Virus record (IMG/VR): IMGVR_UViG_3300009158_002556 | Span: 1 to 64,000 of that record | Length of the DNA: 64,000 nt | Strand: one strand, 5' to 3' | DNA from: a virus | Lineage: Duplodnaviria > Caudoviricetes | In this document: in pieces, positions 1-64,000 of the stretch | Numbering within the stretch: the stretch's first letter is position 1 | Layout of the letters: each line of letters starts with the position of its first letter | The notes under the pieces: generated by a model | What the model was told of the DNA's origin: nothing | The model's input: only the letters and a program-made list of their open reading frames with translations | The model's database searches: none | Made by a program: the position numbers and the translations under genes

Positions 1-451
1 CAACCACTTTTTGTTTTTTGAGTTCTTCCATATGTTGTTTATGGAGTTCTTTTCTTTTGGTGTTATCGTTTATTTCAAACTTAATTAATTTAATCTTGTC
101 AATAACTCCGTCAATAAATACAATTTCAAATTCAACCCAATAGTCATATACACCACCATCATTATTTTGATAATCATACATACGAATGGTTTTGGTTGTT
201 TTTACATGAGTCCACCAATGTTTGATTTCTTTTATAATACCAAACTTTTCAGAAAATGTTTTACCATTTGGATCGCCATCAATGTGTTCTCGCTCACATT
301 CACGCAACCATAGTGTACCATCTTCACGGATTTCATAAGAATCCAATCCGCAATCTAAATCTTTGGTTTGAAAAGATTCAGCGATATATCCCTTAGTATC
401 TTCCGGAAACGGAAGTGGATACTTACATACTATGTCATCATACATTCCCAT
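1..451 (-). CDS. hypothetical phage protein, runs off the left edge (missing from ORF track)
   Basis: Manual translation from ATG at 451: MGMYDDIVCKYPLPFPEDTKGYIAESFQTKDLDCGLDSYEIREDGTLW..., open to position 2. Starts 3 nt after the stop of 455..688. Confidence 0.75.
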   Translation of the reverse strand, partial: MGMYDDIVCKYPLPFPEDTKGYIAESFQTKDLDCGLDSYEIREDGTLWLRECEREHIDGDPNGKTFSEKFGIIKEIKHWWTHVKTTKTIRMYDYQNNDGGVYDYWVEFEIVFIDGVIDKIKLIKFEINDNTKRKELHKQHMEELKKQKVV

Positions 452-454
452 AAA

Positions 455-688
455 TTAGTTTCCTCGATTTTTGTGTTCTTGAATATCGTAAAGAAAATTA
501 CGAAATAAAACGTAATCTTCAACGTCTACTTGTTTTTCACCGGCAACTTTCCAATTTTTAATATAATCTAAGATGGTATTAACATAATAGCCTGGAATGG
601 TAATTGTTTTACCATCAAACGTCAAATCATCGTGTTGAATAATGATGGGGTGGATCGTTTTATCTTTAATTGTTAGTTCTACTTCCAT
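455..688 (-). CDS. hypothetical protein (77 aa)
   Basis: ORF track; directly downstream of a sigma70-like promoter. Confidence 0.6.
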   Translation of the reverse strand: MEVELTIKDKTIHPIIIQHDDLTFDGKTITIPGYYVNTILDYIKNWKVAGEKQVDVEDYVLFRNFLYDIQEHKNRGN

Positions 689-696
689 ATAATAAG

Positions 697-725
697 AGTC
701 TATACCGAATCGTGGATTTTGTCAA
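697..725 (-). promoter_or_regulatory. sigma70-like promoter TTGACA-N17-TAGACT
   Basis: Plus strand reads AGTCTA at 697-702 and TGTCAA at 720-725, 17-nt spacer, 8 nt upstream of ATG 688. Confidence 0.65.
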
Positions 726-766
726 TATAAAAAATTAATTCTGCAAAATAAAAATAGATATAAGGG

Positions 767-1609
767 ATGAAAGGAATTATTCTAGCGGGGGGGACTGGTA
801 GTAGATTATATCCATTAACCAGTACAATAAATAAACAATTGATGCCTGTATATGACAAGCCAATGATTTATTATCCATTTAATACTCTTATTACATGTGG
901 GATTACTGAAATTTGTATCATTTCTTCCCCGGACTATTTGCCACTTTACGAAAAGTTATTTGGTGACGGAAATCAATTAGGTTTGAAAATTACCTACAAA
1001 GTTCAGTACAAACCAAGAGGAATTGCTGAAAGTTTTATAATCGCTGAGGATTTTATTGGTAAAGATAATGTTGCTTTAATACTTGGTGACAATATATTCC
1101 ACGGAATGCCCAGAGTCAAGCCTTTACTTGAAGGCGCAATTATTTTTGGTTATGAAGTTACTGATCCAACCGCTTATGGAGTTATTGAGTTTGGAGAAGA
1201 TAATAAGGTTTTAAGCATAGAAGAAAAACCAAGCCAACCCAAAAGCAAATTTGCGGTGCCTGGCTTATACTTTTATGATAATAAGGTAATTGAATATGCT
1301 AAAATACTCAAACCTTCATCAAGAGGTGAACTTGAAATAACTGATTTAAATTTAATATATCTTGACAGGGGCGAACTTACTGCTATAAAATTTGCAAGAG
1401 GCACAGCGTGGCTTGATGCTGGAAGTGCTGAAACATTATTTCAAAGTAGTGCTTATATACAATCAATTCAATCTAGACAGGGTATAAAAATAGGATGTAT
1501 AGAAGAAGAGTGCTTAAAGCGCAAATTAATAAATAAAGCGCAACTTAAAAACCTCATTGACAAATTACCAAATTGCGAATACAAACAATACCTGAGCAAA
1601 TTATTATGA
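767..1609 (+). CDS. rmlA: glucose-1-phosphate thymidylyltransferase
   Basis: GIILAGGTGSRLYPLT, KQLMPVYDKPMIYYP, QYKPRGIAESF, LILGDNIF, SSRGELEITD, WLDAG motifs. Confidence 0.95.
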   Translation: MKGIILAGGTGSRLYPLTSTINKQLMPVYDKPMIYYPFNTLITCGITEICIISSPDYLPLYEKLFGDGNQLGLKITYKVQYKPRGIAESFIIAEDFIGKDNVALILGDNIFHGMPRVKPLLEGAIIFGYEVTDPTAYGVIEFGEDNKVLSIEEKPSQPKSKFAVPGLYFYDNKVIEYAKILKPSSRGELEITDLNLIYLDRGELTAIKFARGTAWLDAGSAETLFQSSAYIQSIQSRQGIKIGCIEEECLKRKLINKAQLKNLIDKLPNCEYKQYLSKLL

Positions 1610-2472
1610 TTATATTATTCGGCGCAACAGGCTACATTGGTAGCGAATTTAAAAAGCAACTAGAAGAACTTAAAGTTCCTGTATTTTTATGGTCAAATAC
1701 TAGAGTAACCACTTTTCAAGACTTAGAAAATTGGTATGCAGAAAAGGGTTATCCACTAATTGAATACGTTATAAACGCAGCAGGCTATACCGGCAAGCCC
1801 AACGTAGATGCCTGTGAATTACACAAGGATGATACTATTCATGGTAATGTAATCTGGCCAACCATCTTAACCGATTGGTGTATTTTAAATGATATTCCTC
1901 TGGGTCACGTATCCAGCGGTTGTATCTACGAGGGTAAAAGAGCCGATGATCAACCATTCACAGAGGATGATGAGCCAAACTTTAATTTTAAATATAACAA
2001 TAGTAGCTTCTATAGTGGTACCAAAGCAATCGCTGAAACCATCGTTGGTAAGTGGGAAAAGAGTTATATTTGGAGACTTCGTATTCCGTTTGAAGAATTT
2101 GATAACTCCAGAAACTATATCAGTAAGATTTTAAAATATCAACTACTTCTAGATGCAGAAAATAGTGTAAGTAATAAACAAGAGTTTGTAAGCGCTTGTA
2201 TTCAAACACTAAATAAAAAAGTACCATATGGTATTTATAATGTTACCAATAGTGGGTATATCACAACCAAAGGAATCACTGAGAAGTTCAAACAGACGAT
2301 TGCTAAAAACAAAATCTTCACGTTTGTTGACGAAGTAGAGTTTTACAAAAATGTGGTTAAAACCCCACGTTCAAATTGCGTGATGAGCAATGAAAAGTTG
2401 TTGTCAACTGGAATTAAAATGAGAACCGCTGATGAAGCGGTTGACTATTGTTTAAATAATTGGACTATATGA
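1606..2472 (+). CDS. RmlD-like SDR, NRS/ER-type (putative bifunctional 3,5-epimerase/4-reductase)
   Basis: FGATGYIG, NAAGYTGKPNVDACE, HVSSGCIY, SFYSGTK (YxxxK), LRIPF. Start moved to 1606 because of the ATGA overlap with the rmlA stop. Confidence 0.8.
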   Translation: MIILFGATGYIGSEFKKQLEELKVPVFLWSNTRVTTFQDLENWYAEKGYPLIEYVINAAGYTGKPNVDACELHKDDTIHGNVIWPTILTDWCILNDIPLGHVSSGCIYEGKRADDQPFTEDDEPNFNFKYNNSSFYSGTKAIAETIVGKWEKSYIWRLRIPFEEFDNSRNYISKILKYQLLLDAENSVSNKQEFVSACIQTLNKKVPYGIYNVTNSGYITTKGITEKFKQTIAKNKIFTFVDEVEFYKNVVKTPRSNCVMSNEKLLSTGIKMRTADEAVDYCLNNWTI

Positions 2473-3425
2473 ATATAATAGTAACTGGTGGTAGTGGATT
2501 TATTGGAAGCCACTTTATTGAAGAAATCATCAATCGTGATGATGTAAAGAATGTATACAATATTGATTGTGGTACTTATGCTGCAAACAAAAATCTTTCT
2601 TTTGATAAACATCCAAAATATCATAAACTAACTCTGGATATTGCAGCACCATACTTTCCAGATCAAAAAAACTATCTTCACTCATTGACACCATCTCATG
2701 TGGTTCACTTTGCAGCTGAATCTCACGTAGACAAGTCTATATCTGGTCCCAAACGATTTGTAGAAACCAATATTATTGGTACATTCAATTTACTGGAAAT
2801 ATTCAAATCTTATAATCTTAATAAATTTATACACGTATCGACCGACGAAGTATATGGTAGCTTAGGGTTCAAACAATCATCATTTGATGTAGATAGTCCA
2901 TACAGACCCAATAGTCCATATTCTGCCACCAAAGCAGCCAGTGATCTATTGGTCAGAAGTTACAACAAAACATATGGTACTCCTACGATTATAACCAATT
3001 GTAGCAACAACTTTGGTCCAAGACAATTCCCAGAAAAGTTGATTCCACTAACTATAAATAAGTTAAAGAACAAAGAACGTATACCTGTGTATGGTAACGG
3101 AGAGAATATCAGAGATTGGATCTATGTTAAAGACCATGTTAACGCTCTAATTAGTGTTACACTAGATGGTGTTGCTGGAAAACAATACTTGATTGGGGGT
3201 AACAACGAAGTGTCTAATGTAGAACTATTACACACGATTGTTGCTGTATATGAAACTATCACAAATCAAAAAGTTGATTGGGACTGGTTTGAATATGTAG
3301 ATGATCGGCCCGGCCACGACTTTAGATATAGTATAGATAATCGGGATTTCAGCATGGAATTTCCAAACTTTAAGTTAACTTCGTTTGAAACTGCTATTAA
3401 TGAGACTATTCGATCATATTTATAA
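2469..3425 (+). CDS. rmlB: dTDP-glucose 4,6-dehydratase
   Basis: TGGSGFIGS, HFAAESHVD, HVSTDEVYG, PNSPYSATKA, NCSNNFGPRQFPEKLIP, DRPGHDFRY. ATGA overlap start at 2469. Confidence 0.95.
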   Translation: MNIIVTGGSGFIGSHFIEEIINRDDVKNVYNIDCGTYAANKNLSFDKHPKYHKLTLDIAAPYFPDQKNYLHSLTPSHVVHFAAESHVDKSISGPKRFVETNIIGTFNLLEIFKSYNLNKFIHVSTDEVYGSLGFKQSSFDVDSPYRPNSPYSATKAASDLLVRSYNKTYGTPTIITNCSNNFGPRQFPEKLIPLTINKLKNKERIPVYGNGENIRDWIYVKDHVNALISVTLDGVAGKQYLIGGNNEVSNVELLHTIVAVYETITNQKVDWDWFEYVDDRPGHDFRYSIDNRDFSMEFPNFKLTSFETAINETIRSYL

Positions 3426-3428
3426 AAT

Positions 3429-3818
3429 GTGCCGATTAGAATTTATTCTAAAAACGCCAAAAGTCTAAAACTTTCTGAAGAAAAGGCTTGTTCTAAATTA
3501 ATCACTAGTGGTTCCATATACTCGCTGTATGTGGAATGTTGCACACCAGATAGTACTCGTAAAAACAGAGTATTTTTAATAAAAGATAACGGAGTTGTTG
3601 TAGGGTGGAGTATTATACAACAACTTAAAAAAACGTCAGGAAAACGTACATTTCAATTCATGATTTATATTAAACGTAAATATAGACGAATTGGTTTGGG
3701 TACCAAACTATATAAACGTAGCAAAAAGTACTTTGAATTAACCGATGCACAAATAAAGGTTTTTTCAACAACCAATTATAACTCTTTATTTTTTGACAAG
3801 GTAAGAACTAATTTATAG
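3429..3818 (+). CDS. GNAT-family acetyltransferase-like protein
   Basis: IYIKRKYRRIGLGTKL acetyl-CoA binding motif (R/QxxGxG/A); GTG start 3 nt after the rmlB stop. Confidence 0.65.
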   Translation: MPIRIYSKNAKSLKLSEEKACSKLITSGSIYSLYVECCTPDSTRKNRVFLIKDNGVVVGWSIIQQLKKTSGKRTFQFMIYIKRKYRRIGLGTKLYKRSKKYFELTDAQIKVFSTTNYNSLFFDKVRTNL

Positions 3819-4181
3819 AGTCTTTTCGTACACAGCCAACTTTGGATTTGCATATCCAAACTTCTTTACAAGTTGACCAGCAACACTATTTGCTTCATCT
3901 TCAATTTCACCACCAACATCTTGAGTTGGACCTTGAATCTTTCCATTTTGATTTTGTTGATGATGAATCAATTCATGTGCGATACTTCTTAACACATCTG
4001 CTACACCTCTGTTTTTACAATATACCTTTATATCACCGTTTGTTGCATTGTAATAAGCATAAGTCTTTAAATCTTCGTCACGATTTTGAGCTAACTTGAC
4101 TTTGAATGGTTTATTCAAGTTTAGCTCGTTGCTAACGAACTTTAAAAATTTAACAATTATGTATTTAGCTAATTTATCCAC
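3813..4181 (-). CDS. HExxH zincin-like putative metallopeptidase
   Basis: RSIAHELIHHQQ followed by EDEANSVAG; TATTTATT motif 3 nt upstream of the GTG start. Confidence 0.6.
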   Translation of the reverse strand: MDKLAKYIIVKFLKFVSNELNLNKPFKVKLAQNRDEDLKTYAYYNATNGDIKVYCKNRGVADVLRSIAHELIHHQQNQNGKIQGPTQDVGGEIEDEANSVAGQLVKKFGYANPKLAVYEKTL

Positions 4182-4194
4182 GTTAATAAATATA

Positions 4195-4665
4195 TTAAAT
4201 ACCAGCTTCTTTATATGATAATTTCACAATACCTTCATCGATAAGACGTTTACGATTGATTTTATGTTGACCTTGCACCTTATCTTTGTTTTCACCCATA
4301 TAACGAACTGCATAACCACTACTTATTAGTTCATCGTTCAAAACTTTCTTGGTTTCTGGATGTACAATCTCGCCAAGCAATCTTCCAAACTTTTCTCTAC
4401 CACTACTATCTACATCATCACTGATATGGGTACGTAGAATTACATATTTGTCCTTACATCCATCAATAAACTTTTTTGCAAAGTCTTTACTAACCAAACC
4501 AAACACCTTTTCAATTTTGTCTGACGTTCTGCTTTCTGGGGTATCAACACCAAGAAGTCTTACCTTTTGATCTGTTAGTTTTACGTCAAAACCCAAGTCG
4601 ATGTCTACAACAACTGTGTCTCCATCAACAACGTCAATTACTTTAGCATGATATTCGTATGGCAT
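4195..4665 (-). CDS. thermonuclease (SNase-like) family protein
   Basis: VIDVVDGDTV, VRLLGVDTPE, EKFGRLLG, LISSGYA; probable start ATG 4665 (MPYEY). Confidence 0.85.
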   Translation of the reverse strand: MPYEYHAKVIDVVDGDTVVVDIDLGFDVKLTDQKVRLLGVDTPESRTSDKIEKVFGLVSKDFAKKFIDGCKDKYVILRTHISDDVDSSGREKFGRLLGEIVHPETKKVLNDELISSGYAVRYMGENKDKVQGQHKINRKRLIDEGIVKLSYKEAGI

Positions 4666-4666
4666 A

Positions 4667-5521
4667 TTATTTTGTTTGTGGTGCAAGTATTTTACTCCAA
4701 AATCCCGTTTTTGAAACTTTCAAGTCGGACTTCTTTTCAGATTTTAATTCTTCAGTCTTTGACTTAGAATCCTTCGATTCGTTTATCAATTCAATAGTTG
4801 TACCTCCATCACGGATATTCAACTTAACTAAAACTTCTCCAAATTTACGTGGTTCTTCAACCTTGGTGGTAAAGGTATATCCCTTTTCATTAACACTACT
4901 ACGCATTTTTGTTGCCAAGTCTAGATTTTCTTTCTTTAGAAGTTCAATAGCGAGTTGATACTTTTTAAGTTCAGCTGCCAACGTATTTCTTTCTTGAGTT
5001 AACTCGTTGATTCTAGAAAGCAACTTATTCTCGTCATTTTCACTCTTGGCCTTGGATAACTCACCACCCAATTCCGCCAACTCAGCTGTCATCTTGATGA
5101 TAGTATTACGAAGAGCTTTTGCATCATTTTCCAATGCGGTTTTTTCATTAACCAATGAGTTAATCTTTACATCCTTTTCATCAATTGACTTTTTGAGATT
5201 GTCAGTCAATCCATTTAAAGTAATAAGATTGGTTTGAATAACCTGAAATTTTAGATTGTATTCTGTAATAAATCCTTCAAGTTCTTTCTTTTTTGTCTCG
5301 GTTGTATTAAGATTCTTGGATAAAGATTCGTTTTGTTGAGTTAAAGACGTTACCTCAGTACCATACTTCTCGACTTTAGAACTCAAAGTGAGAACATAGT
5401 ATGATAGAAAACCAAAAATAGTAACTGCCAGAATTAATCCGGCTAATTTATACTTTGCAATCTTCTCATGTTCTGATGGTTCATTTGTAACCGGTGTTGT
5501 ATCAATTTGATTTTTATTCAT
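4667..5521 (-). CDS. single-pass membrane protein with long coiled coil
   Basis: Hydrophobic LAGLILAVTIFGFLSYYVL followed by about 150 aa of heptad-rich K/E/L sequence. Confidence 0.65.
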   Translation of the reverse strand: MNKNQIDTTPVTNEPSEHEKIAKYKLAGLILAVTIFGFLSYYVLTLSSKVEKYGTEVTSLTQQNESLSKNLNTTETKKKELEGFITEYNLKFQVIQTNLITLNGLTDNLKKSIDEKDVKINSLVNEKTALENDAKALRNTIIKMTAELAELGGELSKAKSENDENKLLSRINELTQERNTLAAELKKYQLAIELLKKENLDLATKMRSSVNEKGYTFTTKVEEPRKFGEVLVKLNIRDGGTTIELINESKDSKSKTEELKSEKKSDLKVSKTGFWSKILAPQTK

Positions 5522-5536
5522 AACTTCAATAATTTT

Positions 5537-5896
5537 TTATTCTAACGTCAATAGATATTTTAGTTTATTCAATTCAGCCAACATTTCGTCTCTGATATTC
5601 AACAAGTCGGTATCAGATGATTCCAATCCTTTAGGAAGTTCGTTAACTAAATAGTCAATATATTTATCCACAAAGGTTTCTGTAGATAAATCTTGATAGT
5701 TTTTCAATTCGATTGTAAATCCACTTTTACTTTGAATACGACCATATTTACCCATCAATACTTCGATGAACTCATCAATCGATTCGGCAAATGCGTCATA
5801 TGCACCACCCAACGCTTGATGTTCAGAATACTTTCTTGTTTGCCAGTGATGGATTTTTAATTGGTTTTGTAGAGTTAAAAGATTGGTTACTATCAT
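5537..5896 (-). CDS. Dps/ferritin-like four-helix protein (phage DUF5856-like, from recall)
   Basis: LKIHHWQT...SEHQALGGAY...SIDEFIE matches the Dps HW / H / DxxxE pattern; start moved to ATG 5896, 6 nt after TATTTATA. Confidence 0.65.
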   Translation of the reverse strand: MIVTNLLTLQNQLKIHHWQTRKYSEHQALGGAYDAFAESIDEFIEVLMGKYGRIQSKSGFTIELKNYQDLSTETFVDKYIDYLVNELPKGLESSDTDLLNIRDEMLAELNKLKYLLTLE

Positions 5897-5972
5897 ATAT
5901 GTTATAAATATATGACAAAAATTAAAATAAACCAAAACATTATATCGTTGGGTATTTATATTATGTTATGTT

Positions 5973-6107
5973 ATGTTATTCTCTAAAAAACCGAAAAGAT
6001 TATGTGGTATACCTTGGACAGGTGATGGACGATATAGTCATAGTTTTGATTTCATTGACCGAGATGTTGTAAATGAACCAAATACATTAATATTTAAAAA
6101 CAAATGA
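5973..6107 (+). CDS. small hypothetical protein (44 aa, below ORF-track cutoff)
   Basis: MLFSKKPKRLCGIPWTGDGRYSHSFDFIDRDVVNEPNTLIFKNK*; its TGA overlaps the ATG of 6104 (ATGA). Confidence 0.55.
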   Translation: MLFSKKPKRLCGIPWTGDGRYSHSFDFIDRDVVNEPNTLIFKNK

Positions 6108-6634
6108 ATTGTGTATTACACTATTTAGAAGATGTAAACGACATACCCATGTTGGAAAATAACTACGACTTGCTTTGTCCAGTATTTGATAAGCAATATG
6201 TAATGTCATTCATACCAAATGCAATTCCCAATAGACAATTCGAACAATTATTTTACAAAAAAATAGACTTTTTAGATGATATACACAAGGAATATTCAAA
6301 ATATTTTATGTTGTATCAAATTAACAGATATGCACAATCTAAAAATCACAGAAGAATTTTGTTTATATCATCAAAAACCAAGTTGAAATCTACTGATCAA
6401 CTACCAGATTTAATAAATAATATAAACGCATTTGGTCCAGATCTAATTAAATTCGAACTAAATGGAAAAAGCTATGAAGATATGTACATATTTAGAATAA
6501 GTGTTCTTGATAATAATCTGGATTACGCAAATTGTAAATATGAAGACTATCTTAACAGAACTGTATATAATGGATATGAAGTATATATAAATAGTCCATT
6601 CAGTTTAACCAAAAACTTGGATGAGTTTATATGA
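6104..6634 (+). CDS. hypothetical protein, paralog of 6631..7182
   Basis: Shared N-terminus (MNCVLHYL / MKCAIHVL), ISSK/NxKL and C-terminal SP...NLD/EE/DF/YI. Confidence 0.7.
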   Translation: MNCVLHYLEDVNDIPMLENNYDLLCPVFDKQYVMSFIPNAIPNRQFEQLFYKKIDFLDDIHKEYSKYFMLYQINRYAQSKNHRRILFISSKTKLKSTDQLPDLINNINAFGPDLIKFELNGKSYEDMYIFRISVLDNNLDYANCKYEDYLNRTVYNGYEVYINSPFSLTKNLDEFI

Positions 6635-7182
6635 AATGCGCTATACACGTTTTATATAATAAAAACGATTTATGTAATATAGAACATAACTACAAAATAT
6701 TATCAAAAACTATAAACCACCATTTTTTAATAACCTTTATAAGAGATTTTTCTACTACTTGTAAATTTGATCAAACATTTTGTAAGGAAAGTAAATTTGA
6801 TACATCAATTGATCAAACCCTACAATTCTTCAAGGTATTAGCAGATATATTAAATTACTTAAATATTAAAAAATTTAAAAACACATTTATAATTTCAAGT
6901 AATTTAAAATTACACGAATACAAGTCGATTCCACTAACATCATTACTTGAATGTGTAAGATCAATAGAAGAATCAGATTTTGTTATTTTTATTAAAAATG
7001 GAGAAATAACGGATAAATTAGTACTAGCAAGAATTGGTTATTTAATATCAAATTTAGAATATTTTGATTGTGATATTGAATCGTTCAAAAAAAGAACAAA
7101 CAATAGAGACTGCAAATTCTATAGAGAATTGTTTTTGAGTAGTCCATATAAGCATAGTCGAAACTTAGAGGATTATATATGA
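6631..7182 (+). CDS. hypothetical protein, paralog of 6104..6634
   Basis: As above; ATGA overlaps at both ends. Confidence 0.7.
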   Translation: MKCAIHVLYNKNDLCNIEHNYKILSKTINHHFLITFIRDFSTTCKFDQTFCKESKFDTSIDQTLQFFKVLADILNYLNIKKFKNTFIISSNLKLHEYKSIPLTSLLECVRSIEESDFVIFIKNGEITDKLVLARIGYLISNLEYFDCDIESFKKRTNNRDCKFYRELFLSSPYKHSRNLEDYI

Positions 7183-8210
7183 AAGATGTGATATTATTTT
7201 TAACTAGTCCTTCAACTGAAGAGAAAAAACAATCGGCATTAACAAATCTTCGTCAATTGAAGAAGTTAAATAAGGATATAATAATACTATCAACTAATCA
7301 TATAACTGATCTAGAATTTCATAACATTGCAAAATATATAATAATTGACGAAAATAAGAATGTAATATCCAAAAAAACATATCATAAGTTGGTGGGATAT
7401 CCAACACCATATCGTAGTGCTAAAGCAGTTTTTCATTATTCAATAAACAACAATTGTGGATTAAATATAATTGTATACCAAGATACCAATTATCTCAATG
7501 TATATAAAAACACAAAAAATATCATAAGTTTTGCAATTGCATTAAAATATGAAAACTTCTTATTTGTTGAAGACGATCATTATTTCTCAGATACAGGCGT
7601 TGATCGTATAAACAAATACTTCCAAGACATTAAATCATTAAACGCTATATACTTTACAAATAAATGGCAACATGAAATCATAAGAAGTCATTTTTGGTTT
7701 GGTAATTGTAAGTATTTTCAAGAATCCATATTAAATAAGTTTCCAGAATCTATAGATGATGTTGATTATAACCATCCATATTTTTCTTTTTATGAAATGT
7801 TTCTTTATACTCAAATGTATATCGATGTGCATAATAAAAGTAATATAGTATTTGAATCGTTGGATAACAATCCATTTAATAAACTATTTGGTAGTGATTC
7901 ACAACTAAACAAACATAATAAAGATAATCATCAAAATTCAGACATATCATGTAATATACTTTATAATTTGAAAAACAACAAACCCACTTTCTTTTTTGTT
8001 AATAGGTCGTCAAAGAAAACCAATATGAGTGTTATTGTATATAAAGACGGCGTGGTAGTCCTTGAGAGATTATTAAAAATAGATAACGACGAGTTGATTA
8101 TAGAACCTATATCTATAGATGGTGAAATCAAAGTAGAAGTTGATGGTTATATAATAAAAACATTTAACCTTAATCATGATAATATTTTGTTTAATGGTTA
8201 TATAAGTTGA
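7179..8210 (+). CDS. putative GT-A-fold glycosyltransferase-like protein (family B member 1)
   Basis: MKDVILFLTSP...LRQL..L.KDII.LST; FLFVEDDHYFSDTG (DxD-like); HFWFGN. Confidence 0.55.
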   Translation: MKDVILFLTSPSTEEKKQSALTNLRQLKKLNKDIIILSTNHITDLEFHNIAKYIIIDENKNVISKKTYHKLVGYPTPYRSAKAVFHYSINNNCGLNIIVYQDTNYLNVYKNTKNIISFAIALKYENFLFVEDDHYFSDTGVDRINKYFQDIKSLNAIYFTNKWQHEIIRSHFWFGNCKYFQESILNKFPESIDDVDYNHPYFSFYEMFLYTQMYIDVHNKSNIVFESLDNNPFNKLFGSDSQLNKHNKDNHQNSDISCNILYNLKNNKPTFFFVNRSSKKTNMSVIVYKDGVVVLERLLKIDNDELIIEPISIDGEIKVEVDGYIIKTFNLNHDNILFNGYIS

Positions 8211-8214
8211 AAAT

Positions 8215-9279
8215 ATGAATGATGTAATACTATTTCTAACATCTCCACGAACGCCAGAACGTGAATTGTTGTCATTGATAAATTTAAGACAACTCGCTAA
8301 ATTAGGAAAAGATATTATTGTATTATCTACCATTCCTAATATAAACGAAGAATATTATAGATTAGCCAAATTGGTAACCTTTGATTTTTTCCAAGGCAAG
8401 ATAAGTAAGTTTTTTTACAAAAAAGCCAACACATACTCCATACCATATTTAAAGCCATATGGAGCCTATTATTACTCATTCTCAGATCCAAAATATCTTG
8501 TATATACAGATACTCACTTTTTAAGTGTATTTAGAAACACCAAGAATTTAATCAAATTAGCATACGCGTTAAATTACAAAAACTTCTTTTATGTTGAAGA
8601 TGATCATTACTTTTCTGATACTGGATTGGCTAAATTAAATGAATATTTCTTAAGAATTGAACACAATGCTATAAACGCAATATATTTTACAAATGTGTGG
8701 GAGGGATTGTCTACAACAAAAGTCACACACCCACACTTTTGGTTTGGTAATAGTGCATATTTCAATGAATCAGTACTTCACAAGTTTCCAGAAAACTATG
8801 ATGAATTGGAATCTCAATTTCCATATACATGCGATTATGAAACATGTTTATATAACATCACATATACGAATATACATAATAAAACAAATGTGATTCTTGA
8901 ATCAATAAAAGAAGAGGGATTTAAATCTTTATTTGGATCTGATACAATAATTAATCAAATATTCTCACACTTTAACATATCAGATGATTCTAGGATAAAC
9001 ATAATTCCATATAAACAGCCAAATTTATATAAATTAATATTGAACTTTAAAAAGTTTGAAATCTCAGATGATTTTATTTACGTCAAGGTTTATGTAAATG
9101 ATGAACTACTAGTTGGTGTATCTCTTAAATTAAAAGAATCATTGAATGTAATAGATTTGAATCTAAACCTAGACAATAAACCAAATGTTAAAATTGTATT
9201 TAATTCGGATGTTGTAAAAGAATTTAAAGAGTTAACCAAAGATAATGTATCAAAAAATGGATCGTGGGACGATTTATAG
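8215..9279 (+). CDS. putative GT-A-fold glycosyltransferase-like protein (family B member 2)
   Basis: Clear tandem paralog of 7179..8210 (MNDVILFLTSP, FFYVEDDHYFSDTG, HFWFGN). Confidence 0.55.
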   Translation: MNDVILFLTSPRTPERELLSLINLRQLAKLGKDIIVLSTIPNINEEYYRLAKLVTFDFFQGKISKFFYKKANTYSIPYLKPYGAYYYSFSDPKYLVYTDTHFLSVFRNTKNLIKLAYALNYKNFFYVEDDHYFSDTGLAKLNEYFLRIEHNAINAIYFTNVWEGLSTTKVTHPHFWFGNSAYFNESVLHKFPENYDELESQFPYTCDYETCLYNITYTNIHNKTNVILESIKEEGFKSLFGSDTIINQIFSHFNISDDSRINIIPYKQPNLYKLILNFKKFEISDDFIYVKVYVNDELLVGVSLKLKESLNVIDLNLNLDNKPNVKIVFNSDVVKEFKELTKDNVSKNGSWDDL

Positions 9280-9297
9280 ATATTTATATAAAAGAAT

Positions 9298-9753
9298 ATG
9301 ACTCCAGAAACATACATAGTGGAGTGTGCAAATTGGAAAGCCAAGGTGGACTTTACCAATACAAGTAGTTTCGAATCTACGACAGATAAAATATTCGAAG
9401 TCTGTACATTAGCATTTGAAAACATATTCGCAAACACTTATAATTCAGATCAGGTGATGGTGTTTGAATTAAAAAACTCAACTGGTGTAGATTACTTCAA
9501 GGATTTAAAAATGCAAAGAATTCCAGATCCATCATTTGCATTATTAACCAAAGCATATAGTCTAAAAGACGAAGACAATGAATCTAAACATTACTTTGTA
9601 TTAACAAGATCATTGTTAGAAAATGCTTCACTTCCAGATATGTTATTGGAATTAAAAGACTTTGAAAAAATTATGAAAAAGAATAACAAATTCTTTTACA
9701 AGAACTTGATTGACTTATTCAAAAACTGCAAAATATTAACCAACTTAAAATAA
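9298..9753 (+). CDS. hypothetical protein, similar to 17956..18306
   Basis: ANWKAKVD...EVCTLAFE...LLENAS; TATTTATA motif at 9281-9288. Confidence 0.65.
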   Translation: MTPETYIVECANWKAKVDFTNTSSFESTTDKIFEVCTLAFENIFANTYNSDQVMVFELKNSTGVDYFKDLKMQRIPDPSFALLTKAYSLKDEDNESKHYFVLTRSLLENASLPDMLLELKDFEKIMKKNNKFFYKNLIDLFKNCKILTNLK

Positions 9754-11202
9754 TTATACCTCTTTGAGGGCCAAAGAGGGTAAACCTTGTCCCATACTAT
9801 GTTCATATAGTATTGCAGCAGTAGATTGATTAAATGGAATATTTAAAGTATTTCTAACTCGGGTTTCCAAATCATCTCTCATTTTAACAATTTCATCAGA
9901 CTTCAAAAAATCAGTATATACATAACTTACATAATTTTGTCCTGGTACACCTTTATAAAAGTTACTGGTTGTTGTATAGTCCAAAGTTTTGCTATAGAGA
10001 TTATCTCCTGTCTTCTCAACAGTGTACTTGTAAATATTCTCTCCAATCTCTATAGACTTATCATAATAAGGAGTACCTGGATATGGTGTGATTACGGTAC
10101 AATCAAAATCATCAGTTCCATTCTTAATCAAGAAGTCCGCAACATCATTGATAGTTTGTTCACTTTCACCTGGATGGCCCACACTCATCAGTGACTTAAT
10201 CTTGAGTCCATACTTCTTACATTTCTCGATAACTTTTACATTATCATCGTAAGTAGCTTTTTTATTGATGTTCTGTAAGATACGATCATTGCCAGCCTCA
10301 AATCCACAAAGCAACCATCTAAATCCGGCTTCATACATCAACTTGGCTTGTGTATCAGTAAACAATTCACTTTTAACAAACCCTCTCAATCTAAACTCCA
10401 CACCCAATTTTTGTTGTAACTTAATCAAGTCAGTCAACAAAGATTCAAATTGTTTATTTACATTGAGTTCATCATCATAAAACATGAACCCTTCTAACCC
10501 ATACTCTTTATGTAAGAACTCAATTTCATGTAAAATATTATGACCACTACGAGTACGAATTCTTCTCAACGAATTACTTAGTCTACCACCACAAAATCCA
10601 CAATTAAATGGACATCCCAATTGTGCTATAATACTCGTTGCCTTCTTACCATCAATAGTATAATGATATGACTCAAGATCAATCAGTTCTCTAGCAGGAT
10701 ATGGTAATATTTCATAATCCTCGTTGGTTAAGAAATATTGTTGTTTTGGATCATCACCATCAATAAATCTTTGTGTTGTTTCTATTGCTGGAAAAATAGC
10801 CTTCTCACCATCACCACTTACTAAACAATCAAAATGTTCTTCCAATACATTTTTGTTCATTGTAGAACGTTTGTTTGGATTGTTCTTATAAGCCGCATAC
10901 ACCAAAGTAACATGTGGACCACCCAATACAACTCTACTATTTGGTTTATGTTTCTTGATTAAATCTTTAATCTTAATTGAGTGTGGAAGTTGTGGTGTAG
11001 TTGCTGTAATGCAAAAGATGTTAGAATCTTTTTGCTTTAAATAAGAATCCATCACATCCAAGTAGTTTTTTATACCACTTAAATCTAATACGTTCAATTC
11101 ATATTTGGATTGTAGTACAGCTGCAATTTTGAGTAAACCCAAACTTGGAAACACTCTTTCATCTAACAAAAATGGGGATGGTGGTATAATCAGTGTTATC
11201 AT
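9754..11202 (-). CDS. B12-binding-domain radical SAM protein (class B methyltransferase-like)
   Basis: PSLGLLKIAAVL, TATTPQ, VVLGGPHVT (cobalamin domain); CPFNCGFC at about 10591-10614; FYDDEL, GFEAGNDRILQNINK, TPYPGTPYY. Confidence 0.88.
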   Translation of the reverse strand: MITLIIPPSPFLLDERVFPSLGLLKIAAVLQSKYELNVLDLSGIKNYLDVMDSYLKQKDSNIFCITATTPQLPHSIKIKDLIKKHKPNSRVVLGGPHVTLVYAAYKNNPNKRSTMNKNVLEEHFDCLVSGDGEKAIFPAIETTQRFIDGDDPKQQYFLTNEDYEILPYPARELIDLESYHYTIDGKKATSIIAQLGCPFNCGFCGGRLSNSLRRIRTRSGHNILHEIEFLHKEYGLEGFMFYDDELNVNKQFESLLTDLIKLQQKLGVEFRLRGFVKSELFTDTQAKLMYEAGFRWLLCGFEAGNDRILQNINKKATYDDNVKVIEKCKKYGLKIKSLMSVGHPGESEQTINDVADFLIKNGTDDFDCTVITPYPGTPYYDKSIEIGENIYKYTVEKTGDNLYSKTLDYTTTSNFYKGVPGQNYVSYVYTDFLKSDEIVKMRDDLETRVRNTLNIPFNQSTAAILYEHSMGQGLPSLALKEV

Positions 11203-11219
11203 AACAATTTCAACATCGG

Positions 11220-11408
11220 TTAATTTACAACTTCAACTTTGCATTGCTTTTTATTAAAAAATCCTTCATCGATTAAATATTTGACTACAAAATCACATTG
11301 TGGTCTAAATTCCATCATATCCAAATCACTTGGTTTCCATATACGTATGGTCTTGGAATCTTTGACGAGAAATTTAATCCCGTGGATTTTTCCAGTATAA
11401 TTTTTCAT
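11220..11408 (-). CDS. small hypothetical protein
   Basis: MKNYTGKIHGIKF...; TATTTATA 4 nt upstream of ATG 11408. Confidence 0.6.
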   Translation of the reverse strand: MKNYTGKIHGIKFLVKDSKTIRIWKPSDLDMMEFRPQCDFVVKYLIDEGFFNKKQCKVEVVN

Positions 11409-11442
11409 ATAGTATAAATAGTGATGTTCAACCACGATAGTT

Positions 11443-11478
11443 ATTTTAACTTGTAAAAAAACAAAGTCAAGTTATGAT
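11443..11478. promoter_or_regulatory. overlapping divergent sigma70-like promoters
   Basis: Minus strand TTGACT-N16-TAAAAT; plus strand TTGTAA-N16-TATGAT ending 6 nt before ATG 11485. Confidence 0.4.
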
Positions 11479-11484
11479 TTACAT

Positions 11485-11994
11485 ATGAAAGATAATAGTA
11501 GTTTTAATAATTGGTTTTTACAAGGTGTGTATTGGGTCGCTAGTAAATCTAAAGATCCCAAAACCAAGATTGGTGCAATCCTTGTAAAAGATCGCAGGAT
11601 TATATCTACTGGATATAATGGTATTCCAATGGAAGTAGACGATTCTATAAATGAGCGTCATCAACGACCGGAAAAATACAAGTGGTATGAACATGGTGAA
11701 CGCAATGCTATCTATGCGGCTGCTAGATATGGTATCAACACAGAAGGATCCACATTATATACCAACGCTTTACCATGCGCTGATTGTGCTAGAGGTATAA
11801 TTCAAAGTGGTATCAAGGAAGTATACATACATAAACAATTCAATGATTTATGTGACGTTGCTCAAAGAGAACACTGGAAGGGTCATGACAATGTTACATT
11901 TACTATGCTCAATGAAGCTGATGTAAAAATCTTTGCAGTAGACACAGAATTGGGATGTAAAGCTTATTTTGATGGAAAAGAATACAACATATGA
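11485..11994 (+). CDS. dCMP deaminase
   Basis: SKDPKTKIGA, STGYNG, HGERNAI, LPCADCARGII zinc-deaminase motifs. Confidence 0.9.
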   Translation: MKDNSSFNNWFLQGVYWVASKSKDPKTKIGAILVKDRRIISTGYNGIPMEVDDSINERHQRPEKYKWYEHGERNAIYAAARYGINTEGSTLYTNALPCADCARGIIQSGIKEVYIHKQFNDLCDVAQREHWKGHDNVTFTMLNEADVKIFAVDTELGCKAYFDGKEYNI

Positions 11995-12485
11995 GACCTG
12001 AATTACAAAACTATTTATTAAAAAAGTTTCCAAAACTTTATACTGATTGTGGAGATCAAAAACCATTTACCCAATTTGGATTTGAGTGTGACGATGGCTG
12101 GTTCAGACTTATTCTTTGGTTAAGTCGATATCTTCAAGACTATATTGACCAACAAAACCAATGGTCAGAAAAATATCCAGACCAATATCTTCCGGTAAAA
12201 CAAATCAAAGTTGCGCAAGTTAAAGAAAAGTTTGCAACACTTAGATTTTACGTTGATGGTGGTAATGAAAGAACTCAGTCTATAGTTTCATTTGTAGAGT
12301 ATATGTCTGGATATATATGTGAACGTTCCGGTAGAACTGATGATATAGTAGTTAATTCAAAAGGATGGAACAAAACTCAACACATTAGTTTTGCTAAGAA
12401 GGGGGATAGTCTTAATTATGTAGATGATCCAGAACTTAGATCACTATTAAAAGAAGATCCGAACCAATTAAAATTCAAACTATGA
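11991..12485 (+). CDS. conserved phage hypothetical protein
   Basis: FECDDGWF and QVKEKFATLRFY motifs; ATGA coupling at both ends. Confidence 0.7.
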   Translation: MRPELQNYLLKKFPKLYTDCGDQKPFTQFGFECDDGWFRLILWLSRYLQDYIDQQNQWSEKYPDQYLPVKQIKVAQVKEKFATLRFYVDGGNERTQSIVSFVEYMSGYICERSGRTDDIVVNSKGWNKTQHISFAKKGDSLNYVDDPELRSLLKEDPNQLKFKL

Positions 12486-13525
12486 AAGATATTATCATAA
12501 TCAATGCTTATCCAAACAATGATTTTAAAATATCACTGTTGGAACAACAACTTTTTAACTTCAAACAATTGGGGATTAAAATAATGGTTGTATCTGGATG
12601 TGATGTTCCGGAAAAACTACGATCAAGCATAGATTATCTTGTAATAAACACGGACAATATCAGAATTGATAAAGATCACACATATAAGTGTATGGTTGAA
12701 TTGAAAATGAAAGATACGGCATACTTGCACACGGTGTTCCATAATTGTGCATACGGCACATTTGGCAGTCATATGAATGTAACCATTTGTAAAAACATAA
12801 AATTATCATTTAAAATGGCACAAATGTTGGGATATAAAAACGCATTTTACACAGAAGATGATAACATATTCAAACCAGGATCTTTTGATTTAATTCGTGA
12901 ATTTTTTTCTCAATTAAACAATAATGAATATAAATTAATTAGTGTAATAGGCGATCTATCTGATACTAAATGTATTTATACTACGTTTTTTGCAACAAAT
13001 ATTGATTTTTTATTGGAAAAATTTACAATACCAGATACCAAAGAGGGATATTATGATGTTAATAATATAATCAAATATCGTCTCAATAAACCACTTGAGG
13101 TTAGTTTTTATCATATATTACAAGATAATATTCATGAAATTAGAAGTATAGACGTTGAATTAAATAATTTAATATCTCAAAACTACGCTGAATGTAATAA
13201 GTCTCAACGAAATACTACAAGAGAGTGGGTGTATGATAGTCTTATTAAAATACTTGTAAAAGAAAATGGACTTAAATATATTATTATCCACAATTTATCA
13301 TATTGCATTCCAGAAGAATTGAGAGAAACATTTCATGTGGAAATATATTTTGATGATGTGATTGTATCAAAAGAAATAATACCACCATGTGTTGCGTTTT
13401 ATAATTCCATAAGTAATGATGTTAAGAAAGTAAGGGTAAAAATATTGGATAAATTCGAACGTGAATTAGATACCGATTATAATACAATTAAATACAATGG
13501 AATATTTTGGTCAGACTACTTATAA
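12482..13525 (+). CDS. putative glycosyltransferase-like protein (family B member 3)
   Basis: MKDIIIINAYP...LGIKIMVVSG...YKNAFYTEDD; same architecture as 7179 and 8215. Confidence 0.5.
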   Translation: MKDIIIINAYPNNDFKISLLEQQLFNFKQLGIKIMVVSGCDVPEKLRSSIDYLVINTDNIRIDKDHTYKCMVELKMKDTAYLHTVFHNCAYGTFGSHMNVTICKNIKLSFKMAQMLGYKNAFYTEDDNIFKPGSFDLIREFFSQLNNNEYKLISVIGDLSDTKCIYTTFFATNIDFLLEKFTIPDTKEGYYDVNNIIKYRLNKPLEVSFYHILQDNIHEIRSIDVELNNLISQNYAECNKSQRNTTREWVYDSLIKILVKENGLKYIIIHNLSYCIPEELRETFHVEIYFDDVIVSKEIIPPCVAFYNSISNDVKKVRVKILDKFERELDTDYNTIKYNGIFWSDYL

Positions 13526-13530
13526 GTAAT

Positions 13531-14139
13531 ATGCTTTATTCTCGCTATAAAAATGAATCACCGGTTTATGATGAAGAAGAAATCGTTACTACCAAATCAA
13601 AAATCCCACAACAAATAAATGGTAATGAAATTTATTTTTATAGTCAAGTAGACTTAGAAAGCGTATACAATCTTAATAGAAGTCTTAGTGATTTGGAAAA
13701 ACAAATGTTAATCACCCAAATCAACCTCGGATTAGATACACCCCCACCCGTAAAATTGTTTATTAATAGTGATGGTGGAGAAATATTCTCAGCCTTTACA
13801 ACCGTTGATCGTATTAAAGCATCAAGAGTACCTATATACACATATGTAGAAGGCATAAGTGCTTCAGCCGCAACACTGATTAGTGTGTGTGGCAAAAGAA
13901 GATTTATAGGACAAAACGGTGTTATGTTAGTTCATCAGTTAAGAAGTTGGTGTGGTGGTACACATGAAACATTCAAGGATGAATTCAAAAACCTTGAATT
14001 GTTGTCAGAAAAAGTAAAGAAAATCTACTTGGAACATACCAAGTTTACAAGCGCTGATTTGGAAGAAATGTTAAAACATGATATTTATCTATCATCAAAT
14101 GACTGCTTAAAATACGGATTGGTTGACGAAATCATTTAA
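13531..14139 (+). CDS. clpP: ClpP-like serine protease
   Basis: INSDGGEIFSA, GISASAAT (Ser), MLVHQ (His), KHDIYLS (Asp), YGLVDEII; start moved to 13531, 6 nt after TACTTATA. Confidence 0.8.
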   Translation: MLYSRYKNESPVYDEEEIVTTKSKIPQQINGNEIYFYSQVDLESVYNLNRSLSDLEKQMLITQINLGLDTPPPVKLFINSDGGEIFSAFTTVDRIKASRVPIYTYVEGISASAATLISVCGKRRFIGQNGVMLVHQLRSWCGGTHETFKDEFKNLELLSEKVKKIYLEHTKFTSADLEEMLKHDIYLSSNDCLKYGLVDEII

Positions 14140-14158
14140 CTACTTATTAGTAGATTAA

Positions 14159-14488
14159 ATGACAAATACTAGAAATAAAGAAGGATATTTATATATCATA
14201 AGTAATAATAACTTTCCAGGTTATTATAAAGTTGGCGTTACTAGCGATATAAAGTCAAGGTTACGTACATATCAAACCGCGTCTCCACTTCGTAACTATA
14301 AAATTGAATATTATATTAATCACTCGGATTGTTACGAAGCAGAAAAACAGATATCTAAAAAACTTCGTTACTTTGCTACTGAAATAAAAAATGAATGGTT
14401 TAAATGTGACTTGGAAATCGTTAAAGGACGACTAGACGAAAGTTTGGACAAAGAAGAAAATATTTTATTTGATTTGTACAAAAAGTGA
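14159..14488 (+). CDS. GIY-YIG-like (T5orf172-type) nuclease domain protein
   Basis: GYLYII...YKVGVT...RL..YQT...E..I...NEWF. Confidence 0.8.
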   Translation: MTNTRNKEGYLYIISNNNFPGYYKVGVTSDIKSRLRTYQTASPLRNYKIEYYINHSDCYEAEKQISKKLRYFATEIKNEWFKCDLEIVKGRLDESLDKEENILFDLYKK

Positions 14489-14505
14489 GGTAATATAGAG
14501 AAGTT

Positions 14506-15150
14506 ATGACTGGAATCGAAAACAAACTGATCTGTCTGAATCTTAATGCTAACTGGCAACCAATTGGCTTTAAGACCGTTAAAGACGCAATCGTAGATCT
14601 ATGTGGATGTGATGTTGGTGGAAAACCAGCTACACTCGCATTGGACATTGATTATAACATTGACGATTTTGGCGATCCAATTCTCACCGAACCAAAGACC
14701 ATGAACCCTGTTTCTTGGACTGAATGGTTGTCATTGCCAGTACGTCCTTGGGATCTAAGCATCAATAGCGCACATATGAAGGTTCGTGTTCCAACAGTTA
14801 TCATTGCTGTTAATTTCAGCAAGATGCCTGTAAAGCAATTCAAAAACAAGCCAAGCAAGGATGCGATCTATGTACGTGATGGTGGTATTGACCAATACAC
14901 TGGTAAAAAACTAGATCGTAACATTGCAACGGTAGACCACGTTATTCCTCGTAGCAAAGGTGGTGGTGATACTTGGGAAAATCTTGTGTTGTGTTCAAAA
15001 GACATTAACTCAAAAAAAGGTAATCGTTACAACAACGAAGTTGGTTTGAAGTTGTTAAAAAACCCAACTGCACCACAACCAGTTCCAGTGTATGCTTTGA
15101 TCAAAGATGCTCGACACGTTGATTGGCAACATTTTTTGATCAAAAATTAA
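14506..15150 (+). CDS. HNH endonuclease
   Basis: RDGGIDQYTG, TVDHVIPRSKGGGDTWENLV, NSKKGN. Confidence 0.88.
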   Translation: MTGIENKLICLNLNANWQPIGFKTVKDAIVDLCGCDVGGKPATLALDIDYNIDDFGDPILTEPKTMNPVSWTEWLSLPVRPWDLSINSAHMKVRVPTVIIAVNFSKMPVKQFKNKPSKDAIYVRDGGIDQYTGKKLDRNIATVDHVIPRSKGGGDTWENLVLCSKDINSKKGNRYNNEVGLKLLKNPTAPQPVPVYALIKDARHVDWQHFLIKN

Positions 15151-15165
15151 AAAAATGTAATATTT

Positions 15166-15210
15166 GGACAGGCATAAAATAGTTAATATAAGATACTTTT
15201 ATGCCTGTCC
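15166..15210. repeat. perfect 14-bp inverted repeat (hairpin), 17-nt loop
   Basis: GGACAGGCATAAAA (15166-15179) and TTTTATGCCTGTCC (15197-15210). Confidence 0.9.
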
Positions 15211-15371
15211 TTAAAAACAAGACCTTTAACATAAACATTGATGGTCAAATCATCGAATTAAGCGGTGAAAGTATTTCATTTTTTTTAAAAGAAACCCGAA
15301 GAAAGTTTGCAACCAAAAAGTCTTTGGAAAAGTTTTACGTAAATCTATCTAAGATTTTTATACAAGGTTAA
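15201..15371 (+). CDS. small hypothetical protein (56 aa, below ORF-track cutoff)
   Basis: MPVLKNKTFNINIDGQIIELSGESISFFLKETRRKFATKKSLEKFYVNLSKIFIQG*; fills an otherwise empty gap. Confidence 0.55.
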   Translation: MPVLKNKTFNINIDGQIIELSGESISFFLKETRRKFATKKSLEKFYVNLSKIFIQG

Positions 15372-15397
15372 CTACATCATCTATATTTATATATAAT

Positions 15398-15994
15398 ATG
15401 ACGATTTACCAAAAATATGAAAGCCAGATTAATGAAGCCTATACCGGCGGATTACGTGCTTGGTTTGGTAAAGGATCAGTAGGAAGCACTAGTGGAGGAG
15501 GTTGGGATAGATATGATAGTACTGGCAAAAAGGCTGGTAAATGTGGTGATGCTAAACAAGGTAGTAGTTATAGTGCATGTTTAGGCAAAAAGTACGTTGC
15601 AAGAATAAGAGCCAAAGGTGGTAAAAAAGCAATTGCCAATTGGGTAAAGAAAAAAAAGTCAGCTCAAAGATCCGCAGGTAGAGGTGAAAAAGGTAGTGGT
15701 AGTAAAGGTCAATCACCAGTAAGAGTAAGTTACAAAGAAGAATTAAGCGAAATATTTGTAATTGCTCAAAAACAAGGTCTTAAAAAAGATTTAATCGATT
15801 TTTTAAGACAAGAGTTTCAAAATGGTAATTTAAAAGCAGTTCATGGTGGTATAAGTGCCACAGAGTTTAAGCCAGATGATTGGTTAGAAAGTATTGCGGA
15901 TCATGCAATCAATCATATGATTCAGTACTTTGAAACTATACGTAGTCAAACTGAACGTAATATTTATTCCACAGTTCCTATAGTCAGTAATTAA
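15398..15994 (+). CDS. basic Gly/Lys-rich putative virion (internal head) protein
   Basis: INE-AYTGGLRAWFG...GKCG...YSAC...; TATTTATA at 15384-15391. Confidence 0.55.
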   Translation: MTIYQKYESQINEAYTGGLRAWFGKGSVGSTSGGGWDRYDSTGKKAGKCGDAKQGSSYSACLGKKYVARIRAKGGKKAIANWVKKKKSAQRSAGRGEKGSGSKGQSPVRVSYKEELSEIFVIAQKQGLKKDLIDFLRQEFQNGNLKAVHGGISATEFKPDDWLESIADHAINHMIQYFETIRSQTERNIYSTVPIVSN

Positions 15995-16059
15995 CAATAT
16001 AATATTGAAAGTAGTTGAATTAGTTATATTTATATGGTATATAAGGATACATACTATAT

Positions 16060-16359
16060 ATGAATTATTACATTAAAGACACTACAATCAATCAGATTGT
16101 ATATAAAAACAACGTAAATGAAGTAGTTAACTACTTAGAAGAACTTTGCAAAAAAGTTCATAAGAAAACCAGAAAGTCATTTATGGATGATATGGCTAAC
16201 TTAGGTTATGGTTATGATGATCCTCAAGGCATTTACTTCACTGAACTAATGATAGAAAAATTTGATGTGGGTTTACGTCGTAAAGATGGTCGTCATGTTA
16301 GATCCAATATTCATGAACATGCTCGTAACGTTAAATACAGAAACGAAATGGGTGACTAA
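16060..16359 (+). CDS. hypothetical protein
   Basis: ORF track; stop 2 nt before the helicase start. Confidence 0.65.
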   Translation: MNYYIKDTTINQIVYKNNVNEVVNYLEELCKKVHKKTRKSFMDDMANLGYGYDDPQGIYFTELMIEKFDVGLRRKDGRHVRSNIHEHARNVKYRNEMGD

Positions 16360-16361
16360 TT

Positions 16362-17969
16362 ATGATAAATTTGGATATCAAGTGGTCAGATCCAATTCAA
16401 ATAGAAAAAAATGGAGAAGTAACATTTATTCGTGAATGGAAAATACCTTCTCAATACTTAAACCAATTCTTTGTTTATTGGAAAGTAAATAAGTTAAGCC
16501 TCAAAGACAAAGGTTATAGTGTTACCAAAAAAGAAAACGATTGGGTTCTGACCGAAACTAACGATAATCCAACACTCTTTAAAGAAAAAGCCGTTAAGAA
16601 ACAAAAGTCGGATGAACCACTTCCACTCTATGAAGTAGTTAAACAAGATGGTTTGCGTCCATGGCAAGTAGGTGCTGTTGGTAAAGTCGTATCCTCACTT
16701 AACAAATGGGGTGCAGCCGTTGATGGTAGTGACGTAGGCATTGGCAAAACATATACAGCCTGTGGTGTTGCACGTGAATTAAACATGGATATATTGGTTG
16801 TATGTCCAAAAGCAGTAAAAGAAAGTTGGAAACGTGTAATCAAAAATCACTTCAAGATGTGGGGTAAATGTGTGGGTATTGTTAACTATGAAGCATTACG
16901 TATGGGTAAATCTGACAATGTAATTGCATCATATGTCAAAAGAAGAGATACCAGACGTAAAGAATTTGTTTGGAAAATACCAAAAAATACTCTTATTGTT
17001 TGGGATGAAGCACAAAAACTAAAAAACGCCAAGACCAAGAATAGTGAAACTTGTATGGCCGCACTCAAAGCTGGATACAAGATGTTGTTTTGCAGTGCTA
17101 CTATGGCAACCAATCCACTGGAGTTAAGAACAGTGGGACAATGTATTCAGTTGTTTAAGAACAGCAAGCAATATTATGAATGGGCCTATGCACATGGAGT
17201 TGTAAGAGGTAGATTTGGCATGGAATTTACAGGCGATAAAAAATCGTTAGCCAAACTAAGCAGTGACATTTTTATAAATAGAGGTGTTCGTCTTAATCGT
17301 GATACCATACCTAACTTTCCAGAAAGTCAAATTACAGCGGAATGTTATGAAATGGAAAAAGAGGATCAAGACAAAATTAATAAAGCATATGGAGAAATGC
17401 AATTGGAGTTGTTAAAAATTGAAAAACAACTCAAAAAAGACAAGGGTCAAACCCAAATGGTTGCAATGCTTCGTGCTAGACAAAAAGTTGAAATGTTTAA
17501 AGTACCTCTCATTATAGAAATGGCCGAAGAAGGTATTGAGAATGGTATGAGTGTGGTTATATTCTGTAATTTTACCGAAACTATCAATGCATTATCAGAT
17601 AGACTCAAGACCAAATGTATTGTCAATGGTGTTGTATCAGATAAAGATAGACAACAAGCTGTTGATGATTTTCAATCGGATAAAAGTAGAATAATACTTG
17701 TCAATATCGCAGCCGGCGGTGCAGGATTAAATTTACACGATTTAAATGGTAATTTTCCAAGATTGTCGTTAATATGTCCTTCGTACTCGGCTGTATTGAT
17801 GCGACAATCCACAGGAAGAGTATGGCGTGATAGTGCTAAAACAAAGAGTATACAAAAGATTGTATTCGTGGCAAATACGGTCGAAGAACAAGTCTGTAAT
17901 AGTGTAAATCAGAAACTAAGCAACCTAGATCTATTAAATGATGGAGATTTGAATTATGGCAAAAACTAA
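16362..17969 (+). CDS. superfamily 2 (SNF2/DEAD-like) helicase
   Basis: DVGIGKT (Walker A), WDEAQK, CSAT, VVIFCNF, AGGAGLNL, QSTGRVWR. Confidence 0.88.
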   Translation: MINLDIKWSDPIQIEKNGEVTFIREWKIPSQYLNQFFVYWKVNKLSLKDKGYSVTKKENDWVLTETNDNPTLFKEKAVKKQKSDEPLPLYEVVKQDGLRPWQVGAVGKVVSSLNKWGAAVDGSDVGIGKTYTACGVARELNMDILVVCPKAVKESWKRVIKNHFKMWGKCVGIVNYEALRMGKSDNVIASYVKRRDTRRKEFVWKIPKNTLIVWDEAQKLKNAKTKNSETCMAALKAGYKMLFCSATMATNPLELRTVGQCIQLFKNSKQYYEWAYAHGVVRGRFGMEFTGDKKSLAKLSSDIFINRGVRLNRDTIPNFPESQITAECYEMEKEDQDKINKAYGEMQLELLKIEKQLKKDKGQTQMVAMLRARQKVEMFKVPLIIEMAEEGIENGMSVVIFCNFTETINALSDRLKTKCIVNGVVSDKDRQQAVDDFQSDKSRIILVNIAAGGAGLNLHDLNGNFPRLSLICPSYSAVLMRQSTGRVWRDSAKTKSIQKIVFVANTVEEQVCNSVNQKLSNLDLLNDGDLNYGKN

Positions 17970-18306
17970 AACAATAAAGTTTAATGTAAGTTCCGCTAAT
18001 TGGAAAATGAATGTTGATATAGACCCAGACATTTTTGATGATGCATATGTAGAAGCATGTACCAGAGCTGTTGAGATGAAATCAAGTTCAATTCATATGA
18101 CCGAAGAAGATTTTCTGGTTAATCCAGTTATAATGTGCAAACCAATAAAATTGTCTGATGGTAAATCCAAGTATATCAATACATACAAAGTTTTATTAAA
18201 TGCCAGTATGTTTGTACGAGCCGAAATTCTTAGGAAAATATTTGAAAGTACAACTAATGTAGACTTAGCAAAAGAACCACTATCAGCATCTTTAAAAAAT
18301 GACTAA
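17956..18306 (+). CDS. hypothetical protein, similar to 9298..9753
   Basis: ANWKMNVD...EACTRAVE...LLNAS. Confidence 0.65.
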   Translation: MAKTKTIKFNVSSANWKMNVDIDPDIFDDAYVEACTRAVEMKSSSIHMTEEDFLVNPVIMCKPIKLSDGKSKYINTYKVLLNASMFVRAEILRKIFESTTNVDLAKEPLSASLKND

Positions 18307-19054
18307 CGAAAATCCATCTTACAATTTTGAATTAATTAACAAAAAATTAGCAGAACTTGATGCCTTAAAGGAAAAAATAGAAAAGTTATATAGTTTAAGT
18401 GAGATTGGTGATGATGTTAGACGAGAACTAGATGAATACAAAGTCCTTCGTGAAAAAGGTGTAAACATTCCACATCTAGAAAAAGAGTTTGCTGATCAGA
18501 TATATCCAAGTAGAGGTGGCAGAAGTAAAAAGAATAAACCAATTGTTGAGTCGGAAATTAAAGAAGCATTAGAAAAGTCTACATCAGCCAGAAAAGCAGC
18601 AAAACGATTGGGTGTTAGTTATCAAACATTTAAAACATACGCAAAGAAGTATGGTGTACATAAAACACCAGGATGGCCACCAACCAAGAAAAACTTTGTG
18701 AACAGAGTATTGGTTGACCCCAATAAAGGTAAGTATCCAATTCAAGATGTGTTGGATGGCAAATATCCAAACTTTCCAGTACATCGATTAAAAGATAAAC
18801 TGGTTAGATCCAATATCAAAAAAGCAGAATGTGAACAATGTGGTTTTCATGAACGTAGAATTACAGATGGTAAACTACCACTATTGGTAAACTTTGAAGA
18901 TGGTAATAAACACAATCATGCATTGGCCAATCTAAAATTGTTGTGTTATAATTGTACATTCACCAGTGGTAAAGGATACATAAGTAGAGGGCCAAAGATA
19001 TTTGACCCAGATATACTACAAGATAGTAAAAAGATTCTTAAACAAAGGTTTTAG
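18299..19054 (+). CDS. HTH plus degenerate HNH-like zinc-binding protein
   Basis: SARKAAKRLGVSYQTF (HTH); CEQC...DGNKHNHALANLKLLCYNC. Confidence 0.7.
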   Translation: MTNENPSYNFELINKKLAELDALKEKIEKLYSLSEIGDDVRRELDEYKVLREKGVNIPHLEKEFADQIYPSRGGRSKKNKPIVESEIKEALEKSTSARKAAKRLGVSYQTFKTYAKKYGVHKTPGWPPTKKNFVNRVLVDPNKGKYPIQDVLDGKYPNFPVHRLKDKLVRSNIKKAECEQCGFHERRITDGKLPLLVNFEDGNKHNHALANLKLLCYNCTFTSGKGYISRGPKIFDPDILQDSKKILKQRF

Positions 19055-20058
19055 TTTCTTGTAATAGTAAACATACAAGGTTTTGATAAATCAAATCGTA
19101 CAGATTTGTCACATTTCATCTGTGATGTTTTAATTTCTACAAACTTTGAACAATTAAATTTGTTCCAATTTTTAGGCAAAACTTCATGTAGTGTAGTAAT
19201 AGTATTACCTGAAGAATCTATAGTAGTGTATTGTATATATACAGATGTATCATCAGATCCATTATGCATAAAAAATTCGGTATTATTGTTGACGGGTGTC
19301 ATTAATATACTACCATAAACTACATCGTTACGAAAACCAATATCGCCACCTGATTCACAAACACCGATATTTTCAATATGATCATATGTGGATGGTTTAT
19401 CTAAATATTCACAATCGTTTTTGATTATGTTATAAAACAATTCTTCAAATACCGGAGATAAATTACGGCCGTATAAACTATGTATGAATTTTATATAATC
19501 TTCTTCGGTTTCCATCTCTGGTATAATCGAGTCAATGTAGTTCACATCAATTAGAAAAAAATTGGTTGTACAACCAAAGTCATCTTTGAGTATCATACAC
19601 GTTTTACTTTTTTCAGTAGATCCAAAAGACTTGAATATGGTATTCATAAGATCATAATTCTTGAATACTATATCATATTCAGATCGTATCATGTGTTCAT
19701 AACCATAACTTTTAAGAACCTTACAAATCTTTTTAATATTATATAATATGGTCCAATTTGTAAATCCGTGAATATAGCTTTTACCACTTAAATTAATTTC
19801 ACCAAATTCATCGTATAGTTGAAACCTCCAATTTATAGTACTACACAAACTATATTTAGATTTATCAGTGAGTAGTCTGTTTTTTGAATCATATTCGAAA
19901 TACTTTATGTTTTCAAACTTATCAAAGCTAATCATTTTGTTTGAAATGACAAAAACATCGAATCCTTGTTTAATGAAATTAGTTACATTATAATCAAACC
20001 ACTTTTTCTTTTCTTCACTACTAATAAACGCATCTATAAAAATTGCAGGTTTCTTCAT
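19051..20058 (-). CDS. putative glycosyltransferase-like protein (family B member 4)
   Basis: MKKPAIFIDAF...GFDVFVISN...YEHMIRSEYD; similar layout to 7179, 8215 and 12482. Confidence 0.45.
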   Translation of the reverse strand: MKKPAIFIDAFISSEEKKKWFDYNVTNFIKQGFDVFVISNKMISFDKFENIKYFEYDSKNRLLTDKSKYSLCSTINWRFQLYDEFGEINLSGKSYIHGFTNWTILYNIKKICKVLKSYGYEHMIRSEYDIVFKNYDLMNTIFKSFGSTEKSKTCMILKDDFGCTTNFFLIDVNYIDSIIPEMETEEDYIKFIHSLYGRNLSPVFEELFYNIIKNDCEYLDKPSTYDHIENIGVCESGGDIGFRNDVVYGSILMTPVNNNTEFFMHNGSDDTSVYIQYTTIDSSGNTITTLHEVLPKNWNKFNCSKFVEIKTSQMKCDKSVRFDLSKPCMFTITRN

Positions 20059-20102
20059 AATAAAAATAAGTATTTTGATTATTTTTTAATATTTAATTTT
20101 AA

Positions 20103-20579
20103 ATGTCTAACTTTTCTCATTTATTATCAAAACACGGAGTGATGTCTAGTTTTAATATCGCTAGGAAAATAAAAACCAGTGATATCAATAAAATTAAGAA
20201 TAACATTATTGACAAATCCGATTCAAAACCAGATATTCTTAACAAATTGATATTATTAAAACAAGAAAGTCGATTTATGGATGACATACCTGGATTGATA
20301 ATAGATGTAGAAAAATCAGACATGATGATATACTTCGACGGACTTCCGACTCATGTAAAAAAAATTCTGGTACAAATATCAAATCAATTTGCTGCAAAGT
20401 CTATTGAAAAGAAATTAAATACACCAGAAATATTGGTGGCAATTCAACTGATATTTAATCAGTTAGGCATCGAATCCCAAGACCTACGTGACTTTAATAG
20501 AATGTTTAATAATCTTCCCCCACAAGATAATATTGATGATGAAGAGGACGATGATGATGGTGAAGACGATGAATTTTAA
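20103..20579 (+). CDS. hypothetical protein with acidic tail
   Basis: ORF track; ends DDEEDDDDGEDDEF. Confidence 0.65.
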   Translation: MSNFSHLLSKHGVMSSFNIARKIKTSDINKIKNNIIDKSDSKPDILNKLILLKQESRFMDDIPGLIIDVEKSDMMIYFDGLPTHVKKILVQISNQFAAKSIEKKLNTPEILVAIQLIFNQLGIESQDLRDFNRMFNNLPPQDNIDDEEDDDDGEDDEF

Positions 20580-21709
20580 ATATTATTTATTGTATTAACA
20601 AACCAACTAATTTGTTCTGGTGTAACACTATAATGTAATCCAACATACAAACCATTTTCGTTAATAATGTCTGCGTGAGGATAATCCCCATTAGCATATT
20701 TCTTAAATGCAGTTTGTTTTAATAAGTTACCACCAATAATAGGACGATATTCTATACCTTTACGTTTACAGAAGTTTTTAATCTTATCAATAGTTTCTTT
20801 ATTTTTTGCAATAATTGGCAAACTAAATAAATTGTCTTCATTCTTGACTTGAACATTATAGAAAGAGTTTTGATCCAATAATGATGTAAATATCTCGCCA
20901 CAGAATTTTCTATGACTTGTATATAAAGGAACACGTTTAAAATCTAATAAACCAATATACGCATGTATATCACTATTTCTAAAATTATTCCCTATACAAT
21001 AAAAATCAAATAATGGATCTACATCTGGATTTTTATATTTTTCTTGATTCTCTGGTGGTAAATGACGATACATACCATGATTACGAATCATGTTGAATAG
21101 TTCATATTCTTTTTCATCATTGGTAAATACAAACCCACCCTCAACACTTTGTAACATATGACCAAAATAAGTGCTTGTGGTTGATGTAAAAAATGAAGCA
21201 ATATTTCTACCCCTAAACTTTGTAAAGGTACTTTCACAACTATCCAACATGATTCTAACCTTATACTTGGTTTTAAGATAGTTCAATTTATCAATGTCAG
21301 GTGAAATACCTAACAATGCAGTAATAAAGATTGTTCCAACCTCCGGGTCTTTCTTGAGAATATTTTCTACTTGATCCAGATCGATTGATAGATTGTTCAA
21401 TTTAACATCTACAAAAACTGGTTCAAATCCACACTTAATAAACGGAGTGATAGATGTAGCCCAAGTTACGGCCGGAAAAATGATCTTTCGTTTAGTTTCT
21501 ACTTGATCAAGATAATAAGCAAGTAAAGTATTTGCTGTTGATCCACTTGATACAAATAAGGCATATTTACTACCAACGTATTTAGCCATCTTTTGCTCAA
21601 ACTTTTGAACTTGTTTTCCATATGTCCAGAAATTGTTAGTATTTAAAAAGAATCCACATATCTTAAGTCTATCCCAAAACGTAAAGTGATTTGTATTTAG
21701 CTTCCACAT
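20576..21709 (-). CDS. colD: DegT/DnrJ PLP enzyme, ColD-type (His replaces the catalytic Lys); putative GDP-4-keto-6-deoxymannose 3-dehydratase
   Basis: FVSSGSTAN, PAVTWATS, MLDSCES, STYFGHMLQSVEGG: His sits 6 residues before EGG, where aminotransferases have Lys. Confidence 0.75.
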   Translation of the reverse strand: MWKLNTNHFTFWDRLKICGFFLNTNNFWTYGKQVQKFEQKMAKYVGSKYALFVSSGSTANTLLAYYLDQVETKRKIIFPAVTWATSITPFIKCGFEPVFVDVKLNNLSIDLDQVENILKKDPEVGTIFITALLGISPDIDKLNYLKTKYKVRIMLDSCESTFTKFRGRNIASFFTSTTSTYFGHMLQSVEGGFVFTNDEKEYELFNMIRNHGMYRHLPPENQEKYKNPDVDPLFDFYCIGNNFRNSDIHAYIGLLDFKRVPLYTSHRKFCGEIFTSLLDQNSFYNVQVKNEDNLFSLPIIAKNKETIDKIKNFCKRKGIEYRPIIGGNLLKQTAFKKYANGDYPHADIINENGLYVGLHYSVTPEQISWFVNTINNI

Positions 21710-21810
21710 ATGATATATGTATGAATTTTAAAGTATGATTTATAATTTTATTTCAATTAAAATAATGTTGTATTACATAGAAAAAATACGTATCTATAAA
21801 GATTAATTGT

Positions 21811-22941
21811 ATGGAAGTTTTAAACATCAAAGACGCACAGAGTTTTATTAACAATCGCAAAGTTGTATTTATTACCGGAGTAACAGGCCAAGATGGTAGT
21901 CACTTGGTTGATTATCTATTAGAAACCACCGACTATTTCATAATTGGTGGGGCCAGAAGACTAAGTACAAAGAATCACGAAAACATCAGTCATATAAAAA
22001 ATGACAGATTCAAACTAGTTAACTTTGATCTGAGTGATGTACATAGCATAAACAAAATTGTACAAGATCTTAAACCAGATTACTTTGTCAATTTGGCAGC
22101 ACAAACCTTTGTTGGTTCATCATGGGATTTTCCAGCACAAACATGGGAATGTAATACTACTGCTATTATTCATATTCTTGAAGCTATCAGACAACATAAA
22201 CCAACTTGTAGATTTTATAACGCTGGCAGCAGTGAAGAATTTGGTGATGTTGAATATATTCCGCAAGATGAAAAACATCCATCTAAACCACGTAGTCCGT
22301 ATGGTGCTAGTAAATCCGCCGCGAGACAATTAGTTAAAGTATACAGAGAAAGTTATAATCTATATGCAATTCAAGGATTATTGTTCAATCATGAAGGCAC
22401 TAGAAGAGGTGAAGAGTTTGTTACACGTAAAATTACAAAGGGAGTAGCTAGAATCAAAAAAGCTATAGTTGAAGGTAAATCATTTGATTCAATCGAATTG
22501 GGTAATGTAAAAGCCAAAAGAGATTGGAGTGATGCGGAAGATTTTGTTAAAGGTATTTGGTTAATGTTAAATCAAGAAAAATGTAGAGTTGATATGGATA
22601 GTAATATGAAAATTGAAGAATATGTGTTATCTAGTAATGAAACACATACCATTGCAGAATTTGTATGGCATGCATTTAAAGCGGCTGATATTGAAGGTGC
22701 ATGGCACGGACAAGCTGAATCCGCTGAATTTAGTATTAGTACAAAAGATGCAATCAAATATGAACCAGTGTCTTCTGTATTGGTTAAAATCAATCCTAAG
22801 TTTTATAGACCTGCTGAAGTGGACTTATTACTGGGTGATAGCACCAAAGCCAGAAAAGAATTGGGATGGAAACCAGAAACTGACTTTGAAGGACTAATAA
22901 AAAAGATGGTTATTAACGATTTAAAACAGGTCGGACTATAA
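21811..22941 (+). CDS. gmd: GDP-mannose 4,6-dehydratase
   Basis: ITGVTGQDGS, NLAAQTFV, FYNAGSSEEFG, PRSPYGASK, FNHEGTRRGEEFVTRKIT, RPAEVDLLLGD. Confidence 0.93.
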   Translation: MEVLNIKDAQSFINNRKVVFITGVTGQDGSHLVDYLLETTDYFIIGGARRLSTKNHENISHIKNDRFKLVNFDLSDVHSINKIVQDLKPDYFVNLAAQTFVGSSWDFPAQTWECNTTAIIHILEAIRQHKPTCRFYNAGSSEEFGDVEYIPQDEKHPSKPRSPYGASKSAARQLVKVYRESYNLYAIQGLLFNHEGTRRGEEFVTRKITKGVARIKKAIVEGKSFDSIELGNVKAKRDWSDAEDFVKGIWLMLNQEKCRVDMDSNMKIEEYVLSSNETHTIAEFVWHAFKAADIEGAWHGQAESAEFSISTKDAIKYEPVSSVLVKINPKFYRPAEVDLLLGDSTKARKELGWKPETDFEGLIKKMVINDLKQVGL

Positions 22942-22950
22942 TTATACAAT

Positions 22951-24438
22951 ATGAGCGACACTTATACATTATATAATGAAACGGTAATGGATCATTTCAT
23001 GAACCCAAGAAATATGGGCGATATAAAAGACGCAGATGCTACTGGTGAAGTAGGCGCCGCAGCGTGTTTTTCGGGAGACACTCTAATAGCCACGGCGGAT
23101 GGTAACTTACATACTCCTATTAAAAATCTGGTTAATAAAATAATGCCTGTTTGGAGTTTTAATATAAAAACAAATTTATTTGAAATAAAAAATGCTATTG
23201 GAGTTGTTTCTGGTGTTAAAAAAGTATATAAATTGACTTTGAATGATGGTGGTGAAGTAATATGTACTGAAGATCATAAGTTTTTAACTCGGCCAAAAAA
23301 ACAATATGTTGAAAACAAAGTATTAACAATAGATGATTCAATTTATCCGTTTAAACGAAAAATAATTAAAAATGGATATTGGGAAATTAGAAAATCTAAA
23401 CATAGAAAAGAACATATTGAAATTTATAAATTTCATAATCCAAATCATAATACAGATGGTTATGATATACATCATATAGATGAAAATAAAAGAAATAATC
23501 GTATAAGTAATTTTCAGGGATTATTAAAGTCAGAACATATTAAATTAACTAATCCAAATTGGGATAAACCAAAGACATTTGATGTATGCATTAAAAAAGA
23601 TGTTTTATTAGAAAATATAGATAAATTTGATGATAAAAGTGAGTTGGCAAATCATTTTGGAATATATACAGATCATTTAATGTATATAATTGGATATTAT
23701 GATATTGATAAAAGATTCAAAAAACTAACCACTGAAGAACAAAGAAAATTAATATCTCAAAGACAAAGTGGTAAGAATAATTGTTATCATAAAATGTCAG
23801 ATGAATGGAAACAAAACTTTGCTTCCAAACCAAAAGAAAAAAACCCTAAATGGTTAGGATATTCAGATGAAGATCTATTTAAAATTGGAAATACTTTATA
23901 TAAAAAACATGGGAAATTAACAGCAGATATTTGGCGAAATAATGCTAAACAAAATAAAATTCCACAAAGTTTATCAACCAGATTTTCATCGTGGAATTAT
24001 TTTATTGGTGAATGTAAAGGTTATAATCACAATATAATAAAACGACAGTATATCGGAGAAATTGAAACTTATACACTACAAGTTGAGGATAATAACAATT
24101 ATGTTGTTTTATCTCGTATAACACATAATGTTGAAGAAGGTATTGTTGTAAAAAATTGTGGTGATATTATGAAGATCACTCTTAAAATTGATGATGCTAC
24201 ACAAACAGTAACTGATGCTAGATTTAAGACATTTGGGTGTGGCAGTGCGATAGCTGCTTCCAGTATGGCTACTGAATTAATAAAAGGTCGTACTATAGAA
24301 GAACTTCAGAAAAATTTTAACAATGATGATATTGTTACTGCGTTGGGCGGCCTTCCACCAGTAAAAATCCATTGTTCAGTTTTGGCCACCGAGGCACTTA
24401 ATGCCGCGTTAGAAAATTACAAAAATAAAAATAAATAA
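22951..24438 (+). CDS. iscU: Fe-S cluster scaffold IscU/NifU precursor containing an intein (mature protein 131 aa)
   Basis: DHFMNPRNMG...GEVGAAA | CGDIMK...ARFKTFGCGSAIAASS...LPPVKIHCSVLA; three Cys, Asp and His ligands intact once the insert is removed. Confidence 0.93.
   Translation: MSDTYTLYNETVMDHFMNPRNMGDIKDADATGEVGAAACFSGDTLIATADGNLHTPIKNLVNKIMPVWSFNIKTNLFEIKNAIGVVSGVKKVYKLTLNDGGEVICTEDHKFLTRPKKQYVENKVLTIDDSIYPFKRKIIKNGYWEIRKSKHRKEHIEIYKFHNPNHNTDGYDIHHIDENKRNNRISNFQGLLKSEHIKLTNPNWDKPKTFDVCIKKDVLLENIDKFDDKSELANHFGIYTDHLMYIIGYYDIDKRFKKLTTEEQRKLISQRQSGKNNCYHKMSDEWKQNFASKPKEKNPKWLGYSDEDLFKIGNTLYKKHGKLTADIWRNNAKQNKIPQSLSTRFSSWNYFIGECKGYNHNIIKRQYIGEIETYTLQVEDNNNYVVLSRITHNVEEGIVVKNCGDIMKITLKIDDATQTVTDARFKTFGCGSAIAASSMATELIKGRTIEELQKNFNNDDIVTALGGLPPVKIHCSVLATEALNAALENYKNKNK
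23065..24156 (+). mobile_element. intein (364 aa) with HNH-type homing endonuclease
   Basis: Block A CFSGDTLI; block B VICTEDHKF (TxxH); HHIDENKRNNRISN at about 23470; block F ETYTLQVEDNNNY; block G VVKN followed by extein Cys. Confidence 0.93.
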
Positions 24439-24446
24439 ATTAAGTT

Positions 24447-24707
24447 ATGAATAAATTCGAAACACAAACACCAAAGCTAAATTTTAGCATCAAAGATACT
24501 CAACCAGTTGCATGTCATGATTGTAAGGGTCAAGTATTTGCAAATGGTATCATACTCAGAAAAGTTAGTAAAATACTAGCAGGTACTGATAAGGATGCAC
24601 TTGTTCCAGTAACTATACCATATTGTGTCAATTGTTTATCTGTTCTAGAAGATTTGTTACCAGACGAATTAAAAAGTAACAATTCAAACAAAATCAGTCT
24701 TGTTTAA
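24447..24707 (+). CDS. small zinc-ribbon-like protein
   Basis: CHDC...YCVNC. Confidence 0.65.
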   Translation: MNKFETQTPKLNFSIKDTQPVACHDCKGQVFANGIILRKVSKILAGTDKDALVPVTIPYCVNCLSVLEDLLPDELKSNNSNKISLV

Positions 24708-25131
24708 ATCTATTAATTAGTTGTTGTACAATATCTCCATGATCGAACGCCATTTGATCATGGGGTATTTCGTTTGCATTGTGCCACTTTACTTCGGCGA
24801 TTTCTCCAACTTGTGGTTTTAATGTATGTGGGTAATTTATTGGTAATATACATCCGTATGTAACTCCAAAACCCCGTCTGATATTACTAATAGGATGCAT
24901 ACCAATCAATTTGAGTTGGTTTTTAATCAAAGACACATCTACATTAGTTTCTTCCTTTAACTCTCTGATACCACCATCCAAAGGTATTTCTCCATCATTT
25001 ATATGACCGCCTGGTATACACCACTTGTTTCCCTCAAAACTATTCGGAGTTCTTAATGTTAAAAGTACTTGAAGTTTTCCGTCGTTGAGTCTAAACAATA
25101 ATACATCTGATGTTTTAATCTTATTTTTCAT
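24694..25131 (-). CDS. NUDIX hydrolase
   Basis: WCIPGGHINDGEIPLDGGIRELKEETNV Nudix box; MAFDH. Confidence 0.9.
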   Translation of the reverse strand: MKNKIKTSDVLLFRLNDGKLQVLLTLRTPNSFEGNKWCIPGGHINDGEIPLDGGIRELKEETNVDVSLIKNQLKLIGMHPISNIRRGFGVTYGCILPINYPHTLKPQVGEIAEVKWHNANEIPHDQMAFDHGDIVQQLINRFKQD

Positions 25132-26486
25132 TTAATTCTCTTGGGAAAATGATCTAACTTTGATATAACATAATTATCGTCGTATGTAGCCCAAAATTGA
25201 TTTTTATCAACATACCAGTTGTGATATACATCCATATTGAAGGTATTAGATAGTGTATAATCTAATTTTACATCATTATGATCTAAGTACTCAATTTCCG
25301 CTCCAAACTTTCCACATATTACCTTGTTTCCAAATTTCTTGGCAGTATATGTACACAATCCAAAACCCTCACCTCTATTCAATGTGAAATACACATCTGA
25401 AAAATAATGTATGGTTTGTATCTGAATGTCATTTAAATTATCAAAACAGAAAAATATACTAGGTGGATTTGTGTAATTTTTGATCAACAATGATATTTTA
25501 TACTTCAGAGCTTCGGTCTGTGAACGATCAAATTCTTTATAGAATGTTTTGATTAATAAACAAACATTATCATTCTTAGTAAATTTATCACAGAAAACTT
25601 TTATTAACTGGTCTATATTTTTACGTTCATTATATTGACTAATATTGTAGTATACAGTCTTACCACGAATACATTGTTCTATATAATCAGTATCTTTTAT
25701 ATACGACTGATTTTTATACAACAGGAACTTATGTGTAATGTTATTTATATTATCAATAACATTCGAATTTATAGGAAATATATCATGGTACCAAACATTT
25801 ATTTTTTTATTGATACCACTATTTAAAAACACATCCTCGTTGAAATAAGATGGAACTATAACTTCGTCAACTGAATTATTAATATAACTTACCCAATCAC
25901 CATGTAGTTTTGTAGTTTCCCACACCGTTAAACCATATACTCTTTTACCTCTTTGTATAGTTTTTACTATAGCTGGCCACGCGTCTGGAACGTGGTGTAT
26001 AATGACACAATCATAGTCTATCTTTTTATTTAAACAATCAAATACCCGTTGTTCATATTTGTTACATGGACTATATGATTGTACACCAAATCTGGAAGTA
26101 TCCCACGTAACATCAAATCCATTTTCTAACAATTGATATATATAATTTCTAGCAGCATAGCTATATCCACTATGATTGTTTTGAGATATATATAGTATTT
26201 TTTTACCTTGTAAAAACGAGGTATTTTTGAACTCATATTCGAATAAAACAATATGGTTCGTCAAAGAAACAACTTTAAATTTTATATTGTTTTTAAAAAA
26301 ACTTAAAGGTTTATTAAGTCCGGAATAAAATATAAACCCGGAATTTATGCTTATTAAATCCGAATGTAATATTGTATTCGTAAATGAATCTTCCCACAAA
26401 AACAATACATCTAGGTTACTAACATCTCCCTGTACATCAATATTTATACCCACTGGATCTATATTTTTATCGGCGAATATTATCAT
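25128..26486 (-). CDS. GT-B (GT4-like) glycosyltransferase with N-terminal extension
   Basis: SGYSYAAR, TVWETTK, VIVPSYFN, RKNIDQLIKVF, NRGEGFGL. Confidence 0.8.
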   Translation of the reverse strand: MIIFADKNIDPVGINIDVQGDVSNLDVLFLWEDSFTNTILHSDLISINSGFIFYSGLNKPLSFFKNNIKFKVVSLTNHIVLFEYEFKNTSFLQGKKILYISQNNHSGYSYAARNYIYQLLENGFDVTWDTSRFGVQSYSPCNKYEQRVFDCLNKKIDYDCVIIHHVPDAWPAIVKTIQRGKRVYGLTVWETTKLHGDWVSYINNSVDEVIVPSYFNEDVFLNSGINKKINVWYHDIFPINSNVIDNINNITHKFLLYKNQSYIKDTDYIEQCIRGKTVYYNISQYNERKNIDQLIKVFCDKFTKNDNVCLLIKTFYKEFDRSQTEALKYKISLLIKNYTNPPSIFFCFDNLNDIQIQTIHYFSDVYFTLNRGEGFGLCTYTAKKFGNKVICGKFGAEIEYLDHNDVKLDYTLSNTFNMDVYHNWYVDKNQFWATYDDNYVISKLDHFPKRIK

Positions 26487-26516
26487 AACAATTATAACAC
26501 TTATAACTATATAATA

Positions 26517-26855
26517 TCAATCATGTAATATTATTTTATTAGACTTGTGTTCTGATACTACTCCAACTTTTTTCTTCAACATGCTTAGTGCTGCTTTGGG
26601 ATTCATTTTACCAAAGTTAAATCCCATAATTCCATATTGCTGACAAAACTCTTCTAGTTCTTGAACGTCTCTTGGATCATATTGTTGTACTTCCGTATTA
26701 ATATAACCGCTCTCATCAGATACATTTGATTGTTTACGTCTCAACATAGCTTGATACGGATCAAAGCCATTAATAGATGGCGTAGGCGCACTCTGTTGAC
26801 GCATTACCATCATAGCTTGTAAGTTGCCCATAGGCACATTCGGCCATTCATTCAT
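26517..26855 (-). CDS. hypothetical protein
   Basis: ORF track; last gene of the tightly coupled 30304-26517 operon. Confidence 0.65.
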   Translation of the reverse strand: MNEWPNVPMGNLQAMMVMRQQSAPTPSINGFDPYQAMLRRKQSNVSDESGYINTEVQQYDPRDVQELEEFCQQYGIMGFNFGKMNPKAALSMLKKKVGVVSEHKSNKIILHD

Positions 26856-26858
26856 AAC

Positions 26859-28322
26859 TTAAAAATAAGTTGTAAAACCAAAGTACTCAGATAAAAATCT
26901 TTTCAAGAACTCTGAGTTTCTACCTTTTAATTCTTTACCACTAGCATATCTCTTATATTGAGACTTCATTCCATCCAAGTCATTTTTCAATGCAAATTCG
27001 GTAAATTTAGGAAATTTATTTAGTGTACCCATATTGAATACAAAATCAATAAACATTTCTTCTTGTTGGGGAGTTAATTTAACACCACCGACCTCTTTAT
27101 AAACTTGTTGTTTTGCTTTCGCCAAATCTATCTTTAATAGAGATTCAGCTTGTGCATCTGTTATACCTTTACTAAAGTCTTCGCCTTTTTGTATTTTATG
27201 ACCATATCCAATTGTATCACTGCCACCCTCAAAACTTTTATGGGGAAACCAAAGCTTCTTTTCAACATTATATCCAACTTTGCCTTGATTCTCTACCTTC
27301 TTGATATAATCAATAAATGAACCGGCAGATCTTTGTGCTGTTTGCGTAACAGCAGGTTGATTTGTTGGATTTATCTTTGACGCGTCTACTTTACCAGACA
27401 TTGCACCAAGACCAATTGCTCCAGCAGCAACCCAATCTTTCCAACCCTCTTCAAGATCGTGTGCAATTTTAACTTCGTCAAACTTTCTACCTTGTGGACC
27501 AAAATGGTCTAGATGATGATAAACATCATCCAAATATTCACCGGCCAAGTTCAACTTAGATTTTACCCAATCTTCCAACTCAGAGTCTGGTTGCAACATC
27601 CCTTCTAATTCTTTTGCATCACTATTAATTTGCTTTAAAGCACCCATAGCCATGTTACTATCAAATTCCTTCAATAGTTGGTATGTAACTTCTTTATATA
27701 TTTCTTTTACTGGTTTGCTTTTTGTAGAGTGTCCAGATTGTCTTAACTTTCTGGCCCTACAATGTGCTTTTTGACTAAAACCCTTCGGATTACTACAATT
27801 AATACGTTTCTTATAGTTCATCGACCACTTTTCATTTATCTGATCATCAGAAGTACCAGCTTCTTTTTCATCATGATAAAACTTCAAATAGTCACGTACT
27901 GTAGCTACATAGTCACATGCGTGATTTAACTTAGCTTTAACCCAGTCTTCCAAGTTATCATTTACACTAAACATCGATTGTAGTTTTTCACTATAATCAA
28001 TTATTTTGGTGATATCACTTTGAGACATTTCTGCATTTTCATTCATTGTATCAGAAGCCATTAACTTATCTAACGTATTATTCTTTTGTGCCTTTTTCAA
28101 GTCCTTGGTTTGTATTGGTAATAACTCAGAAGCAGAATATCTAGATTGATCACCAGTAAACACATAGTAACGTGGTAATGTAGCAATCTCCCAATCCGTT
28201 TTGATAGGATCTACTATTTTTAAGAAATAATAGAATTTATCATTGTACATGTCGGCCGAGGGTCTTGCTTTATCGGAGAAAAACCCTAATTGTCCTGTAC
28301 GTCTGATCTTGAAAAGAGGCAT
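26859..28322 (-). CDS. modular putative virion protein with duplicated helical domain and C-terminal lysozyme-like domain
   Basis: Two copies of M...I...L..M......LEDWVK.KLN.A..Y...V..YL; INCSNPKGFSQKAHC module; KKVEN...DTIGYGHKI...ITDAQAESLL.ID...DFVFNMG. Confidence 0.75.
   Translation of the reverse strand: MPLFKIRRTGQLGFFSDKARPSADMYNDKFYYFLKIVDPIKTDWEIATLPRYYVFTGDQSRYSASELLPIQTKDLKKAQKNNTLDKLMASDTMNENAEMSQSDITKIIDYSEKLQSMFSVNDNLEDWVKAKLNHACDYVATVRDYLKFYHDEKEAGTSDDQINEKWSMNYKKRINCSNPKGFSQKAHCRARKLRQSGHSTKSKPVKEIYKEVTYQLLKEFDSNMAMGALKQINSDAKELEGMLQPDSELEDWVKSKLNLAGEYLDDVYHHLDHFGPQGRKFDEVKIAHDLEEGWKDWVAAGAIGLGAMSGKVDASKINPTNQPAVTQTAQRSAGSFIDYIKKVENQGKVGYNVEKKLWFPHKSFEGGSDTIGYGHKIQKGEDFSKGITDAQAESLLKIDLAKAKQQVYKEVGGVKLTPQQEEMFIDFVFNMGTLNKFPKFTEFALKNDLDGMKSQYKRYASGKELKGRNSEFLKRFLSEYFGFTTYF
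27505..28040 (-). repeat. protein-level internal repeat (two copies of about 50 aa)
   Basis: MSQSDITKIIDYSEKLQSMFSVNDNLEDWVKAKLNHACDYVATVRDYL versus MAMGALKQINSDAKELEGMLQPDSELEDWVKSKLNLAGEYLDDVYHHL. Confidence 0.85.
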
Positions 28323-28331
28323 ATAGATGTA

Positions 28332-29600
28332 TTATTTCTTCTTTAATTTCTTAAGAGTCATTGCTAATCTTGCACGTTGACCAACCTTACCACCCTTCTT
28401 TGCGGCAGCTGCTAATTTACCCATAGGAATCTTTTGACTCTGTGGTACTGATAATTGCTTGTGAAGTGCGCCTTTTTTAGCTGGTTTAATCGCATTTTGA
28501 ATCCACTTCTTCTTGGTTTCATCGATTTCTTTTGATTGTTCGAAAGAAATTTCACCAATATCACCTTGAACTGATGGACCTTCAACACCAGGTGGCAATT
28601 GATCGTCATCCATATCTTGAGCAACTGGTTGTTCATCACCACCCTCAGTGTCGTTTGATGTGGCCAATTGAGCCATCAATAAATCATGAAGTTTTTGTGC
28701 GGTTTCACGATCCAAAGTCAACTTGATATCTTGAGTCTTTGTTTCTCCACCATCAGTTGAATCACCTGGAACTTCGGTTTCCATATCGGTCATATCATTT
28801 TCTTGTTCAATTTCGTGAATTGATTCCTTGATTAAATTTTTGATAATGTTTCTTAATTGTTCTTTTTTCATAGGTTTTTTACTTTCTGCATATCCGACAA
28901 AATCATATCCACTACCATATGTGCCGGATCCTATCATCGTTCCGTCTACTGGTAATGGACTTTCCGTAACTTGATCTGTATAAGCTTCACTCATTCGCCA
29001 TCCGCCGCCTTTACTTTTGTACCATTTAGCAGCCCAACCATTAGCATAAGCGCTGGGATAAATATCAAATTTAGATCTGGCTGCGGATTTGGCTCTAGCC
29101 CATAAAGCAGGATTTGTTGGTTTTGGTTTTCTTTTACCTTTACCAGATTTTCTTCTTTTCTTTTCGTCTAACATAGCTTCCTCTAAGCTATTAAAAGTTT
29201 GGCCTTCTAATTCGATGTCAATTGTTTTGTTTAAAACCGGTTCACTTCGTCTACCATCAACTTGACCATCAGAAGTTCCGTCCATCGATCCGTACATATT
29301 TCCTTTTTTTAATCCACCCATACCAATTCTAGCAGGATCATTTAAACTAGTAGTTGGATCGCCAACACCAGAACCAGTACCTGCTTGAAATTCCTTAGCC
29401 AATCCTGCATTAACTAATTTTGTATAATACACAGGATCTTTGGTTAAATGATCCATAGAAATTTCTTTAGCAATTTCTGGATCATTGGTGTGTTCCATTT
29501 CCACTTGTACACCAATACTAAGTTGTGTTGGATCCACTTTATAGGTTGGTGTGTTATCACCAACACCACCTGGAATCTTTTTAATTAAATTGTCAATCAT
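28332..29600 (-). CDS. modular putative virion protein (several short conserved phage modules)
   Basis: GVQVEMEH...DHL..DP.YYTKL; KPTNPALWARAK...YPSAYANGWAAKWYKSKGGGW; KKWIQNAIK..KKGALH...RARLAMTL. Confidence 0.7.
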   Translation of the reverse strand: MIDNLIKKIPGGVGDNTPTYKVDPTQLSIGVQVEMEHTNDPEIAKEISMDHLTKDPVYYTKLVNAGLAKEFQAGTGSGVGDPTTSLNDPARIGMGGLKKGNMYGSMDGTSDGQVDGRRSEPVLNKTIDIELEGQTFNSLEEAMLDEKKRRKSGKGKRKPKPTNPALWARAKSAARSKFDIYPSAYANGWAAKWYKSKGGGWRMSEAYTDQVTESPLPVDGTMIGSGTYGSGYDFVGYAESKKPMKKEQLRNIIKNLIKESIHEIEQENDMTDMETEVPGDSTDGGETKTQDIKLTLDRETAQKLHDLLMAQLATSNDTEGGDEQPVAQDMDDDQLPPGVEGPSVQGDIGEISFEQSKEIDETKKKWIQNAIKPAKKGALHKQLSVPQSQKIPMGKLAAAAKKGGKVGQRARLAMTLKKLKKK

Positions 29601-29796
29601 TTTTCTTTAATCCTTGTTGAAATTTTTCAAATCCTTTACCACCACCATATCCATAATCAATTATCCATCTGCGACCTCTCATAGATGGACTACCAACACT
29701 TGGATCGTGGAGCTTACCATCACCTATATAATTCCAACCACCTTTTAATGGTTCTGGTTTACGATATGTTGGTTTATCATTAGCAAAGTTACCCAT
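29593..29796 (-). CDS. small hypothetical protein
   Basis: ORF track; coupled to both neighbours. Confidence 0.6.
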   Translation of the reverse strand: MGNFANDKPTYRKPEPLKGGWNYIGDGKLHDPSVGSPSMRGRRWIIDYGYGGGKGFEKFQQGLKKND

Positions 29797-29797
29797 A

Positions 29798-30304
29798 TTA
29801 ATACTCTCTTCTTCGTTGTGCGTATTTTCTAGCCTTCAAAATGGTCATAATCTCCATCAATGATTCATCTTTGTCATCGGGGTATACACCCATCATATGG
29901 AGCTTACTATAGTATTTAGCATCTTTCTTTAGATTGGTAACAACCTTTTGTTTGGCAACTTGTTTATCTTTTAGTACAAGCTTCTTCATTTCGTAATCAA
30001 TACCCATGATAATTTCGTCTGGGGTAACCTTATACTTGATTTGTTCTACGTCTTTTACGTAATCCCATGGATCTTTACCACCATATGGAGCAAATGGAGA
30101 AATATTTGCTTGTGTTTGTTTGGCTGTAAGGTTAGATTTATCAACCATAGTACCAAATTTATTTGGATCTTGAGCTACATCCGGACTACTGAATGTATCC
30201 AAAACGCCTGGTTCTACAGCGCCGGCAATGGCACCACCTTGACCATAAGGTAAACCTTGCATCATTCTGTCGCCTAGATCTCCTAATTCTCGTAGTTTAG
30301 ACAT
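29798..30304 (-). CDS. putative virion protein with a GxxxEM...DxxYYxKL module
   Basis: IMGIDYEMK...NLKKDAKYYSKL resembles the N-terminal module of 28332..29600; TATTTATA 5 nt upstream. Confidence 0.6.
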   Translation of the reverse strand: MSKLRELGDLGDRMMQGLPYGQGGAIAGAVEPGVLDTFSSPDVAQDPNKFGTMVDKSNLTAKQTQANISPFAPYGGKDPWDYVKDVEQIKYKVTPDEIIMGIDYEMKKLVLKDKQVAKQKVVTNLKKDAKYYSKLHMMGVYPDDKDESLMEIMTILKARKYAQRRREY

Positions 30305-30305
30305 A

Positions 30306-30317
30306 TACTTATAAATA
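30306..30317. promoter_or_regulatory. overlapping bidirectional TA(T/C)TTATA motifs in a 20-bp divergent gap (putative late promoter)
   Basis: Plus strand TACTTATA at 30306-30313; minus strand TATTTATA at 30310-30317; flanking starts at 30304 and 30325. Confidence 0.5.
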
Positions 30318-30324
30318 TATTAGA

Positions 30325-31056
30325 ATGACAATACTATACAAAATATGTTTATACGAGGATAGATTGGAAAAACATGGGACGTGTCCTATAGCAAATTCCA
30401 TTTCTGAATTAACTTTCACATGTCTAACTTCACTTTTAACACAAATGACTACGGAAGATGAAATAATTTTCTTTTGTGATGGTGATGATTGTGTGGATAA
30501 TTTAAAAATATTGTGTAAACGATACAACATAAAATATAAACTTTTGACATTTAACTATAAAAGTGCGTCTAAAATTCATTATGAATCGACAACATACTTA
30601 AATTTAAACGAAACTCAAGAGCATATTTATGTATGTGAAGATGATTATTTACATTTTGATGGATCATTAGTTAAAATTAAAGAATTTTTAAAAAAATATC
30701 CAAATTATTTTTGTCATCCAATAGATTACCCAAATCTTTATGAATCGGATAATCGATTTGTTTACGAATCACAAATAGTGTTAACTGATACACATCACTG
30801 GAGATCTATAAAATCTACTACATATACGTTTGCATTTACAAAAACACTATATAATCTACATTATAACACTTTTAAAATAATAAAAGATGATGTGTGGTTA
30901 GAACACGGAATTAATTTATTGTATGTATTCAACAAATGTTTTAGTCCAATGCCATCATTAACAAGTCACATAACAAATAAATGTCTTCCTTATATAGTAG
31001 ATACAAAAAAAGTTTATGATGAAAATTATAACAAATTTATTCAATCAAACTTTTAA
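30325..31056 (+). CDS. GT-A (GT2-like) glycosyltransferase
   Basis: IIFFCDG, YVCEDDYLH, STTYTFA, SPMPSLTSH. Confidence 0.65.
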   Translation: MTILYKICLYEDRLEKHGTCPIANSISELTFTCLTSLLTQMTTEDEIIFFCDGDDCVDNLKILCKRYNIKYKLLTFNYKSASKIHYESTTYLNLNETQEHIYVCEDDYLHFDGSLVKIKEFLKKYPNYFCHPIDYPNLYESDNRFVYESQIVLTDTHHWRSIKSTTYTFAFTKTLYNLHYNTFKIIKDDVWLEHGINLLYVFNKCFSPMPSLTSHITNKCLPYIVDTKKVYDENYNKFIQSNF

Positions 31057-31696
31057 ACCTCTTTAGTGGGATATTACCATCACGATAAGAAAGTTGAGTA
31101 AATATAATATCGTTTGGTGTGTATGATTTGAACGATTTATCTATATGTGTATAATAATTTATGATAAATTCTATAGAATCATTTATATCATCCATTCTGT
31201 TTATTAATTTCTGAAAAATATCTTTGTTTTTATAAGCAGTCGCGTGTGTAGACCAAGATATACTTATTTCAGAAACATATTCATTTATATAATTTGTTCT
31301 CCATCCGTGTGGTAAAAGTTTCGAACCACAATAACCTAAATTTATATAACCCCAATCATCAGGGATATTATCCATAAACAATTTTAATTTTTTATCAAAA
31401 TTTTCTTCAAAACAAATATCATCTTCAAAAATCAATACATTATTGTAATCGTGAAATAAACAATTTGCAAATATAGAATAATATGCTGATGTTAGACTTA
31501 TATAAGGTTGAGTATTAATTAATTTACCTCCCCAGAAATTTATAGTTTCATAATGAGCACAATATTTTTTATTTGTAGAGAATACAATTTCACAATCTAT
31601 ATTTTTCTCTTTAATAGTTTTTTTAATATAATCATATCGATCACTTTTCACGGATGTCGTGATTATGAAAACCTTATTAAAATGATTATGTATCAT
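31037..31696 (-). CDS. GT25-like glycosyltransferase
   Basis: FNKVFII...R; VLIFEDDICF; IPDDWGYINLG; STHATAY. Confidence 0.8.
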   Translation of the reverse strand: MIHNHFNKVFIITTSVKSDRYDYIKKTIKEKNIDCEIVFSTNKKYCAHYETINFWGGKLINTQPYISLTSAYYSIFANCLFHDYNNVLIFEDDICFEENFDKKLKLFMDNIPDDWGYINLGYCGSKLLPHGWRTNYINEYVSEISISWSTHATAYKNKDIFQKLINRMDDINDSIEFIINYYTHIDKSFKSYTPNDIIFTQLSYRDGNIPLKRFKSLIE

Positions 31697-31697
31697 A

Positions 31698-32393
31698 TTA
31701 ACTTATAAAACTTTTGAAACATTCATTTGTTTTATTAAAATTTTTGTCATTGTAATGTTCACTCAATGCACCAACGATTGATTTAGTAGGAGCAAAACAT
31801 TTATCGCTTACTCTATAATACTTCATTATTAATATAGGATCCGGGCCCCAAAATAACATATCAGGTGATTCCATATAATCACAAAAATCTTTTACATTAC
31901 GTTTAGATACAGCATATGCGTGTGCTCCATATAAATCTTTTATTTTATTAGAAAACTCATTATATGGTTCAACTTGTGTCTGACTATATGTGTAATTTCT
32001 ACCTAAATTTAAAACGTCCCAATCGGTTGGAATGTTATTCATAAACGATTCCAGATTATTTTGATAATTTTCTTCAAAAATAACATCATCTTCAAATATC
32101 AACATGTTATCATAATCTGAATATTCTAATTGACGTAACGCCTGCAAATGAGAAATAGTTGCACTAATTCTATATAAAGATGTATTCATGGGATCTTTAA
32201 TATTATGTGCATTTATATAATTATAATAATGATCTAACAGCGATTCGTGTAAAAACTTTGCATTTACTGCGTGTAAAAAATCAAATTTAATATTTTCTTG
32301 AGTAAAATACTTTTTGATATATTCAATTCTATTTTTGTGTTCAGATGCGGTAATTACACATATTTTATCAAAGTATTTGTTCAAAACATTCAT
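31698..32393 (-). CDS. GT25-like glycosyltransferase (tandem paralog)
   Basis: FDKICVI...NR; SHLQAL; MLIFEDDVIF; IPTDWDVLNLG; GAHAYAV. Confidence 0.82.
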   Translation of the reverse strand: MNVLNKYFDKICVITASEHKNRIEYIKKYFTQENIKFDFLHAVNAKFLHESLLDHYYNYINAHNIKDPMNTSLYRISATISHLQALRQLEYSDYDNMLIFEDDVIFEENYQNNLESFMNNIPTDWDVLNLGRNYTYSQTQVEPYNEFSNKIKDLYGAHAYAVSKRNVKDFCDYMESPDMLFWGPDPILIMKYYRVSDKCFAPTKSIVGALSEHYNDKNFNKTNECFKSFIS

Positions 32394-32407
32394 ATCTATA
32401 CATAGTT

Positions 32408-33310
32408 GTGAAATTTAAAATACTAACATACAATAATGGAGTGGGCATAGTAACTGATGCGATTCTATTAAAAGATTTAATTTATAACAACATATCAGAA
32501 CAAGTAGATGTTAAATTTGTTGGAGAACATAGTATAGAAACTGCGGATGTCGGCATATGGATTCAAAATTATAATACAAATCTGTTGAATAATTTTAAGA
32601 AAAACATATTTTTTATAAATGAGGAGTGGGCTGGAATAAATGAATTATCAAATTTACATTTATTTGACTATGTGATATGTAAATCTAAATACGCTAAAGA
32701 TTTGCTATCTCCATATCATAATGTCATACATCTTCCTTTTATATCTAAAGATTACTATGACCCAAATATTGCACGATATAATTCGTACTTACATTTTGCT
32801 GGTAGATCAATACAAAAAAACACAGAATTAGTATTATCTACATCAAAAAACCTAACTCTTATAGATCCATATAATAGATACAAAGTATGTGAAAATGTAA
32901 ATCACATTAATGTGTATCAATCTACCAATCAACTTGTTAATTTACTTAATTCACACAATACACATATATGCTGTAGTTTGTACGAAAGTTGGGGTCATTA
33001 TTTATATGAAGGACTATCTACAGGTGCTGAAATAATTTGTAGTGACATACCAGTATTCAGAGAACAATTAGATCCAGATCTCGTACATTTTATTCCTACT
33101 ACAGAAAGTATTGATTTAAATTACCAATACGATGTAGATAATATTAATAAAATTTTTCCTACTAGAAAAAGTTTTTATGTGGATGTAGACGTGTATAATA
33201 CAATAAATTATTTGAATAAGAAGGGATCATCTCAAAAAAGAAGATTTTTATTCAAACATATTGTGGATACTAACTCTAAACGATTAGTTAATTTTTTAAA
33301 AAACATATGA
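32408..33310 (+). CDS. GT-B (GT4-like) glycosyltransferase
   Basis: NGVGIVTD, LHFAGRSIQKNT, SLYESWGHYLYEGLSTG, SDIPVFRE. Confidence 0.72.
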   Translation: MKFKILTYNNGVGIVTDAILLKDLIYNNISEQVDVKFVGEHSIETADVGIWIQNYNTNLLNNFKKNIFFINEEWAGINELSNLHLFDYVICKSKYAKDLLSPYHNVIHLPFISKDYYDPNIARYNSYLHFAGRSIQKNTELVLSTSKNLTLIDPYNRYKVCENVNHINVYQSTNQLVNLLNSHNTHICCSLYESWGHYLYEGLSTGAEIICSDIPVFREQLDPDLVHFIPTTESIDLNYQYDVDNINKIFPTRKSFYVDVDVYNTINYLNKKGSSQKRRFLFKHIVDTNSKRLVNFLKNI

Positions 33311-33349
33311 TATGTTTAAACGATTGGAATTATTTTAGTTACAAATAGA

Positions 33350-34360
33350 CTACATATTTAATTTATTTTTAATAAAAGTAGAAGATATATTTTTGGTTCT
33401 TTCTATTAAATGTAATTTATCGATGTGTACTTGATAATACTTGTTAATATAATCTTCATTTTCTCTACCCGCCACAACATAATCCGCACTAATCTTATTA
33501 AGAAGATTGTCTGTCACAACTAAGTCGGCATTTTCATATACATCATCTACGTATTTACACGATTTTACTATTTCAAGTCGATCTTTATATGGTATAGTAG
33601 GTTTATTTTTATAAGTCATTACATCTTCATCATTATGAATGCCAACTATTAACTTACCAAAATTATCTTTGATTCGTTTGAACAAATTTAAATGTCCTAT
33701 ATGAAACATATCAAATACTCCATACGTATATGCGGTGTATTCGTCTTTTGGTACAACAACATTTTTATCAGGACTATAATTCGGTTTTTCTTCCATAAAA
33801 TCTACACCATATCTAAATTGCAGATATTGATCTAAATGTCTAGGGCATTTAAAATCTAACGTATTAAGTTCAACTGATTCTAATTCATCATAAAAGTGTT
33901 TTGGAGTATAAATGTTTGACCATGTAATACTCTTTACAAATTTAGAATCGATATACCAAAAGTATATATCCACATGTGTCATTGTAAATTGAGGGTTGTT
34001 TTTTGGATATATACAAATATATTCGTTAGTCGAATGATGTATAATATAATAGTCTTGTGATAATCGTTCACATAACATCTCACTATTAAATTTTTCTTTT
34101 TCAAATAATATACTTATATCTAAATCACAATCATGATTTATTATTTTTTTATTACGATATGCACCTAATAAAGTACCATAATCTAACCAATATTTTATGT
34201 TTAATTCTTGAAGAATATTTGTTACACTTTTGAGTTCAATTACATCATATTTTCTATCACAATTGGATGAGATCATATTTTTCTCTTTAATTGTAGTTGC
34301 TAAACAAAAATCAGAATCAATTATATTAGATTGTTCTTGATGTGATTTAAATTTACTCAT
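33350..34360 (-). CDS. LicD-family phosphotransferase fused to TagD-like cytidylyltransferase
   Basis: YWLDYGTLLGAYR...DCDLDI and YLQFRYG.DF (LicD); TYGVFDMFHIGHLN (HxGH) and RTKNISST. Confidence 0.85.
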   Translation of the reverse strand: MSKFKSHQEQSNIIDSDFCLATTIKEKNMISSNCDRKYDVIELKSVTNILQELNIKYWLDYGTLLGAYRNKKIINHDCDLDISILFEKEKFNSEMLCERLSQDYYIIHHSTNEYICIYPKNNPQFTMTHVDIYFWYIDSKFVKSITWSNIYTPKHFYDELESVELNTLDFKCPRHLDQYLQFRYGVDFMEEKPNYSPDKNVVVPKDEYTAYTYGVFDMFHIGHLNLFKRIKDNFGKLIVGIHNDEDVMTYKNKPTIPYKDRLEIVKSCKYVDDVYENADLVVTDNLLNKISADYVVAGRENEDYINKYYQVHIDKLHLIERTKNISSTFIKNKLNM

Positions 34361-35073
34361 ACATTAATTAAATTGTAAGCTTTTATATTTTTGTTATTCG
34401 ACATTCTTATTGAAGAAAACCCATGCATATTCCAGATATCATTCGTATAATTAAATCCAACCTTACCTATCTGATTGGTTCTAGATATAAGAGGAGAGAT
34501 AACTTCACATTCTTTATAATATGTATCTATAACTGCATCAAATGTTATATCCATTCTCCAAAGTTTTAAAAATATATCTTCCCAAAAATTTCGTGTAACA
34601 CCCAATCCCCATCCTGATAAATAACGACATCCATTTAATTTTAATATAACATCGTCGGTCGGAATATTATATATACCATGATCTTTTTCAAATATAAAGT
34701 GTTTATTTAGTGTACACAATAAACTATCATTCAATAAATTATTTTGCAAACAATACATTGATAACTCATATAAATCTGGAGAACATATAATATCGTCTTC
34801 TAATAAAAATGCATAATCAAGTTTAAGTACTTCAAAACAATAATTGAATGCTACATAATGATTTAATGCTGGTTTAAATCTATAATAATTTCTAAATATA
34901 GTTTTGTTCCAATGATCAGGAATCATATCAACCATATTTTCAGAATTTGGTTCAACAAAAAACAAAAAGTTAATTTTATCTAAGTGATTTAGTTTATTAA
35001 CATGTTGTATATATTGTTTAAAGTATTCTACTCGTTCTTTAGAAGAATAACATAAAGGAGTAATAATATTCAT
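34357..35073 (-). CDS. GT-A glycosyltransferase
   Basis: AFLLEDDIICSPD, SGWGLG, ISRTNQIG. Confidence 0.65.
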   Translation of the reverse strand: MNIITPLCYSSKERVEYFKQYIQHVNKLNHLDKINFLFFVEPNSENMVDMIPDHWNKTIFRNYYRFKPALNHYVAFNYCFEVLKLDYAFLLEDDIICSPDLYELSMYCLQNNLLNDSLLCTLNKHFIFEKDHGIYNIPTDDVILKLNGCRYLSGWGLGVTRNFWEDIFLKLWRMDITFDAVIDTYYKECEVISPLISRTNQIGKVGFNYTNDIWNMHGFSSIRMSNNKNIKAYNLINV

Positions 35074-35960
35074 GACATGATTACTGGTACATTTTTAATC
35101 GATTCTATAAAATTTGTAACAGGTAACTTTATATTAACACAACTGCAATCGTTCAGTCCACTATATATGTTAATATGTTGATTCTCTACTGATACCGACA
35201 TTGGAAATATAACTTCATATTTTACAGCATCTTGTAAATCAGTCTTTCTCCATTCCCATAACTTATGCAATAAAGTTTGATCAGTATATTCTTTATTTGA
35301 TTCAAATATCGGTTCATAATAATAACCTATCGGTTCATAATCGTGATTTAATAAAAGTAATCCTATAAAATACTTATATTGTAATTCTCCTGTAGTAATA
35401 TAGCTGTGAAATAACAAATACTTTTTTCCAAATATTTCAAATACATTTGTACTTAATCCAGGATTACCATATTTTTCTATCCAAGGTTTCCAATTTAATT
35501 GTTTTTTAAATATAATATTTTCATTACTATCCATTAATGTATATGGGTTCAGATGATAAATAATACTATCATTTATAAATTGCCAGTGTTTCTCAAAGTG
35601 TGCGTTTTGAGTTTTATAGTCAATAAATGTTTTTGAATTAATATTATATTTTTTATAATGTACATTTATTACTTTAGTAAGATCAGTCTTATCCAATTTA
35701 CAAACACATACACCAAATTCATAGTGGTTAATTAATCTAGCATCCTCATAAGACCAAATATAGTTATCATCTATATAGTGACTTAGTATTATACGATTCG
35801 TTGATATATCTATTATATCACTAACTAATAACTTATTTTCTATCTTCGATTGTCTACGACATATTGTTTTACCTCTATAATGACTTGGATTGAAGTAATT
35901 ATAGTTGTCATCAAATTGTTTTAAAATTTGAACTTCTAAATTTTTTAGGTCAAATATCAT
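35070..35960 (-). CDS. beta-propeller protein, GH130/glycosidase-like
   Basis: YEDARL, FEKHWQF, LLFHSY, VIFPMS, YSGLND motif order. Confidence 0.55.
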   Translation of the reverse strand: MIFDLKNLEVQILKQFDDNYNYFNPSHYRGKTICRRQSKIENKLLVSDIIDISTNRIILSHYIDDNYIWSYEDARLINHYEFGVCVCKLDKTDLTKVINVHYKKYNINSKTFIDYKTQNAHFEKHWQFINDSIIYHLNPYTLMDSNENIIFKKQLNWKPWIEKYGNPGLSTNVFEIFGKKYLLFHSYITTGELQYKYFIGLLLLNHDYEPIGYYYEPIFESNKEYTDQTLLHKLWEWRKTDLQDAVKYEVIFPMSVSVENQHINIYSGLNDCSCVNIKLPVTNFIESIKNVPVIMS

Positions 35961-37090
35961 AAAGAAATACCAGTAATTGTCTTAAAGTTATCTATTAAAT
36001 AACTAGAAACTGATTCTGATAAACTGCCATCTGGATAAATTCTACAATTTTCTTCCCAAAACTTTGTGCCTGCATCTGCAATCTTCTTAGCTTCGTCCAA
36101 GTTATTGTAGTAATAATTAAGTTTTTCTTTCAAGTCACTACAATCCAACTTATATTGTACAAAGTGTACATTGGGTGTACCTTCAAACAAATAATCAACC
36201 ACATTATTTTCATTAATAAATACTAGGTTATTAAAAGCGAATGATTCGTATTGACGACGAAGTGGTTGACAATTACCTTTAGGTGATAATATAAACTTAT
36301 GGTTATTTATTTCATTTAAAAATGAAACCCGATCTATATGTGGTTTTTTTAAGTCGTTATCTAAAAAACAATCATAAAAATACTTTAAAAATGGAGCTGG
36401 ATCTGTTCCAGTAACTCTGACATTATACGGAACTCCACTACGTGTTAAATGTAATATTGAATTAAATCTACAATCAATCGCAGGTATGCATCCTGTTATA
36501 GCACCTGAAAAATAAAAGAAAGAATCTTTTTCATCAAATGGTTTTATTTTTTCTTTTAAGATATTAACAAACTCTTCATAATTTTCATTGCTAGCTTCTA
36601 TATATGTCGGTAACAACATACATTTTTCTCGTATTACTGGATGATATATTGATTTGTCTTTTTCAATCAAATTATTCATCCAACAATTTACTCTATCATG
36701 TAAATCATCATCTATTCTATGATTGAAAAAATCTGAACCATCGTCATATGATACGACAGAAAATATGTTTTTGAATTTTCTAATATAAGAATTATACTCG
36801 CTTTTTAGAGAATAATTTTTATAATTCAATACATCTGCAAACCAAATATCATAATCATTTATATTTGAAATAATTTTATCATGTGGCACTGAACTAAGTT
36901 TTGGTTCATTATCATTTAGAGTCTTAAAAACTTTAACATTTTTTAAATAATGTTCTCCTTCTATTTGTTCATGTGCTATTTTCTCATCATATAAAACATG
37001 AATTGTATGCCCTCTAGATATCAACCAATTAATTAATGTAACGGATCTTAGAGGTATTCTGGATGATTCAAAACTAAATAATATTTTCAT
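35957..37090 (-). CDS. GT-B glycosyltransferase-like protein (exostosin/CgeB-like C-terminus)
   Basis: FYFSG, HKFILSPKGN...RRQYE, DCSDLKEKL...AKKIADAG. Confidence 0.6.
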   Translation of the reverse strand: MKILFSFESSRIPLRSVTLINWLISRGHTIHVLYDEKIAHEQIEGEHYLKNVKVFKTLNDNEPKLSSVPHDKIISNINDYDIWFADVLNYKNYSLKSEYNSYIRKFKNIFSVVSYDDGSDFFNHRIDDDLHDRVNCWMNNLIEKDKSIYHPVIREKCMLLPTYIEASNENYEEFVNILKEKIKPFDEKDSFFYFSGAITGCIPAIDCRFNSILHLTRSGVPYNVRVTGTDPAPFLKYFYDCFLDNDLKKPHIDRVSFLNEINNHKFILSPKGNCQPLRRQYESFAFNNLVFINENNVVDYLFEGTPNVHFVQYKLDCSDLKEKLNYYYNNLDEAKKIADAGTKFWEENCRIYPDGSLSESVSSYLIDNFKTITGISL

Positions 37091-37092
37091 AG

Positions 37093-38061
37093 TTAATATT
37101 TACAACAAATAGAATTACACACATTGTATACAGGATTTAATTTAAAATCAAAATTATACTTATCTATGAAATTTTTAACAAATTGATACATTCTGAATAT
37201 ATTTTTTAAATCTGTCTGGTCGTGCAAATTTAAATCCAAATTATCAATTGTACTAAAAACTTCTTTGAATTCTTTTAAAAAGGTTTCGTCATTGTTAATA
37301 ACACGTTCGATAAATTCAGCACTCGTATATACATTATGTTTAATTTTAACATCCAATACTTTTTTGTATATATCTAACTCCATTACATCTTTTATTTGAT
37401 CACATGTTATTAAATTATGTACTAATGGATTCATGAACAAATGCCATACAGGACTCTGTGCCCAGTCATGAAATGATTTGAAATGATTAATTGCATATCC
37501 ATAATAAGTATATTTTTCATCCATCAATTTATATAACTCATGCGCTCCCCAGTTAGATTGAATATATTTGTCTTTTACATTTTTTATGAATCTCTTAGGA
37601 GAAAAATAGTGTTTTTTTGTTGTTAAAAATTCATACAAATCTCTAGATGCTAATGTTTCATAAAATATATCATATGCGTGTTCAGGAGTACCATTCATAT
37701 GTAAATACCAAGGTAGTAGAACAACATTTTTATTATTAAACTCACACTCAGTGACTATACGTTTCATGTTGTCTAGAAACATTTGTGTTGGAGTTTCGTC
37801 TCCATCCAACCATAAAACCCAATCATTTTCGGGTACATCGGCAATAAGATGTCTTCTAGCACACTCAATATCAAAAAAATCAGGATGGTGTATTACATTA
37901 ACATCATCCGGTAATATCGCACGCATTTCATGATAAAATAATTCTGGTCCAGCATTTAAAACTCCAATTGTATCGAAGTGTCCTTTACATACTGAAATGG
38001 TATTATTAATTAAATTGTATCGTCTATCAGGTCCAAGTAAAATTCTTAAATGTATTTTCAT
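37093..38061 (-). CDS. GT2-like glycosyltransferase
   Basis: CARRHL...DWVLWLDGDE; GAHE. Confidence 0.65.
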   Translation of the reverse strand: MKIHLRILLGPDRRYNLINNTISVCKGHFDTIGVLNAGPELFYHEMRAILPDDVNVIHHPDFFDIECARRHLIADVPENDWVLWLDGDETPTQMFLDNMKRIVTECEFNNKNVVLLPWYLHMNGTPEHAYDIFYETLASRDLYEFLTTKKHYFSPKRFIKNVKDKYIQSNWGAHELYKLMDEKYTYYGYAINHFKSFHDWAQSPVWHLFMNPLVHNLITCDQIKDVMELDIYKKVLDVKIKHNVYTSAEFIERVINNDETFLKEFKEVFSTIDNLDLNLHDQTDLKNIFRMYQFVKNFIDKYNFDFKLNPVYNVCNSICCKY

Positions 38062-38504
38062 TTTCTGTTCAAGTAATGTTTGTATAAATCGTGTATATAA
38101 AAGTTTCCACTTACACTTTCAATCTTAGAATAATATAAAGATTTTAATTTTATGTCAAGGTCTAGAGTAATATCTTCGAATCCAATTAGAATAAATCTTT
38201 TTTGCCAGCCTGGTTTATTTGTAGCATGGTCAATATAGTCTATAATAGAATTTGTATATTCTATCGTTACCCATGAATAATGAAAAATAGTTGGAAATTT
38301 ATTATCAAACGTCGTTGACAAATCTGATGGTGAATTATCATATTGTATAATTTCCCAATTTCTAAATTTTAATAAATCTGTTATTTCATTGGATGATTTC
38401 CCTAATTCTAGGAAACACGCATACTCTAATTTTTTATAAATTTTATTAATTAAAAATTCTTGAATATTCATATTATTTTTTAAAAATTGTAGCATATCGT
38501 CCAT
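38058..38504 (-). CDS. hypothetical protein (possibly a degenerate methyltransferase fold)
   Basis: CFLELG near the N-terminus; coupled to neighbours. Confidence 0.45.
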   Translation of the reverse strand: MDDMLQFLKNNMNIQEFLINKIYKKLEYACFLELGKSSNEITDLLKFRNWEIIQYDNSPSDLSTTFDNKFPTIFHYSWVTIEYTNSIIDYIDHATNKPGWQKRFILIGFEDITLDLDIKLKSLYYSKIESVSGNFYIHDLYKHYLNRK

Positions 38505-39072
38505 AACAATCGATTGATTCTTTTTTAATATCTTGTTCTTGCCAATTATCCCCTTTAAAAAAATTATAAATTGTATCTCGCAAATTACAAGATGGTTCTA
38601 CATTAAAATGTAGGTCATCTAACATAATTGTTCCTTTACTAGACAATCTTGATACTATATTTGGCAAATACTCAATTCTTTCTTCAATACATCCTAAATC
38701 ATGATATATAAAATCGTAATTGGTCAATGCAAAATTGTTTTTTATATCATCCCAATAAAATAAATTATCACAATTTAAATTATTTTCTATTAAATAATTT
38801 TTAGTTTTTTCCAACCAAAATTTATTTGTTTCAAATGTTGTAACATTAAAAGTTTTATTTTTTAATTCTCGTCTTATAAAATAAGAAGAAATACCAGATC
38901 CGGTATCTAGTATGGAATTAATTTCCACATTTCTTAAAAAATATATTAATAAAGCACATTGTTCAAATGAAGTTGCCATATCAGGGCTAGATATATTTGT
39001 AACATAATCCTTATATTCATTTGTTATTTCTGTTTTAATTAAATCTAATTTATTTATATCTATACTACTCAT
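38473..39072 (-). CDS. class I SAM-dependent methyltransferase
   Basis: ILDTGSGISS, TTFE, YDFIYHD, GTIMLDD. Confidence 0.8.
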   Translation of the reverse strand: MSSIDINKLDLIKTEITNEYKDYVTNISSPDMATSFEQCALLIYFLRNVEINSILDTGSGISSYFIRRELKNKTFNVTTFETNKFWLEKTKNYLIENNLNCDNLFYWDDIKNNFALTNYDFIYHDLGCIEERIEYLPNIVSRLSSKGTIMLDDLHFNVEPSCNLRDTIYNFFKGDNWQEQDIKKESIDCYGRYATIFKK

Positions 39073-39126
39073 ATAATTCTCTAAATTGTTTTGTTGGTAA
39101 TGTATTAATATTTATTTCATATTTAA

Positions 39127-39489
39127 TTAAAAAATCACATCCTCTTCTACTTTTATACCAACCAACATAACACCAAGTGAGCGTGAATCATTATTAACTT
39201 CATATGGCCGTTCTAATTTAAACTTAAAGTCAGTTTTGTCAGACATTTTAATTTTTACCACATTTAAACACTCAGTATTCAAGTCAATAGACTTATCTTC
39301 ATATATCAACTTGTTTTTGATGTTTGACATTATACTAAGTGTAATGTACTCAATATTATTGACAACTCCACTAAATTCTTGTGCGGTCCACATCCACTTA
39401 GTAAGTCGATCATTTTCAATTAAATAAACTCCATTAATCAACTTAAATTGTTTCTGTGTATTATTTATTGTATTATAATTTATCGTCAT
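39127..39489 (-). CDS. hypothetical beta-sandwich protein, possibly accessory to the upstream GT
   Basis: WMWT...DSRSLGVML; overlaps the 3' end of 39473..40888. Confidence 0.55.
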   Translation of the reverse strand: MTINYNTINNTQKQFKLINGVYLIENDRLTKWMWTAQEFSGVVNNIEYITLSIMSNIKNKLIYEDKSIDLNTECLNVVKIKMSDKTDFKFKLERPYEVNNDSRSLGVMLVGIKVEEDVIF

Positions 39490-40888
39490 AACATTTTTTC
39501 ATTAATTCATAAGCATGATCTAAATCAGGATATGCCCACTCTTGGTCACTAGAATAATTATTACTAAACGACTCCATTCCACTTACTTTATTTAGTTTAT
39601 AGTTGACCAATCCTTTGTAATCTTTGCCAAGAAATTCAACAGGAGCACTATAACCAGTTGTTACCACCATATTTCCATGATGATATGCATCAAATATAGT
39701 TAAACCAAATCCCTCACCCTTATTCAAACTCACATAACAGTCGCAGAAACTGTGTAATGATAATATCTCTCTGTTACTTAAGTTGTTTAATATCAAGAAG
39801 ATATTTTCAGATAGTTTACTAGTTAATTTTCTTATAGTATCAATACAATATACTAAACTAGTATCATCATATGTTTTATAATGTAGTTTCAAAACAAGTT
39901 GGGTATCTGGATGTGAATCATTTAATTTATCAAATACCTTTACCAAATCTTCTATACCCTTTCTGAAATTAAGTTCTCCAATACTATAAAAGGTATATTT
40001 GTCTGAAGGAATAATCTTACCAAAACAATCCTTGATATTTATATCACTCTTATTAAATCTTGGTTGTGGATGCCATATATGAGGCACAACTTTAATATCA
40101 GATTTAACCCCACTATTAATAAAACACTCTTTATTAAAATAAGAAGGTACCCACACCTCTGATGCCAGATTAATCTTATCTACCCAATCAGTTGGTAGTT
40201 TATTTGTTTCCCAAGTACAATATCCAACATATCTACTATCATTCTTAATATATCTATCCCATATATCGGGTGTGCTATGTACAATAGTCAAATCAATATT
40301 ATCTAACTTTTTGTCAACAACAGATTCAGCCAAAACATCCACGTAGTAATTATTATCGTTCTTACTATTGTCAAATTTGAGTGGTTTCCATGATATGTTA
40401 ACCCCCTTCAAAACATAGTCTGCAATATAACCTTTTGCTGCGGATGCATATCCACATGTACCATATTGACCAATATAAAGCAATCCTTTGTCTTTAACGT
40501 TAAAGGTAGAGTTTGTAACTTTCAAAACATCTGAAGTTGTCGTGTAAAAACTTTTAAATGGAAAATTATTATCAAAATAAACTATAGCATTATAAAAACA
40601 TCCATAAGTATCATAATAACTCAACAACTTATTGATCATCAGTGTATTGAACTTCTTTTTATCATACGTTGAGTTTATAAACATCAACAATCCACTTTTA
40701 TAAGACTCAAATATCAATCGTAGTGTCATGTGTGATAAATGATCCAAGTCATCAACCACAAATATGTTTTCTTGATTATACTCTTCGGTTTCTACAGAGA
40801 ATCGTTGTTCCGCTAATATAACAAAAGAATTCCCACTTTTGGCGAGAATTCTTTGGACATTGTCAGATGAATGTTTTGTTACTATCAT
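39473..40888 (-). CDS. GT-B (GT4-like) glycosyltransferase with N-terminal extension
   Basis: CGYASAAK, CTWETNK, VWVPSYFN, RKGIEDLVKVF, NKGEGFGL; paralog of 25128..26486. Confidence 0.82.
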   Translation of the reverse strand: MIVTKHSSDNVQRILAKSGNSFVILAEQRFSVETEEYNQENIFVVDDLDHLSHMTLRLIFESYKSGLLMFINSTYDKKKFNTLMINKLLSYYDTYGCFYNAIVYFDNNFPFKSFYTTTSDVLKVTNSTFNVKDKGLLYIGQYGTCGYASAAKGYIADYVLKGVNISWKPLKFDNSKNDNNYYVDVLAESVVDKKLDNIDLTIVHSTPDIWDRYIKNDSRYVGYCTWETNKLPTDWVDKINLASEVWVPSYFNKECFINSGVKSDIKVVPHIWHPQPRFNKSDINIKDCFGKIIPSDKYTFYSIGELNFRKGIEDLVKVFDKLNDSHPDTQLVLKLHYKTYDDTSLVYCIDTIRKLTSKLSENIFLILNNLSNREILSLHSFCDCYVSLNKGEGFGLTIFDAYHHGNMVVTTGYSAPVEFLGKDYKGLVNYKLNKVSGMESFSNNYSSDQEWAYPDLDHAYELMKKCYDDKL

Positions 40889-41838
40889 TTACTTATAACT
40901 TTTATCAGTTTTGCGATACAAGCCATAAACGTAATTTCTTTGTCTACAACCATCGCACTCTGATAAATACTCTCAGATACTTCTATAATAACATTTATTT
41001 GTTTATCCGAAGCAAAATCTTCAGCACGATCATACAACTCGGTGTATAGTTCTTCAAACATCTTAATACCCGAATCGTTTACCATCTGACGAATCTCATT
41101 AAATGCTTTCGGATTATTTTTACAATTCTTAAGAGAAATAATTAATTTATTCTTAAGATCAATATTAGCACTCTGAGTATCTACCAATTTCAAAGTATCA
41201 CTGGTACTACTTTGTTGTAAGAAATTGACAATCTTACGTATATCTGGATACAAGGCCTTGGTAACACTAGCAATATCAGGCATAGTATACGTGACACTTT
41301 CATTATCCAAAATAGTTTTGACATAAACCGCTACATCTTTCATTGCGGGTGGTTCTAGTCTAAATACTTGACTACGACTGATAAGAGGAGCAATGATCTT
41401 TTCTACATAATTACAAGTAAGAATGAATCGGGTACTCTTACTATAGGTTTCCATCAAATTACGAAGTGATGCTTGAGAATTGGTTGACATATAATCAGCC
41501 TCATCCAAAATAACCACTTTGAGTTCATGAAAACCCATAGAACAAGCAAATGGCTTAATCTTATCACGAACGAAGTCTACACCAGTATTGTCAGATGCGT
41601 TAACATACATGACATCACATGGAATATTCTTTGTCAGAATCTTAGCAAGAGTAGTCTTACCAGTACCAGCACTACCATGAAATAATAGATGTGGTATGTC
41701 CTTACGTGAAATGAAATCTCTTACAATGTCACGTAACTGATCACCACAAATATAATTGTCGATTGTATCTGGACGATACTTTTCAACCCAAAGTGAATGA
41801 TCTTTCTTTTCTACAACTTCTTCTTGAAAAAAACTCAT
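40885..41838 (-). CDS. clamp loader AAA+ subunit (T4 gp44 / RFC-like)
   Basis: WVEKYRP, LLFHGSAGTGKTT, NASD, ILDEADYM, FILTCNY, YPDIRK. Confidence 0.92.
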   Translation of the reverse strand: MSFFQEEVVEKKDHSLWVEKYRPDTIDNYICGDQLRDIVRDFISRKDIPHLLFHGSAGTGKTTLAKILTKNIPCDVMYVNASDNTGVDFVRDKIKPFACSMGFHELKVVILDEADYMSTNSQASLRNLMETYSKSTRFILTCNYVEKIIAPLISRSQVFRLEPPAMKDVAVYVKTILDNESVTYTMPDIASVTKALYPDIRKIVNFLQQSSTSDTLKLVDTQSANIDLKNKLIISLKNCKNNPKAFNEIRQMVNDSGIKMFEELYTELYDRAEDFASDKQINVIIEVSESIYQSAMVVDKEITFMACIAKLIKVISK

Positions 41839-41844
41839 AATTTA

Positions 41845-42582
41845 TTAAGATACGTTCTTAATTTCCAACAGATAATAATTGCTATTGAATGATTCGTTAT
41901 CAAACTCAACATGTGCAATACCAGAATCACTTACCTTCAATACAGCATTCTCACAATCTGAATTACTTGTCAAAATCTCTTTTAGATACTTAGCATTATA
42001 ATGTAGAATCTTACCAAGACTATCCTTACCTTCTATAGTCTTGATATCCAGGTTAATACGATTGCTGTTGGTATTACTAAATCCAAGTATCATCTTGATC
42101 TTACCATTCTTGTCCTTAGTCAATGTCAAAATATCTACATCAGTCAAAGCACTCTTAGCCTTTACGAATGTAGAAACAAACTCCTTGGTCAATGGAATTT
42201 CCAAATTAAAAACAGGCATCTTCTTCAATGTTGGAACTGGAGGAATAACACTTAGATCTGCGGTAACATATTGTACCTCAGTACCTTCACTGGTTAGTGT
42301 AATTGATGTAATCTTATCATTGGTTGTATTTGGAACAATTTCTACTTCATCTCCCAATACACCCAACATCTTCTTAAGTTTGGCAGTATCATTTACACCA
42401 AACTCAACATCTGATAGTTTTGCAGCATCTTTCAAGGTTACAAATGCCAAGATATTCTTGTCATCGCTCGTTGATGATGTTTTGATTTGATTGTCAGCGG
42501 ATACTACTGACCACTTTACGCTTTCGATTAACCCGTTTAGGGAATACTTGTCTGTGAATGAATTAATTAGTTGTTTTTTCAT
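41845..42582 (-). CDS. sliding clamp (T4 gp45-like)
   Basis: 245 aa repeated beta-alpha-beta architecture; located between polymerase and clamp loader. Confidence 0.7.
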   Translation of the reverse strand: MKKQLINSFTDKYSLNGLIESVKWSVVSADNQIKTSSTSDDKNILAFVTLKDAAKLSDVEFGVNDTAKLKKMLGVLGDEVEIVPNTTNDKITSITLTSEGTEVQYVTADLSVIPPVPTLKKMPVFNLEIPLTKEFVSTFVKAKSALTDVDILTLTKDKNGKIKMILGFSNTNSNRINLDIKTIEGKDSLGKILHYNAKYLKEILTSNSDCENAVLKVSDSGIAHVEFDNESFNSNYYLLEIKNVS

Positions 42583-42591
42583 AACTTATCT

Positions 42592-42620
42592 AGGTTACCA
42601 CACCGATCTGTTTTTGTCAA
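42592..42620 (-). promoter_or_regulatory. sigma70-like promoter TTGACA-N17-TAACCT with extended -10 TG
   Basis: Plus strand reads AGGTTA at 42592-42597 and TGTCAA at 42615-42620, 9 nt upstream of the clamp ATG. Confidence 0.6.
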
Positions 42621-43030
42621 ATTGTTTCAAAAAATTCTGATGGAACTTCACTTACATATTTTTGTTTGGTACATGTACTTAATCCGATATCAGACATTGT
42701 ATACAAATCATCTGGGGAAATATAGAAATACTCAATTCTATACTCAGCATATGCTACACTTCTCATTTGATAATACACCTTTACGTTTGATGCATCGTTG
42801 GTTCTAAACTCAATGTAATATACTTTGGGATCTGATAATCTATATAATTGGTTCTTTGGTATATACAATTGATTTAAATGTATATCATCCTTGCTAAATT
42901 CTACATATGGGCCACGTTGGCCAATTACTACACGTTGGTATTTATCAGCAATTAGTGTTGAATTCTTGGTATATAAACCAAATCTTTTTCCCTCAATAGG
43001 GATGTTCAGTAAATCTTCGTATTTTTTCAT
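42617..43030 (-). CDS. conserved hypothetical protein
   Basis: RVVIGQRGPYVEF...VAYAEY...YISP. Confidence 0.65.
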   Translation of the reverse strand: MKKYEDLLNIPIEGKRFGLYTKNSTLIADKYQRVVIGQRGPYVEFSKDDIHLNQLYIPKNQLYRLSDPKVYYIEFRTNDASNVKVYYQMRSVAYAEYRIEYFYISPDDLYTMSDIGLSTCTKQKYVSEVPSEFFETI

Positions 43031-43036
43031 AACAAT

Positions 43037-45697
43037 TTAAAAACTAAAAAACTCATCTAAGGTCACGTGTGATTGACTAGGATAAGACCAATTCAAAATA
43101 TTGTAAAAGTCTAGTAATTTACCCTTGAGTTCTTGTTCATACATAGCATTTCTATCAACATATAGATTGATAAACTCCATAATACGATCTGGATCTGTAC
43201 CATCCGCCTTCATAGCAATACATTCACATCCAAACTCATTTTGTTTAAGATAAACCCATTTAATCTTTTGTCCATTATAAATTGGCGGAATAGCCTTATC
43301 AAGATCCCAATGATGTAATAAGTCATTGTAAAACAAAGCAGCTTTTGCTTGTGCAGTTGTACCCTTGATATACTTGAACTTGTTACGAGTCTTTGGATTA
43401 TAATCAATCTTTGATTCACCACCACTCTTGAACTTAACACTGGTATTCTTAGCTATTTCAATAACAATAGAATTAATCAAATTGTTTTCCAAGAAATTTA
43501 ATATGTTTTTATCAATAGTACCCTTCTCAGTTTTTCTCAAAATATCACTCAAGAACTTTTCCATGAATTTGCGAAACTGAATTGGAAATGAAGTACGAAC
43601 TACGTCAATACCCTTTACTTCCATTTCATCACATTCAATACCACCTTTGTTGATAATAAGCTGAGCATAACGTTTTTTAGCCAACCAAAAACCAGTTTTG
43701 GCAATAACTTCTTGTTTTGCGTCAAATCGATGTTTTTGAATATTAAACATACGATCCGCCATGATATCGAAAGTTTTGTTGACATGAGATTGAACCTCGC
43801 CACAAACCTTCAAGATAGCATCAGTCATCGACTTTTCATCGTTAATATCAGTATCTGGCATCGTCTTTTGAATGATAGGCAAAGCGCTAGCAAAACAAGA
43901 GTCGGTATCAACATAAATAACATAATCATTATTTTCACTTTCTTCTAATACACGCTTGTAGTATTGATTAATAGCTTTATTGGCTGTCTTAATAATATCC
44001 TGACCAGTTATGGTAACAGCGCTCGCATTATCCTTGTCATAAAATCTAAATATCGGTAAACCCAATACACCATAGATTGAATTAAGTAAAACTTTTTGTA
44101 CTTTTTGACGTTGTTCATAAAACTCATACATTTCCCATTCTTTTAAATCCGCGTGTTTCTTGGCCAATTTACGCATTTCTTTACGTTCATCGAACCACTT
44201 TACAAGAATCTCTGGAATAACTCCATCAACATCCTTGTGATATAATACACCATTACTAGCAATACTGAGTCTAGACTCGTTTACTAACTTTTTGAATTCA
44301 TCATTGTTATACACACCACCACCAATATGATAGTTAGAAATACGATTTTGTGTAAACATCTTTGCATTATATTGATTCAAACGTTGTTCGATATAACTAT
44401 CCAATGGTGTTTGTTTCTGAGTACTATCACTCAGATTGTTAAATTCCTCAACCAAGTCAGCTCGTCTTTCTTTTAGAAATGATTCATCAAATTCAATTTT
44501 ATGAATAACAGCTACTTTAGTCTCTGGACTGATGTTAAGACTGATGATGATATTCGGATACATTGATGTAAGATCCAAGTCAAACACCCAATCGTAACGG
44601 CCAGGAACAGGAGATTTAACATACGCACCCTCAAATCCCTCTTCTCCATCTTCTTTTTGACTTTCATATTCTTCATTACCATCTACAGGTTTATTCTTAG
44701 CTACTTGTCCTTTACGGCGTAGATACATAAGAATAGCACCCTCAATGAATCGTGAACTCTTTGGATAACAATCATATGGTACGTGTCCTTTGTGACAAAT
44801 AGCCCTCGCTAGTTCAATAAATTGTTTCTTCTTTTCCAATGCTACAATAATCTTAACGTCGTTCAAGTTATATTCAAGATACTTGTTGATATCTTGTTTA
44901 TACAAATCATCGAGACTACCACGATAGGCAATCTTTTCCATACCAACGACTTTCTTACCAATAGCTCCTAAAGCATAACTAGCCTCTTGTTTAATATTTA
45001 GCTTCTTGTATAGATCCATATAATCAATATGTGTTACACCAGCGATTACAAGTTTTTTACTCCAATCGTTGATATAAGTCACACCAATTGGACTCATACG
45101 TTTAGCTTGTGATTGACCAATTACACTCTTCATTCGACGATACAAATAAGGCATATCGAATTGATCACTATTCCAACCAGTTACAATAGTTGGTTGAATT
45201 TCTTCCCACTTGGTAACGAAATGAGACAACAGACTTTCTTCATCTGTAAAACTACGAACATCAACATTGTCTTGAGAAAAATCCTGAAGTTTATTGTCTC
45301 GATCTAAAATAAATGCTGTGTATCTTTCAAGGCCACTATCATATATGGCAATTGCTGTGATTTCTTTATCAGCCGTTTCAACATTCGGAAAGCCACCTTC
45401 CGAACTAGTTTCGATATCAAGGTACAAAACCCGATGACCTACAGATAGATCATCAGTATCTTCATATGCATCTATAAGAATACGAGTTTCAATAGGAACA
45501 TCAGATTCAAATAGTGATGGATCTCTTGGATTGAAGGAATAAATCTTTTCCAATTCCTCTCCAAAAATACTCTTATACTTACCACCCTCACGCTTTCTAT
45601 AAGCATATGGTCTAAACACAAAGTTGGTATAACCCTGTTTATCATCCCAAAGATGACAGGTATTTGTTTTTTTATCGAAAAAGATGTTCTGATACAT
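43037..45697 (-). CDS. polB: family B DNA polymerase (T4 gp43-like)
   Basis: ExoI DIETS, ExoII WNSDQFDMPY, ExoIII YNLND, motif A DLTSMYP, motif B KVLLNSIYG, motif C YVDTDS, AKKRY. Confidence 0.95.
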   Translation of the reverse strand: MYQNIFFDKKTNTCHLWDDKQGYTNFVFRPYAYRKREGGKYKSIFGEELEKIYSFNPRDPSLFESDVPIETRILIDAYEDTDDLSVGHRVLYLDIETSSEGGFPNVETADKEITAIAIYDSGLERYTAFILDRDNKLQDFSQDNVDVRSFTDEESLLSHFVTKWEEIQPTIVTGWNSDQFDMPYLYRRMKSVIGQSQAKRMSPIGVTYINDWSKKLVIAGVTHIDYMDLYKKLNIKQEASYALGAIGKKVVGMEKIAYRGSLDDLYKQDINKYLEYNLNDVKIIVALEKKKQFIELARAICHKGHVPYDCYPKSSRFIEGAILMYLRRKGQVAKNKPVDGNEEYESQKEDGEEGFEGAYVKSPVPGRYDWVFDLDLTSMYPNIIISLNISPETKVAVIHKIEFDESFLKERRADLVEEFNNLSDSTQKQTPLDSYIEQRLNQYNAKMFTQNRISNYHIGGGVYNNDEFKKLVNESRLSIASNGVLYHKDVDGVIPEILVKWFDERKEMRKLAKKHADLKEWEMYEFYEQRQKVQKVLLNSIYGVLGLPIFRFYDKDNASAVTITGQDIIKTANKAINQYYKRVLEESENNDYVIYVDTDSCFASALPIIQKTMPDTDINDEKSMTDAILKVCGEVQSHVNKTFDIMADRMFNIQKHRFDAKQEVIAKTGFWLAKKRYAQLIINKGGIECDEMEVKGIDVVRTSFPIQFRKFMEKFLSDILRKTEKGTIDKNILNFLENNLINSIVIEIAKNTSVKFKSGGESKIDYNPKTRNKFKYIKGTTAQAKAALFYNDLLHHWDLDKAIPPIYNGQKIKWVYLKQNEFGCECIAMKADGTDPDRIMEFINLYVDRNAMYEQELKGKLLDFYNILNWSYPSQSHVTLDEFFSF

Positions 45698-45703
45698 ACC
45701 CAG

Positions 45704-45934
45704 TTATCTTACATTCAATTTGCCCATAAGTCCATCATAAACTTGTTGATGTTCGTCTTTAACGTGAACTTTACACTGATTCAACCGATTCATTAACTTT
45801 TTGTGGTTGATTGATGTAAATAATATGGGTTCTAATTCTATTTCTTTTAATATCGACGGATTTACTTTATTTATACAAAACCACAACATCGATAATTCGT
45901 CTTCAGTCAAAGATTTTAATTGATCTATCGTCAT
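45704..45934 (-). CDS. hypothetical protein
   Basis: ORF track; stop 6 nt before the polB start. Confidence 0.6.
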   Translation of the reverse strand: MTIDQLKSLTEDELSMLWFCINKVNPSILKEIELEPILFTSINHKKLMNRLNQCKVHVKDEHQQVYDGLMGKLNVR

Positions 45935-45947
45935 AACTTCTATATAT

Positions 45948-46574
45948 ATGACAAATAGTTTTATGAAAAATGACGAAGTTAAAAATGTTGTAGATTATTG
46001 TTTAAACAATTATATCATTGATAGATGTTACATCCAACAAGTAAAAGAAGAATTTACTTTGTTAGCATATTTCCTGAATTCGTTTAAACCCCACAACATT
46101 CTTGAAATAGGATGTAAGGGTGGAACATTTTATATGTTTAACAAGTTTTCCACTGGTAAAAAAATTGGTCTGGACATCGATGATCAATATCTACAAAACA
46201 TCTATTTTTATATGTATGGTGAAGATTTTACATTTATAAAAGCTAATTCACAAACTGAAGAAACTGTTCGTTCAATTGAAAATATATGTAATCAATTTGA
46301 TTTTATATTCATCGATGGAGATCATAGTTACGAAGGAGTTAAACGTGACTTTGAATTATACAAAAAGTTTTTGAGTCCAAGAGGTTATATTGGATTTCAT
46401 GATATAGATCCAAACCATGTGTTCAGAGATGGCCCCGGCGGTCAAGTATACAAATTTTGGCAAGAACTTGATTATGGTAGCAAAACTGAAATACTCTGTC
46501 AACGATCCACCGCTAAATATTCAATGTATGGTCAGCAAGTTCACTATGGTGGTATTGGTTTATGGCAACCCTAA
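45948..46574 (+). CDS. class I SAM-dependent methyltransferase
   Basis: ILEIGCKGGT, FDFIFIDGDHSYEGVKRDF, GYIGFHD. Confidence 0.88.
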   Translation: MTNSFMKNDEVKNVVDYCLNNYIIDRCYIQQVKEEFTLLAYFLNSFKPHNILEIGCKGGTFYMFNKFSTGKKIGLDIDDQYLQNIYFYMYGEDFTFIKANSQTEETVRSIENICNQFDFIFIDGDHSYEGVKRDFELYKKFLSPRGYIGFHDIDPNHVFRDGPGGQVYKFWQELDYGSKTEILCQRSTAKYSMYGQQVHYGGIGLWQP

Positions 46575-47297
46575 CTTAACACCAAAAATATTTGATCCAT
46601 AATTAATAAAGATTGTATCCTTTAATTTACGTTGGAGGTTTTCAATCTCTTTGACGTGTACTTGTTTTTCTTCATCTTCTACTTCCTTAACACTAAATGA
46701 ATTGCCAAACGTACTAACTGTACTTTCTCTAGGACTTAATGTTACATGTGGAGTAATAACTAAATAGTCTCCCTCTTTCAAATCTTTCTTCTTTTTAGAC
46801 TTATTATCATACACAATAGCCTTACCTTCTACAACATATACATGGGTATACTTTTCACCAGCCTTAATGAATAGTTTGGCTTTATCATACGCAATATTTC
46901 CTACACCTGTACCAATAATACTTGTTTTATCAGATTCAGATACCACATACAATTGTCCCAATAATGAAAAGTTAAATGATGCATCTTTTACTTTAACCAC
47001 GTGTGGTACATTAGATTCAACATATGTAACTACGTCACCATTAAAATAAACCGAACTACCTTCTGATTGTGTAAAAGCAATACGATGTGGTACCATATAA
47101 CTAACCACACCATTTGTTTCAGTCTTTATGCTCAAACCATTGGTTAGTGAAAATGTTATGCCTGAAACACAAACCTTATCATTTAGTTTATTATCAACAA
47201 CTTCTGATACTCCCACATTACCACCAAAGTCATACAACATGATATTATTTGCGAGAAGTGATAATGAACTTAATAAAATTAATAATACTTTTTTCAT
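46560..47297 (-). CDS. secreted FecR-like beta-sandwich protein
   Basis: Signal-peptide-like MKKVLLILLSSLSLLA; beta-rich body with THVYVVEGKA...LKEG; TATTTATT 5 nt upstream. Confidence 0.5.
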   Translation of the reverse strand: MKKVLLILLSSLSLLANNIMLYDFGGNVGVSEVVDNKLNDKVCVSGITFSLTNGLSIKTETNGVVSYMVPHRIAFTQSEGSSVYFNGDVVTYVESNVPHVVKVKDASFNFSLLGQLYVVSESDKTSIIGTGVGNIAYDKAKLFIKAGEKYTHVYVVEGKAIVYDNKSKKKKDLKEGDYLVITPHVTLSPRESTVSTFGNSFSVKEVEDEEKQVHVKEIENLQRKLKDTIFINYGSNIFGVKLGLP

Positions 47298-47321
47298 ATG
47301 CTAATAAATAGTTGTTATAAA

Positions 47322-47347
47322 TTGACGAACGTTACTTATGGTATACT
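47322..47347 (+). promoter_or_regulatory. sigma70-like promoter (TTGACG; extended -10 TGgTATACT)
   Basis: TTGACG at 47322-47327, TATACT at 47342-47347, ATG at 47356; spacing is non-canonical. Confidence 0.4.
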
Positions 47348-47355
47348 ATGAATCT

Positions 47356-48234
47356 ATGGAAGTACAAGAAATAAAAAAGAATCGAGTCAGTTTTAGTCAG
47401 TATTCAACTTATTTGAAATGTCCACATAAATGGTATCTAGACTACGCGAAGAACTTACGCACCAGAGATGATAGTATCCACACCACCTTTGGTACCGCAA
47501 TTCATCATGCGTTTCAAACATATCTGACTTCCCTATACAATGAAGGAGTAGGTATTGCCGATTCTATGGATGTAAAGAAATTATTCTTGGACAAGTTCAA
47601 TGAAGAAATCAAAAAGGTAAAAGATCTAAAAGAAGACGATGTTACCGAGTTTATATTTGATGGTCATGATATCATTGATACCTTCTGTAAGTCCGCAAAT
47701 AGATTAAAACACTTTCCTACCAATGATTATGACCTAATAGGTATTGAAATCCCTCTAGAAATCGCAATCAAAAATAATGTAAACTTCGTTGGATTCGTAG
47801 ATATTATCCTCAAGGAAAAGAACAAAGAGTATTACAAGATCATCGACTTTAAAACAAGCAGTAGTGGTTGGAATAGTTACATGAAGGAAGATGAAAGCAA
47901 AATCGCTCAGCTTCATCTATACAAATCAGTCTATAGCAAGAAGTTTAATGTTCCACTCAATAGTATTGAAGTAGAATTCTTTATTGTTAAACGTAAACTC
48001 TATGAAAATGTAAGCTACCCACAAAGCAGAATTCAAATATTCAAACCTGCATCCGGTCCTGCATCAATCAAGGAATCCATCAATAGCTTCATTGAATTCT
48101 TAAATCATAGCTTCAAAGAAGATGGTACCTATAACTTAGAAAATCAATATATTAAGATTCCAGGCAACGCAAAAAAGAATTGTAAGTATTGTACTCATCA
48201 CAAAAAACTATGTGATGGCAAAGCCAGCAAATAA
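47356..48234 (+). CDS. PD-(D/E)XK exonuclease (RecB/Cas4-like)
   Basis: SFSQY...CP; FGTAIH; GIE; GFVDII; IIDFKT; QLHLY; CKYC...C. Confidence 0.85.
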   Translation: MEVQEIKKNRVSFSQYSTYLKCPHKWYLDYAKNLRTRDDSIHTTFGTAIHHAFQTYLTSLYNEGVGIADSMDVKKLFLDKFNEEIKKVKDLKEDDVTEFIFDGHDIIDTFCKSANRLKHFPTNDYDLIGIEIPLEIAIKNNVNFVGFVDIILKEKNKEYYKIIDFKTSSSGWNSYMKEDESKIAQLHLYKSVYSKKFNVPLNSIEVEFFIVKRKLYENVSYPQSRIQIFKPASGPASIKESINSFIEFLNHSFKEDGTYNLENQYIKIPGNAKKNCKYCTHHKKLCDGKASK

Positions 48235-48251
48235 AAATATCACATTTGTGA

Positions 48252-48279
48252 ATATTTACATATGTATATATGTAAATAT
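48252..48279. repeat. perfect 12-bp inverted repeat, putative operator
   Basis: ATATTTACATAT-gtat-ATATGTAAATAT, ending 3 nt before ATG 48283. Confidence 0.85.
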
Positions 48280-48282
48280 GTT

Positions 48283-48501
48283 ATGGACCAATTTGTTACA
48301 ACAGTAAAACTAGATAATGAGTTGTACTCACAATTCAAAGAAATCAACGTCAGAAGCAAAATATCTTTTCAAGACTTTGTAAATAAGTGTCTGGAGAGAT
48401 ATATTGACGATGATAACTTTAGAAACGCAATCAGCGAAAGTGTTGTGCAAAAGTTGAGTTTCAATCGACCATTTCAACTTTCAAACCCTGAAGAAAAATA
48501 A
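48283..48501 (+). CDS. ribbon-helix-helix-like DNA-binding protein
   Basis: VTTVKLD (strand) - NELYSQFKEI (helix) - SFQDFVNKCLERYI (helix). Confidence 0.55.
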   Translation: MDQFVTTVKLDNELYSQFKEINVRSKISFQDFVNKCLERYIDDDNFRNAISESVVQKLSFNRPFQLSNPEEK

Positions 48502-49052
48502 TGAAAAAAAAGATACTATTATTAAGTGACGATTTAAGAATGCATAGTGGTGTTGCAACCATGAGTAGAGAGTTGGTATTAGGTTCTCTACATCACTATG
48601 ATTGGGTACAAGTCGCAGGAGCAATTAAACACCCAGAACAAGGTAAGGTTATCGACATGAAAGAAGCATGTGATAAACTAAATGGCAGAAACGACAACTA
48701 TTTGAGATTGTATCCAGCCGATGGATATGGTAACGAAGAATTGTTATTTCAAATAATTGCTCATGAAAAACCAGATGCTATTATGCACTTCACCGATCCT
48801 CGTTTCTGGAGTTGGTTGTATAATATCGAACATCAGATTCGTGCCAAGATTCCACTGACATATCTAGACATTTGGGATGATCTACCATATCCAATGTGGA
48901 ACAAGCCATTTTACAAGTGTTGTGACGCATTGTTTGCAATTAGTAAACAAACAGATAATATCAATAAGTGGGTACTAGGACCAGAAAATTGTACCAGTAT
49001 CTATGGTGATTTTGATAACAACGGAAACATTATAAAGAAGGAGAACCTATAA
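48501..49052 (+). CDS. GT-B glycosyltransferase, N-terminal Rossmann half
   Basis: KILLLSDD...SGVA; EKPDAIMHFTDP; IWDDLPYP; CDALFAISKQT. Confidence 0.75.
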   Translation: MKKKILLLSDDLRMHSGVATMSRELVLGSLHHYDWVQVAGAIKHPEQGKVIDMKEACDKLNGRNDNYLRLYPADGYGNEELLFQIIAHEKPDAIMHFTDPRFWSWLYNIEHQIRAKIPLTYLDIWDDLPYPMWNKPFYKCCDALFAISKQTDNINKWVLGPENCTSIYGDFDNNGNIIKKENL

Positions 49053-49053
49053 T

Positions 49054-50025
49054 ATGCCAGTTAACGGAAAACATCTATTACATTTAGTACCTCATGGTAT
49101 CAATAGTGACGAATTCAAACCACTTGATAACAAGCATAAATCTATTGTTAATTTGAAGAAAGAATATTTCAAAGATAAGGACTATAGTTTCGTAATCGGT
49201 TTCAATAGCAGAAATGCTCATCGTAAACATCCTGCGAATTTAATCCTAGCATTTAAATCGTTTTGTTCTACATTGACCAAAGAAGAAGCTGATAAATGTG
49301 CATTGTTACTTCACACAGATGAAGTTTGTGAAGCTGGTACTGATCTACCAACCACAACAAAAGCTATTGCTCCAGAATGCAATGTTATTTTTGATGATAG
49401 TCGAAAGACTCCCGAAGAAATGGTTGCTTTCTATAACATATGTGATGTTGTAGCAAATGTAAGTTCCAATGAAGGATTTGGTCTTAGTATCGCAGAATCA
49501 TTGATGTGTGAAACTCCAGTTATTGCTGCCGTCACTGGCGGTCTACAAGATCAATTGGGTATTACAGATGATAATGGTAATCCAGTTGAATTCACACGTG
49601 ACTTTGGTACAAATTGTACAGGAAGATATAAGAACCATGGCAAGTGGGCTAAGCCAGTATGGACCAAGGTACACAATATGCAAGGCAGTCCTCCTACACC
49701 ATATATTTTGGATGACATGACCAATTATAGTGATATTGCAGATGCGATCATGTATTGGTACTTGGTTGGTCCAGAAAAGCGTGAAGAATGTGGTAAAGAA
49801 GGTCGTCGTTGGGCAATGAATGAAGGTGGTATTAATTCAAAGAATATGTGCGACCAATTTATCAAAGCAATGGACTTCACATTAAATAACTTTAAGCCTG
49901 TTAATAAGTTTGACTTGTTTACATTCGATGGATATAATACCAAATCATTACCAGATAATGCTTTGGGATTTGATTTACACAAAATTGATATCGACGAAAT
50001 TAAAAAGGAAATAGCTACTCTATGA
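49054..50025 (+). CDS. GT-B (GT4) glycosyltransferase, C-terminal half
   Basis: VPHGIN, NSRNAHRK, YNICDV...SNEGFGLS.AESL, TGGLQDQ. Confidence 0.8.
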   Translation: MPVNGKHLLHLVPHGINSDEFKPLDNKHKSIVNLKKEYFKDKDYSFVIGFNSRNAHRKHPANLILAFKSFCSTLTKEEADKCALLLHTDEVCEAGTDLPTTTKAIAPECNVIFDDSRKTPEEMVAFYNICDVVANVSSNEGFGLSIAESLMCETPVIAAVTGGLQDQLGITDDNGNPVEFTRDFGTNCTGRYKNHGKWAKPVWTKVHNMQGSPPTPYILDDMTNYSDIADAIMYWYLVGPEKREECGKEGRRWAMNEGGINSKNMCDQFIKAMDFTLNNFKPVNKFDLFTFDGYNTKSLPDNALGFDLHKIDIDEIKKEIATL

Positions 50026-50702
50026 AAATTCAAGTATTAAAAAACGAAGACTATCAAGGTGTAGATAATCTACCCAAAAAAGGTACAGATAGAGCTACGG
50101 GTTATGATGTAGTTGCTACAAGTGAACCAGAAATTGTTGGTGAAACAAAAGATAATATCACATATACCAGAGTAGATTATATTCAATATAAGACTAACCT
50201 TAAACTATCTGTACAAAAAGATCGTCAATTCAGTAACTTTGGTTATACAGATATTGATCATGATGTATTAGCATTTCCACGTAGTAGTGTTAGCAAGTAC
50301 AATTTAGTACTGGCTAATTGTATTGGATTAATTGACGCAGATTATCGTGGGGAAGTATTACTTCGTTTCAAATATATCTGGCAACCAGAAGATTATAAAA
50401 TTACAAAGGATAATCTTTTGGAAGGTATCGTCAATATCAACAAAATCTACAAAAAAGGTGATAAAGTTTGTCAACTCAAAGCAACTAAAGTAGAAAATGT
50501 AGAATTTGTTTTAGTGAACGAGTTGGATTCTACCAAGAGAGGTGATGGTGGTTTTGGAAGCACAGATACAAAGAAAGCTCCAACTGCCGAAGATGCTAGT
50601 AAACATATGAATACAATGGAAGCAATTTATACAAAATTAGGCGGTACTAACTATGTACCAAAAAAGTATGTGGAAATAATGAAAGAAAGGAACTTACAAT
50701 AA
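50022..50702 (+). CDS. dut: trimeric dUTPase
   Basis: ATGYDV, PRSS, GLIDADYRGE, CQL, RGDGGFGSTD. Confidence 0.92.
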   Translation: MKIQVLKNEDYQGVDNLPKKGTDRATGYDVVATSEPEIVGETKDNITYTRVDYIQYKTNLKLSVQKDRQFSNFGYTDIDHDVLAFPRSSVSKYNLVLANCIGLIDADYRGEVLLRFKYIWQPEDYKITKDNLLEGIVNINKIYKKGDKVCQLKATKVENVEFVLVNELDSTKRGDGGFGSTDTKKAPTAEDASKHMNTMEAIYTKLGGTNYVPKKYVEIMKERNLQ

Positions 50703-50703
50703 T

Positions 50704-52047
50704 ATGAACAAACCGTTGTGTGTAATTCAGGCACCAGTTTTTAATCGTAGTGGTTATGGAGATTGGGCTACTACAATCGCCAAGAGTCTAATTCGTCAAG
50801 ATAAATACGACTTAAAGATTCTACCAACACGTTGGGGTAATTGTCAAACCAAGAGATTCGTAGAAGAGTTAAATGATCCAAATGATCAAGTACTATTCTC
50901 TAAGTTCCTACAAAAAGGATTGGATAAACAACCAGACTTATTTATTCAAGTTACCATTCCAAATGAATTTCAAAAGGTTGGTAAGTATAACATTGGTATG
51001 ACCGCCGGTATTGAAACTACCGCTTGTGCAGGTGAGTGGATTGAAGGTGTAAATCGTATGGATCTAACCATTGGTCTATCAAATCATGTTAAGAAAACAT
51101 TCCAAGATACCAAATACAAAAAGAAATCGGAAAATGGTAAAGAAGAGCCCATCGAAGTAAACAAACCAATGGAAGTTTGTTTTTGGGGAGCCAACACAGA
51201 TATCTATAAGAAAACTGACATCATTGAACCAAACGTTGATAGTGCTTTGTCCAAGATTTCAGAAAAATATGCATTTTTGTTTGTTGGTCAATGGACGCAT
51301 CAAGGTTTATACAATGATCGTAAAGATATTGGAAACCTTATCAAAACATTTTGTAATACGTTCAAGAACTTTGATGTAAATAATAGACCTTGTTTGATTC
51401 TAAAGACAAATGGTGCTGGTTACTCAACCGTTGATCGATTTGATACACTAGAAAGAATCAATAAGATTCGTGATAGTGTAAGTCCAAATTCTCCAAGTGT
51501 TTATCTATTACATGGTGAATTGAATGATGTTGAAATGAATAGTTTGTTCAACCATCCAAAGGTAATCAGTCACATATCATTTACCCATGGTGAAGGTTTT
51601 GGTCATCCTATGTTGTTATCAACATTAAGCGGTAAGCCACTTCTTGCTCCAAACTGGAGTGGTCATTTGGACTATTTGAATCCAGCAAATGCAAATCTAT
51701 TGCCTGGTACTTTGGTTGATGTTGATAAAAAATCAGTTAATGAGTGGATCATCAAGGAAAGTAAGTGGTTTAGAGTATCTTATTCACTCGCTGAAGATAA
51801 GATGAAGTACATTTATCAGCACAGAAACAATGATAAAGTTATTCAAAAAGCTGAATATCTACGTGCTGAAAATGCTGAGAAGTTTAGTTTACAAGCAATG
51901 GATACCAAGTTGTGGTCTATATTGGATAAATATGTTCCAGTATTTGCCACTGAGAATAAGTTTGTTCTACCCAAATTAAAATCAGTTGGTAGTTTAGTTG
52001 CGAATGCAACCGATAAATTAGTATTACCAAAGTTAAAGATGCAATAA
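50704..52047 (+). CDS. GT-B (GT4-like) glycosyltransferase
   Basis: RSGYG, AGIET, FLFVGQW, RKDIGNLIKTF, THGEGFG, APNWSGHLD. Confidence 0.82.
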   Translation: MNKPLCVIQAPVFNRSGYGDWATTIAKSLIRQDKYDLKILPTRWGNCQTKRFVEELNDPNDQVLFSKFLQKGLDKQPDLFIQVTIPNEFQKVGKYNIGMTAGIETTACAGEWIEGVNRMDLTIGLSNHVKKTFQDTKYKKKSENGKEEPIEVNKPMEVCFWGANTDIYKKTDIIEPNVDSALSKISEKYAFLFVGQWTHQGLYNDRKDIGNLIKTFCNTFKNFDVNNRPCLILKTNGAGYSTVDRFDTLERINKIRDSVSPNSPSVYLLHGELNDVEMNSLFNHPKVISHISFTHGEGFGHPMLLSTLSGKPLLAPNWSGHLDYLNPANANLLPGTLVDVDKKSVNEWIIKESKWFRVSYSLAEDKMKYIYQHRNNDKVIQKAEYLRAENAEKFSLQAMDTKLWSILDKYVPVFATENKFVLPKLKSVGSLVANATDKLVLPKLKMQ

Positions 52048-52048
52048 T

Positions 52049-52696
52049 ATGTTTTTGTCATATCTAGTTACTTGTCATAACGAAACCTCTAGCTTAGATA
52101 AACTACTATCCAAGTTAGTACAAAATAAAAAAGATAACCATGAAATTGTTCTTCTTGATGATTATTCGGATAATCCAGAGTCTTTGGAGATTATACAAAA
52201 ATATAAAGAAAAAACGTCGTTCCATCAACACAAACTAGATCGTAACTATGGCGCACACAAAAACTATGGTATTGAACAATGCAAAGGTACTTGGATATTT
52301 CAGCTTGATGGAGATGAATATCCAACAGATCTTCTTTTGGAAAATATAGATGTGGTGTTGGAATCTAATGTTGATAACGAAGTACTTTGGTTGCCAAGAC
52401 TCAATTACTTTACAGGTGTTACTGAGTTAGATGTAAAGACTTGGGGTTGGAATTATCAAGATGGTATGATAAACTATCCAGATTACCAATCCCGTATCTA
52501 TAGAAATCTTTCACATATTCGATATCAACGTAGACTACATGAAAAGGTTGAGGGATTTAAATCGTATACATTTGTTCCTCCACAAAAGGATTATGCAATC
52601 GTACATGAGAAAACTATTGAAAAGCAACGTCAAACCAACTTAAACTATAACAAACTCTTCAGTGAGGACGAAAATAAAGGATATAACGTAAGATGA
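52049..52696 (+). CDS. GT2 glycosyltransferase
   Basis: VTCHNE, LLDDYS, WIFQLDGDE, PDYQSRIY, LHEKV. Confidence 0.85.
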   Translation: MFLSYLVTCHNETSSLDKLLSKLVQNKKDNHEIVLLDDYSDNPESLEIIQKYKEKTSFHQHKLDRNYGAHKNYGIEQCKGTWIFQLDGDEYPTDLLLENIDVVLESNVDNEVLWLPRLNYFTGVTELDVKTWGWNYQDGMINYPDYQSRIYRNLSHIRYQRRLHEKVEGFKSYTFVPPQKDYAIVHEKTIEKQRQTNLNYNKLFSEDENKGYNVR

Positions 52697-53328
52697 AACA
52701 CATAAACTATTTTGATTTGGGACTTTGGAAAAGAGCAGATGAATTACATTATATGGTAGATGTTATATTACCACAATTTAAAAATATTACATATACAGCA
52801 TATGGAATTGAAGCGCATCCAGAGTATGCGAATGACATAAAAAACAAGTATCGTAATAATCCTAATGTAAAAATATTTAATAAAGCAATTTCAAATAATG
52901 TTTCTAAATCTAAATTATTTATATCCGATATCAATAATGGTTTGGGAAATTCAATATTTAAAACAAAAAATAATGTTAATATAAACTCTTATGTTGAAGT
53001 AGAAACTACACCTTTTTCTGATTGGTTAAAAGAAAATGAAATAGATTTATCTAATAGTATTAATATACTAAAAGTTAATATAGAAGGCGCGGAATTATTT
53101 CTGTGGGAAGATTTTAAAAAAAATAATTTAAGAGATAGTTTTCATATATTGTGCGGTCATCCTTCTCATGACATACATAAAGTTTCCGAATTATGTAATC
53201 GAATAGATTATTATAACTCACTTTTAGTAGAATTAAATATAAATTTAATGTACTTCTGTCATACGAATAGTCGAGTATCCACAGACAATATGACCACATC
53301 TATAACAAATTTTTTAAAAAATGAATAA
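52693..53328 (+). CDS. FkbM-family methyltransferase
   Basis: YFDLG, GIEAHP, KAIS, ILKVNIEGAE. Confidence 0.8.
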   Translation: MKHINYFDLGLWKRADELHYMVDVILPQFKNITYTAYGIEAHPEYANDIKNKYRNNPNVKIFNKAISNNVSKSKLFISDINNGLGNSIFKTKNNVNINSYVEVETTPFSDWLKENEIDLSNSINILKVNIEGAELFLWEDFKKNNLRDSFHILCGHPSHDIHKVSELCNRIDYYNSLLVELNINLMYFCHTNSRVSTDNMTTSITNFLKNE

Positions 53329-54103
53329 TATCATGTCGAATAAAAAAATAGCATACTGCATGGTAGGTTGCATAGGTGGTTTACAAGGTAAAAATCATCA
53401 AAAACTATCAGGATCTGAACTCGTTTTAGAAAACGTATCCAAAAGTTTTTTTAACAACGTCTATAAGGACAATATAGACGTTTTCATCCATTCTTGGGAT
53501 ACACACTTACACGAATCGTATTGTAAGATATATAATCCTAAAAAAATAAAGATAGAAGAACAGATAGTTTTTAATATACCAAAACACATTGATAATACTC
53601 CTCGTGCGCAGGCACATTTTAGTAGATGGTATAGTACAAATGAAGTATATAAACTTACAGACGAATATGAAAAAGAAAACAATATAAAATACGATCTTAT
53701 AGTTCTAACCAGATTAGATTTGTATTGGTTGCAAAAAGTAAATCTTTCTGAATTGAATTCGAATCTAATTAATTTAGATCAAGTCATTATGCCATATGGA
53801 ATATATGGAAGTAAAGATTCAATTGAATTAGCGGATAGATTTATCGCTTCCAATAAGAAAAATATAGAATTAGTTTCGACTTTATACAACAATATATCTG
53901 ATTATATGTTACCAAATAGATGTGGTAACTGGAATGGAATTTCTAGTCATTTCTTGTTACCATATCATTTGAAAGAATTAGGATTAAGAAATAAAGTAGA
54001 GTTTCCTTATTTTTATCACGATAAAGCGGCATTAAAACCTTTGAATGAAAGTCATTTAACAATTGCGAGAGATATTTACGAAAAAACACATTTTAAAAAA
54101 TAA
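53321..54103 (+). CDS. putative glycosyltransferase-like protein
   Basis: KIAYCMVG, DVFIHSW, YNPKK..IEEQ, YDLIVLTRLD, DRF. Confidence 0.55.
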   Translation: MNNIMSNKKIAYCMVGCIGGLQGKNHQKLSGSELVLENVSKSFFNNVYKDNIDVFIHSWDTHLHESYCKIYNPKKIKIEEQIVFNIPKHIDNTPRAQAHFSRWYSTNEVYKLTDEYEKENNIKYDLIVLTRLDLYWLQKVNLSELNSNLINLDQVIMPYGIYGSKDSIELADRFIASNKKNIELVSTLYNNISDYMLPNRCGNWNGISSHFLLPYHLKELGLRNKVEFPYFYHDKAALKPLNESHLTIARDIYEKTHFKK

Positions 54104-54106
54104 TCT

Positions 54107-56023
54107 ATGAAAACAATTTATAAACCTTGGGGAAGAGAAGAATGGTTGGAATTAAATGAAAAATATTGTTATAAACGTATTTACATTAACGCTGGATACA
54201 AGACGAGTTATCAATACCACAATTTTAAACGTGAAACCAATTATATTATTTCTGGCCAGGCAGAAATTTGGTTGGAAAATAATAACGGCGTAGTTGAAAA
54301 AACAATAATGAGCGCCGGTGAGTATTTTAACGTAACACCACCTAAAAAGCATAGAGTAATAGCTTTAACTGATATTATTCTGCAAGAAGTATCTACACCC
54401 GAAGTAGACGATGTAATTCGATTAGAAGATGATACCAATAGAAAAGATGGTAAGATTGAATCGGAACATCAAACTCCTTCTGTATTGATCCTTGCTGCTG
54501 GATTAGGTAGTCGATTGAAACATCACACCGAATCTAAAAATAAAGCATTGTTGCCTATTAATAACAAAGCTATCATTTCATATATAATCGACAAATTTCC
54601 TAAGAACTACGAGTTGGTAGTTGCCGTGGGTTATAAGAAGGATTCATTGATTGAATATTGTACAGTAGCACATCCCGATAGAAAGTTTACGTTTGTTCAT
54701 GTAGATAAATGGGAAAATCCCAATGTAGGACCTGGTTATTCAACTTTAAAGTGTAAACAACATTTACAAAAGCCATTCTATATAATTACAGCCGATTGTT
54801 TAATCGATTCAGAACTTCCTTCTATTGACGGAAATTGGTTGGGTGTATATCCTACTAGTTATCCAGAAAAATATTCAACGATTAACGTAGATCCAAACGG
54901 AAACGTATTAGACTTTAAAAATAAATGTAAAAATGGTTATGACCAAGCATTTATAGGATTAGCCAGTGTTTTCGATTACGAAATTTTCTGGAAAGAATTG
55001 GAAACAAATACCACTGACTATGAACTAGTATCAGCTTGGTTTAATTCTAAAAAATATTCTACACTAAAATCGAAAGAACTAAAATGGTTTGATACTGGCA
55101 ATTTGGATGATATTCAAAATACAAAATCGCATTTTAAAGACGTTCCATTGTCATTACATAAAAATATAGACGAAATTACGTATAAAATTAACAATAAATT
55201 CTTGAAGTTTAATGCAGATGTTCAGATTACCAATAACAGATGTAATAGAGGACTAAAATTAAGATCATTGGTACCAAATAACTTAAGATCAAATAACAAC
55301 TTTCTTTCATATGATTGGACAGATGGCATTACATTATATGAATACAATTCTTATAATATCTACTCTAAGTTTCTGCCATTTTTTAAGAACACAATTGATA
55401 ATTCAAAAACGTGGTTAGATTCAAATCTCATTAGTAAATTTTACGTAGATAAAACAAACGTAAGAAAAAAAATGTTTTTAAATTTGTACGGCGATGACTT
55501 TCTAAATAAAAGGTTTAATATCAACGACGTTGAATATCCATCAATGTCTGAGTTACTAGATAAAGTAGATTTTCCATCGTTGTCCTCTAATTTACTATAT
55601 TCTAATTTTCACGGAGACCTACAATTCGATAATATCATTTATAATACAAAAGATGATAAATTCACATATATTGATTGGAGAGAATCTTTTGCGGGAGATA
55701 CTAATGGTGGTGATTTATATTATGATTTAGGAAAACTGTATGGCGGATGTTTGTTACCATACAATTTGTTGAAAAATGCACACTATGTTAATTTCACAGC
55801 CGGTCATTCTTATATCAAATATGACTATCAAATTAACGATTCTTTAAAGGAATTTACAAGTACATACGAAAATTGGTTGACTAGTAATGGCTATAATTTA
55901 AACAAGGTCAAATTGATTACAGGTTTAATCTATCTAAACATGTCTCCGCTACATGATTCAAAGTTTAATAAACTTTTATGGTTTAAATCAATTGAACTAT
56001 TAAATGAATGTGTCAATAAATAA
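54107..56023 (+). CDS. three-domain fusion: cupin + sugar-phosphate nucleotidyltransferase + APH/choline-kinase-like domain
   Basis: KPWG...YQYH..K.ET...EVSTP (cupin, to about 54470); LILAAGLGSRL...KALL...WFDTG; FHGDLQFDNII...IDWR...YDLGKL. Confidence 0.82.
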   Translation: MKTIYKPWGREEWLELNEKYCYKRIYINAGYKTSYQYHNFKRETNYIISGQAEIWLENNNGVVEKTIMSAGEYFNVTPPKKHRVIALTDIILQEVSTPEVDDVIRLEDDTNRKDGKIESEHQTPSVLILAAGLGSRLKHHTESKNKALLPINNKAIISYIIDKFPKNYELVVAVGYKKDSLIEYCTVAHPDRKFTFVHVDKWENPNVGPGYSTLKCKQHLQKPFYIITADCLIDSELPSIDGNWLGVYPTSYPEKYSTINVDPNGNVLDFKNKCKNGYDQAFIGLASVFDYEIFWKELETNTTDYELVSAWFNSKKYSTLKSKELKWFDTGNLDDIQNTKSHFKDVPLSLHKNIDEITYKINNKFLKFNADVQITNNRCNRGLKLRSLVPNNLRSNNNFLSYDWTDGITLYEYNSYNIYSKFLPFFKNTIDNSKTWLDSNLISKFYVDKTNVRKKMFLNLYGDDFLNKRFNINDVEYPSMSELLDKVDFPSLSSNLLYSNFHGDLQFDNIIYNTKDDKFTYIDWRESFAGDTNGGDLYYDLGKLYGGCLLPYNLLKNAHYVNFTAGHSYIKYDYQINDSLKEFTSTYENWLTSNGYNLNKVKLITGLIYLNMSPLHDSKFNKLLWFKSIELLNECVNK

Positions 56024-56657
56024 GGATACAAAAATATATTGTAGTTTTAGCAAAACAGCCGGTAATAAAGGATGTGAATTCTTTAACAAATCATTTGCAA
56101 AATATAATATAGATGCCTTATACAAATCGTTTTCTATTAATAATATAAACGATGCTTATAAAGCGGCACTTTGTCTTAAATTTTCAGGTTGTGCAATTGC
56201 TATGCCTTTTAAAAAACAAGCATACGAACTTGTAACATATAAAGATGAAAGTGCCGAATTAAGCAAATCTGTAAATACTATTATATTCGATCATAATACA
56301 GATACATCTATAGGGTATAATACAGATTATTATGCTACAGACATCATTCTTAAACCTTATATAAAAACCTATAAAATTATTAACATACTAGGCAACGGCG
56401 GATTATCTACCGCCGTTCAAGCTAAATGTCGTGATTTAGGATTTGAAGTAAATCTAATAACAAGAGAAAACTGGAATACAATTAAAGATTTAAAAGATTC
56501 GTTAATATTTAATTGTACGTCTGTTAATAATATAGAGGTAAAACCAAACAACGTTTTTATAGATTGTATAATAGGAACCAGCACAGGCGACGAGTTTCAT
56601 AAGTATCAATCACATAAACAATTTACGTTATATACAAATCTAATATATGAAGTATAG
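56004..56657 (+). CDS. shikimate-dehydrogenase-like (AroE fold) oxidoreductase
   Basis: AIAMPFK, SVNTI, GYNTDY, ILGNGGLS, IFNCT. Confidence 0.75.
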   Translation: MNVSINKDTKIYCSFSKTAGNKGCEFFNKSFAKYNIDALYKSFSINNINDAYKAALCLKFSGCAIAMPFKKQAYELVTYKDESAELSKSVNTIIFDHNTDTSIGYNTDYYATDIILKPYIKTYKIINILGNGGLSTAVQAKCRDLGFEVNLITRENWNTIKDLKDSLIFNCTSVNNIEVKPNNVFIDCIIGTSTGDEFHKYQSHKQFTLYTNLIYEV

Positions 56658-57642
56658 GTATGGAATAGGAGTGATGTCCAAAAATATTGTAGACGAGTGT
56701 ATAAATTATGCTAATAATTTTAATGTAAACATTGCTTTCATACCATCACGTAGACAAGTAGACAACGATGGTGGTTATGTAAACAACTGGACAACCGAAA
56801 CATTTTCTTATTATGTTAAATCAAAAACGAGTAATATAATACTTAAAAGAGATCACGGCGGTCCACATCAAGGAAAGTACGTAGATGATGGTACCATTTC
56901 ATTATATAATGATTGTATATACTTTGATTCTATACACATAGATCCTTGGAAAATTGCAAATAACTTTTATGAAGGGTGTGTATTAACCAAAGATCTTATT
57001 AAATTTTGTCACAACAAAAACAAAAATATTTGGTTTGAAATAGGCACAGAACAATCAATATTTCACTATGAATCAGATCAACTACACGATCTTATCAGTT
57101 ATTTAAAAAACAATTTGTCAAGTGGTGAGTATGAACAAATCAAGTATGGTGTAATACAGAGTGGTACGTCTTTAAAAGAAAATAAAAACACGGGGTCGTA
57201 TAATAATCAAAGATTGGTTGATATGGTCTCTATATGTAAGAAGTTTGGTTTGTTGTCTAAAGAACACAACGGAGATTATCTACCGTTACAATTAATCGAA
57301 GAAAAGTTTTACTATGGATTAGATGCTATTAATATAGCACCGGAGTTTGGTCAGATAGAAACAAAAACATATCTTGATGAAGTAAGATATAGTTCGTTGT
57401 TTGAAACTTTTTTTGATATCTGTTATTCTTCAAAGAAATGGGAAAAATGGGTTGACAAATCTTTTAATCCATTTATAAATAAAGAACGATTAATCAATAT
57501 ATGTGGACACTATGTGTTATCTACAGATAGATTCGTTAACGAAATTAAAAATAAAGTGAGATACGATATAGATAATCTCATACGAGAAAACATCAGAAAT
57601 AAACTAAATGAATTATACAAAACCAAAAACGATATTTTGTGA
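56647..57642 (+). CDS. GatZ/KbaZ/UxaE-like TIM-barrel (putative ketose epimerase/aldolase)
   Basis: SRRQVD..GGY, RDHGGP, IHIDP, FEIGTE, VIQSGT, KEHNGDY, NIAPEFG. Confidence 0.72.
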   Translation: MKYRYGIGVMSKNIVDECINYANNFNVNIAFIPSRRQVDNDGGYVNNWTTETFSYYVKSKTSNIILKRDHGGPHQGKYVDDGTISLYNDCIYFDSIHIDPWKIANNFYEGCVLTKDLIKFCHNKNKNIWFEIGTEQSIFHYESDQLHDLISYLKNNLSSGEYEQIKYGVIQSGTSLKENKNTGSYNNQRLVDMVSICKKFGLLSKEHNGDYLPLQLIEEKFYYGLDAINIAPEFGQIETKTYLDEVRYSSLFETFFDICYSSKKWEKWVDKSFNPFINKERLINICGHYVLSTDRFVNEIKNKVRYDIDNLIRENIRNKLNELYKTKNDIL

Positions 57643-57973
57643 TATAGATGGTACATTAGTTAAACACTATCCTCCTGATATAAATTCCGTGCCTGACTTT
57701 GAGTTAACTTTGTTGTCTGGTACATTGGAAACGCTCAGAGAATGGGATCGTAAAGGATATAATATAATACTTGTTACAGGTAGAAGAGAGAGTATGAGAC
57801 AATCAACAGAAAAACAATTAAAAAAAATAGGTATATTTTACGACCAACTAATTATGGGTATAGGCGGCGGACAACGTGTTATAATAAATGATTTTAAACC
57901 GAACAGTGACGAACCTACGGCAGCACACTTTTGTTTAAAAAGAAACGATGGTATATCAAGTTTAAATTTATAA
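57608..57973 (+). CDS. small HAD-family phosphatase
   Basis: IFCDIDGTL, LVTGR, YDQLIMG, IINDFKP. Confidence 0.8.
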   Translation: MNYTKPKTIFCDIDGTLVKHYPPDINSVPDFELTLLSGTLETLREWDRKGYNIILVTGRRESMRQSTEKQLKKIGIFYDQLIMGIGGGQRVIINDFKPNSDEPTAAHFCLKRNDGISSLNL

Positions 57974-58037
57974 AACGACATGTATATACAATTAAAAAAA
58001 TCTCAGCAACCGATATAACAGTGATTTTATAAATAAT

Positions 58038-58709
58038 ATGACAAATAAAGAATTAAGAGCCAAATACGGAGACTTTACAAAACACAATTACTACACTTAC
58101 CCAGATCATTTCTTTAGCCCAAAGGATGATTTTACCCTAAACATTCCTGTTTGGAGTAGTTACTTCACCAGATTTCTTGATCAAGAGAATCTACTTTTCC
58201 TAGAAATTGGTACTGGTCATGGTAGATCTTCAGTGTGGATGTTGGAAAATGTTTTAACTCAACCAAACTCAAGAATCATTACTGTTGATATAGAAGATGT
58301 ACGTAAGTACAAAAAAGGAGACTTATCATTTGACTTTGGCGATTCTTTATCGTTAACATTAACTCAGAATCTTCAACCTTATATTGATAAAAATAAGTGT
58401 GAGTTTTATGTCACTGACTCCAAAGAGTTTTTACGTAAATTGTATGGTGGCACCTTGGGATCTAAGTTTCTTGGTAGCGATCCTAAGAACGTATTTGACT
58501 TCATCTACCTTGATGGATGTCACGAACCAGATTATGTTATGCATGAAGCCGCAATTAGTTTTGAATTGTTAAAGAAAGGCGGATTTATTCTATTCGATGA
58601 TTATGGTTGGGGTAAATGCAGATATGGTATCGAAGCATTCTTGGAATGTTATAAGGGTAAGTACAATTTATTAATCAAGGAATGGCAAGTATTGATTGAA
58701 AAAATATGA
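58038..58709 (+). CDS. class I SAM-dependent methyltransferase
   Basis: FLEIGTGHGRSS, TVD, FDFIYLDGCH, GGFILFDDY. Confidence 0.88.
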   Translation: MTNKELRAKYGDFTKHNYYTYPDHFFSPKDDFTLNIPVWSSYFTRFLDQENLLFLEIGTGHGRSSVWMLENVLTQPNSRIITVDIEDVRKYKKGDLSFDFGDSLSLTLTQNLQPYIDKNKCEFYVTDSKEFLRKLYGGTLGSKFLGSDPKNVFDFIYLDGCHEPDYVMHEAAISFELLKKGGFILFDDYGWGKCRYGIEAFLECYKGKYNLLIKEWQVLIEKI

Positions 58710-59536
58710 TAAATATTAATAGTTTTGACGAGTTTAAAACTCTGATGAATAATCATAAAAGTTTTACTGTAAGAAGAGGTCGTGACGGATTTGGATCCCA
58801 AATGTATGCAACTATTATAGGTTTTTGTATATCAAAACAAATTAATAAACCATATTACTATTCAAGTTTATCGCCGATATCATTGATGAATGTGTCATTG
58901 TGGGGAAACTCTACAGAGAAAGCAAATAATGTATTAAGTAAAATAATGAAAAATCTCAACATCGATCACGTTGAGAATAATTCGGGTGGATGTTTAAGTA
59001 TACAACTTCCATATGGTTGTACAAACGAACAAACATTCTCAGATAAAACTTTATCAGATTTACATAATAGCTGGCCATTACCAAAACCATCCTATTTTGA
59101 AAGTGATCATGTTATAAGCATTCATATTCGTAGAGGATTAGATATCATTAAAAAAGATAAACATCGATTTTCAAGATGGGTTGAAGACCCAAACTTTTAT
59201 AAAGATATGGTTTATAAATTATCAACAAAATATCCAAAATCTAAAATCCATATTTTCTGTTGGGGAGAATGTGGTTTAGAGGATATAAAAAATGATAATT
59301 TAACAATTCATAATTCGGGTGGAAATAACTTCATAGAAGACTTTAATGCATTTGTACACTCGGATATGTTAATTGTAGCCGGAAGCACATTTAGTGTAAG
59401 TGCCGCGTTCTTTAATAAAAACACAATATTGTGTTCCAGTAAAATTTTGAAATTTAGTTCTCTCGTAGAAGAGAAATGTTATTCATCACCATTTCCAGAA
59501 ATTTGGGAACAAAATTATAATTCAACGCTTACGTAA
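58706..59536 (+). CDS. GT11/O-fucosyltransferase-like glycosyltransferase
   Basis: DGFGSQ, SIHIRRG (HxRRxD-like), SDMLIVAGSTFS..AA. Confidence 0.68.
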   Translation: MININSFDEFKTLMNNHKSFTVRRGRDGFGSQMYATIIGFCISKQINKPYYYSSLSPISLMNVSLWGNSTEKANNVLSKIMKNLNIDHVENNSGGCLSIQLPYGCTNEQTFSDKTLSDLHNSWPLPKPSYFESDHVISIHIRRGLDIIKKDKHRFSRWVEDPNFYKDMVYKLSTKYPKSKIHIFCWGECGLEDIKNDNLTIHNSGGNNFIEDFNAFVHSDMLIVAGSTFSVSAAFFNKNTILCSSKILKFSSLVEEKCYSSPFPEIWEQNYNSTLT

Positions 59537-60534
59537 TGAAAATCCAAATATTAGAACTAGAAAAACATCGTAACGAAACAACATTTAGACCTTATCTAAG
59601 TGCAATACAAACGTTTAATGAGTATGGTATTGAATTCGTAAATGAAAACCCAGACATGTATTGGGTTGGTCAAGCATCTGTTGTAAATAAAAAAGTATCT
59701 CTTCAAGAATCAATTGATAACGGATGTAAGTTTTTAGAAAATTTGGATGCTCCTTATGTGTTATTTGATGGTCAAGATTCATCATCGTTGATGGGTGTGT
59801 GGGACGTATTTAGTAAAATACCAGGCTTTAAATTAGCAAAGAATGTTGTACTAAAAAATTATTCATCTTATACCAAAAAATTTCCAAATGGCAGATGGTT
59901 TTGGGGTGAGAGTGAAACTGGATATAGTGTATCATCGGCTGACCTAGAATTATTAAATAAACGATTGGTACATAGTGGCACAAATTGGTTAAATACATTT
60001 GGTAACAAGATGGAGTTTGCCAAGATCAATAAAAACAAAAAACATGACGTTGCGGTACTTATTGGTCTATGTCCCGAGAACTATGAATATGGTAATCGGG
60101 TGGATGAATATTACAATGGTCCTCGTAGAAAACTATTTGAAGAAGTCAAGAAACTTGATTGTAATGTAATAACCACTGAAGCTACTGGCAAATTAGATAA
60201 ACAAAAATACATGCAAACTCTATATGATAGCAAACTTTGTATATCACCATTTGGTTATGGAGAAGTAAATATCAGAGAAGTTGAATGTATTGTCGCTGGT
60301 ACTCCTACTATCAAACCCAACATTGAATGTGTAAAAAGCACTCCATTTATTTATGGTAATGGATTTACATTGGATTGTAAGTCTGATTTCTCCGATTTAA
60401 AAGATGTTGTTGAATTTGCATTGTCAAACTACGATGATAGTATCAATTTATTAAATCAGCAACGTGAAGTGTTTTATCATAAATCAACCGATAACTACAT
60501 CGTTAAACATGTAATCAAAAATATATTGTCATAA
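59536..60534 (+). CDS. GT-B glycosyltransferase-like protein (exostosin/CgeB-like C-terminus)
   Basis: YM..LYDSKLCISPFGYGE...RE.E...GTP.IKP, DFSDL. Confidence 0.62.
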   Translation: MKIQILELEKHRNETTFRPYLSAIQTFNEYGIEFVNENPDMYWVGQASVVNKKVSLQESIDNGCKFLENLDAPYVLFDGQDSSSLMGVWDVFSKIPGFKLAKNVVLKNYSSYTKKFPNGRWFWGESETGYSVSSADLELLNKRLVHSGTNWLNTFGNKMEFAKINKNKKHDVAVLIGLCPENYEYGNRVDEYYNGPRRKLFEEVKKLDCNVITTEATGKLDKQKYMQTLYDSKLCISPFGYGEVNIREVECIVAGTPTIKPNIECVKSTPFIYGNGFTLDCKSDFSDLKDVVEFALSNYDDSINLLNQQREVFYHKSTDNYIVKHVIKNILS

Positions 60535-61547
60535 TGAAACTATCAAAAAAATATGTCATAGGTACTCACGTCATGTTCTATGAAATAGAAATGTACAAGG
60601 AGTTTGTTGATGGATTAATTAATCTAATTGACCCAATACAAAACAAAGAAAATATTCATCTACACTTTTGTTTCAACACTTCTCAATATTTTGAAAAGAT
60701 TGATACCTCAAAGATTGATGTACATCAACTATCCGATAAGTTTTATGATGGTATACAAAAACTCAAAAATATAGGTATTAATGAGAAAAATTTAGTAATT
60801 GAGTTAAAAACAGATCACGATGAGATTTACAATGTGGCTGATTATAGAAGAGATCTTAATTACAATTATTGTAAAAAGGTTGATTATATTATGTGGGGTG
60901 AGACTGATAGTTTCTTTCCAAAGGAAGCATTCAATGTAATTGAAAGCATTGCACATTATGGATCATCTGCCAATATACACAAGTATATTATTAGCTTTGC
61001 TGATCGTAAAATGTGGGATGATTCTTGGAAAGTAACAGAACATGTTGACTACGAAAATGTTAAGTTTATTGATACACCAGATCAAGTAAATAATAAAAAT
61101 TATGCCAAGTCTCAATTGAGTATAGAAGAAATGAACACGGTAAATGCAAAAACAACTGAATTTGACATTCGTACATTATCTCAACCCAAGATAGATGGTA
61201 GTTGTTTGGTATTGTCATCTGACCTAATCAAATCAGGTGTTAATCTTCCACATAGTTTGTTGTTGTATGGTGATGATTCTAGTATTGGTGTTATTGCCAA
61301 ACAAATCATGGGTGATAAGTTTATTCAGTTTGTAATAAAGAATATTCTAAAGGTTCATGCCAGAAGACATCCCAACAAACGTTTATATATTCTAAATGAA
61401 GATAACCCTAGAGGTTTTTGTGGCGATAAAAAGGGTGTGTGGTCAAATGTATTAGATCAACACTCCAAATTTAATCTACACAATATTCTTAAATCCCAAA
61501 ATAAGTTCTTTACCTTTAAAGACGTTTTTGATAAAATAAACCTATGA
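60534..61547 (+). CDS. GT-A glycosyltransferase-like protein
   Basis: YRRDLN...DYIMWGETDSF; YGDD. Confidence 0.5.
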   Translation: MKLSKKYVIGTHVMFYEIEMYKEFVDGLINLIDPIQNKENIHLHFCFNTSQYFEKIDTSKIDVHQLSDKFYDGIQKLKNIGINEKNLVIELKTDHDEIYNVADYRRDLNYNYCKKVDYIMWGETDSFFPKEAFNVIESIAHYGSSANIHKYIISFADRKMWDDSWKVTEHVDYENVKFIDTPDQVNNKNYAKSQLSIEEMNTVNAKTTEFDIRTLSQPKIDGSCLVLSSDLIKSGVNLPHSLLLYGDDSSIGVIAKQIMGDKFIQFVIKNILKVHARRHPNKRLYILNEDNPRGFCGDKKGVWSNVLDQHSKFNLHNILKSQNKFFTFKDVFDKINL

Positions 61548-62110
61548 CTATAGACGAAATACTATCTTTGGTACCAGACAAATTTGAACACAAAACCACC
61601 ACTTCAAAAAAGTTTAAGCGTGATGTTTTTACATTCTTTGATAAACCCGAGTTCAAAAACAAAACTGCTTTGGAAATTGGATCCAATTTGGGTTATACCA
61701 CCTTTATTCTAAGTTACCTATTCAACCAAGTATATGGCATCAATGAAAAAGAATTTGACAAGGCCGATGAGTTTTGTAAACAAAATGGTAGAACCAACGT
61801 CAAGTTCTTTGGTCAAGATGTATACAAATACGGGCTTCCTGTTGATACTGCCGATGTAATTATGGTGGATGCTCTCCACACCTACGATGCGGTCCAAATA
61901 GACGTATATAACGCCTTAAAGTTAAAATCGGACGGTAAGAAGTACTTCATCTTTGACGATGTGGGCGCTTATCCAGAAATTATCAACTCACTCAATGATC
62001 TTTTTGAAAAAAATGTTATTAAGCCAATCGTAAAGATCGGTCATAGTGATGAAGAAAAGTTCACCAGGCCATTACATGATTGGGAAGGAGTAATTTGCAT
62101 CGAAGTATGA
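61544..62110 (+). CDS. class I SAM-dependent methyltransferase
   Basis: ALEIGSNLGYTT, IMVDALHTY, FIFDD. Confidence 0.82.
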   Translation: MTIDEILSLVPDKFEHKTTTSKKFKRDVFTFFDKPEFKNKTALEIGSNLGYTTFILSYLFNQVYGINEKEFDKADEFCKQNGRTNVKFFGQDVYKYGLPVDTADVIMVDALHTYDAVQIDVYNALKLKSDGKKYFIFDDVGAYPEIINSLNDLFEKNVIKPIVKIGHSDEEKFTRPLHDWEGVICIEV

Positions 62111-63057
62111 ACATTTGTTTTATCAGTCAAAATGGTCATAGTGGTAAGTTACCAAGAAACTTTGTAAACTGTCGTACAGAGTTTGCGTGGCAAATTGCTT
62201 TGAATGCCGATCACTATAACTTTCAAGAATGGTTTTTATCTAACAAAAATAAAAGTTATGATTTAATTATAGTTTTGTTACCCAAGAAACTTGAAATTGT
62301 TGACACAAATATGTTATTAGAAAGTGTCAAATCTTCTGGTAAGAAGGTAACTGTTATGCAAGAAGGACCAGCTTGGTACTATCAAGATTATAATTATGTC
62401 AACCAAGTTAATTATATTAACTTTGTGAGTGAGATGGATTTTCTACTAACTCACAATACTAGTGATATTTCATACTTCAAAGGTGTATTTAATAAACCTT
62501 CATTCAATCTACAATCTCTTATGATTGAAGATACTATCAAAGATGTACCCCGTGAAAACAACAAGATACCTATTATTGGTGGTAACTTTTGTAGTTGGTA
62601 TGGTGGTATAGATAGTTACTTTGTAGCGCAAGTATTCAACAAACCCATCTTTATACCAAGTATGGGTCGTAAAATAGAAAACGAAGATCAATTTCCTAGT
62701 TTACATCATTTACCATACATGATGTGGAATGAATGGATTAAAGCACTCGCTAATTTTAATGTGGGTATACATTTGATGCGTACTCACGCAGCTGGTACTT
62801 TTGCTCTCAATTGTGCATATCTAGGTATACCATGTATCGGATATAAAGGATTAGATACACAACAAATATTACACCCAGAGTTATCTGTGGATATTGGTGA
62901 CATTGAACAATCAAAAAAGCTAGCAAATAAACTTAAAAACGACATTTCTTTTTATAATTCGTGTTCACAACAATCTAGAGAATTATATCAAATATATTAT
63001 ACAGAACAAAAATGGTTAGATAATTGGAAAACAATATATGAGCAAATCAAAAACTAA
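62107..63057 (+). CDS. GT-B glycosyltransferase-like protein
   Basis: GIHLM...AGTFALNCAYLGIPCIG, donor-binding-like C-terminus; start moved to 62107 (ATGA overlap). Confidence 0.55.
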   Translation: MNICFISQNGHSGKLPRNFVNCRTEFAWQIALNADHYNFQEWFLSNKNKSYDLIIVLLPKKLEIVDTNMLLESVKSSGKKVTVMQEGPAWYYQDYNYVNQVNYINFVSEMDFLLTHNTSDISYFKGVFNKPSFNLQSLMIEDTIKDVPRENNKIPIIGGNFCSWYGGIDSYFVAQVFNKPIFIPSMGRKIENEDQFPSLHHLPYMMWNEWIKALANFNVGIHLMRTHAAGTFALNCAYLGIPCIGYKGLDTQQILHPELSVDIGDIEQSKKLANKLKNDISFYNSCSQQSRELYQIYYTEQKWLDNWKTIYEQIKN

Positions 63058-63844
63058 AATTGGTATCGTTGGTTATGGATATGTAGGAAAAGCATTTCAT
63101 ACATTTTTCAAAGATCATTATGAGGTTGTAATTCGTGATCCACTTTATCCAAACTCTGTATCCAAGGAAGAAATTAATCAATGTGAATTGGGTGTGGTTT
63201 GTGTACCAACCCCATCAAATACTGATGGTAGTTGTGATACGAGTATTGTTGAAGAATCTGTATCATGGATGACCAATCCTATCATTCTCATCAAGTCAAC
63301 TATTGAAATTGGTACAACTCGTAGGTTGATTGAAAAGTATAATAAGAAGATTGTATTTAGTCCAGAGTTTGCTGGTGAGTCCAAATACTGGACTCCACAG
63401 GGTTTTACAACTGATGTTAAACAAACCCCATTCTTTATTTTTGGTTCAGATGATAAATCAGTTGGACATAGATTGGTTGACATTTATATGCCAATCACTG
63501 GACCAAGCAAAACATATCGTGTCACAGATAGTATTAGTGCAGAAATCACCAAGTATGTAGAAAACACTTACTTCGCAATGAAGGTTGCGTTTGTAAATGA
63601 ACTATATGATTTGTGTGAGAAGAGTGGTACTCATTGGAGTGAAGTACGTGATCTATGGTTGTTAGATCCAAGAACCAACAAGTCTCACACAGCTGTATTT
63701 GCTAATGAACGTGGTTTTGGTGGCAAGTGTTTACCAAAAGATACAAAGGCTATGGTTGGATATGGTGACAAACTTGGTGTGGATCTATCAATCTTGAAGA
63801 CCGTATTAAAGAGTAACGAACAAATGGTAAAACAAAATGGCTAA
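63038..63844 (+). CDS. UDP-glucose/GDP-mannose dehydrogenase family, short form
   Basis: IGIVGYGYVG, CVPTP, IKSTI, SPEF, AEITKY..N...A.KVAF.NE, FGGKCLPKD. Confidence 0.88.
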   Translation: MSKSKTKIGIVGYGYVGKAFHTFFKDHYEVVIRDPLYPNSVSKEEINQCELGVVCVPTPSNTDGSCDTSIVEESVSWMTNPIILIKSTIEIGTTRRLIEKYNKKIVFSPEFAGESKYWTPQGFTTDVKQTPFFIFGSDDKSVGHRLVDIYMPITGPSKTYRVTDSISAEITKYVENTYFAMKVAFVNELYDLCEKSGTHWSEVRDLWLLDPRTNKSHTAVFANERGFGGKCLPKDTKAMVGYGDKLGVDLSILKTVLKSNEQMVKQNG

Positions 63845-63858
63845 GAATTGCATATTAA

Positions 63859-64000
63859 TGGTCGCTATTGAGGATGAATTATCCAAACATTCTCATAAAA
63901 CCTATTTTGAACACACCATCAATAGTTGGCAATATTATTGTAACAAGCATAATATTGACTTCTACGTAGTTAGGATCAAGAGACCAGACGTTAAGTATAG
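63859..64000 (+). CDS. partial ORF at the right edge, probable glycosyltransferase N-terminus
   Basis: MVAIEDE...YFEHTINSWQYYCNKHNIDFYVV, open to the end of the window. Confidence 0.5.

Follow-up and report, generated by a model that had tools for sequence, protein, structure and literature searches.

We found that the iscU gene of an uncultured T4-like phage is split by an intein, and it is very likely that this is a selfish and currently mobile element, a class-1 intein with an HNH endonuclease, which invaded the gene directly before the codon for the first cluster-ligand cysteine. IscU is the central Fe–S scaffold of the ISC pathway. We argue that selfish homing suffices to explain the element, because alleles of the gene without the intein are common.

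The phage is represented by a 64-kb window (the whole stretch of DNA that was analysed) with a G+C content of ∼30%. The window encodes a T4 gp43-type DNA polymerase (phrog_262, 1e-175), for which the closest polymerase from an isolate, that of Microcystis phage Mel-JY01, is just 41% identical, as well as a tail-lysozyme-like protein, many glycosyltransferases and sugar-nucleotide enzymes. Directly upstream of iscU, gmd and a gene for a DegT/ColD-like PLP enzyme are arranged head-to-head (20576–22941), and the window also has rmlA/rmlD/rmlB-like genes (767–3425) and at least six glycosyltransferase genes; given these genes, the phage seems to make unusual sugars. Within the 64 kb we found no ribonucleotide reductase (RNR), second intein, second iscU or IscA.

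T4-like marine phages have been reported to carry iscU as an auxiliary gene alongside genes for Fe–S client enzymes of the phage (PMC5332604). Those genomes resemble the window in the kind of phage, in the iscU gene and in Fe–S clients such as radical SAM proteins, but no intein was reported in their IscU, whereas the IscU of the window is intein-split. In the window, a B12-binding radical SAM enzyme could plausibly be a client that the phage itself encodes for its IscU scaffold. The 86-aa zinc-ribbon-like protein encoded after iscU has no Pfam match, and its clusters in the Atlas are exclusively of phages; it is a possible partner of IscU in this phage. Coordinates of these genes and of the parts of the precursor are listed in Table 1.

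The split IscU precursor

The iscU gene (22951–24438, plus strand) is a single unbroken ORF of 495 codons that encodes a 495-aa IscU precursor. NifU_N (Pfam, 5.4e-44) matches the precursor in two separate stretches, Intein_splicing (PF14890, 2e-11) matches aa 49–393, and HNH_3 matches aa 155–196 with a score above the gathering score (6.9e-6). Among the NCBIfam models, both the N-terminal and the C-terminal intein models (TIGR01445, 6.4e-12, and TIGR01443) have matches in the precursor, as do the IscU/NifU equivalog models. Solved IscU structures in the PDB (with matches down to 3.3e-30) cover aa 8–39 and then aa 403–493, and the gap in these alignments falls at the first cluster-ligand cysteine: C403 is Cys37 in the register of E. 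coli IscU (3lvl_A). The insertion point is between Ala38 and Cys403. When joined, the two exteins give a 131-aa IscU with CGD, FGCG, IHCS and LPPVK, i.e. with the hallmarks of the IscU/NifU_N family (the three Cys ligands, the Asp after the first Cys, the His before the third Cys and the LPPVK chaperone motif).

A preliminary description of this DNA had placed a 364-aa intein between GEVGAAA and CGD (23065–24156), with a TEDH block B and an HNH endonuclease, and had claimed that its removal leaves a 131-aa IscU with all ligands, in which the residue following the intein is equivalent to Cys37 of E. coli IscU. The boundaries are exact and are independently shown by alleles with an empty site (see below); the ligands are all found in the exteins, the equivalence to Cys37 agrees with the 3lvl_A register, and block B and the endonuclease are borne out by the invariance of T106 and H109 and by the HNH_3 match.

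Table 1. Features of the iscU locus and of other genes in the window
Feature	Position	Strand	Evidence or remark
B12-binding radical SAM enzyme	9754–11202	−	Radical_SAM 2e-26
Free-standing HNH endonuclease gene, mobile-element candidate	14506–15150	+	HNH_4 4e-10
GDP-mannose 4,6-dehydratase gene (gmd), directly upstream of iscU	21811–22941	+	GDP_Man_Dehyd 1.6e-102 (Pfam); syntenic in all sister phages
N-extein, aa 1–38, ends GEVGAAA	22951–23064	+	Aligns with residues 5–36 of solved IscU; joined to the C-extein in L003–L011
Class-1 intein, 364 aa (aa 39–402), 1092 bp, CFSGDT...GIVVKN	23065–24156	+	Pfam/TIGR models, AF2 HINT fold
Intein first codon, Cys1 (TGT)	23065–23067	+	
Block B, T-E-D-H (T106, H109)	23266–23277	+	T106/H109 invariant in the 40-sequence alignment A1
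HNH nuclease motif, aa 155–196 (H175, N187, H196)	23413–23538	+	Pfam HNH_3
Helical region from the HNH to the C-terminal splicing part, aa 200–357	23548–24021	+	All-helical by prediction
C-terminal splicing part, blocks F and G, ...YTLQVEDNNNYVV...GIVVKN	24022–24156	+	N402 invariant
Intein last codon, Asn (AAT), after Lys	24154–24156	+	
C-extein, aa 403–495 and stop, starts CGDIMK	24157–24438	+	NifU_N, solved IscU alignments
Cys+1, the first cluster ligand (TGT)	24157–24159	+	
86-aa CxxC...CxxC zinc-ribbon-like ORF, 9 bp after iscU	24447–24707	+	Travels with iscU; also follows iscU in L015–L017

The insert has the features of a class-1 intein: Cys1 in block A, TxxH in block B, a terminal Asn followed by Cys+1, a HINT fold, and an exact in-frame insertion. 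It also has those of an HNH homing endonuclease, namely the His-Asn-His motif and signs of mobility (presence/absence polymorphism and discordance between intein and exteins). Across 40 aligned full-length homologues (A1), C39 (which is Cys1), T106, H109, H175, N187, N402 and C403 are invariant, and K401 and H196 are conserved at ≥90%. An AF2 model of the precursor built on A1 (mean pLDDT of 85.3) contains the HINT fold, for which Foldseek found matches to the Ssp/Npu DnaB and DnaE inteins (DnaB/DnaE mini-inteins), and the extein parts of the model match IscU structures with an rmsd of 1.3–1.6 Å. The helical region (aa 200–357) probably serves the homing nuclease for binding to DNA.

The C-terminal splicing blocks depart from the usual pattern. 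Block F reads YTLQVE(D/E)NNNYVV, with both the usual His and the usual Asp absent, and the penultimate His of block G is absent as well, with Lys401 in its place. A penultimate His is frequent in class-1 inteins, but not obligatory, and sequence comparison indicates that Lys401 is a trait of the clade that does not disqualify the element as a class-1 intein. Asn cyclisation in this Lys-Asn clade would have to proceed with neither the block F His nor the penultimate His.

Empty sites, mobility and selection

A scan of IMG/VR for related loci, which the preliminary description had proposed as a check for iscU homologues with inserts at this site, gave 13 loci, and the majority of these closest phages (nine out of 13, L003–L011) are intein-free. 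Their IscU proteins are 132–135 aa long and read ...GEVGAAACGDIMK... without an insert, and GEVGAAA-CGDIMK runs contiguously across the predicted junction. At the DNA level these nine loci are 88–93% identical to the joined exteins of the window; the nearest exteins to those of the window are intein-free, with the best tblastn segment 95–98% identical in amino acids. BLAST alignments of the sister loci to the window end at 23067 and restart at 24157, and the difference between the window and its sister phages is exactly 1092 bp. We therefore observe a clean 1092-bp presence/absence polymorphism. The gene order is shared by the window and the sister loci: gmd, iscU and the ORF for the 86-aa zinc-ribbon-like protein, followed by glycosyltransferase and lysozyme genes.

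Comparison with another occupied locus (L001) gave very different divergences for the intein and for its surroundings. The DNA of the intein is 94.2% identical overall and 97–100% identical in its centre (including the helical region), against 71% for the N-extein, 63% for the C-extein and 81% for gmd. At the protein level the intein is 95% identical and the exteins 63%, and dS is 0.24 for the intein, but >1.5 or saturated for the exteins. Judged from these sequences, the discordance is what would be expected as the outcome of recent horizontal homing. The exteins beside the intein show no co-conversion tract when the window is compared with L001, so this comparison does not point to a donor of the window's intein copy. 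The 60-nt flanks of the two occupied alleles agree at only 41 out of 60 bases, and recognition of the target must therefore tolerate much variation. We also observed a mosaic of dS values within the intein in this comparison (0.28 for HINT-N, 0.11 for the HNH and helical centre, and 0.65 for HINT-C), which suggests recombination inside the intein, or else that intein copies have swapped their nuclease modules.

Both the intein and its host gene are under purifying selection. The dN/dS ratio of the intein is 0.10 against L001 and 0.09 against L002; the HNH and helical/linker region alone has a ratio of 0.07–0.10, and the exteins have ratios of 0.06–0.25. These low values indicate that the nuclease, the splicing domain and IscU are all maintained, which in turn implies that the precursor is likely to splice and to give a working IscU. 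The spread of the element into intein-free alleles, driven by its HNH endonuclease, had been put forward in the preliminary description; it is now backed by the empty sites, by an intein that is 94% identical in iscU genes of only 63–71% identity, and by the dN/dS of ∼0.1.

We propose the following life cycle for the element. Once translated, the intein would excise itself through the canonical four-step pathway, in which Cys403 would act as second nucleophile, and splicing would be constitutive enough to keep IscU useful. The released 131-aa IscU would work with the IscS and HscA/B of the host, and would probably supply Fe–S clusters to phage enzymes, such as the window's B12-radical SAM protein. 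In a co-infected cell, the HNH nuclease would cleave intein-free iscU at GCx-GCx/TGY-GGN-GAY (here and below, a slash in a motif marks a splice junction or insertion point), and the intein would be copied into the break during repair. The position at a ligand cysteine can be understood because the codons there are invariant and only precise excision leaves a functional protein; intein sites usually follow this logic.

Related inteins in IscU and ribonucleotide reductase

Inteins in IscU are not confined to the window. A search for homologues over 5.8 billion proteins gave 958 matches, and we mapped inserts in 121 sequences, i.e. the window protein and the best 120 of the 958 matches. 101 of these 121 sequences have an intein at the same site as the window protein (site a, .../CGD), 24 have one at the second ligand cysteine (site b, ...FG/C...HN/CGSA), and in 18 both sites are occupied. 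The site-a inteins fall into three size classes (mini, 138–173 aa; intermediate, 188–236 aa; and full, 321–399 aa) and are of mini, HNH and LAGLIDADG kinds. The last two residues of the 101 site-a inteins are KN in 80, HN in 13, RN in seven and SN in one, and the HN-ending set includes a separate LAGLIDADG lineage that ends in ...LHN. Among these other metagenomic IscU/NifU inteins, those at site b are unrelated in sequence to the intein of the window and the LAGLIDADG inteins are of a different lineage; unlike the others, the window copy is a full HNH form in a T4-like phage for which sister alleles with an empty site are known.

An unrelated 333-aa site-b intein (...KTFG/C...SHN/CGSA) is found in closely related phage IscU proteins (L002:6001–8433, which is P0004, and P0078, P0082, P0085, P0089, P0090 and P0098). 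Some of these proteins have a site-a intein as well and others do not, so occupation of one site is independent of the other.

The carriers are diverse. Numerous independent contigs, which come from JGI, ENA and Logan, have the same intein-split IscU architecture, and the sole cellular record in this collection is a protein of an NCBI Nanoarchaeota MAG, which is annotated only as a scaffold protein. For example, a jumbo-phage contig encodes an IS1595-type transposase, IscA, the intein-bearing IscU, ThyX and dCMP deaminase consecutively (L014:7122–12869). In another example, a giant-virus-like contig encodes an IscU that is extended at its N terminus and carries a KN intein at site a, and the gene for this IscU lies between two IscA-like genes (L018:7507–10020); the same contig has a gene for an mRNA capping enzyme/N7-methyltransferase, FtsJ and thioredoxin, and this gene set looks like a viral Fe–S assembly cassette in a virus of eukaryotes. 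Among 50,697 records of isolated or deposited phages we found no intein-bearing IscU, only intein-free IscU and inteins of unrelated hosts.

When the intein by itself was compared with 1.84 billion representatives (1248 matches), the best matches outside IscU were large subunits of RNR. The HNH inteins of RNR, which are common and are found in phages and bacteria, align over the entire length of the window intein, including the HNH and the helical region, with 26–40% identity; the similarity is highest in the C-terminal 140 residues/helical region (about 40% identical). These RNR inteins end in ...(I/V)CVKN, followed by CGE, and their N-extein ends in ...TNP, which is the catalytic Cys site; the junctions to be compared are ...VKN/CGE in RNR and ...VKN/CGD in the IscU of the window. 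The inteins in the two genes share the ...(I/V)(C/V)VKN end with its penultimate Lys, and likewise both directly precede an essential Cys (in RNR the catalytic, thiyl-radical one) that is followed by Gly and an acidic residue. They differ in the host gene and in the N-extein, which is TNP in RNR and GA(A/P)A in IscU, and the block F His is kept in most of the RNR relatives (DDNHNY), whereas the IscU clade has NNN.

We built a quick maximum-likelihood tree, which is unrooted and has several open nodes. In this tree the main IscU intein clade (40 rows, SH-aLRT of 100) is sister to 12 RNR inteins with KN ends, within a wider RNR set, and a second, small IscU intein clade branches elsewhere. Because HNH inteins at the catalytic Cys of RNR belong to the same Lys-Asn clade, the IscU site (PA/CGD) was probably colonised by a jump from the RNR site (NP/CGE), although the direction is not fixed by the unrooted tree. 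The penultimate Lys would accordingly be a residue inherited from a clade that spans two host genes in which positions +1 to +3 are almost alike. In the preliminary description, Lys in place of His was thought to slow or condition splicing. The comparison does not support this suggestion: Lys is the consensus of the clade, present in the majority of the site-a IscU inteins (80 out of 101) and in the RNR relatives, and it is therefore no hint of impaired or conditional splicing in the window copy.

Alternative readings and implications

An intein placed exactly on a cluster-ligand cysteine is a natural all-or-none lock on IscU, and the element could have been co-opted as a switch, an idea put forward in the preliminary description: oxidants or Zn/Fe/Cu acting at Cys1, Cys+1 and Asp+3 would hold back splicing and IscU activity, so that the scaffold is released only when Fe–S assembly is possible. 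We consider this unlikely. The nucleophiles at both splice junctions are indeed cysteines, and one of them, Cys+1, doubles as a metal ligand with a conserved Asp after it, but Cys1/Cys+1 pairs are common among inteins at large, and nothing in the arrangement is specific to IscU, as the same clade is found at the catalytic Cys of RNR. Two different ligand cysteines of IscU carry inteins, and mini-inteins that have no nuclease (138–173 aa) occupy site a in many lineages, where they may have been retained for a function; in the window copy, however, the nuclease is under selection, as a selfish cycle predicts. Furthermore, the phage has no need of the intein, since nine of the 13 closest IMG/VR loci are without it, and the window copy was acquired recently by horizontal transfer. 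The sequence data lend the switch no support.

There is a precedent for such a switch in Fe–S assembly, the intein in SufB from Mycobacterium tuberculosis, which was reportedly described as a sensor of oxidative and nitrosative stress by Topilina et al. in 2015 (a reference in PMC4760082). The splicing kinetics of SufB have been studied (PMC8891592). The SufB (Pps1) intein is similar to the one in the window in that it lies within a core Fe–S assembly protein and in that Cys1/Cys+1 chemistry is proposed to sense stress. It differs in belonging to the SUF system, in its host protein, in its site, which is not a cluster-ligand Cys of a scaffold, and in being part of a cellular genome; and the IscU intein, unlike that of SufB, is polymorphic in its population. 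The two inteins also differ in endonuclease type and in fixation. The retention or fixation that would be expected of a SufB-type sensor is not what we see: most of the closest phages are without the intein, and its acquisition was recent.

The most far-reaching possibility, which we regard as improbable, is that the inteins at the ligand cysteines (sites a and b) are redox- or metal-gated locks with which viruses, from T4-like phages to giant viruses, would time their Fe–S supply. In a milder version, a Lys-Asn clade with an undescribed chemistry of Asn cyclisation would hop between catalytic-Cys sites in enzymes that are unrelated, from NP/CGE of RNR to PA/CGD of IscU.

It is very unlikely that the intein is dead or decaying and no longer splices, with this copy of iscU being a pseudogene. 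It is true that three residues on which many inteins rely, the penultimate His and, in block F, the His and the Asp, are absent from the element, but the Lys-Asn end is kept in hundreds of sequences in two host genes. C1, T106, H109, N402 and C403 are intact in the window copy and invariant across the 40 homologues, dN/dS is ∼0.1 in the intein and 0.06–0.25 in the exteins, and the ORF is unbroken for 495 codons; we rejected the pseudogene reading on the strength of these intact essential residues, the purifying selection and the uninterrupted frame. A chimeric assembly, or pieces of iscU wrongly called as one gene with a free-standing HNH gene (such a gene does exist in the window), is hardly conceivable and was rejected too, since the precursor is a single stop-free frame with HINT splicing blocks on both sides of the HNH, and since the same architecture on many independent contigs (at least eight for the closest homologue alone) cannot be an assembly artefact.

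Selfish homing thus remains the best explanation, and should the intein be only selfish, it would be of an ordinary kind, with just its location being new. The literature searched contained no description of IscU or NifU inteins, and IscU/NifU is not mentioned in the text of the intein survey by Novikova (2015). According to the preliminary description, an IscU intein is not known to have been described; this holds for the literature searched, but hundreds of such proteins are present in sequence databases. What we describe is a new host gene and a new site for a well-known kind of element, and what is new with the locus in the window is the set of matched empty and occupied alleles, the ongoing transfer and the link to RNR. 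Phages, giant-virus-like contigs and tiny archaea all carry members of this widespread family, but it is absent from the literature searched, which is a real gap.

The link to RNR explains the odd Lys-Asn end, and it suggests that inteins colonise new host genes via similar +1 to +3 residues (Cys-Gly-Asp/Glu). The locus itself is direct population evidence of an element that is on the move now, and the near-identical phages with and without the intein are an ideal matched pair for tests of homing, fitness or regulation.

What the first reader, a model, noticed from the sequence alone, without database searches (positions are those of the whole stretch)
54107..57973. Four-gene module of unassigned chemistry: cupin-nucleotidyltransferase-kinase fusion, AroE-like reductase, GatZ-like epimerase and HAD phosphatase
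Seen: four overlapping, co-oriented genes between a GT-like gene and a methyltransferase/GT11 block. No other shikimate or tagatose genes are present, so neither fold is in its textbook pathway. Established: together these folds supply isomerisation, C4-epimerisation or aldol chemistry, NAD(P)H reduction, dephosphorylation, phosphorylation and NDP activation, which is the logic of rare-sugar or alditol donor pathways such as heptose synthesis. Inference: a previously unassigned route from a central ketose-phosphate to a novel NDP-sugar or NDP-alditol for the neighbouring transferases or LicD.
Basis: partly seen in the sequence, partly recalled or inferred. Interest (0 to 1): 0.7.

Follow-up and report, generated by a model that had tools for sequence, protein, structure and literature searches.

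The report
Phage cassette activating an unknown sugar
Four overlapping genes in a large marine T4-like phage are one copy of a widespread, still uncharacterised enzyme cassette that most likely turns a common sugar phosphate into a nucleotide-activated rare sugar for a glycan, by a kinase-phosphatase-nucleotidyltransferase route so far shown experimentally only for a phage DNA sugar.

Summary
Four co-oriented, overlapping genes (54107-57973) encode a PMI-type cupin + nucleotidyltransferase + APH-fold kinase fusion, a short SdhL/AroE-like NADP(H) dehydrogenase, a compact GatZ/KbaZ-fold protein and a 121-aa HAD phosphatase. The window is a large T4-like phage.

The set is conserved as a unit. 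In 53 loci from phage contigs and from CPR, DPANN, Bdellovibrionales, SAR86 and Flavobacteriaceae MAGs, I found the cupin in 53, NTase in 52, GatZ-like in 51, a reductase in 47 and a HAD in at least 43. Natural fusions join the GatZ-like protein to NTase-kinase, HAD and cupin.

The closest characterised system is the phage Afh route to UDP-D-arabinofuranose. The kinase profile matches RB69 gp52, and sister loci carry an AfhF-type HAD.

Best reading (inferred):
- ketose-6-P undergoes C4 epimerisation;
- PMI-like isomerisation follows;
- the anomeric position is phosphorylated;
- the terminal phosphate is removed;
- the sugar 1-phosphate becomes an NDP-sugar, used by the adjacent GT-A-fold protein.

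The AroE-like reductase is frequent but dispensable, and its step is unassigned. The sugar made is unknown. The link to LicD is not supported.

This scan has found the same cassette at least eight times on other DNA, with the same reading.

The parts
53321..54103 (+). DUF7796-like protein with a GT-A glycosyltransferase fold. It is the candidate transferase for the cassette's product.
   Evidence: Weak PF25072 hit. AF2 model has pLDDT 78. Foldseek top hits are GT6 enzymes (ABO GTA/GTB, alpha3GalT) at E about 3e-8 and TMq 0.5-0.59. Homologues lie next to the cassette in L007-L010 and L012-L017, and in L020. Invariant R131-x-D133 and D172.
54107..54451 (+). Cupin domain of the fusion protein: PMI type II-like aldose-ketose isomerase.
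   Evidence: PF01050 1.9e-8 and TIGR01479 GMP_PMI C-terminus. Invariant Q36, H38, E43 and H82, which I read from memory as the PMI-type Gln/His/Glu/His metal site. It is 46-78% identical (mostly 60-78%) to cupins of the cellular cassettes.
54464..55141 (+). Nucleotidyltransferase domain of the fusion protein.
   Evidence: PF00483 and PF12804. Best solved relative is LicC 1jyk at 6.7e-8, then G1P cytidylyltransferase 1tzf. Invariant G132, G134, R136 and K146.
55142..56023 (+). APH/protein-kinase-like fold kinase domain of the fusion protein, the probable anomeric kinase of a sugar omega-phosphate.
   Evidence: Invariant H502-G-D504...N509 and D523-W. Atlas features 0.98 to APH clusters. hhalign of profile A5 to RB69 gp52 (AfhE-type kinase): 93%, E 3.5e-7, 233 columns. 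No solved sequence relative.
56004..56657 (+). Short SdhL/AroE-family NADP(H)-dependent dehydrogenase. It is an accessory reductase and its step is unassigned.
   Evidence: PRK12550 4.6e-32. 1npy 6e-21. Invariant S14, K70 (MPFK), N91, T92, N106, D108 (NTD), G130/G132/G133, R154 and Q206; S16 nearly invariant. A solved AroE-family sugar ketoreductase exists: 7cok, 1.6e-17.
56647..57642 (+). Compact GatZ/KbaZ-fold, class II aldolase-like protein, the probable metal-dependent C4 epimerase of a ketose phosphate.
   Evidence: D69, H70, E135 and H207 align with GatZ D87, H88, E171 and H257 (PMC11907403). Natural fusions join it to NTase-kinase, HAD and cupin.
57608..57973 (+). Small capless HAD phosphatase, the probable remover of the terminal phosphate.
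   Evidence: DIDGT motif. HAD_PNKP, Acid_phosphat_B and weak GmhB hits. Orthologues lie in or beside the cassette in 10 phage loci. The slot is filled by an AfhF-type HAD in L003 and L007-L010/L017, and by a KdsC-like HAD in cells.

Best explanation
The four genes, together with the upstream GT-A-fold gene, are a self-contained cassette that makes a nucleotide-activated rare sugar from a central ketose phosphate without a phosphomutase.

Proposed order (all steps inferred):
1. The GatZ-like enzyme epimerises C4 of a ketose omega-phosphate by a metal-dependent retro-aldol/aldol reaction. The most likely case is fructose-6-P to tagatose-6-P.
2. The diverged PMI-type cupin isomerises that ketose phosphate to an aldose phosphate, in the talose or galactose configuration if the substrate is a hexose.
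3. The APH-fold kinase phosphorylates the anomeric hydroxyl, giving a 1,omega-bisphosphate.
4. The small HAD removes the terminal phosphate.
5. The nucleotidyltransferase domain makes the NDP-sugar.
6. The adjacent GT-A-fold protein transfers the sugar into the glycan that the phage's many soluble glycosyltransferases and methyltransferases build.

The AroE-like NADP(H) enzyme is a frequent but dispensable ketoreductase. It either tailors or supplies an intermediate, and its step is not assigned.

Shown here: gene and domain identities, conserved catalytic residues, and conservation and fusion of the parts. Inferred: the substrates, the order of steps and the product.
For: Linkage of the parts:
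- The trio of fusion, AroE-like and GatZ-like genes lies in the same order in 16 of 16 phage contigs that have downstream sequence.
- Across 53 loci: cupin 53, NTase 52, GatZ-like 51, reductase 47, HAD 43 or more.
- The parts occur in another gene order in CPR, DPANN and proteobacterial MAGs.
- Rosetta-stone fusions: P0275 (GatZ+NTase+kinase), P0283 (GatZ+HAD), P0318 (GatZ+cupin+NTase+kinase) and P0415.

Catalytic residues are conserved in every part.

Each step has a precedent:
- GatZ/KbaZ are F6P/T6P C4 epimerases with D87/H88/E171/H257 (PMC11907403).
- NTase-kinase AfhE plus HAD AfhF convert Araf5P to Araf1,5P2, then Araf1P, then UDP-Araf (PMC13326640).

Direct links to the Afh system:
- Kinase profile against RB69 gp52: 93%, E 3.5e-7.
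- HADs of sister loci L007 and L009 against RB69 gp51: E 1e-17 and 7e-18.
- The cellular HAD is KdsC-like, a family of terminal-phosphate phosphatases.

Further points:
- Three HAD subfamilies and two reductase families fill the same slots. This non-orthologous displacement argues that the steps are needed.
- Cassettes without a reductase (L055, L059, L020) still hold exactly the five activities that the proposed route uses.
- The Flavobacteriaceae locus L021 has a separate canonical PMI (112.7 bits) beside the cassette's diverged cupin, so the latter probably has another substrate.
- A GT-A-fold neighbour fits a glycosyl donor.
Against: - No enzyme of the cassette has been assayed. The substrate could be F6P, S7P or a pentulose-5-P, and the nucleotide and the sugar are unknown.
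- The reductase has no place in the proposed route, although it is present in about 89% of loci and in all 16 IMG/VR phage loci that have downstream sequence.
- The window's own HAD shows no detectable similarity to AfhF.
- The NTase domain's nearest solved relative is a phospho-alcohol cytidylyltransferase (LicC), and JGI names the kinase 'choline kinase'. This would also fit activation of an alcohol.
- Cellular loci were retrieved with cupin peptide patterns, so the cupin count is biased.
- Some MAG contigs may be viral.
Confidence: 0.5

Rival explanations
1. NDP-alditol route. The GatZ-like enzyme makes tagatose-6-P or another ketose-P, and the AroE-like enzyme reduces it to a hexitol phosphate. 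Kinase and HAD then move the phosphate to the other end, and the LicC-like NTase makes a CDP-hexitol. That donor is transferred as an alditol phosphate.
For: - The reductase is present in 47 of 53 loci and has intact NADP(H) and catalytic motifs.
- The NTase is closest to LicC.
- CDP-6-D-glucitol is made from F6P by an NTase plus an NADPH reductase (PMC10918830).
- Classical SDRs that replace the AroE-like gene resemble polyol and sugar dehydrogenases.
Against: - The cupin isomerase has no role, yet it is fused to the NTase-kinase.
- Complete cassettes lack any reductase (L055, L059, L020).
- The adjacent transferase has a GT-A glycosyltransferase fold, not a LicD or TagF type.
- The only LicD in the window has its own cytidylyltransferase.
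Confidence: 0.15
2. The cassette supplies a sugar for DNA hypermodification, as the Afh module does for arabinosyl-5-hydroxycytosine, rather than for a protein or polysaccharide glycan.
For: - It has the same NTase-kinase plus HAD architecture as RB69/HY126.
- As in RB69, the cluster lies next to the DNA polymerase gene.
- A dUTPase-like gene and GT-B genes sit just upstream.
- No ORF from 48501 to 63844 has a membrane segment.
Against: - tblastn found no homologue in the window of the 5hodCMP synthase (RB69 gp48) and no credible match to the arabinose-5-P isomerase (gp55); only the 64-kb window could be searched.
- The phage carries more than 15 glycosyltransferase-like genes, several sugar methyltransferases, GT11, Gmd and LicD, far more than any known DNA sugar needs.
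- The same cassette sits in cellular O-antigen-type loci with WecA-like, Wzy_C and flippase genes.
Confidence: 0.1
3. Phospho-alcohol activation of the LicA/LicC or CDP-2-glycerol type. The class II aldolase-like enzyme and the HAD yield dihydroxyacetone, the reductase makes glycerol, and the choline-kinase-like domain and the LicC-like domain make a CDP-alcohol.
For: The NTase's best solved hit is LicC, and sources name the kinase 'choline kinase'. I recall a reductase-kinase-cytidylyltransferase logic for CDP-2-glycerol in pneumococci. This is from memory; the search found only the locus paper.
Against: - The cupin has no role.
- The kinase profile aligns with the sugar-phosphate kinase of RB69 over 233 columns.
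- Sister loci use an AfhF-type sugar-bisphosphate phosphatase.
- Reductase-free cassettes exist.
Confidence: 0.07
4. The genes are neighbours by chance. On this view the AroE-like gene is an ordinary shikimate dehydrogenase, an auxiliary metabolic gene for the host's aromatic pathway.
For: The cellular orthologue L022 passes the TIGR00507 aroE cut-off (223 against 200 bits). The catalytic Lys/Asp dyad and the Ser-x-Ser motif are kept.
Against: - The position is conserved inside the cassette in 37 loci of unrelated lineages, including CPR and DPANN, which I recall generally lack the shikimate pathway.
- A classical SDR stands in the same place in 10 loci.
- The genes overlap.
- The phage protein falls far below the curated aroE cut-offs (62.5 against 200.2; 111 against 306).
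- No other shikimate gene is among the window ORFs scanned.
Confidence: 0.03

Closest known systems
Phage Afh route to UDP-D-arabinofuranose: arabinose-5-P isomerase, AfhE (NTase-kinase) and AfhF (HAD) of E. coli phage HY126, with counterparts RB69 gp55, gp53:52 and gp51 (PMC13326640)
   Same: - A bifunctional protein with the NTase N-terminal to an APH-fold kinase.
- A small HAD that removes the terminal phosphate of a 1,omega-bisphosphate.
- An isomerase that makes the aldose phosphate.
- No mutase.
- Phage-encoded, and beside the DNA polymerase gene.
- Kinase homology by hhalign (93%, E 3.5e-7).
- An AfhF-type HAD in sister loci.
   Different: - The isomerase is a PMI-type cupin fused to the NTase-kinase, not a SIS-type API.
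- There are two extra enzymes: a GatZ-like epimerase and an AroE-like reductase.
- The window's HAD belongs to another subfamily.
- There is no 5hodCMP synthase in the window.
- The context is a large glycan locus, and cellular O-antigen-type loci elsewhere.
GDP-D-glycero-alpha-D-manno-heptose pathway (GmhA, HddA, GmhB, HddC)
   Same: The order isomerase, anomeric kinase, HAD phosphatase of the terminal phosphate, nucleotidyltransferase, starting from a central ketose phosphate. There are weak HddC and GmhB family hits.
   Different: GmhA is a SIS isomerase and HddA a GHMP kinase, and neither family is present here. The enzymes are not fused, and that pathway has no C4 epimerase or AroE-like enzyme.
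GatZ/KbaZ, fructose-6-P/tagatose-6-P 4-epimerases of E. coli and Agrobacterium (PMC11907403)
   Same: The same fold (TMq up to 0.80). The profile hits 2fiq at 6.8e-9. Equivalents of the base Asp and of the His/Glu/His metal ligands are conserved. It is paired with a HAD phosphatase, as in the engineered tagatose route and in the Listeria PTS operon.
   Different: It has 331 rather than about 420 residues. The single sequence is not recognised by PF08013. It sits in a biosynthetic nucleotide-sugar context rather than a catabolic galactitol or GalNAc context.
SdhL (HI0607, 1npy) and 5-ketofructose reductase (7cok) of the shikimate dehydrogenase family
   Same: SdhL is the best hit. The Lys/Asp dyad, NADP-type Arg and glycine motif are kept. 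The 5-ketofructose reductase shows that this family can reduce keto-sugars.
   Different: It is about 55 residues shorter than SdhL through deletions in the Rossmann domain. It scores below all curated cut-offs, and its substrate is unknown.
CDP-6-D-glucitol pathway of Campylobacter jejuni HS:5 (PMC10918830)
   Same: A ketose-6-phosphate, a nucleotidyltransferase and an NADPH reductase make a glycan donor.
   Different: That pathway has two enzymes only, and its reductase is an extended SDR acting on the nucleotide-linked ketose. It has no kinase, phosphatase, isomerase or epimerase.

Membership tests
Afh-type UDP-arabinofuranose module | Bifunctional NTase (N-terminal) plus APH-fold kinase (C-terminal) homologous to AfhE / RB69 gp53:52 | tested here: met
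   The domain order is the same. Kinase profile against RB69 gp52: hhalign 93%, E 3.5e-7, 233 columns. The NTase match is only generic (72%, 75 columns).
Afh-type UDP-arabinofuranose module | AfhF-type small HAD (RB69 gp51) | tested here: not met
   P0004 against RB69 gp51 gives no BLASTP alignment. Sister loci L003, L007 and L009 do carry an AfhF-type HAD in the same slot (E 5e-14 to 7e-18).
Afh-type UDP-arabinofuranose module | SIS-type arabinose-5-phosphate isomerase and a 5hodCMP synthase with DNA arabinosyltransferases | tested here: not met
   tblastn of RB69 gp55 and gp48 against the window finds nothing credible (best E 1.1 for gp55, none for gp48). The isomerase here is a cupin.
GatZ/KbaZ family (PF08013) | Sequence membership and fold | tested here: inconclusive
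   P0003 alone gives no PF08013 hit at E <= 0.01. The family profile hits 2fiq at 6.8e-9. Foldseek puts 3txv and 2fiq on top at TMq 0.75-0.80. A 29%-identical Listeria homologue and the cellular orthologue L022 do hit PF08013. It is a divergent compact subfamily.
GatZ/KbaZ family (PF08013) | Catalytic Asp and His/Glu/His metal ligands (GatZ D87, H88, E171, H257) | tested here: met
   D69 is invariant, and H70, E135 and H207 are conserved in at least 90% of 57 sequences. They align with the GatZ motifs DHLGP, GTE and EAHSTDY.
Shikimate dehydrogenase AroE / SdhL | Curated family score | tested here: not met
   TIGR00507 gives 62.5 bits against a cut-off of 200.2, and PRK12550 gives 111.3 against 306. 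The cellular orthologue L022 passes TIGR00507 (223.4) but not PRK12550.
Shikimate dehydrogenase AroE / SdhL | Catalytic Lys/Asp dyad and NADP(H) site | tested here: met
   K70, D108, G130/G132/G133 and R154 are invariant in 12 phage sequences.
Shikimate dehydrogenase AroE / SdhL | Activity on 3-dehydroshikimate | not testable with these tools
   This needs an enzyme assay.
Type II phosphomannose isomerase cupin (PF01050) | Family score and Gln/His/Glu/His metal site | tested here: met
   34.9 bits against a cut-off of 23.6. Q36, H38, E43 and H82 are invariant. It is diverged, however: in L021 a canonical PMI scoring 112.7 bits stands beside the cassette's cupin.
GDP-heptose pathway (GmhA/HddA/GmhB/HddC) | SIS isomerase and GHMP kinase | tested here: not met
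   The four genes have no SIS or GHMP domain. The HddC and GmhB hits are weak (E 4.5e-9 and 0.0035, far below the cut-offs). It works like this pathway but is not a member.
LicA/LicC/LicD phosphocholine system | Choline kinase, phosphocholine cytidylyltransferase and an adjacent LicD transferase | tested here: not met
   LicC is the best solved NTase hit. However, the LicD gene lies at 33350-34360 on the minus strand and is fused to its own CTP_transf_like domain. The cassette's neighbour has a GT-A fold.

The most novel reading that the evidence does not exclude
The cassette makes a nucleotide sugar that has never been described. One candidate is an NDP-D-talose or another C4-epimerised hexose or heptose made directly from fructose-6-P or sedoheptulose-7-P. 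On this reading the cassette also contains the first biosynthetic GatZ-type epimerase and an AroE-family enzyme working as a sugar(-phosphate) ketoreductase. The phage uses the product with a new GT-A family (DUF7796-like) and only soluble enzymes, so it would glycosylate its own virion proteins or DNA rather than a lipid-linked host polysaccharide.
Probability: 0.3. Interest if true: 0.75.

Novelty: new variant of a known kind. Interest (0 to 1): 0.6.

Why it matters
- The cassette is abundant. The search found 922 relatives of the fusion protein and 4870 of the GatZ-like protein.
- It crosses domains: marine and freshwater phages, ultra-small CPR bacteria and DPANN archaea, and proteobacterial and Flavobacteriaceae surface-glycan loci.
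- Identifying its product would name a new building block of microbial and viral glycans.
- It would give GatZ-type proteins and SdhL-type 'shikimate dehydrogenases' a biosynthetic function.
- It would show that the mutase-free kinase/phosphatase route, recently shown for phage UDP-arabinose, is a general way to activate sugars.
- For phage biology, it bears on what a T4-like phage does with more than 15 soluble glycosyltransferases.

Tried and rejected
- The genome-contig scan with P0001 alone found nothing. Alignment A1 was too diverse to give search patterns. A2 worked.
- PDB sequence searches gave nothing for P0003 as a single sequence, for the DUF7796-like profile or for the kinase-only profile.
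- A search for longer proteins fused to the AroE-like domain found none, which is weak evidence.
- Literature searches for the gene combination, DUF7796 and NDP-talose/tagatose names found nothing relevant. The HS1 capsule paper and the CDP-2-glycerol search gave no usable link.
- Promoter and terminator scans were at chance level.
- I considered and rejected LicD as the user of the product, a chance neighbourhood and the legacy PDB title 'tagatose-6-phosphate kinase' for the GatZ fold.
- I could not find a chemically sensible linear route that uses the reductase together with all five other activities. Ideas considered were 5-keto-ketose reduction, a lactaldehyde or deoxy-ketose aldol route, inosose reduction and hexitol phosphate relocation. 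None has specific support.

Full report
**Observation.** The four ORFs are present as described. They lie at 54107-56023, 56004-56657, 56647-57642 and 57608-57973, all on the + strand, and overlap by 20, 11 and 35 nt. A 3-nt gap separates them from the upstream gene and 64 nt from the downstream one. They belong to an unbroken co-directional run of 18 ORFs from 48501 to 63844. No promoter or terminator signal in that run rises above chance.

**The window is a phage.** It encodes a T4-type family B DNA polymerase (43037-45697, phrog_262, 1e-175), a clamp loader, an SNF2 helicase and a tail-lysozyme-like protein. GC content is about 30%. There is no nucleotide-level relative among deposited phages. 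The closest polymerase is that of Microcystis phage Mel-JY01, at 41%.

**What each gene is.**

*P0001 (638 aa)* has three domains.
- Residues 2-108 form a PMI type II cupin (PF01050, above cut-off; TIGR01479 C-terminus).
- Residues 126-340 form a nucleotidyltransferase. Its best solved relative is LicC.
- The C-terminal 290 residues carry the HGDxxxxN and DW motifs of APH/protein-kinase-like kinases.
- In 25 homologues the putative PMI metal ligands (Q36, H38, E43, H82), the NTase signature (G132, G134, R136, K146) and the kinase catalytic loop are all invariant.

*P0002 (217 aa)* belongs to the SdhL branch of the shikimate dehydrogenase family (1npy 6e-21; PRK12550 4.6e-32, below cut-off).
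- Twelve phage orthologues of 204-230 aa keep the Ser-x-Ser motif, the catalytic Lys70/Asp108 dyad, the GxGG motif, Arg154 and Gln206.
- I read Arg154 as the residue that binds the 2'-phosphate of NADP. That assignment is from memory.
- The shortening comes from deletions inside the Rossmann domain, not from loss of the C-terminal motif.

*P0003 (331 aa)* has no Pfam hit on its own, but the evidence for a GatZ fold is good.
- A profile of 57 relatives hits E. coli GatZ (2fiq, 6.8e-9) and KbaY.
- The AlphaFold model (pLDDT 96.6) matches 3txv and 2fiq best (TMq 0.75-0.80), then class II aldolases.
- GatZ and KbaZ were shown in 2025 to be fructose-6-P/tagatose-6-P C4 epimerases. They use Asp87 and a metal held by His88, Glu171 and His257 (PMC11907403).
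- The aligned residues here (D69, H70, E135, H207) are conserved.

*P0004 (121 aa)* is a capless HAD with the DxDGT motif.

**Conservation as a unit.**
- In 17 IMG/VR contigs found with P0001, the fusion, AroE-like and GatZ-like genes follow each other in the same order in all 16 that have downstream sequence.
- A small HAD follows or precedes them. It is either the window's type, or a second type in L003, L007-L010 and L017 that BLAST did not link to P0004 but that carries DLDGTL/DLDDTL motifs.
- A scan of one genome per prokaryotic species found the same parts in another order: HAD, AroE-like, NTase-kinase, GatZ-like, cupin. The carriers are MAGs of Patescibacteria, DPANN archaea, Bdellovibrionales, SAR86, Pseudomonadales and Halieaceae.
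- Counting all 53 loci that hold the kinase domain: cupin 53, NTase 52, GatZ-like 51, a reductase 47 (AroE-like 37, classical SDR 10) and a HAD at least 43. The cupin count is biased, because the cellular loci were retrieved with cupin peptides.
- Natural fusions tie the parts together: GatZ+NTase+kinase (P0275), GatZ+HAD (P0283), GatZ+cupin+NTase+kinase (P0318) and NTase+kinase+GatZ (P0415).
- Three unrelated HAD subfamilies and two unrelated reductase families occupy the same slots. This is the pattern expected when the step, not the protein, is under selection.

**The closest known system.** A 2026 paper (PMC13326640) summarises experiments on E. coli phage HY126.
- AfhE is an NTase-kinase fusion that phosphorylates arabinofuranose-5-P at C1.
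- AfhF is a HAD that removes the 5-phosphate.
- The NTase domain of AfhE then makes UDP-arabinofuranose. An arabinose-5-P isomerase supplies the substrate.
- RB69 gp55, gp53:52 and gp51 are the counterparts.

I tested the relation directly.
- The cassette's kinase profile aligns with RB69 gp52 over 233 columns (93%, E 3.5e-7). It finds no solved kinase at all.
- The second-type HADs of L003, L007 and L009 are 33-41% identical to RB69 gp51 (E 5e-14 to 7e-18).
- The window's own HAD is not detectably related to gp51.
- The window has no homologue of the 5hodCMP synthase and no credible match to the SIS isomerase.

It is not a member of either.

**Mechanism.** Cassettes that lack any reductase (L055, L059, L020) still hold exactly five activities. 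These form a coherent line: C4 epimerase, isomerase, anomeric kinase, terminal phosphatase, nucleotidyltransferase. Several observations bear on this order.
- The KdsC-like identity of the cellular HAD fits removal of a terminal phosphate.
- In the Flavobacteriaceae locus L021, a canonical PMI (112.7 bits) stands beside the cassette's diverged cupin. The cassette's cupin therefore probably does not simply interconvert F6P and M6P.
- Stand-alone relatives of the cupin pair with ManC-type guanylyltransferases or ROK kinases. It therefore descends from true PMIs acting on hexose-6-phosphates.
- Starting from F6P, the route would give tagatose-6-P, then talose-6-P or galactose-6-P, then the 1,6-bisphosphate, the 1-phosphate and the NDP-hexose.
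- Sedoheptulose-7-P or a pentulose-5-P are equally allowed by the data.
- Every substrate assignment here is inference.

**The reductase.** It is intact, NADP-type and nearly always present, so it matters. I could not place it in the route.
- The family is not restricted to shikimate. A solved 5-ketofructose reductase (7cok) matches the phage profile at 1.6e-17, and such enzymes are highly specific for the keto-sugar.
- An sdhL gene sits beside, and is induced with, the L-sorbose operon in E. coli ST648.
- These are leads that it reduces a keto-sugar or keto-sugar phosphate, and nothing more.

**Who uses the product.**
- The upstream gene (53321-54103) is a DUF7796-like protein. Its homologues flank the cassette in most phage loci.
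- Its model has a GT-A fold nearest to GT6 enzymes. This favours a glycosyl donor over a phospho-alditol donor.
- None of the 18 ORFs from 48501 to 63844 has a membrane segment. In contrast, the cellular loci have flippases, WecA-like and Wzy_C proteins.
- The phage may therefore glycosylate a soluble acceptor such as virion proteins, or rely on host membrane steps.
- A DNA target cannot be excluded. It is unlikely, given the many transferases and methyltransferases and the lack of a base-modifying enzyme in the window.

**Novelty and earlier findings.** I found no paper describing this gene combination or its product. Parts of the logic are known (Afh, heptose, GatZ epimerase), so I class it as a new variant of a known kind. 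This scan had already met the cassette at least eight times in other genomes, and its follow-up reports reached the same reading. I reached mine from the calls cited above before reading those notes, and I retested the main claims here.

**What this window adds to the earlier reports:**
- the triple fusion with the cupin;
- the short AroE-like form;
- the AfhF-type HAD displacement in sister phages;
- the GT-A-fold partner;
- the Flavobacteriaceae O-antigen locus that carries the phage-type arrangement at 55% identity, which points to a possible host lineage.

**Limits.**
- Not every ORF of the window was annotated.
- Some MAG contigs may be viral.
- Fused ORFs from metagenomes could include assembly or gene-calling errors, though four independent architectures agree.

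Noticed in passing
window 33350-34360 (-): A 336-aa protein joins a LicD domain to a TagD-type CTP_transf_like cytidylyltransferase. This is a self-supplied phospho-alcohol transferase in a phage.
   Followed up: partly
window 30325-41000: There is a second glycan gene block on the minus strand. It holds two GT25, a GT2-like, GT4-type and GT90-like (35957-37090) genes and a Methyltransf_24, between the lysozyme-containing late genes and the clamp loader. With the 48.5-64 kb block, the phage has more than 15 glycosyltransferase-like genes.
   Followed up: partly
window 48501-63844: None of the 18 co-directional ORFs has a predicted membrane segment. There is no flippase, polymerase or initiating phosphoglycosyltransferase, unlike the cellular loci that hold the same cassette. 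The acceptor may be soluble: virion protein or DNA.
   Followed up: partly
window 48501-52047: Four genes are co-conserved upstream of the cassette in L002, L004-L006, L011, L015 and L016: a GT4 N-terminal-like ORF, a GT4 ORF, a 226-aa protein with a dUTPase C-terminal motif, and a 447-aa protein with no Pfam hit but a GT-B-like EGFG motif. The first two ORFs are fused in L004, L005 and L016.
   Followed up: partly
window 63038-63844: A UDP-glucose/GDP-mannose dehydrogenase-like ORF of only 268 aa has part of the N-terminal domain and the central domain but no UDP-binding domain. It may be split or truncated near the window end.
   Followed up: no
L021 (PBNP01000013.1, Flavobacteriaceae MAG) 3847-13820: The phage-type arrangement (cupin-NTase-kinase fusion at 55% identity, short AroE-like, GatZ-like, small HAD) sits in a cellular O-antigen-type locus. 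That locus also has a WecA-like GT4, a Wzy_C ligase, Ugd and a separate canonical PMI. It hints at gene exchange with, and perhaps a host among, marine Flavobacteriaceae.
   Followed up: partly
L101 (RB69) 9709-12599 compared with window 43037-57973: In both RB69 and this phage the sugar-activation genes lie next to the family B DNA polymerase gene.
   Followed up: no
L022-L057 (cellular cassettes): Several gene families recur beside the cassette: CTP_transf_3 cytidylyltransferases (17 loci), B12-binding radical SAM enzymes (20 loci), C-methyltransferase-like and FkbM methyltransferases, and GDP-mannose dehydratase-like SDRs. They suggest a heavily methylated glycan that also contains an ulosonic acid.
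   Followed up: partly
L019 (OR846727.1, 'Listeria phage' contig) 3021-8988: A 422-aa GatZ-like protein, 29% identical to P0003, lies in a PTS operon (regulator, IIA, IIC, IIB) and is followed by a HAD phosphatase. The contig looks like bacterial chromosome rather than phage.
   Followed up: partly
OX422066.1 (Enterococcus phage Planchet) 53439-54014: A gene annotated 'Glycosyltransferase' matches the kinase domain of P0001 (residues 445-632, 24% identity, E 2e-6).
   Followed up: no
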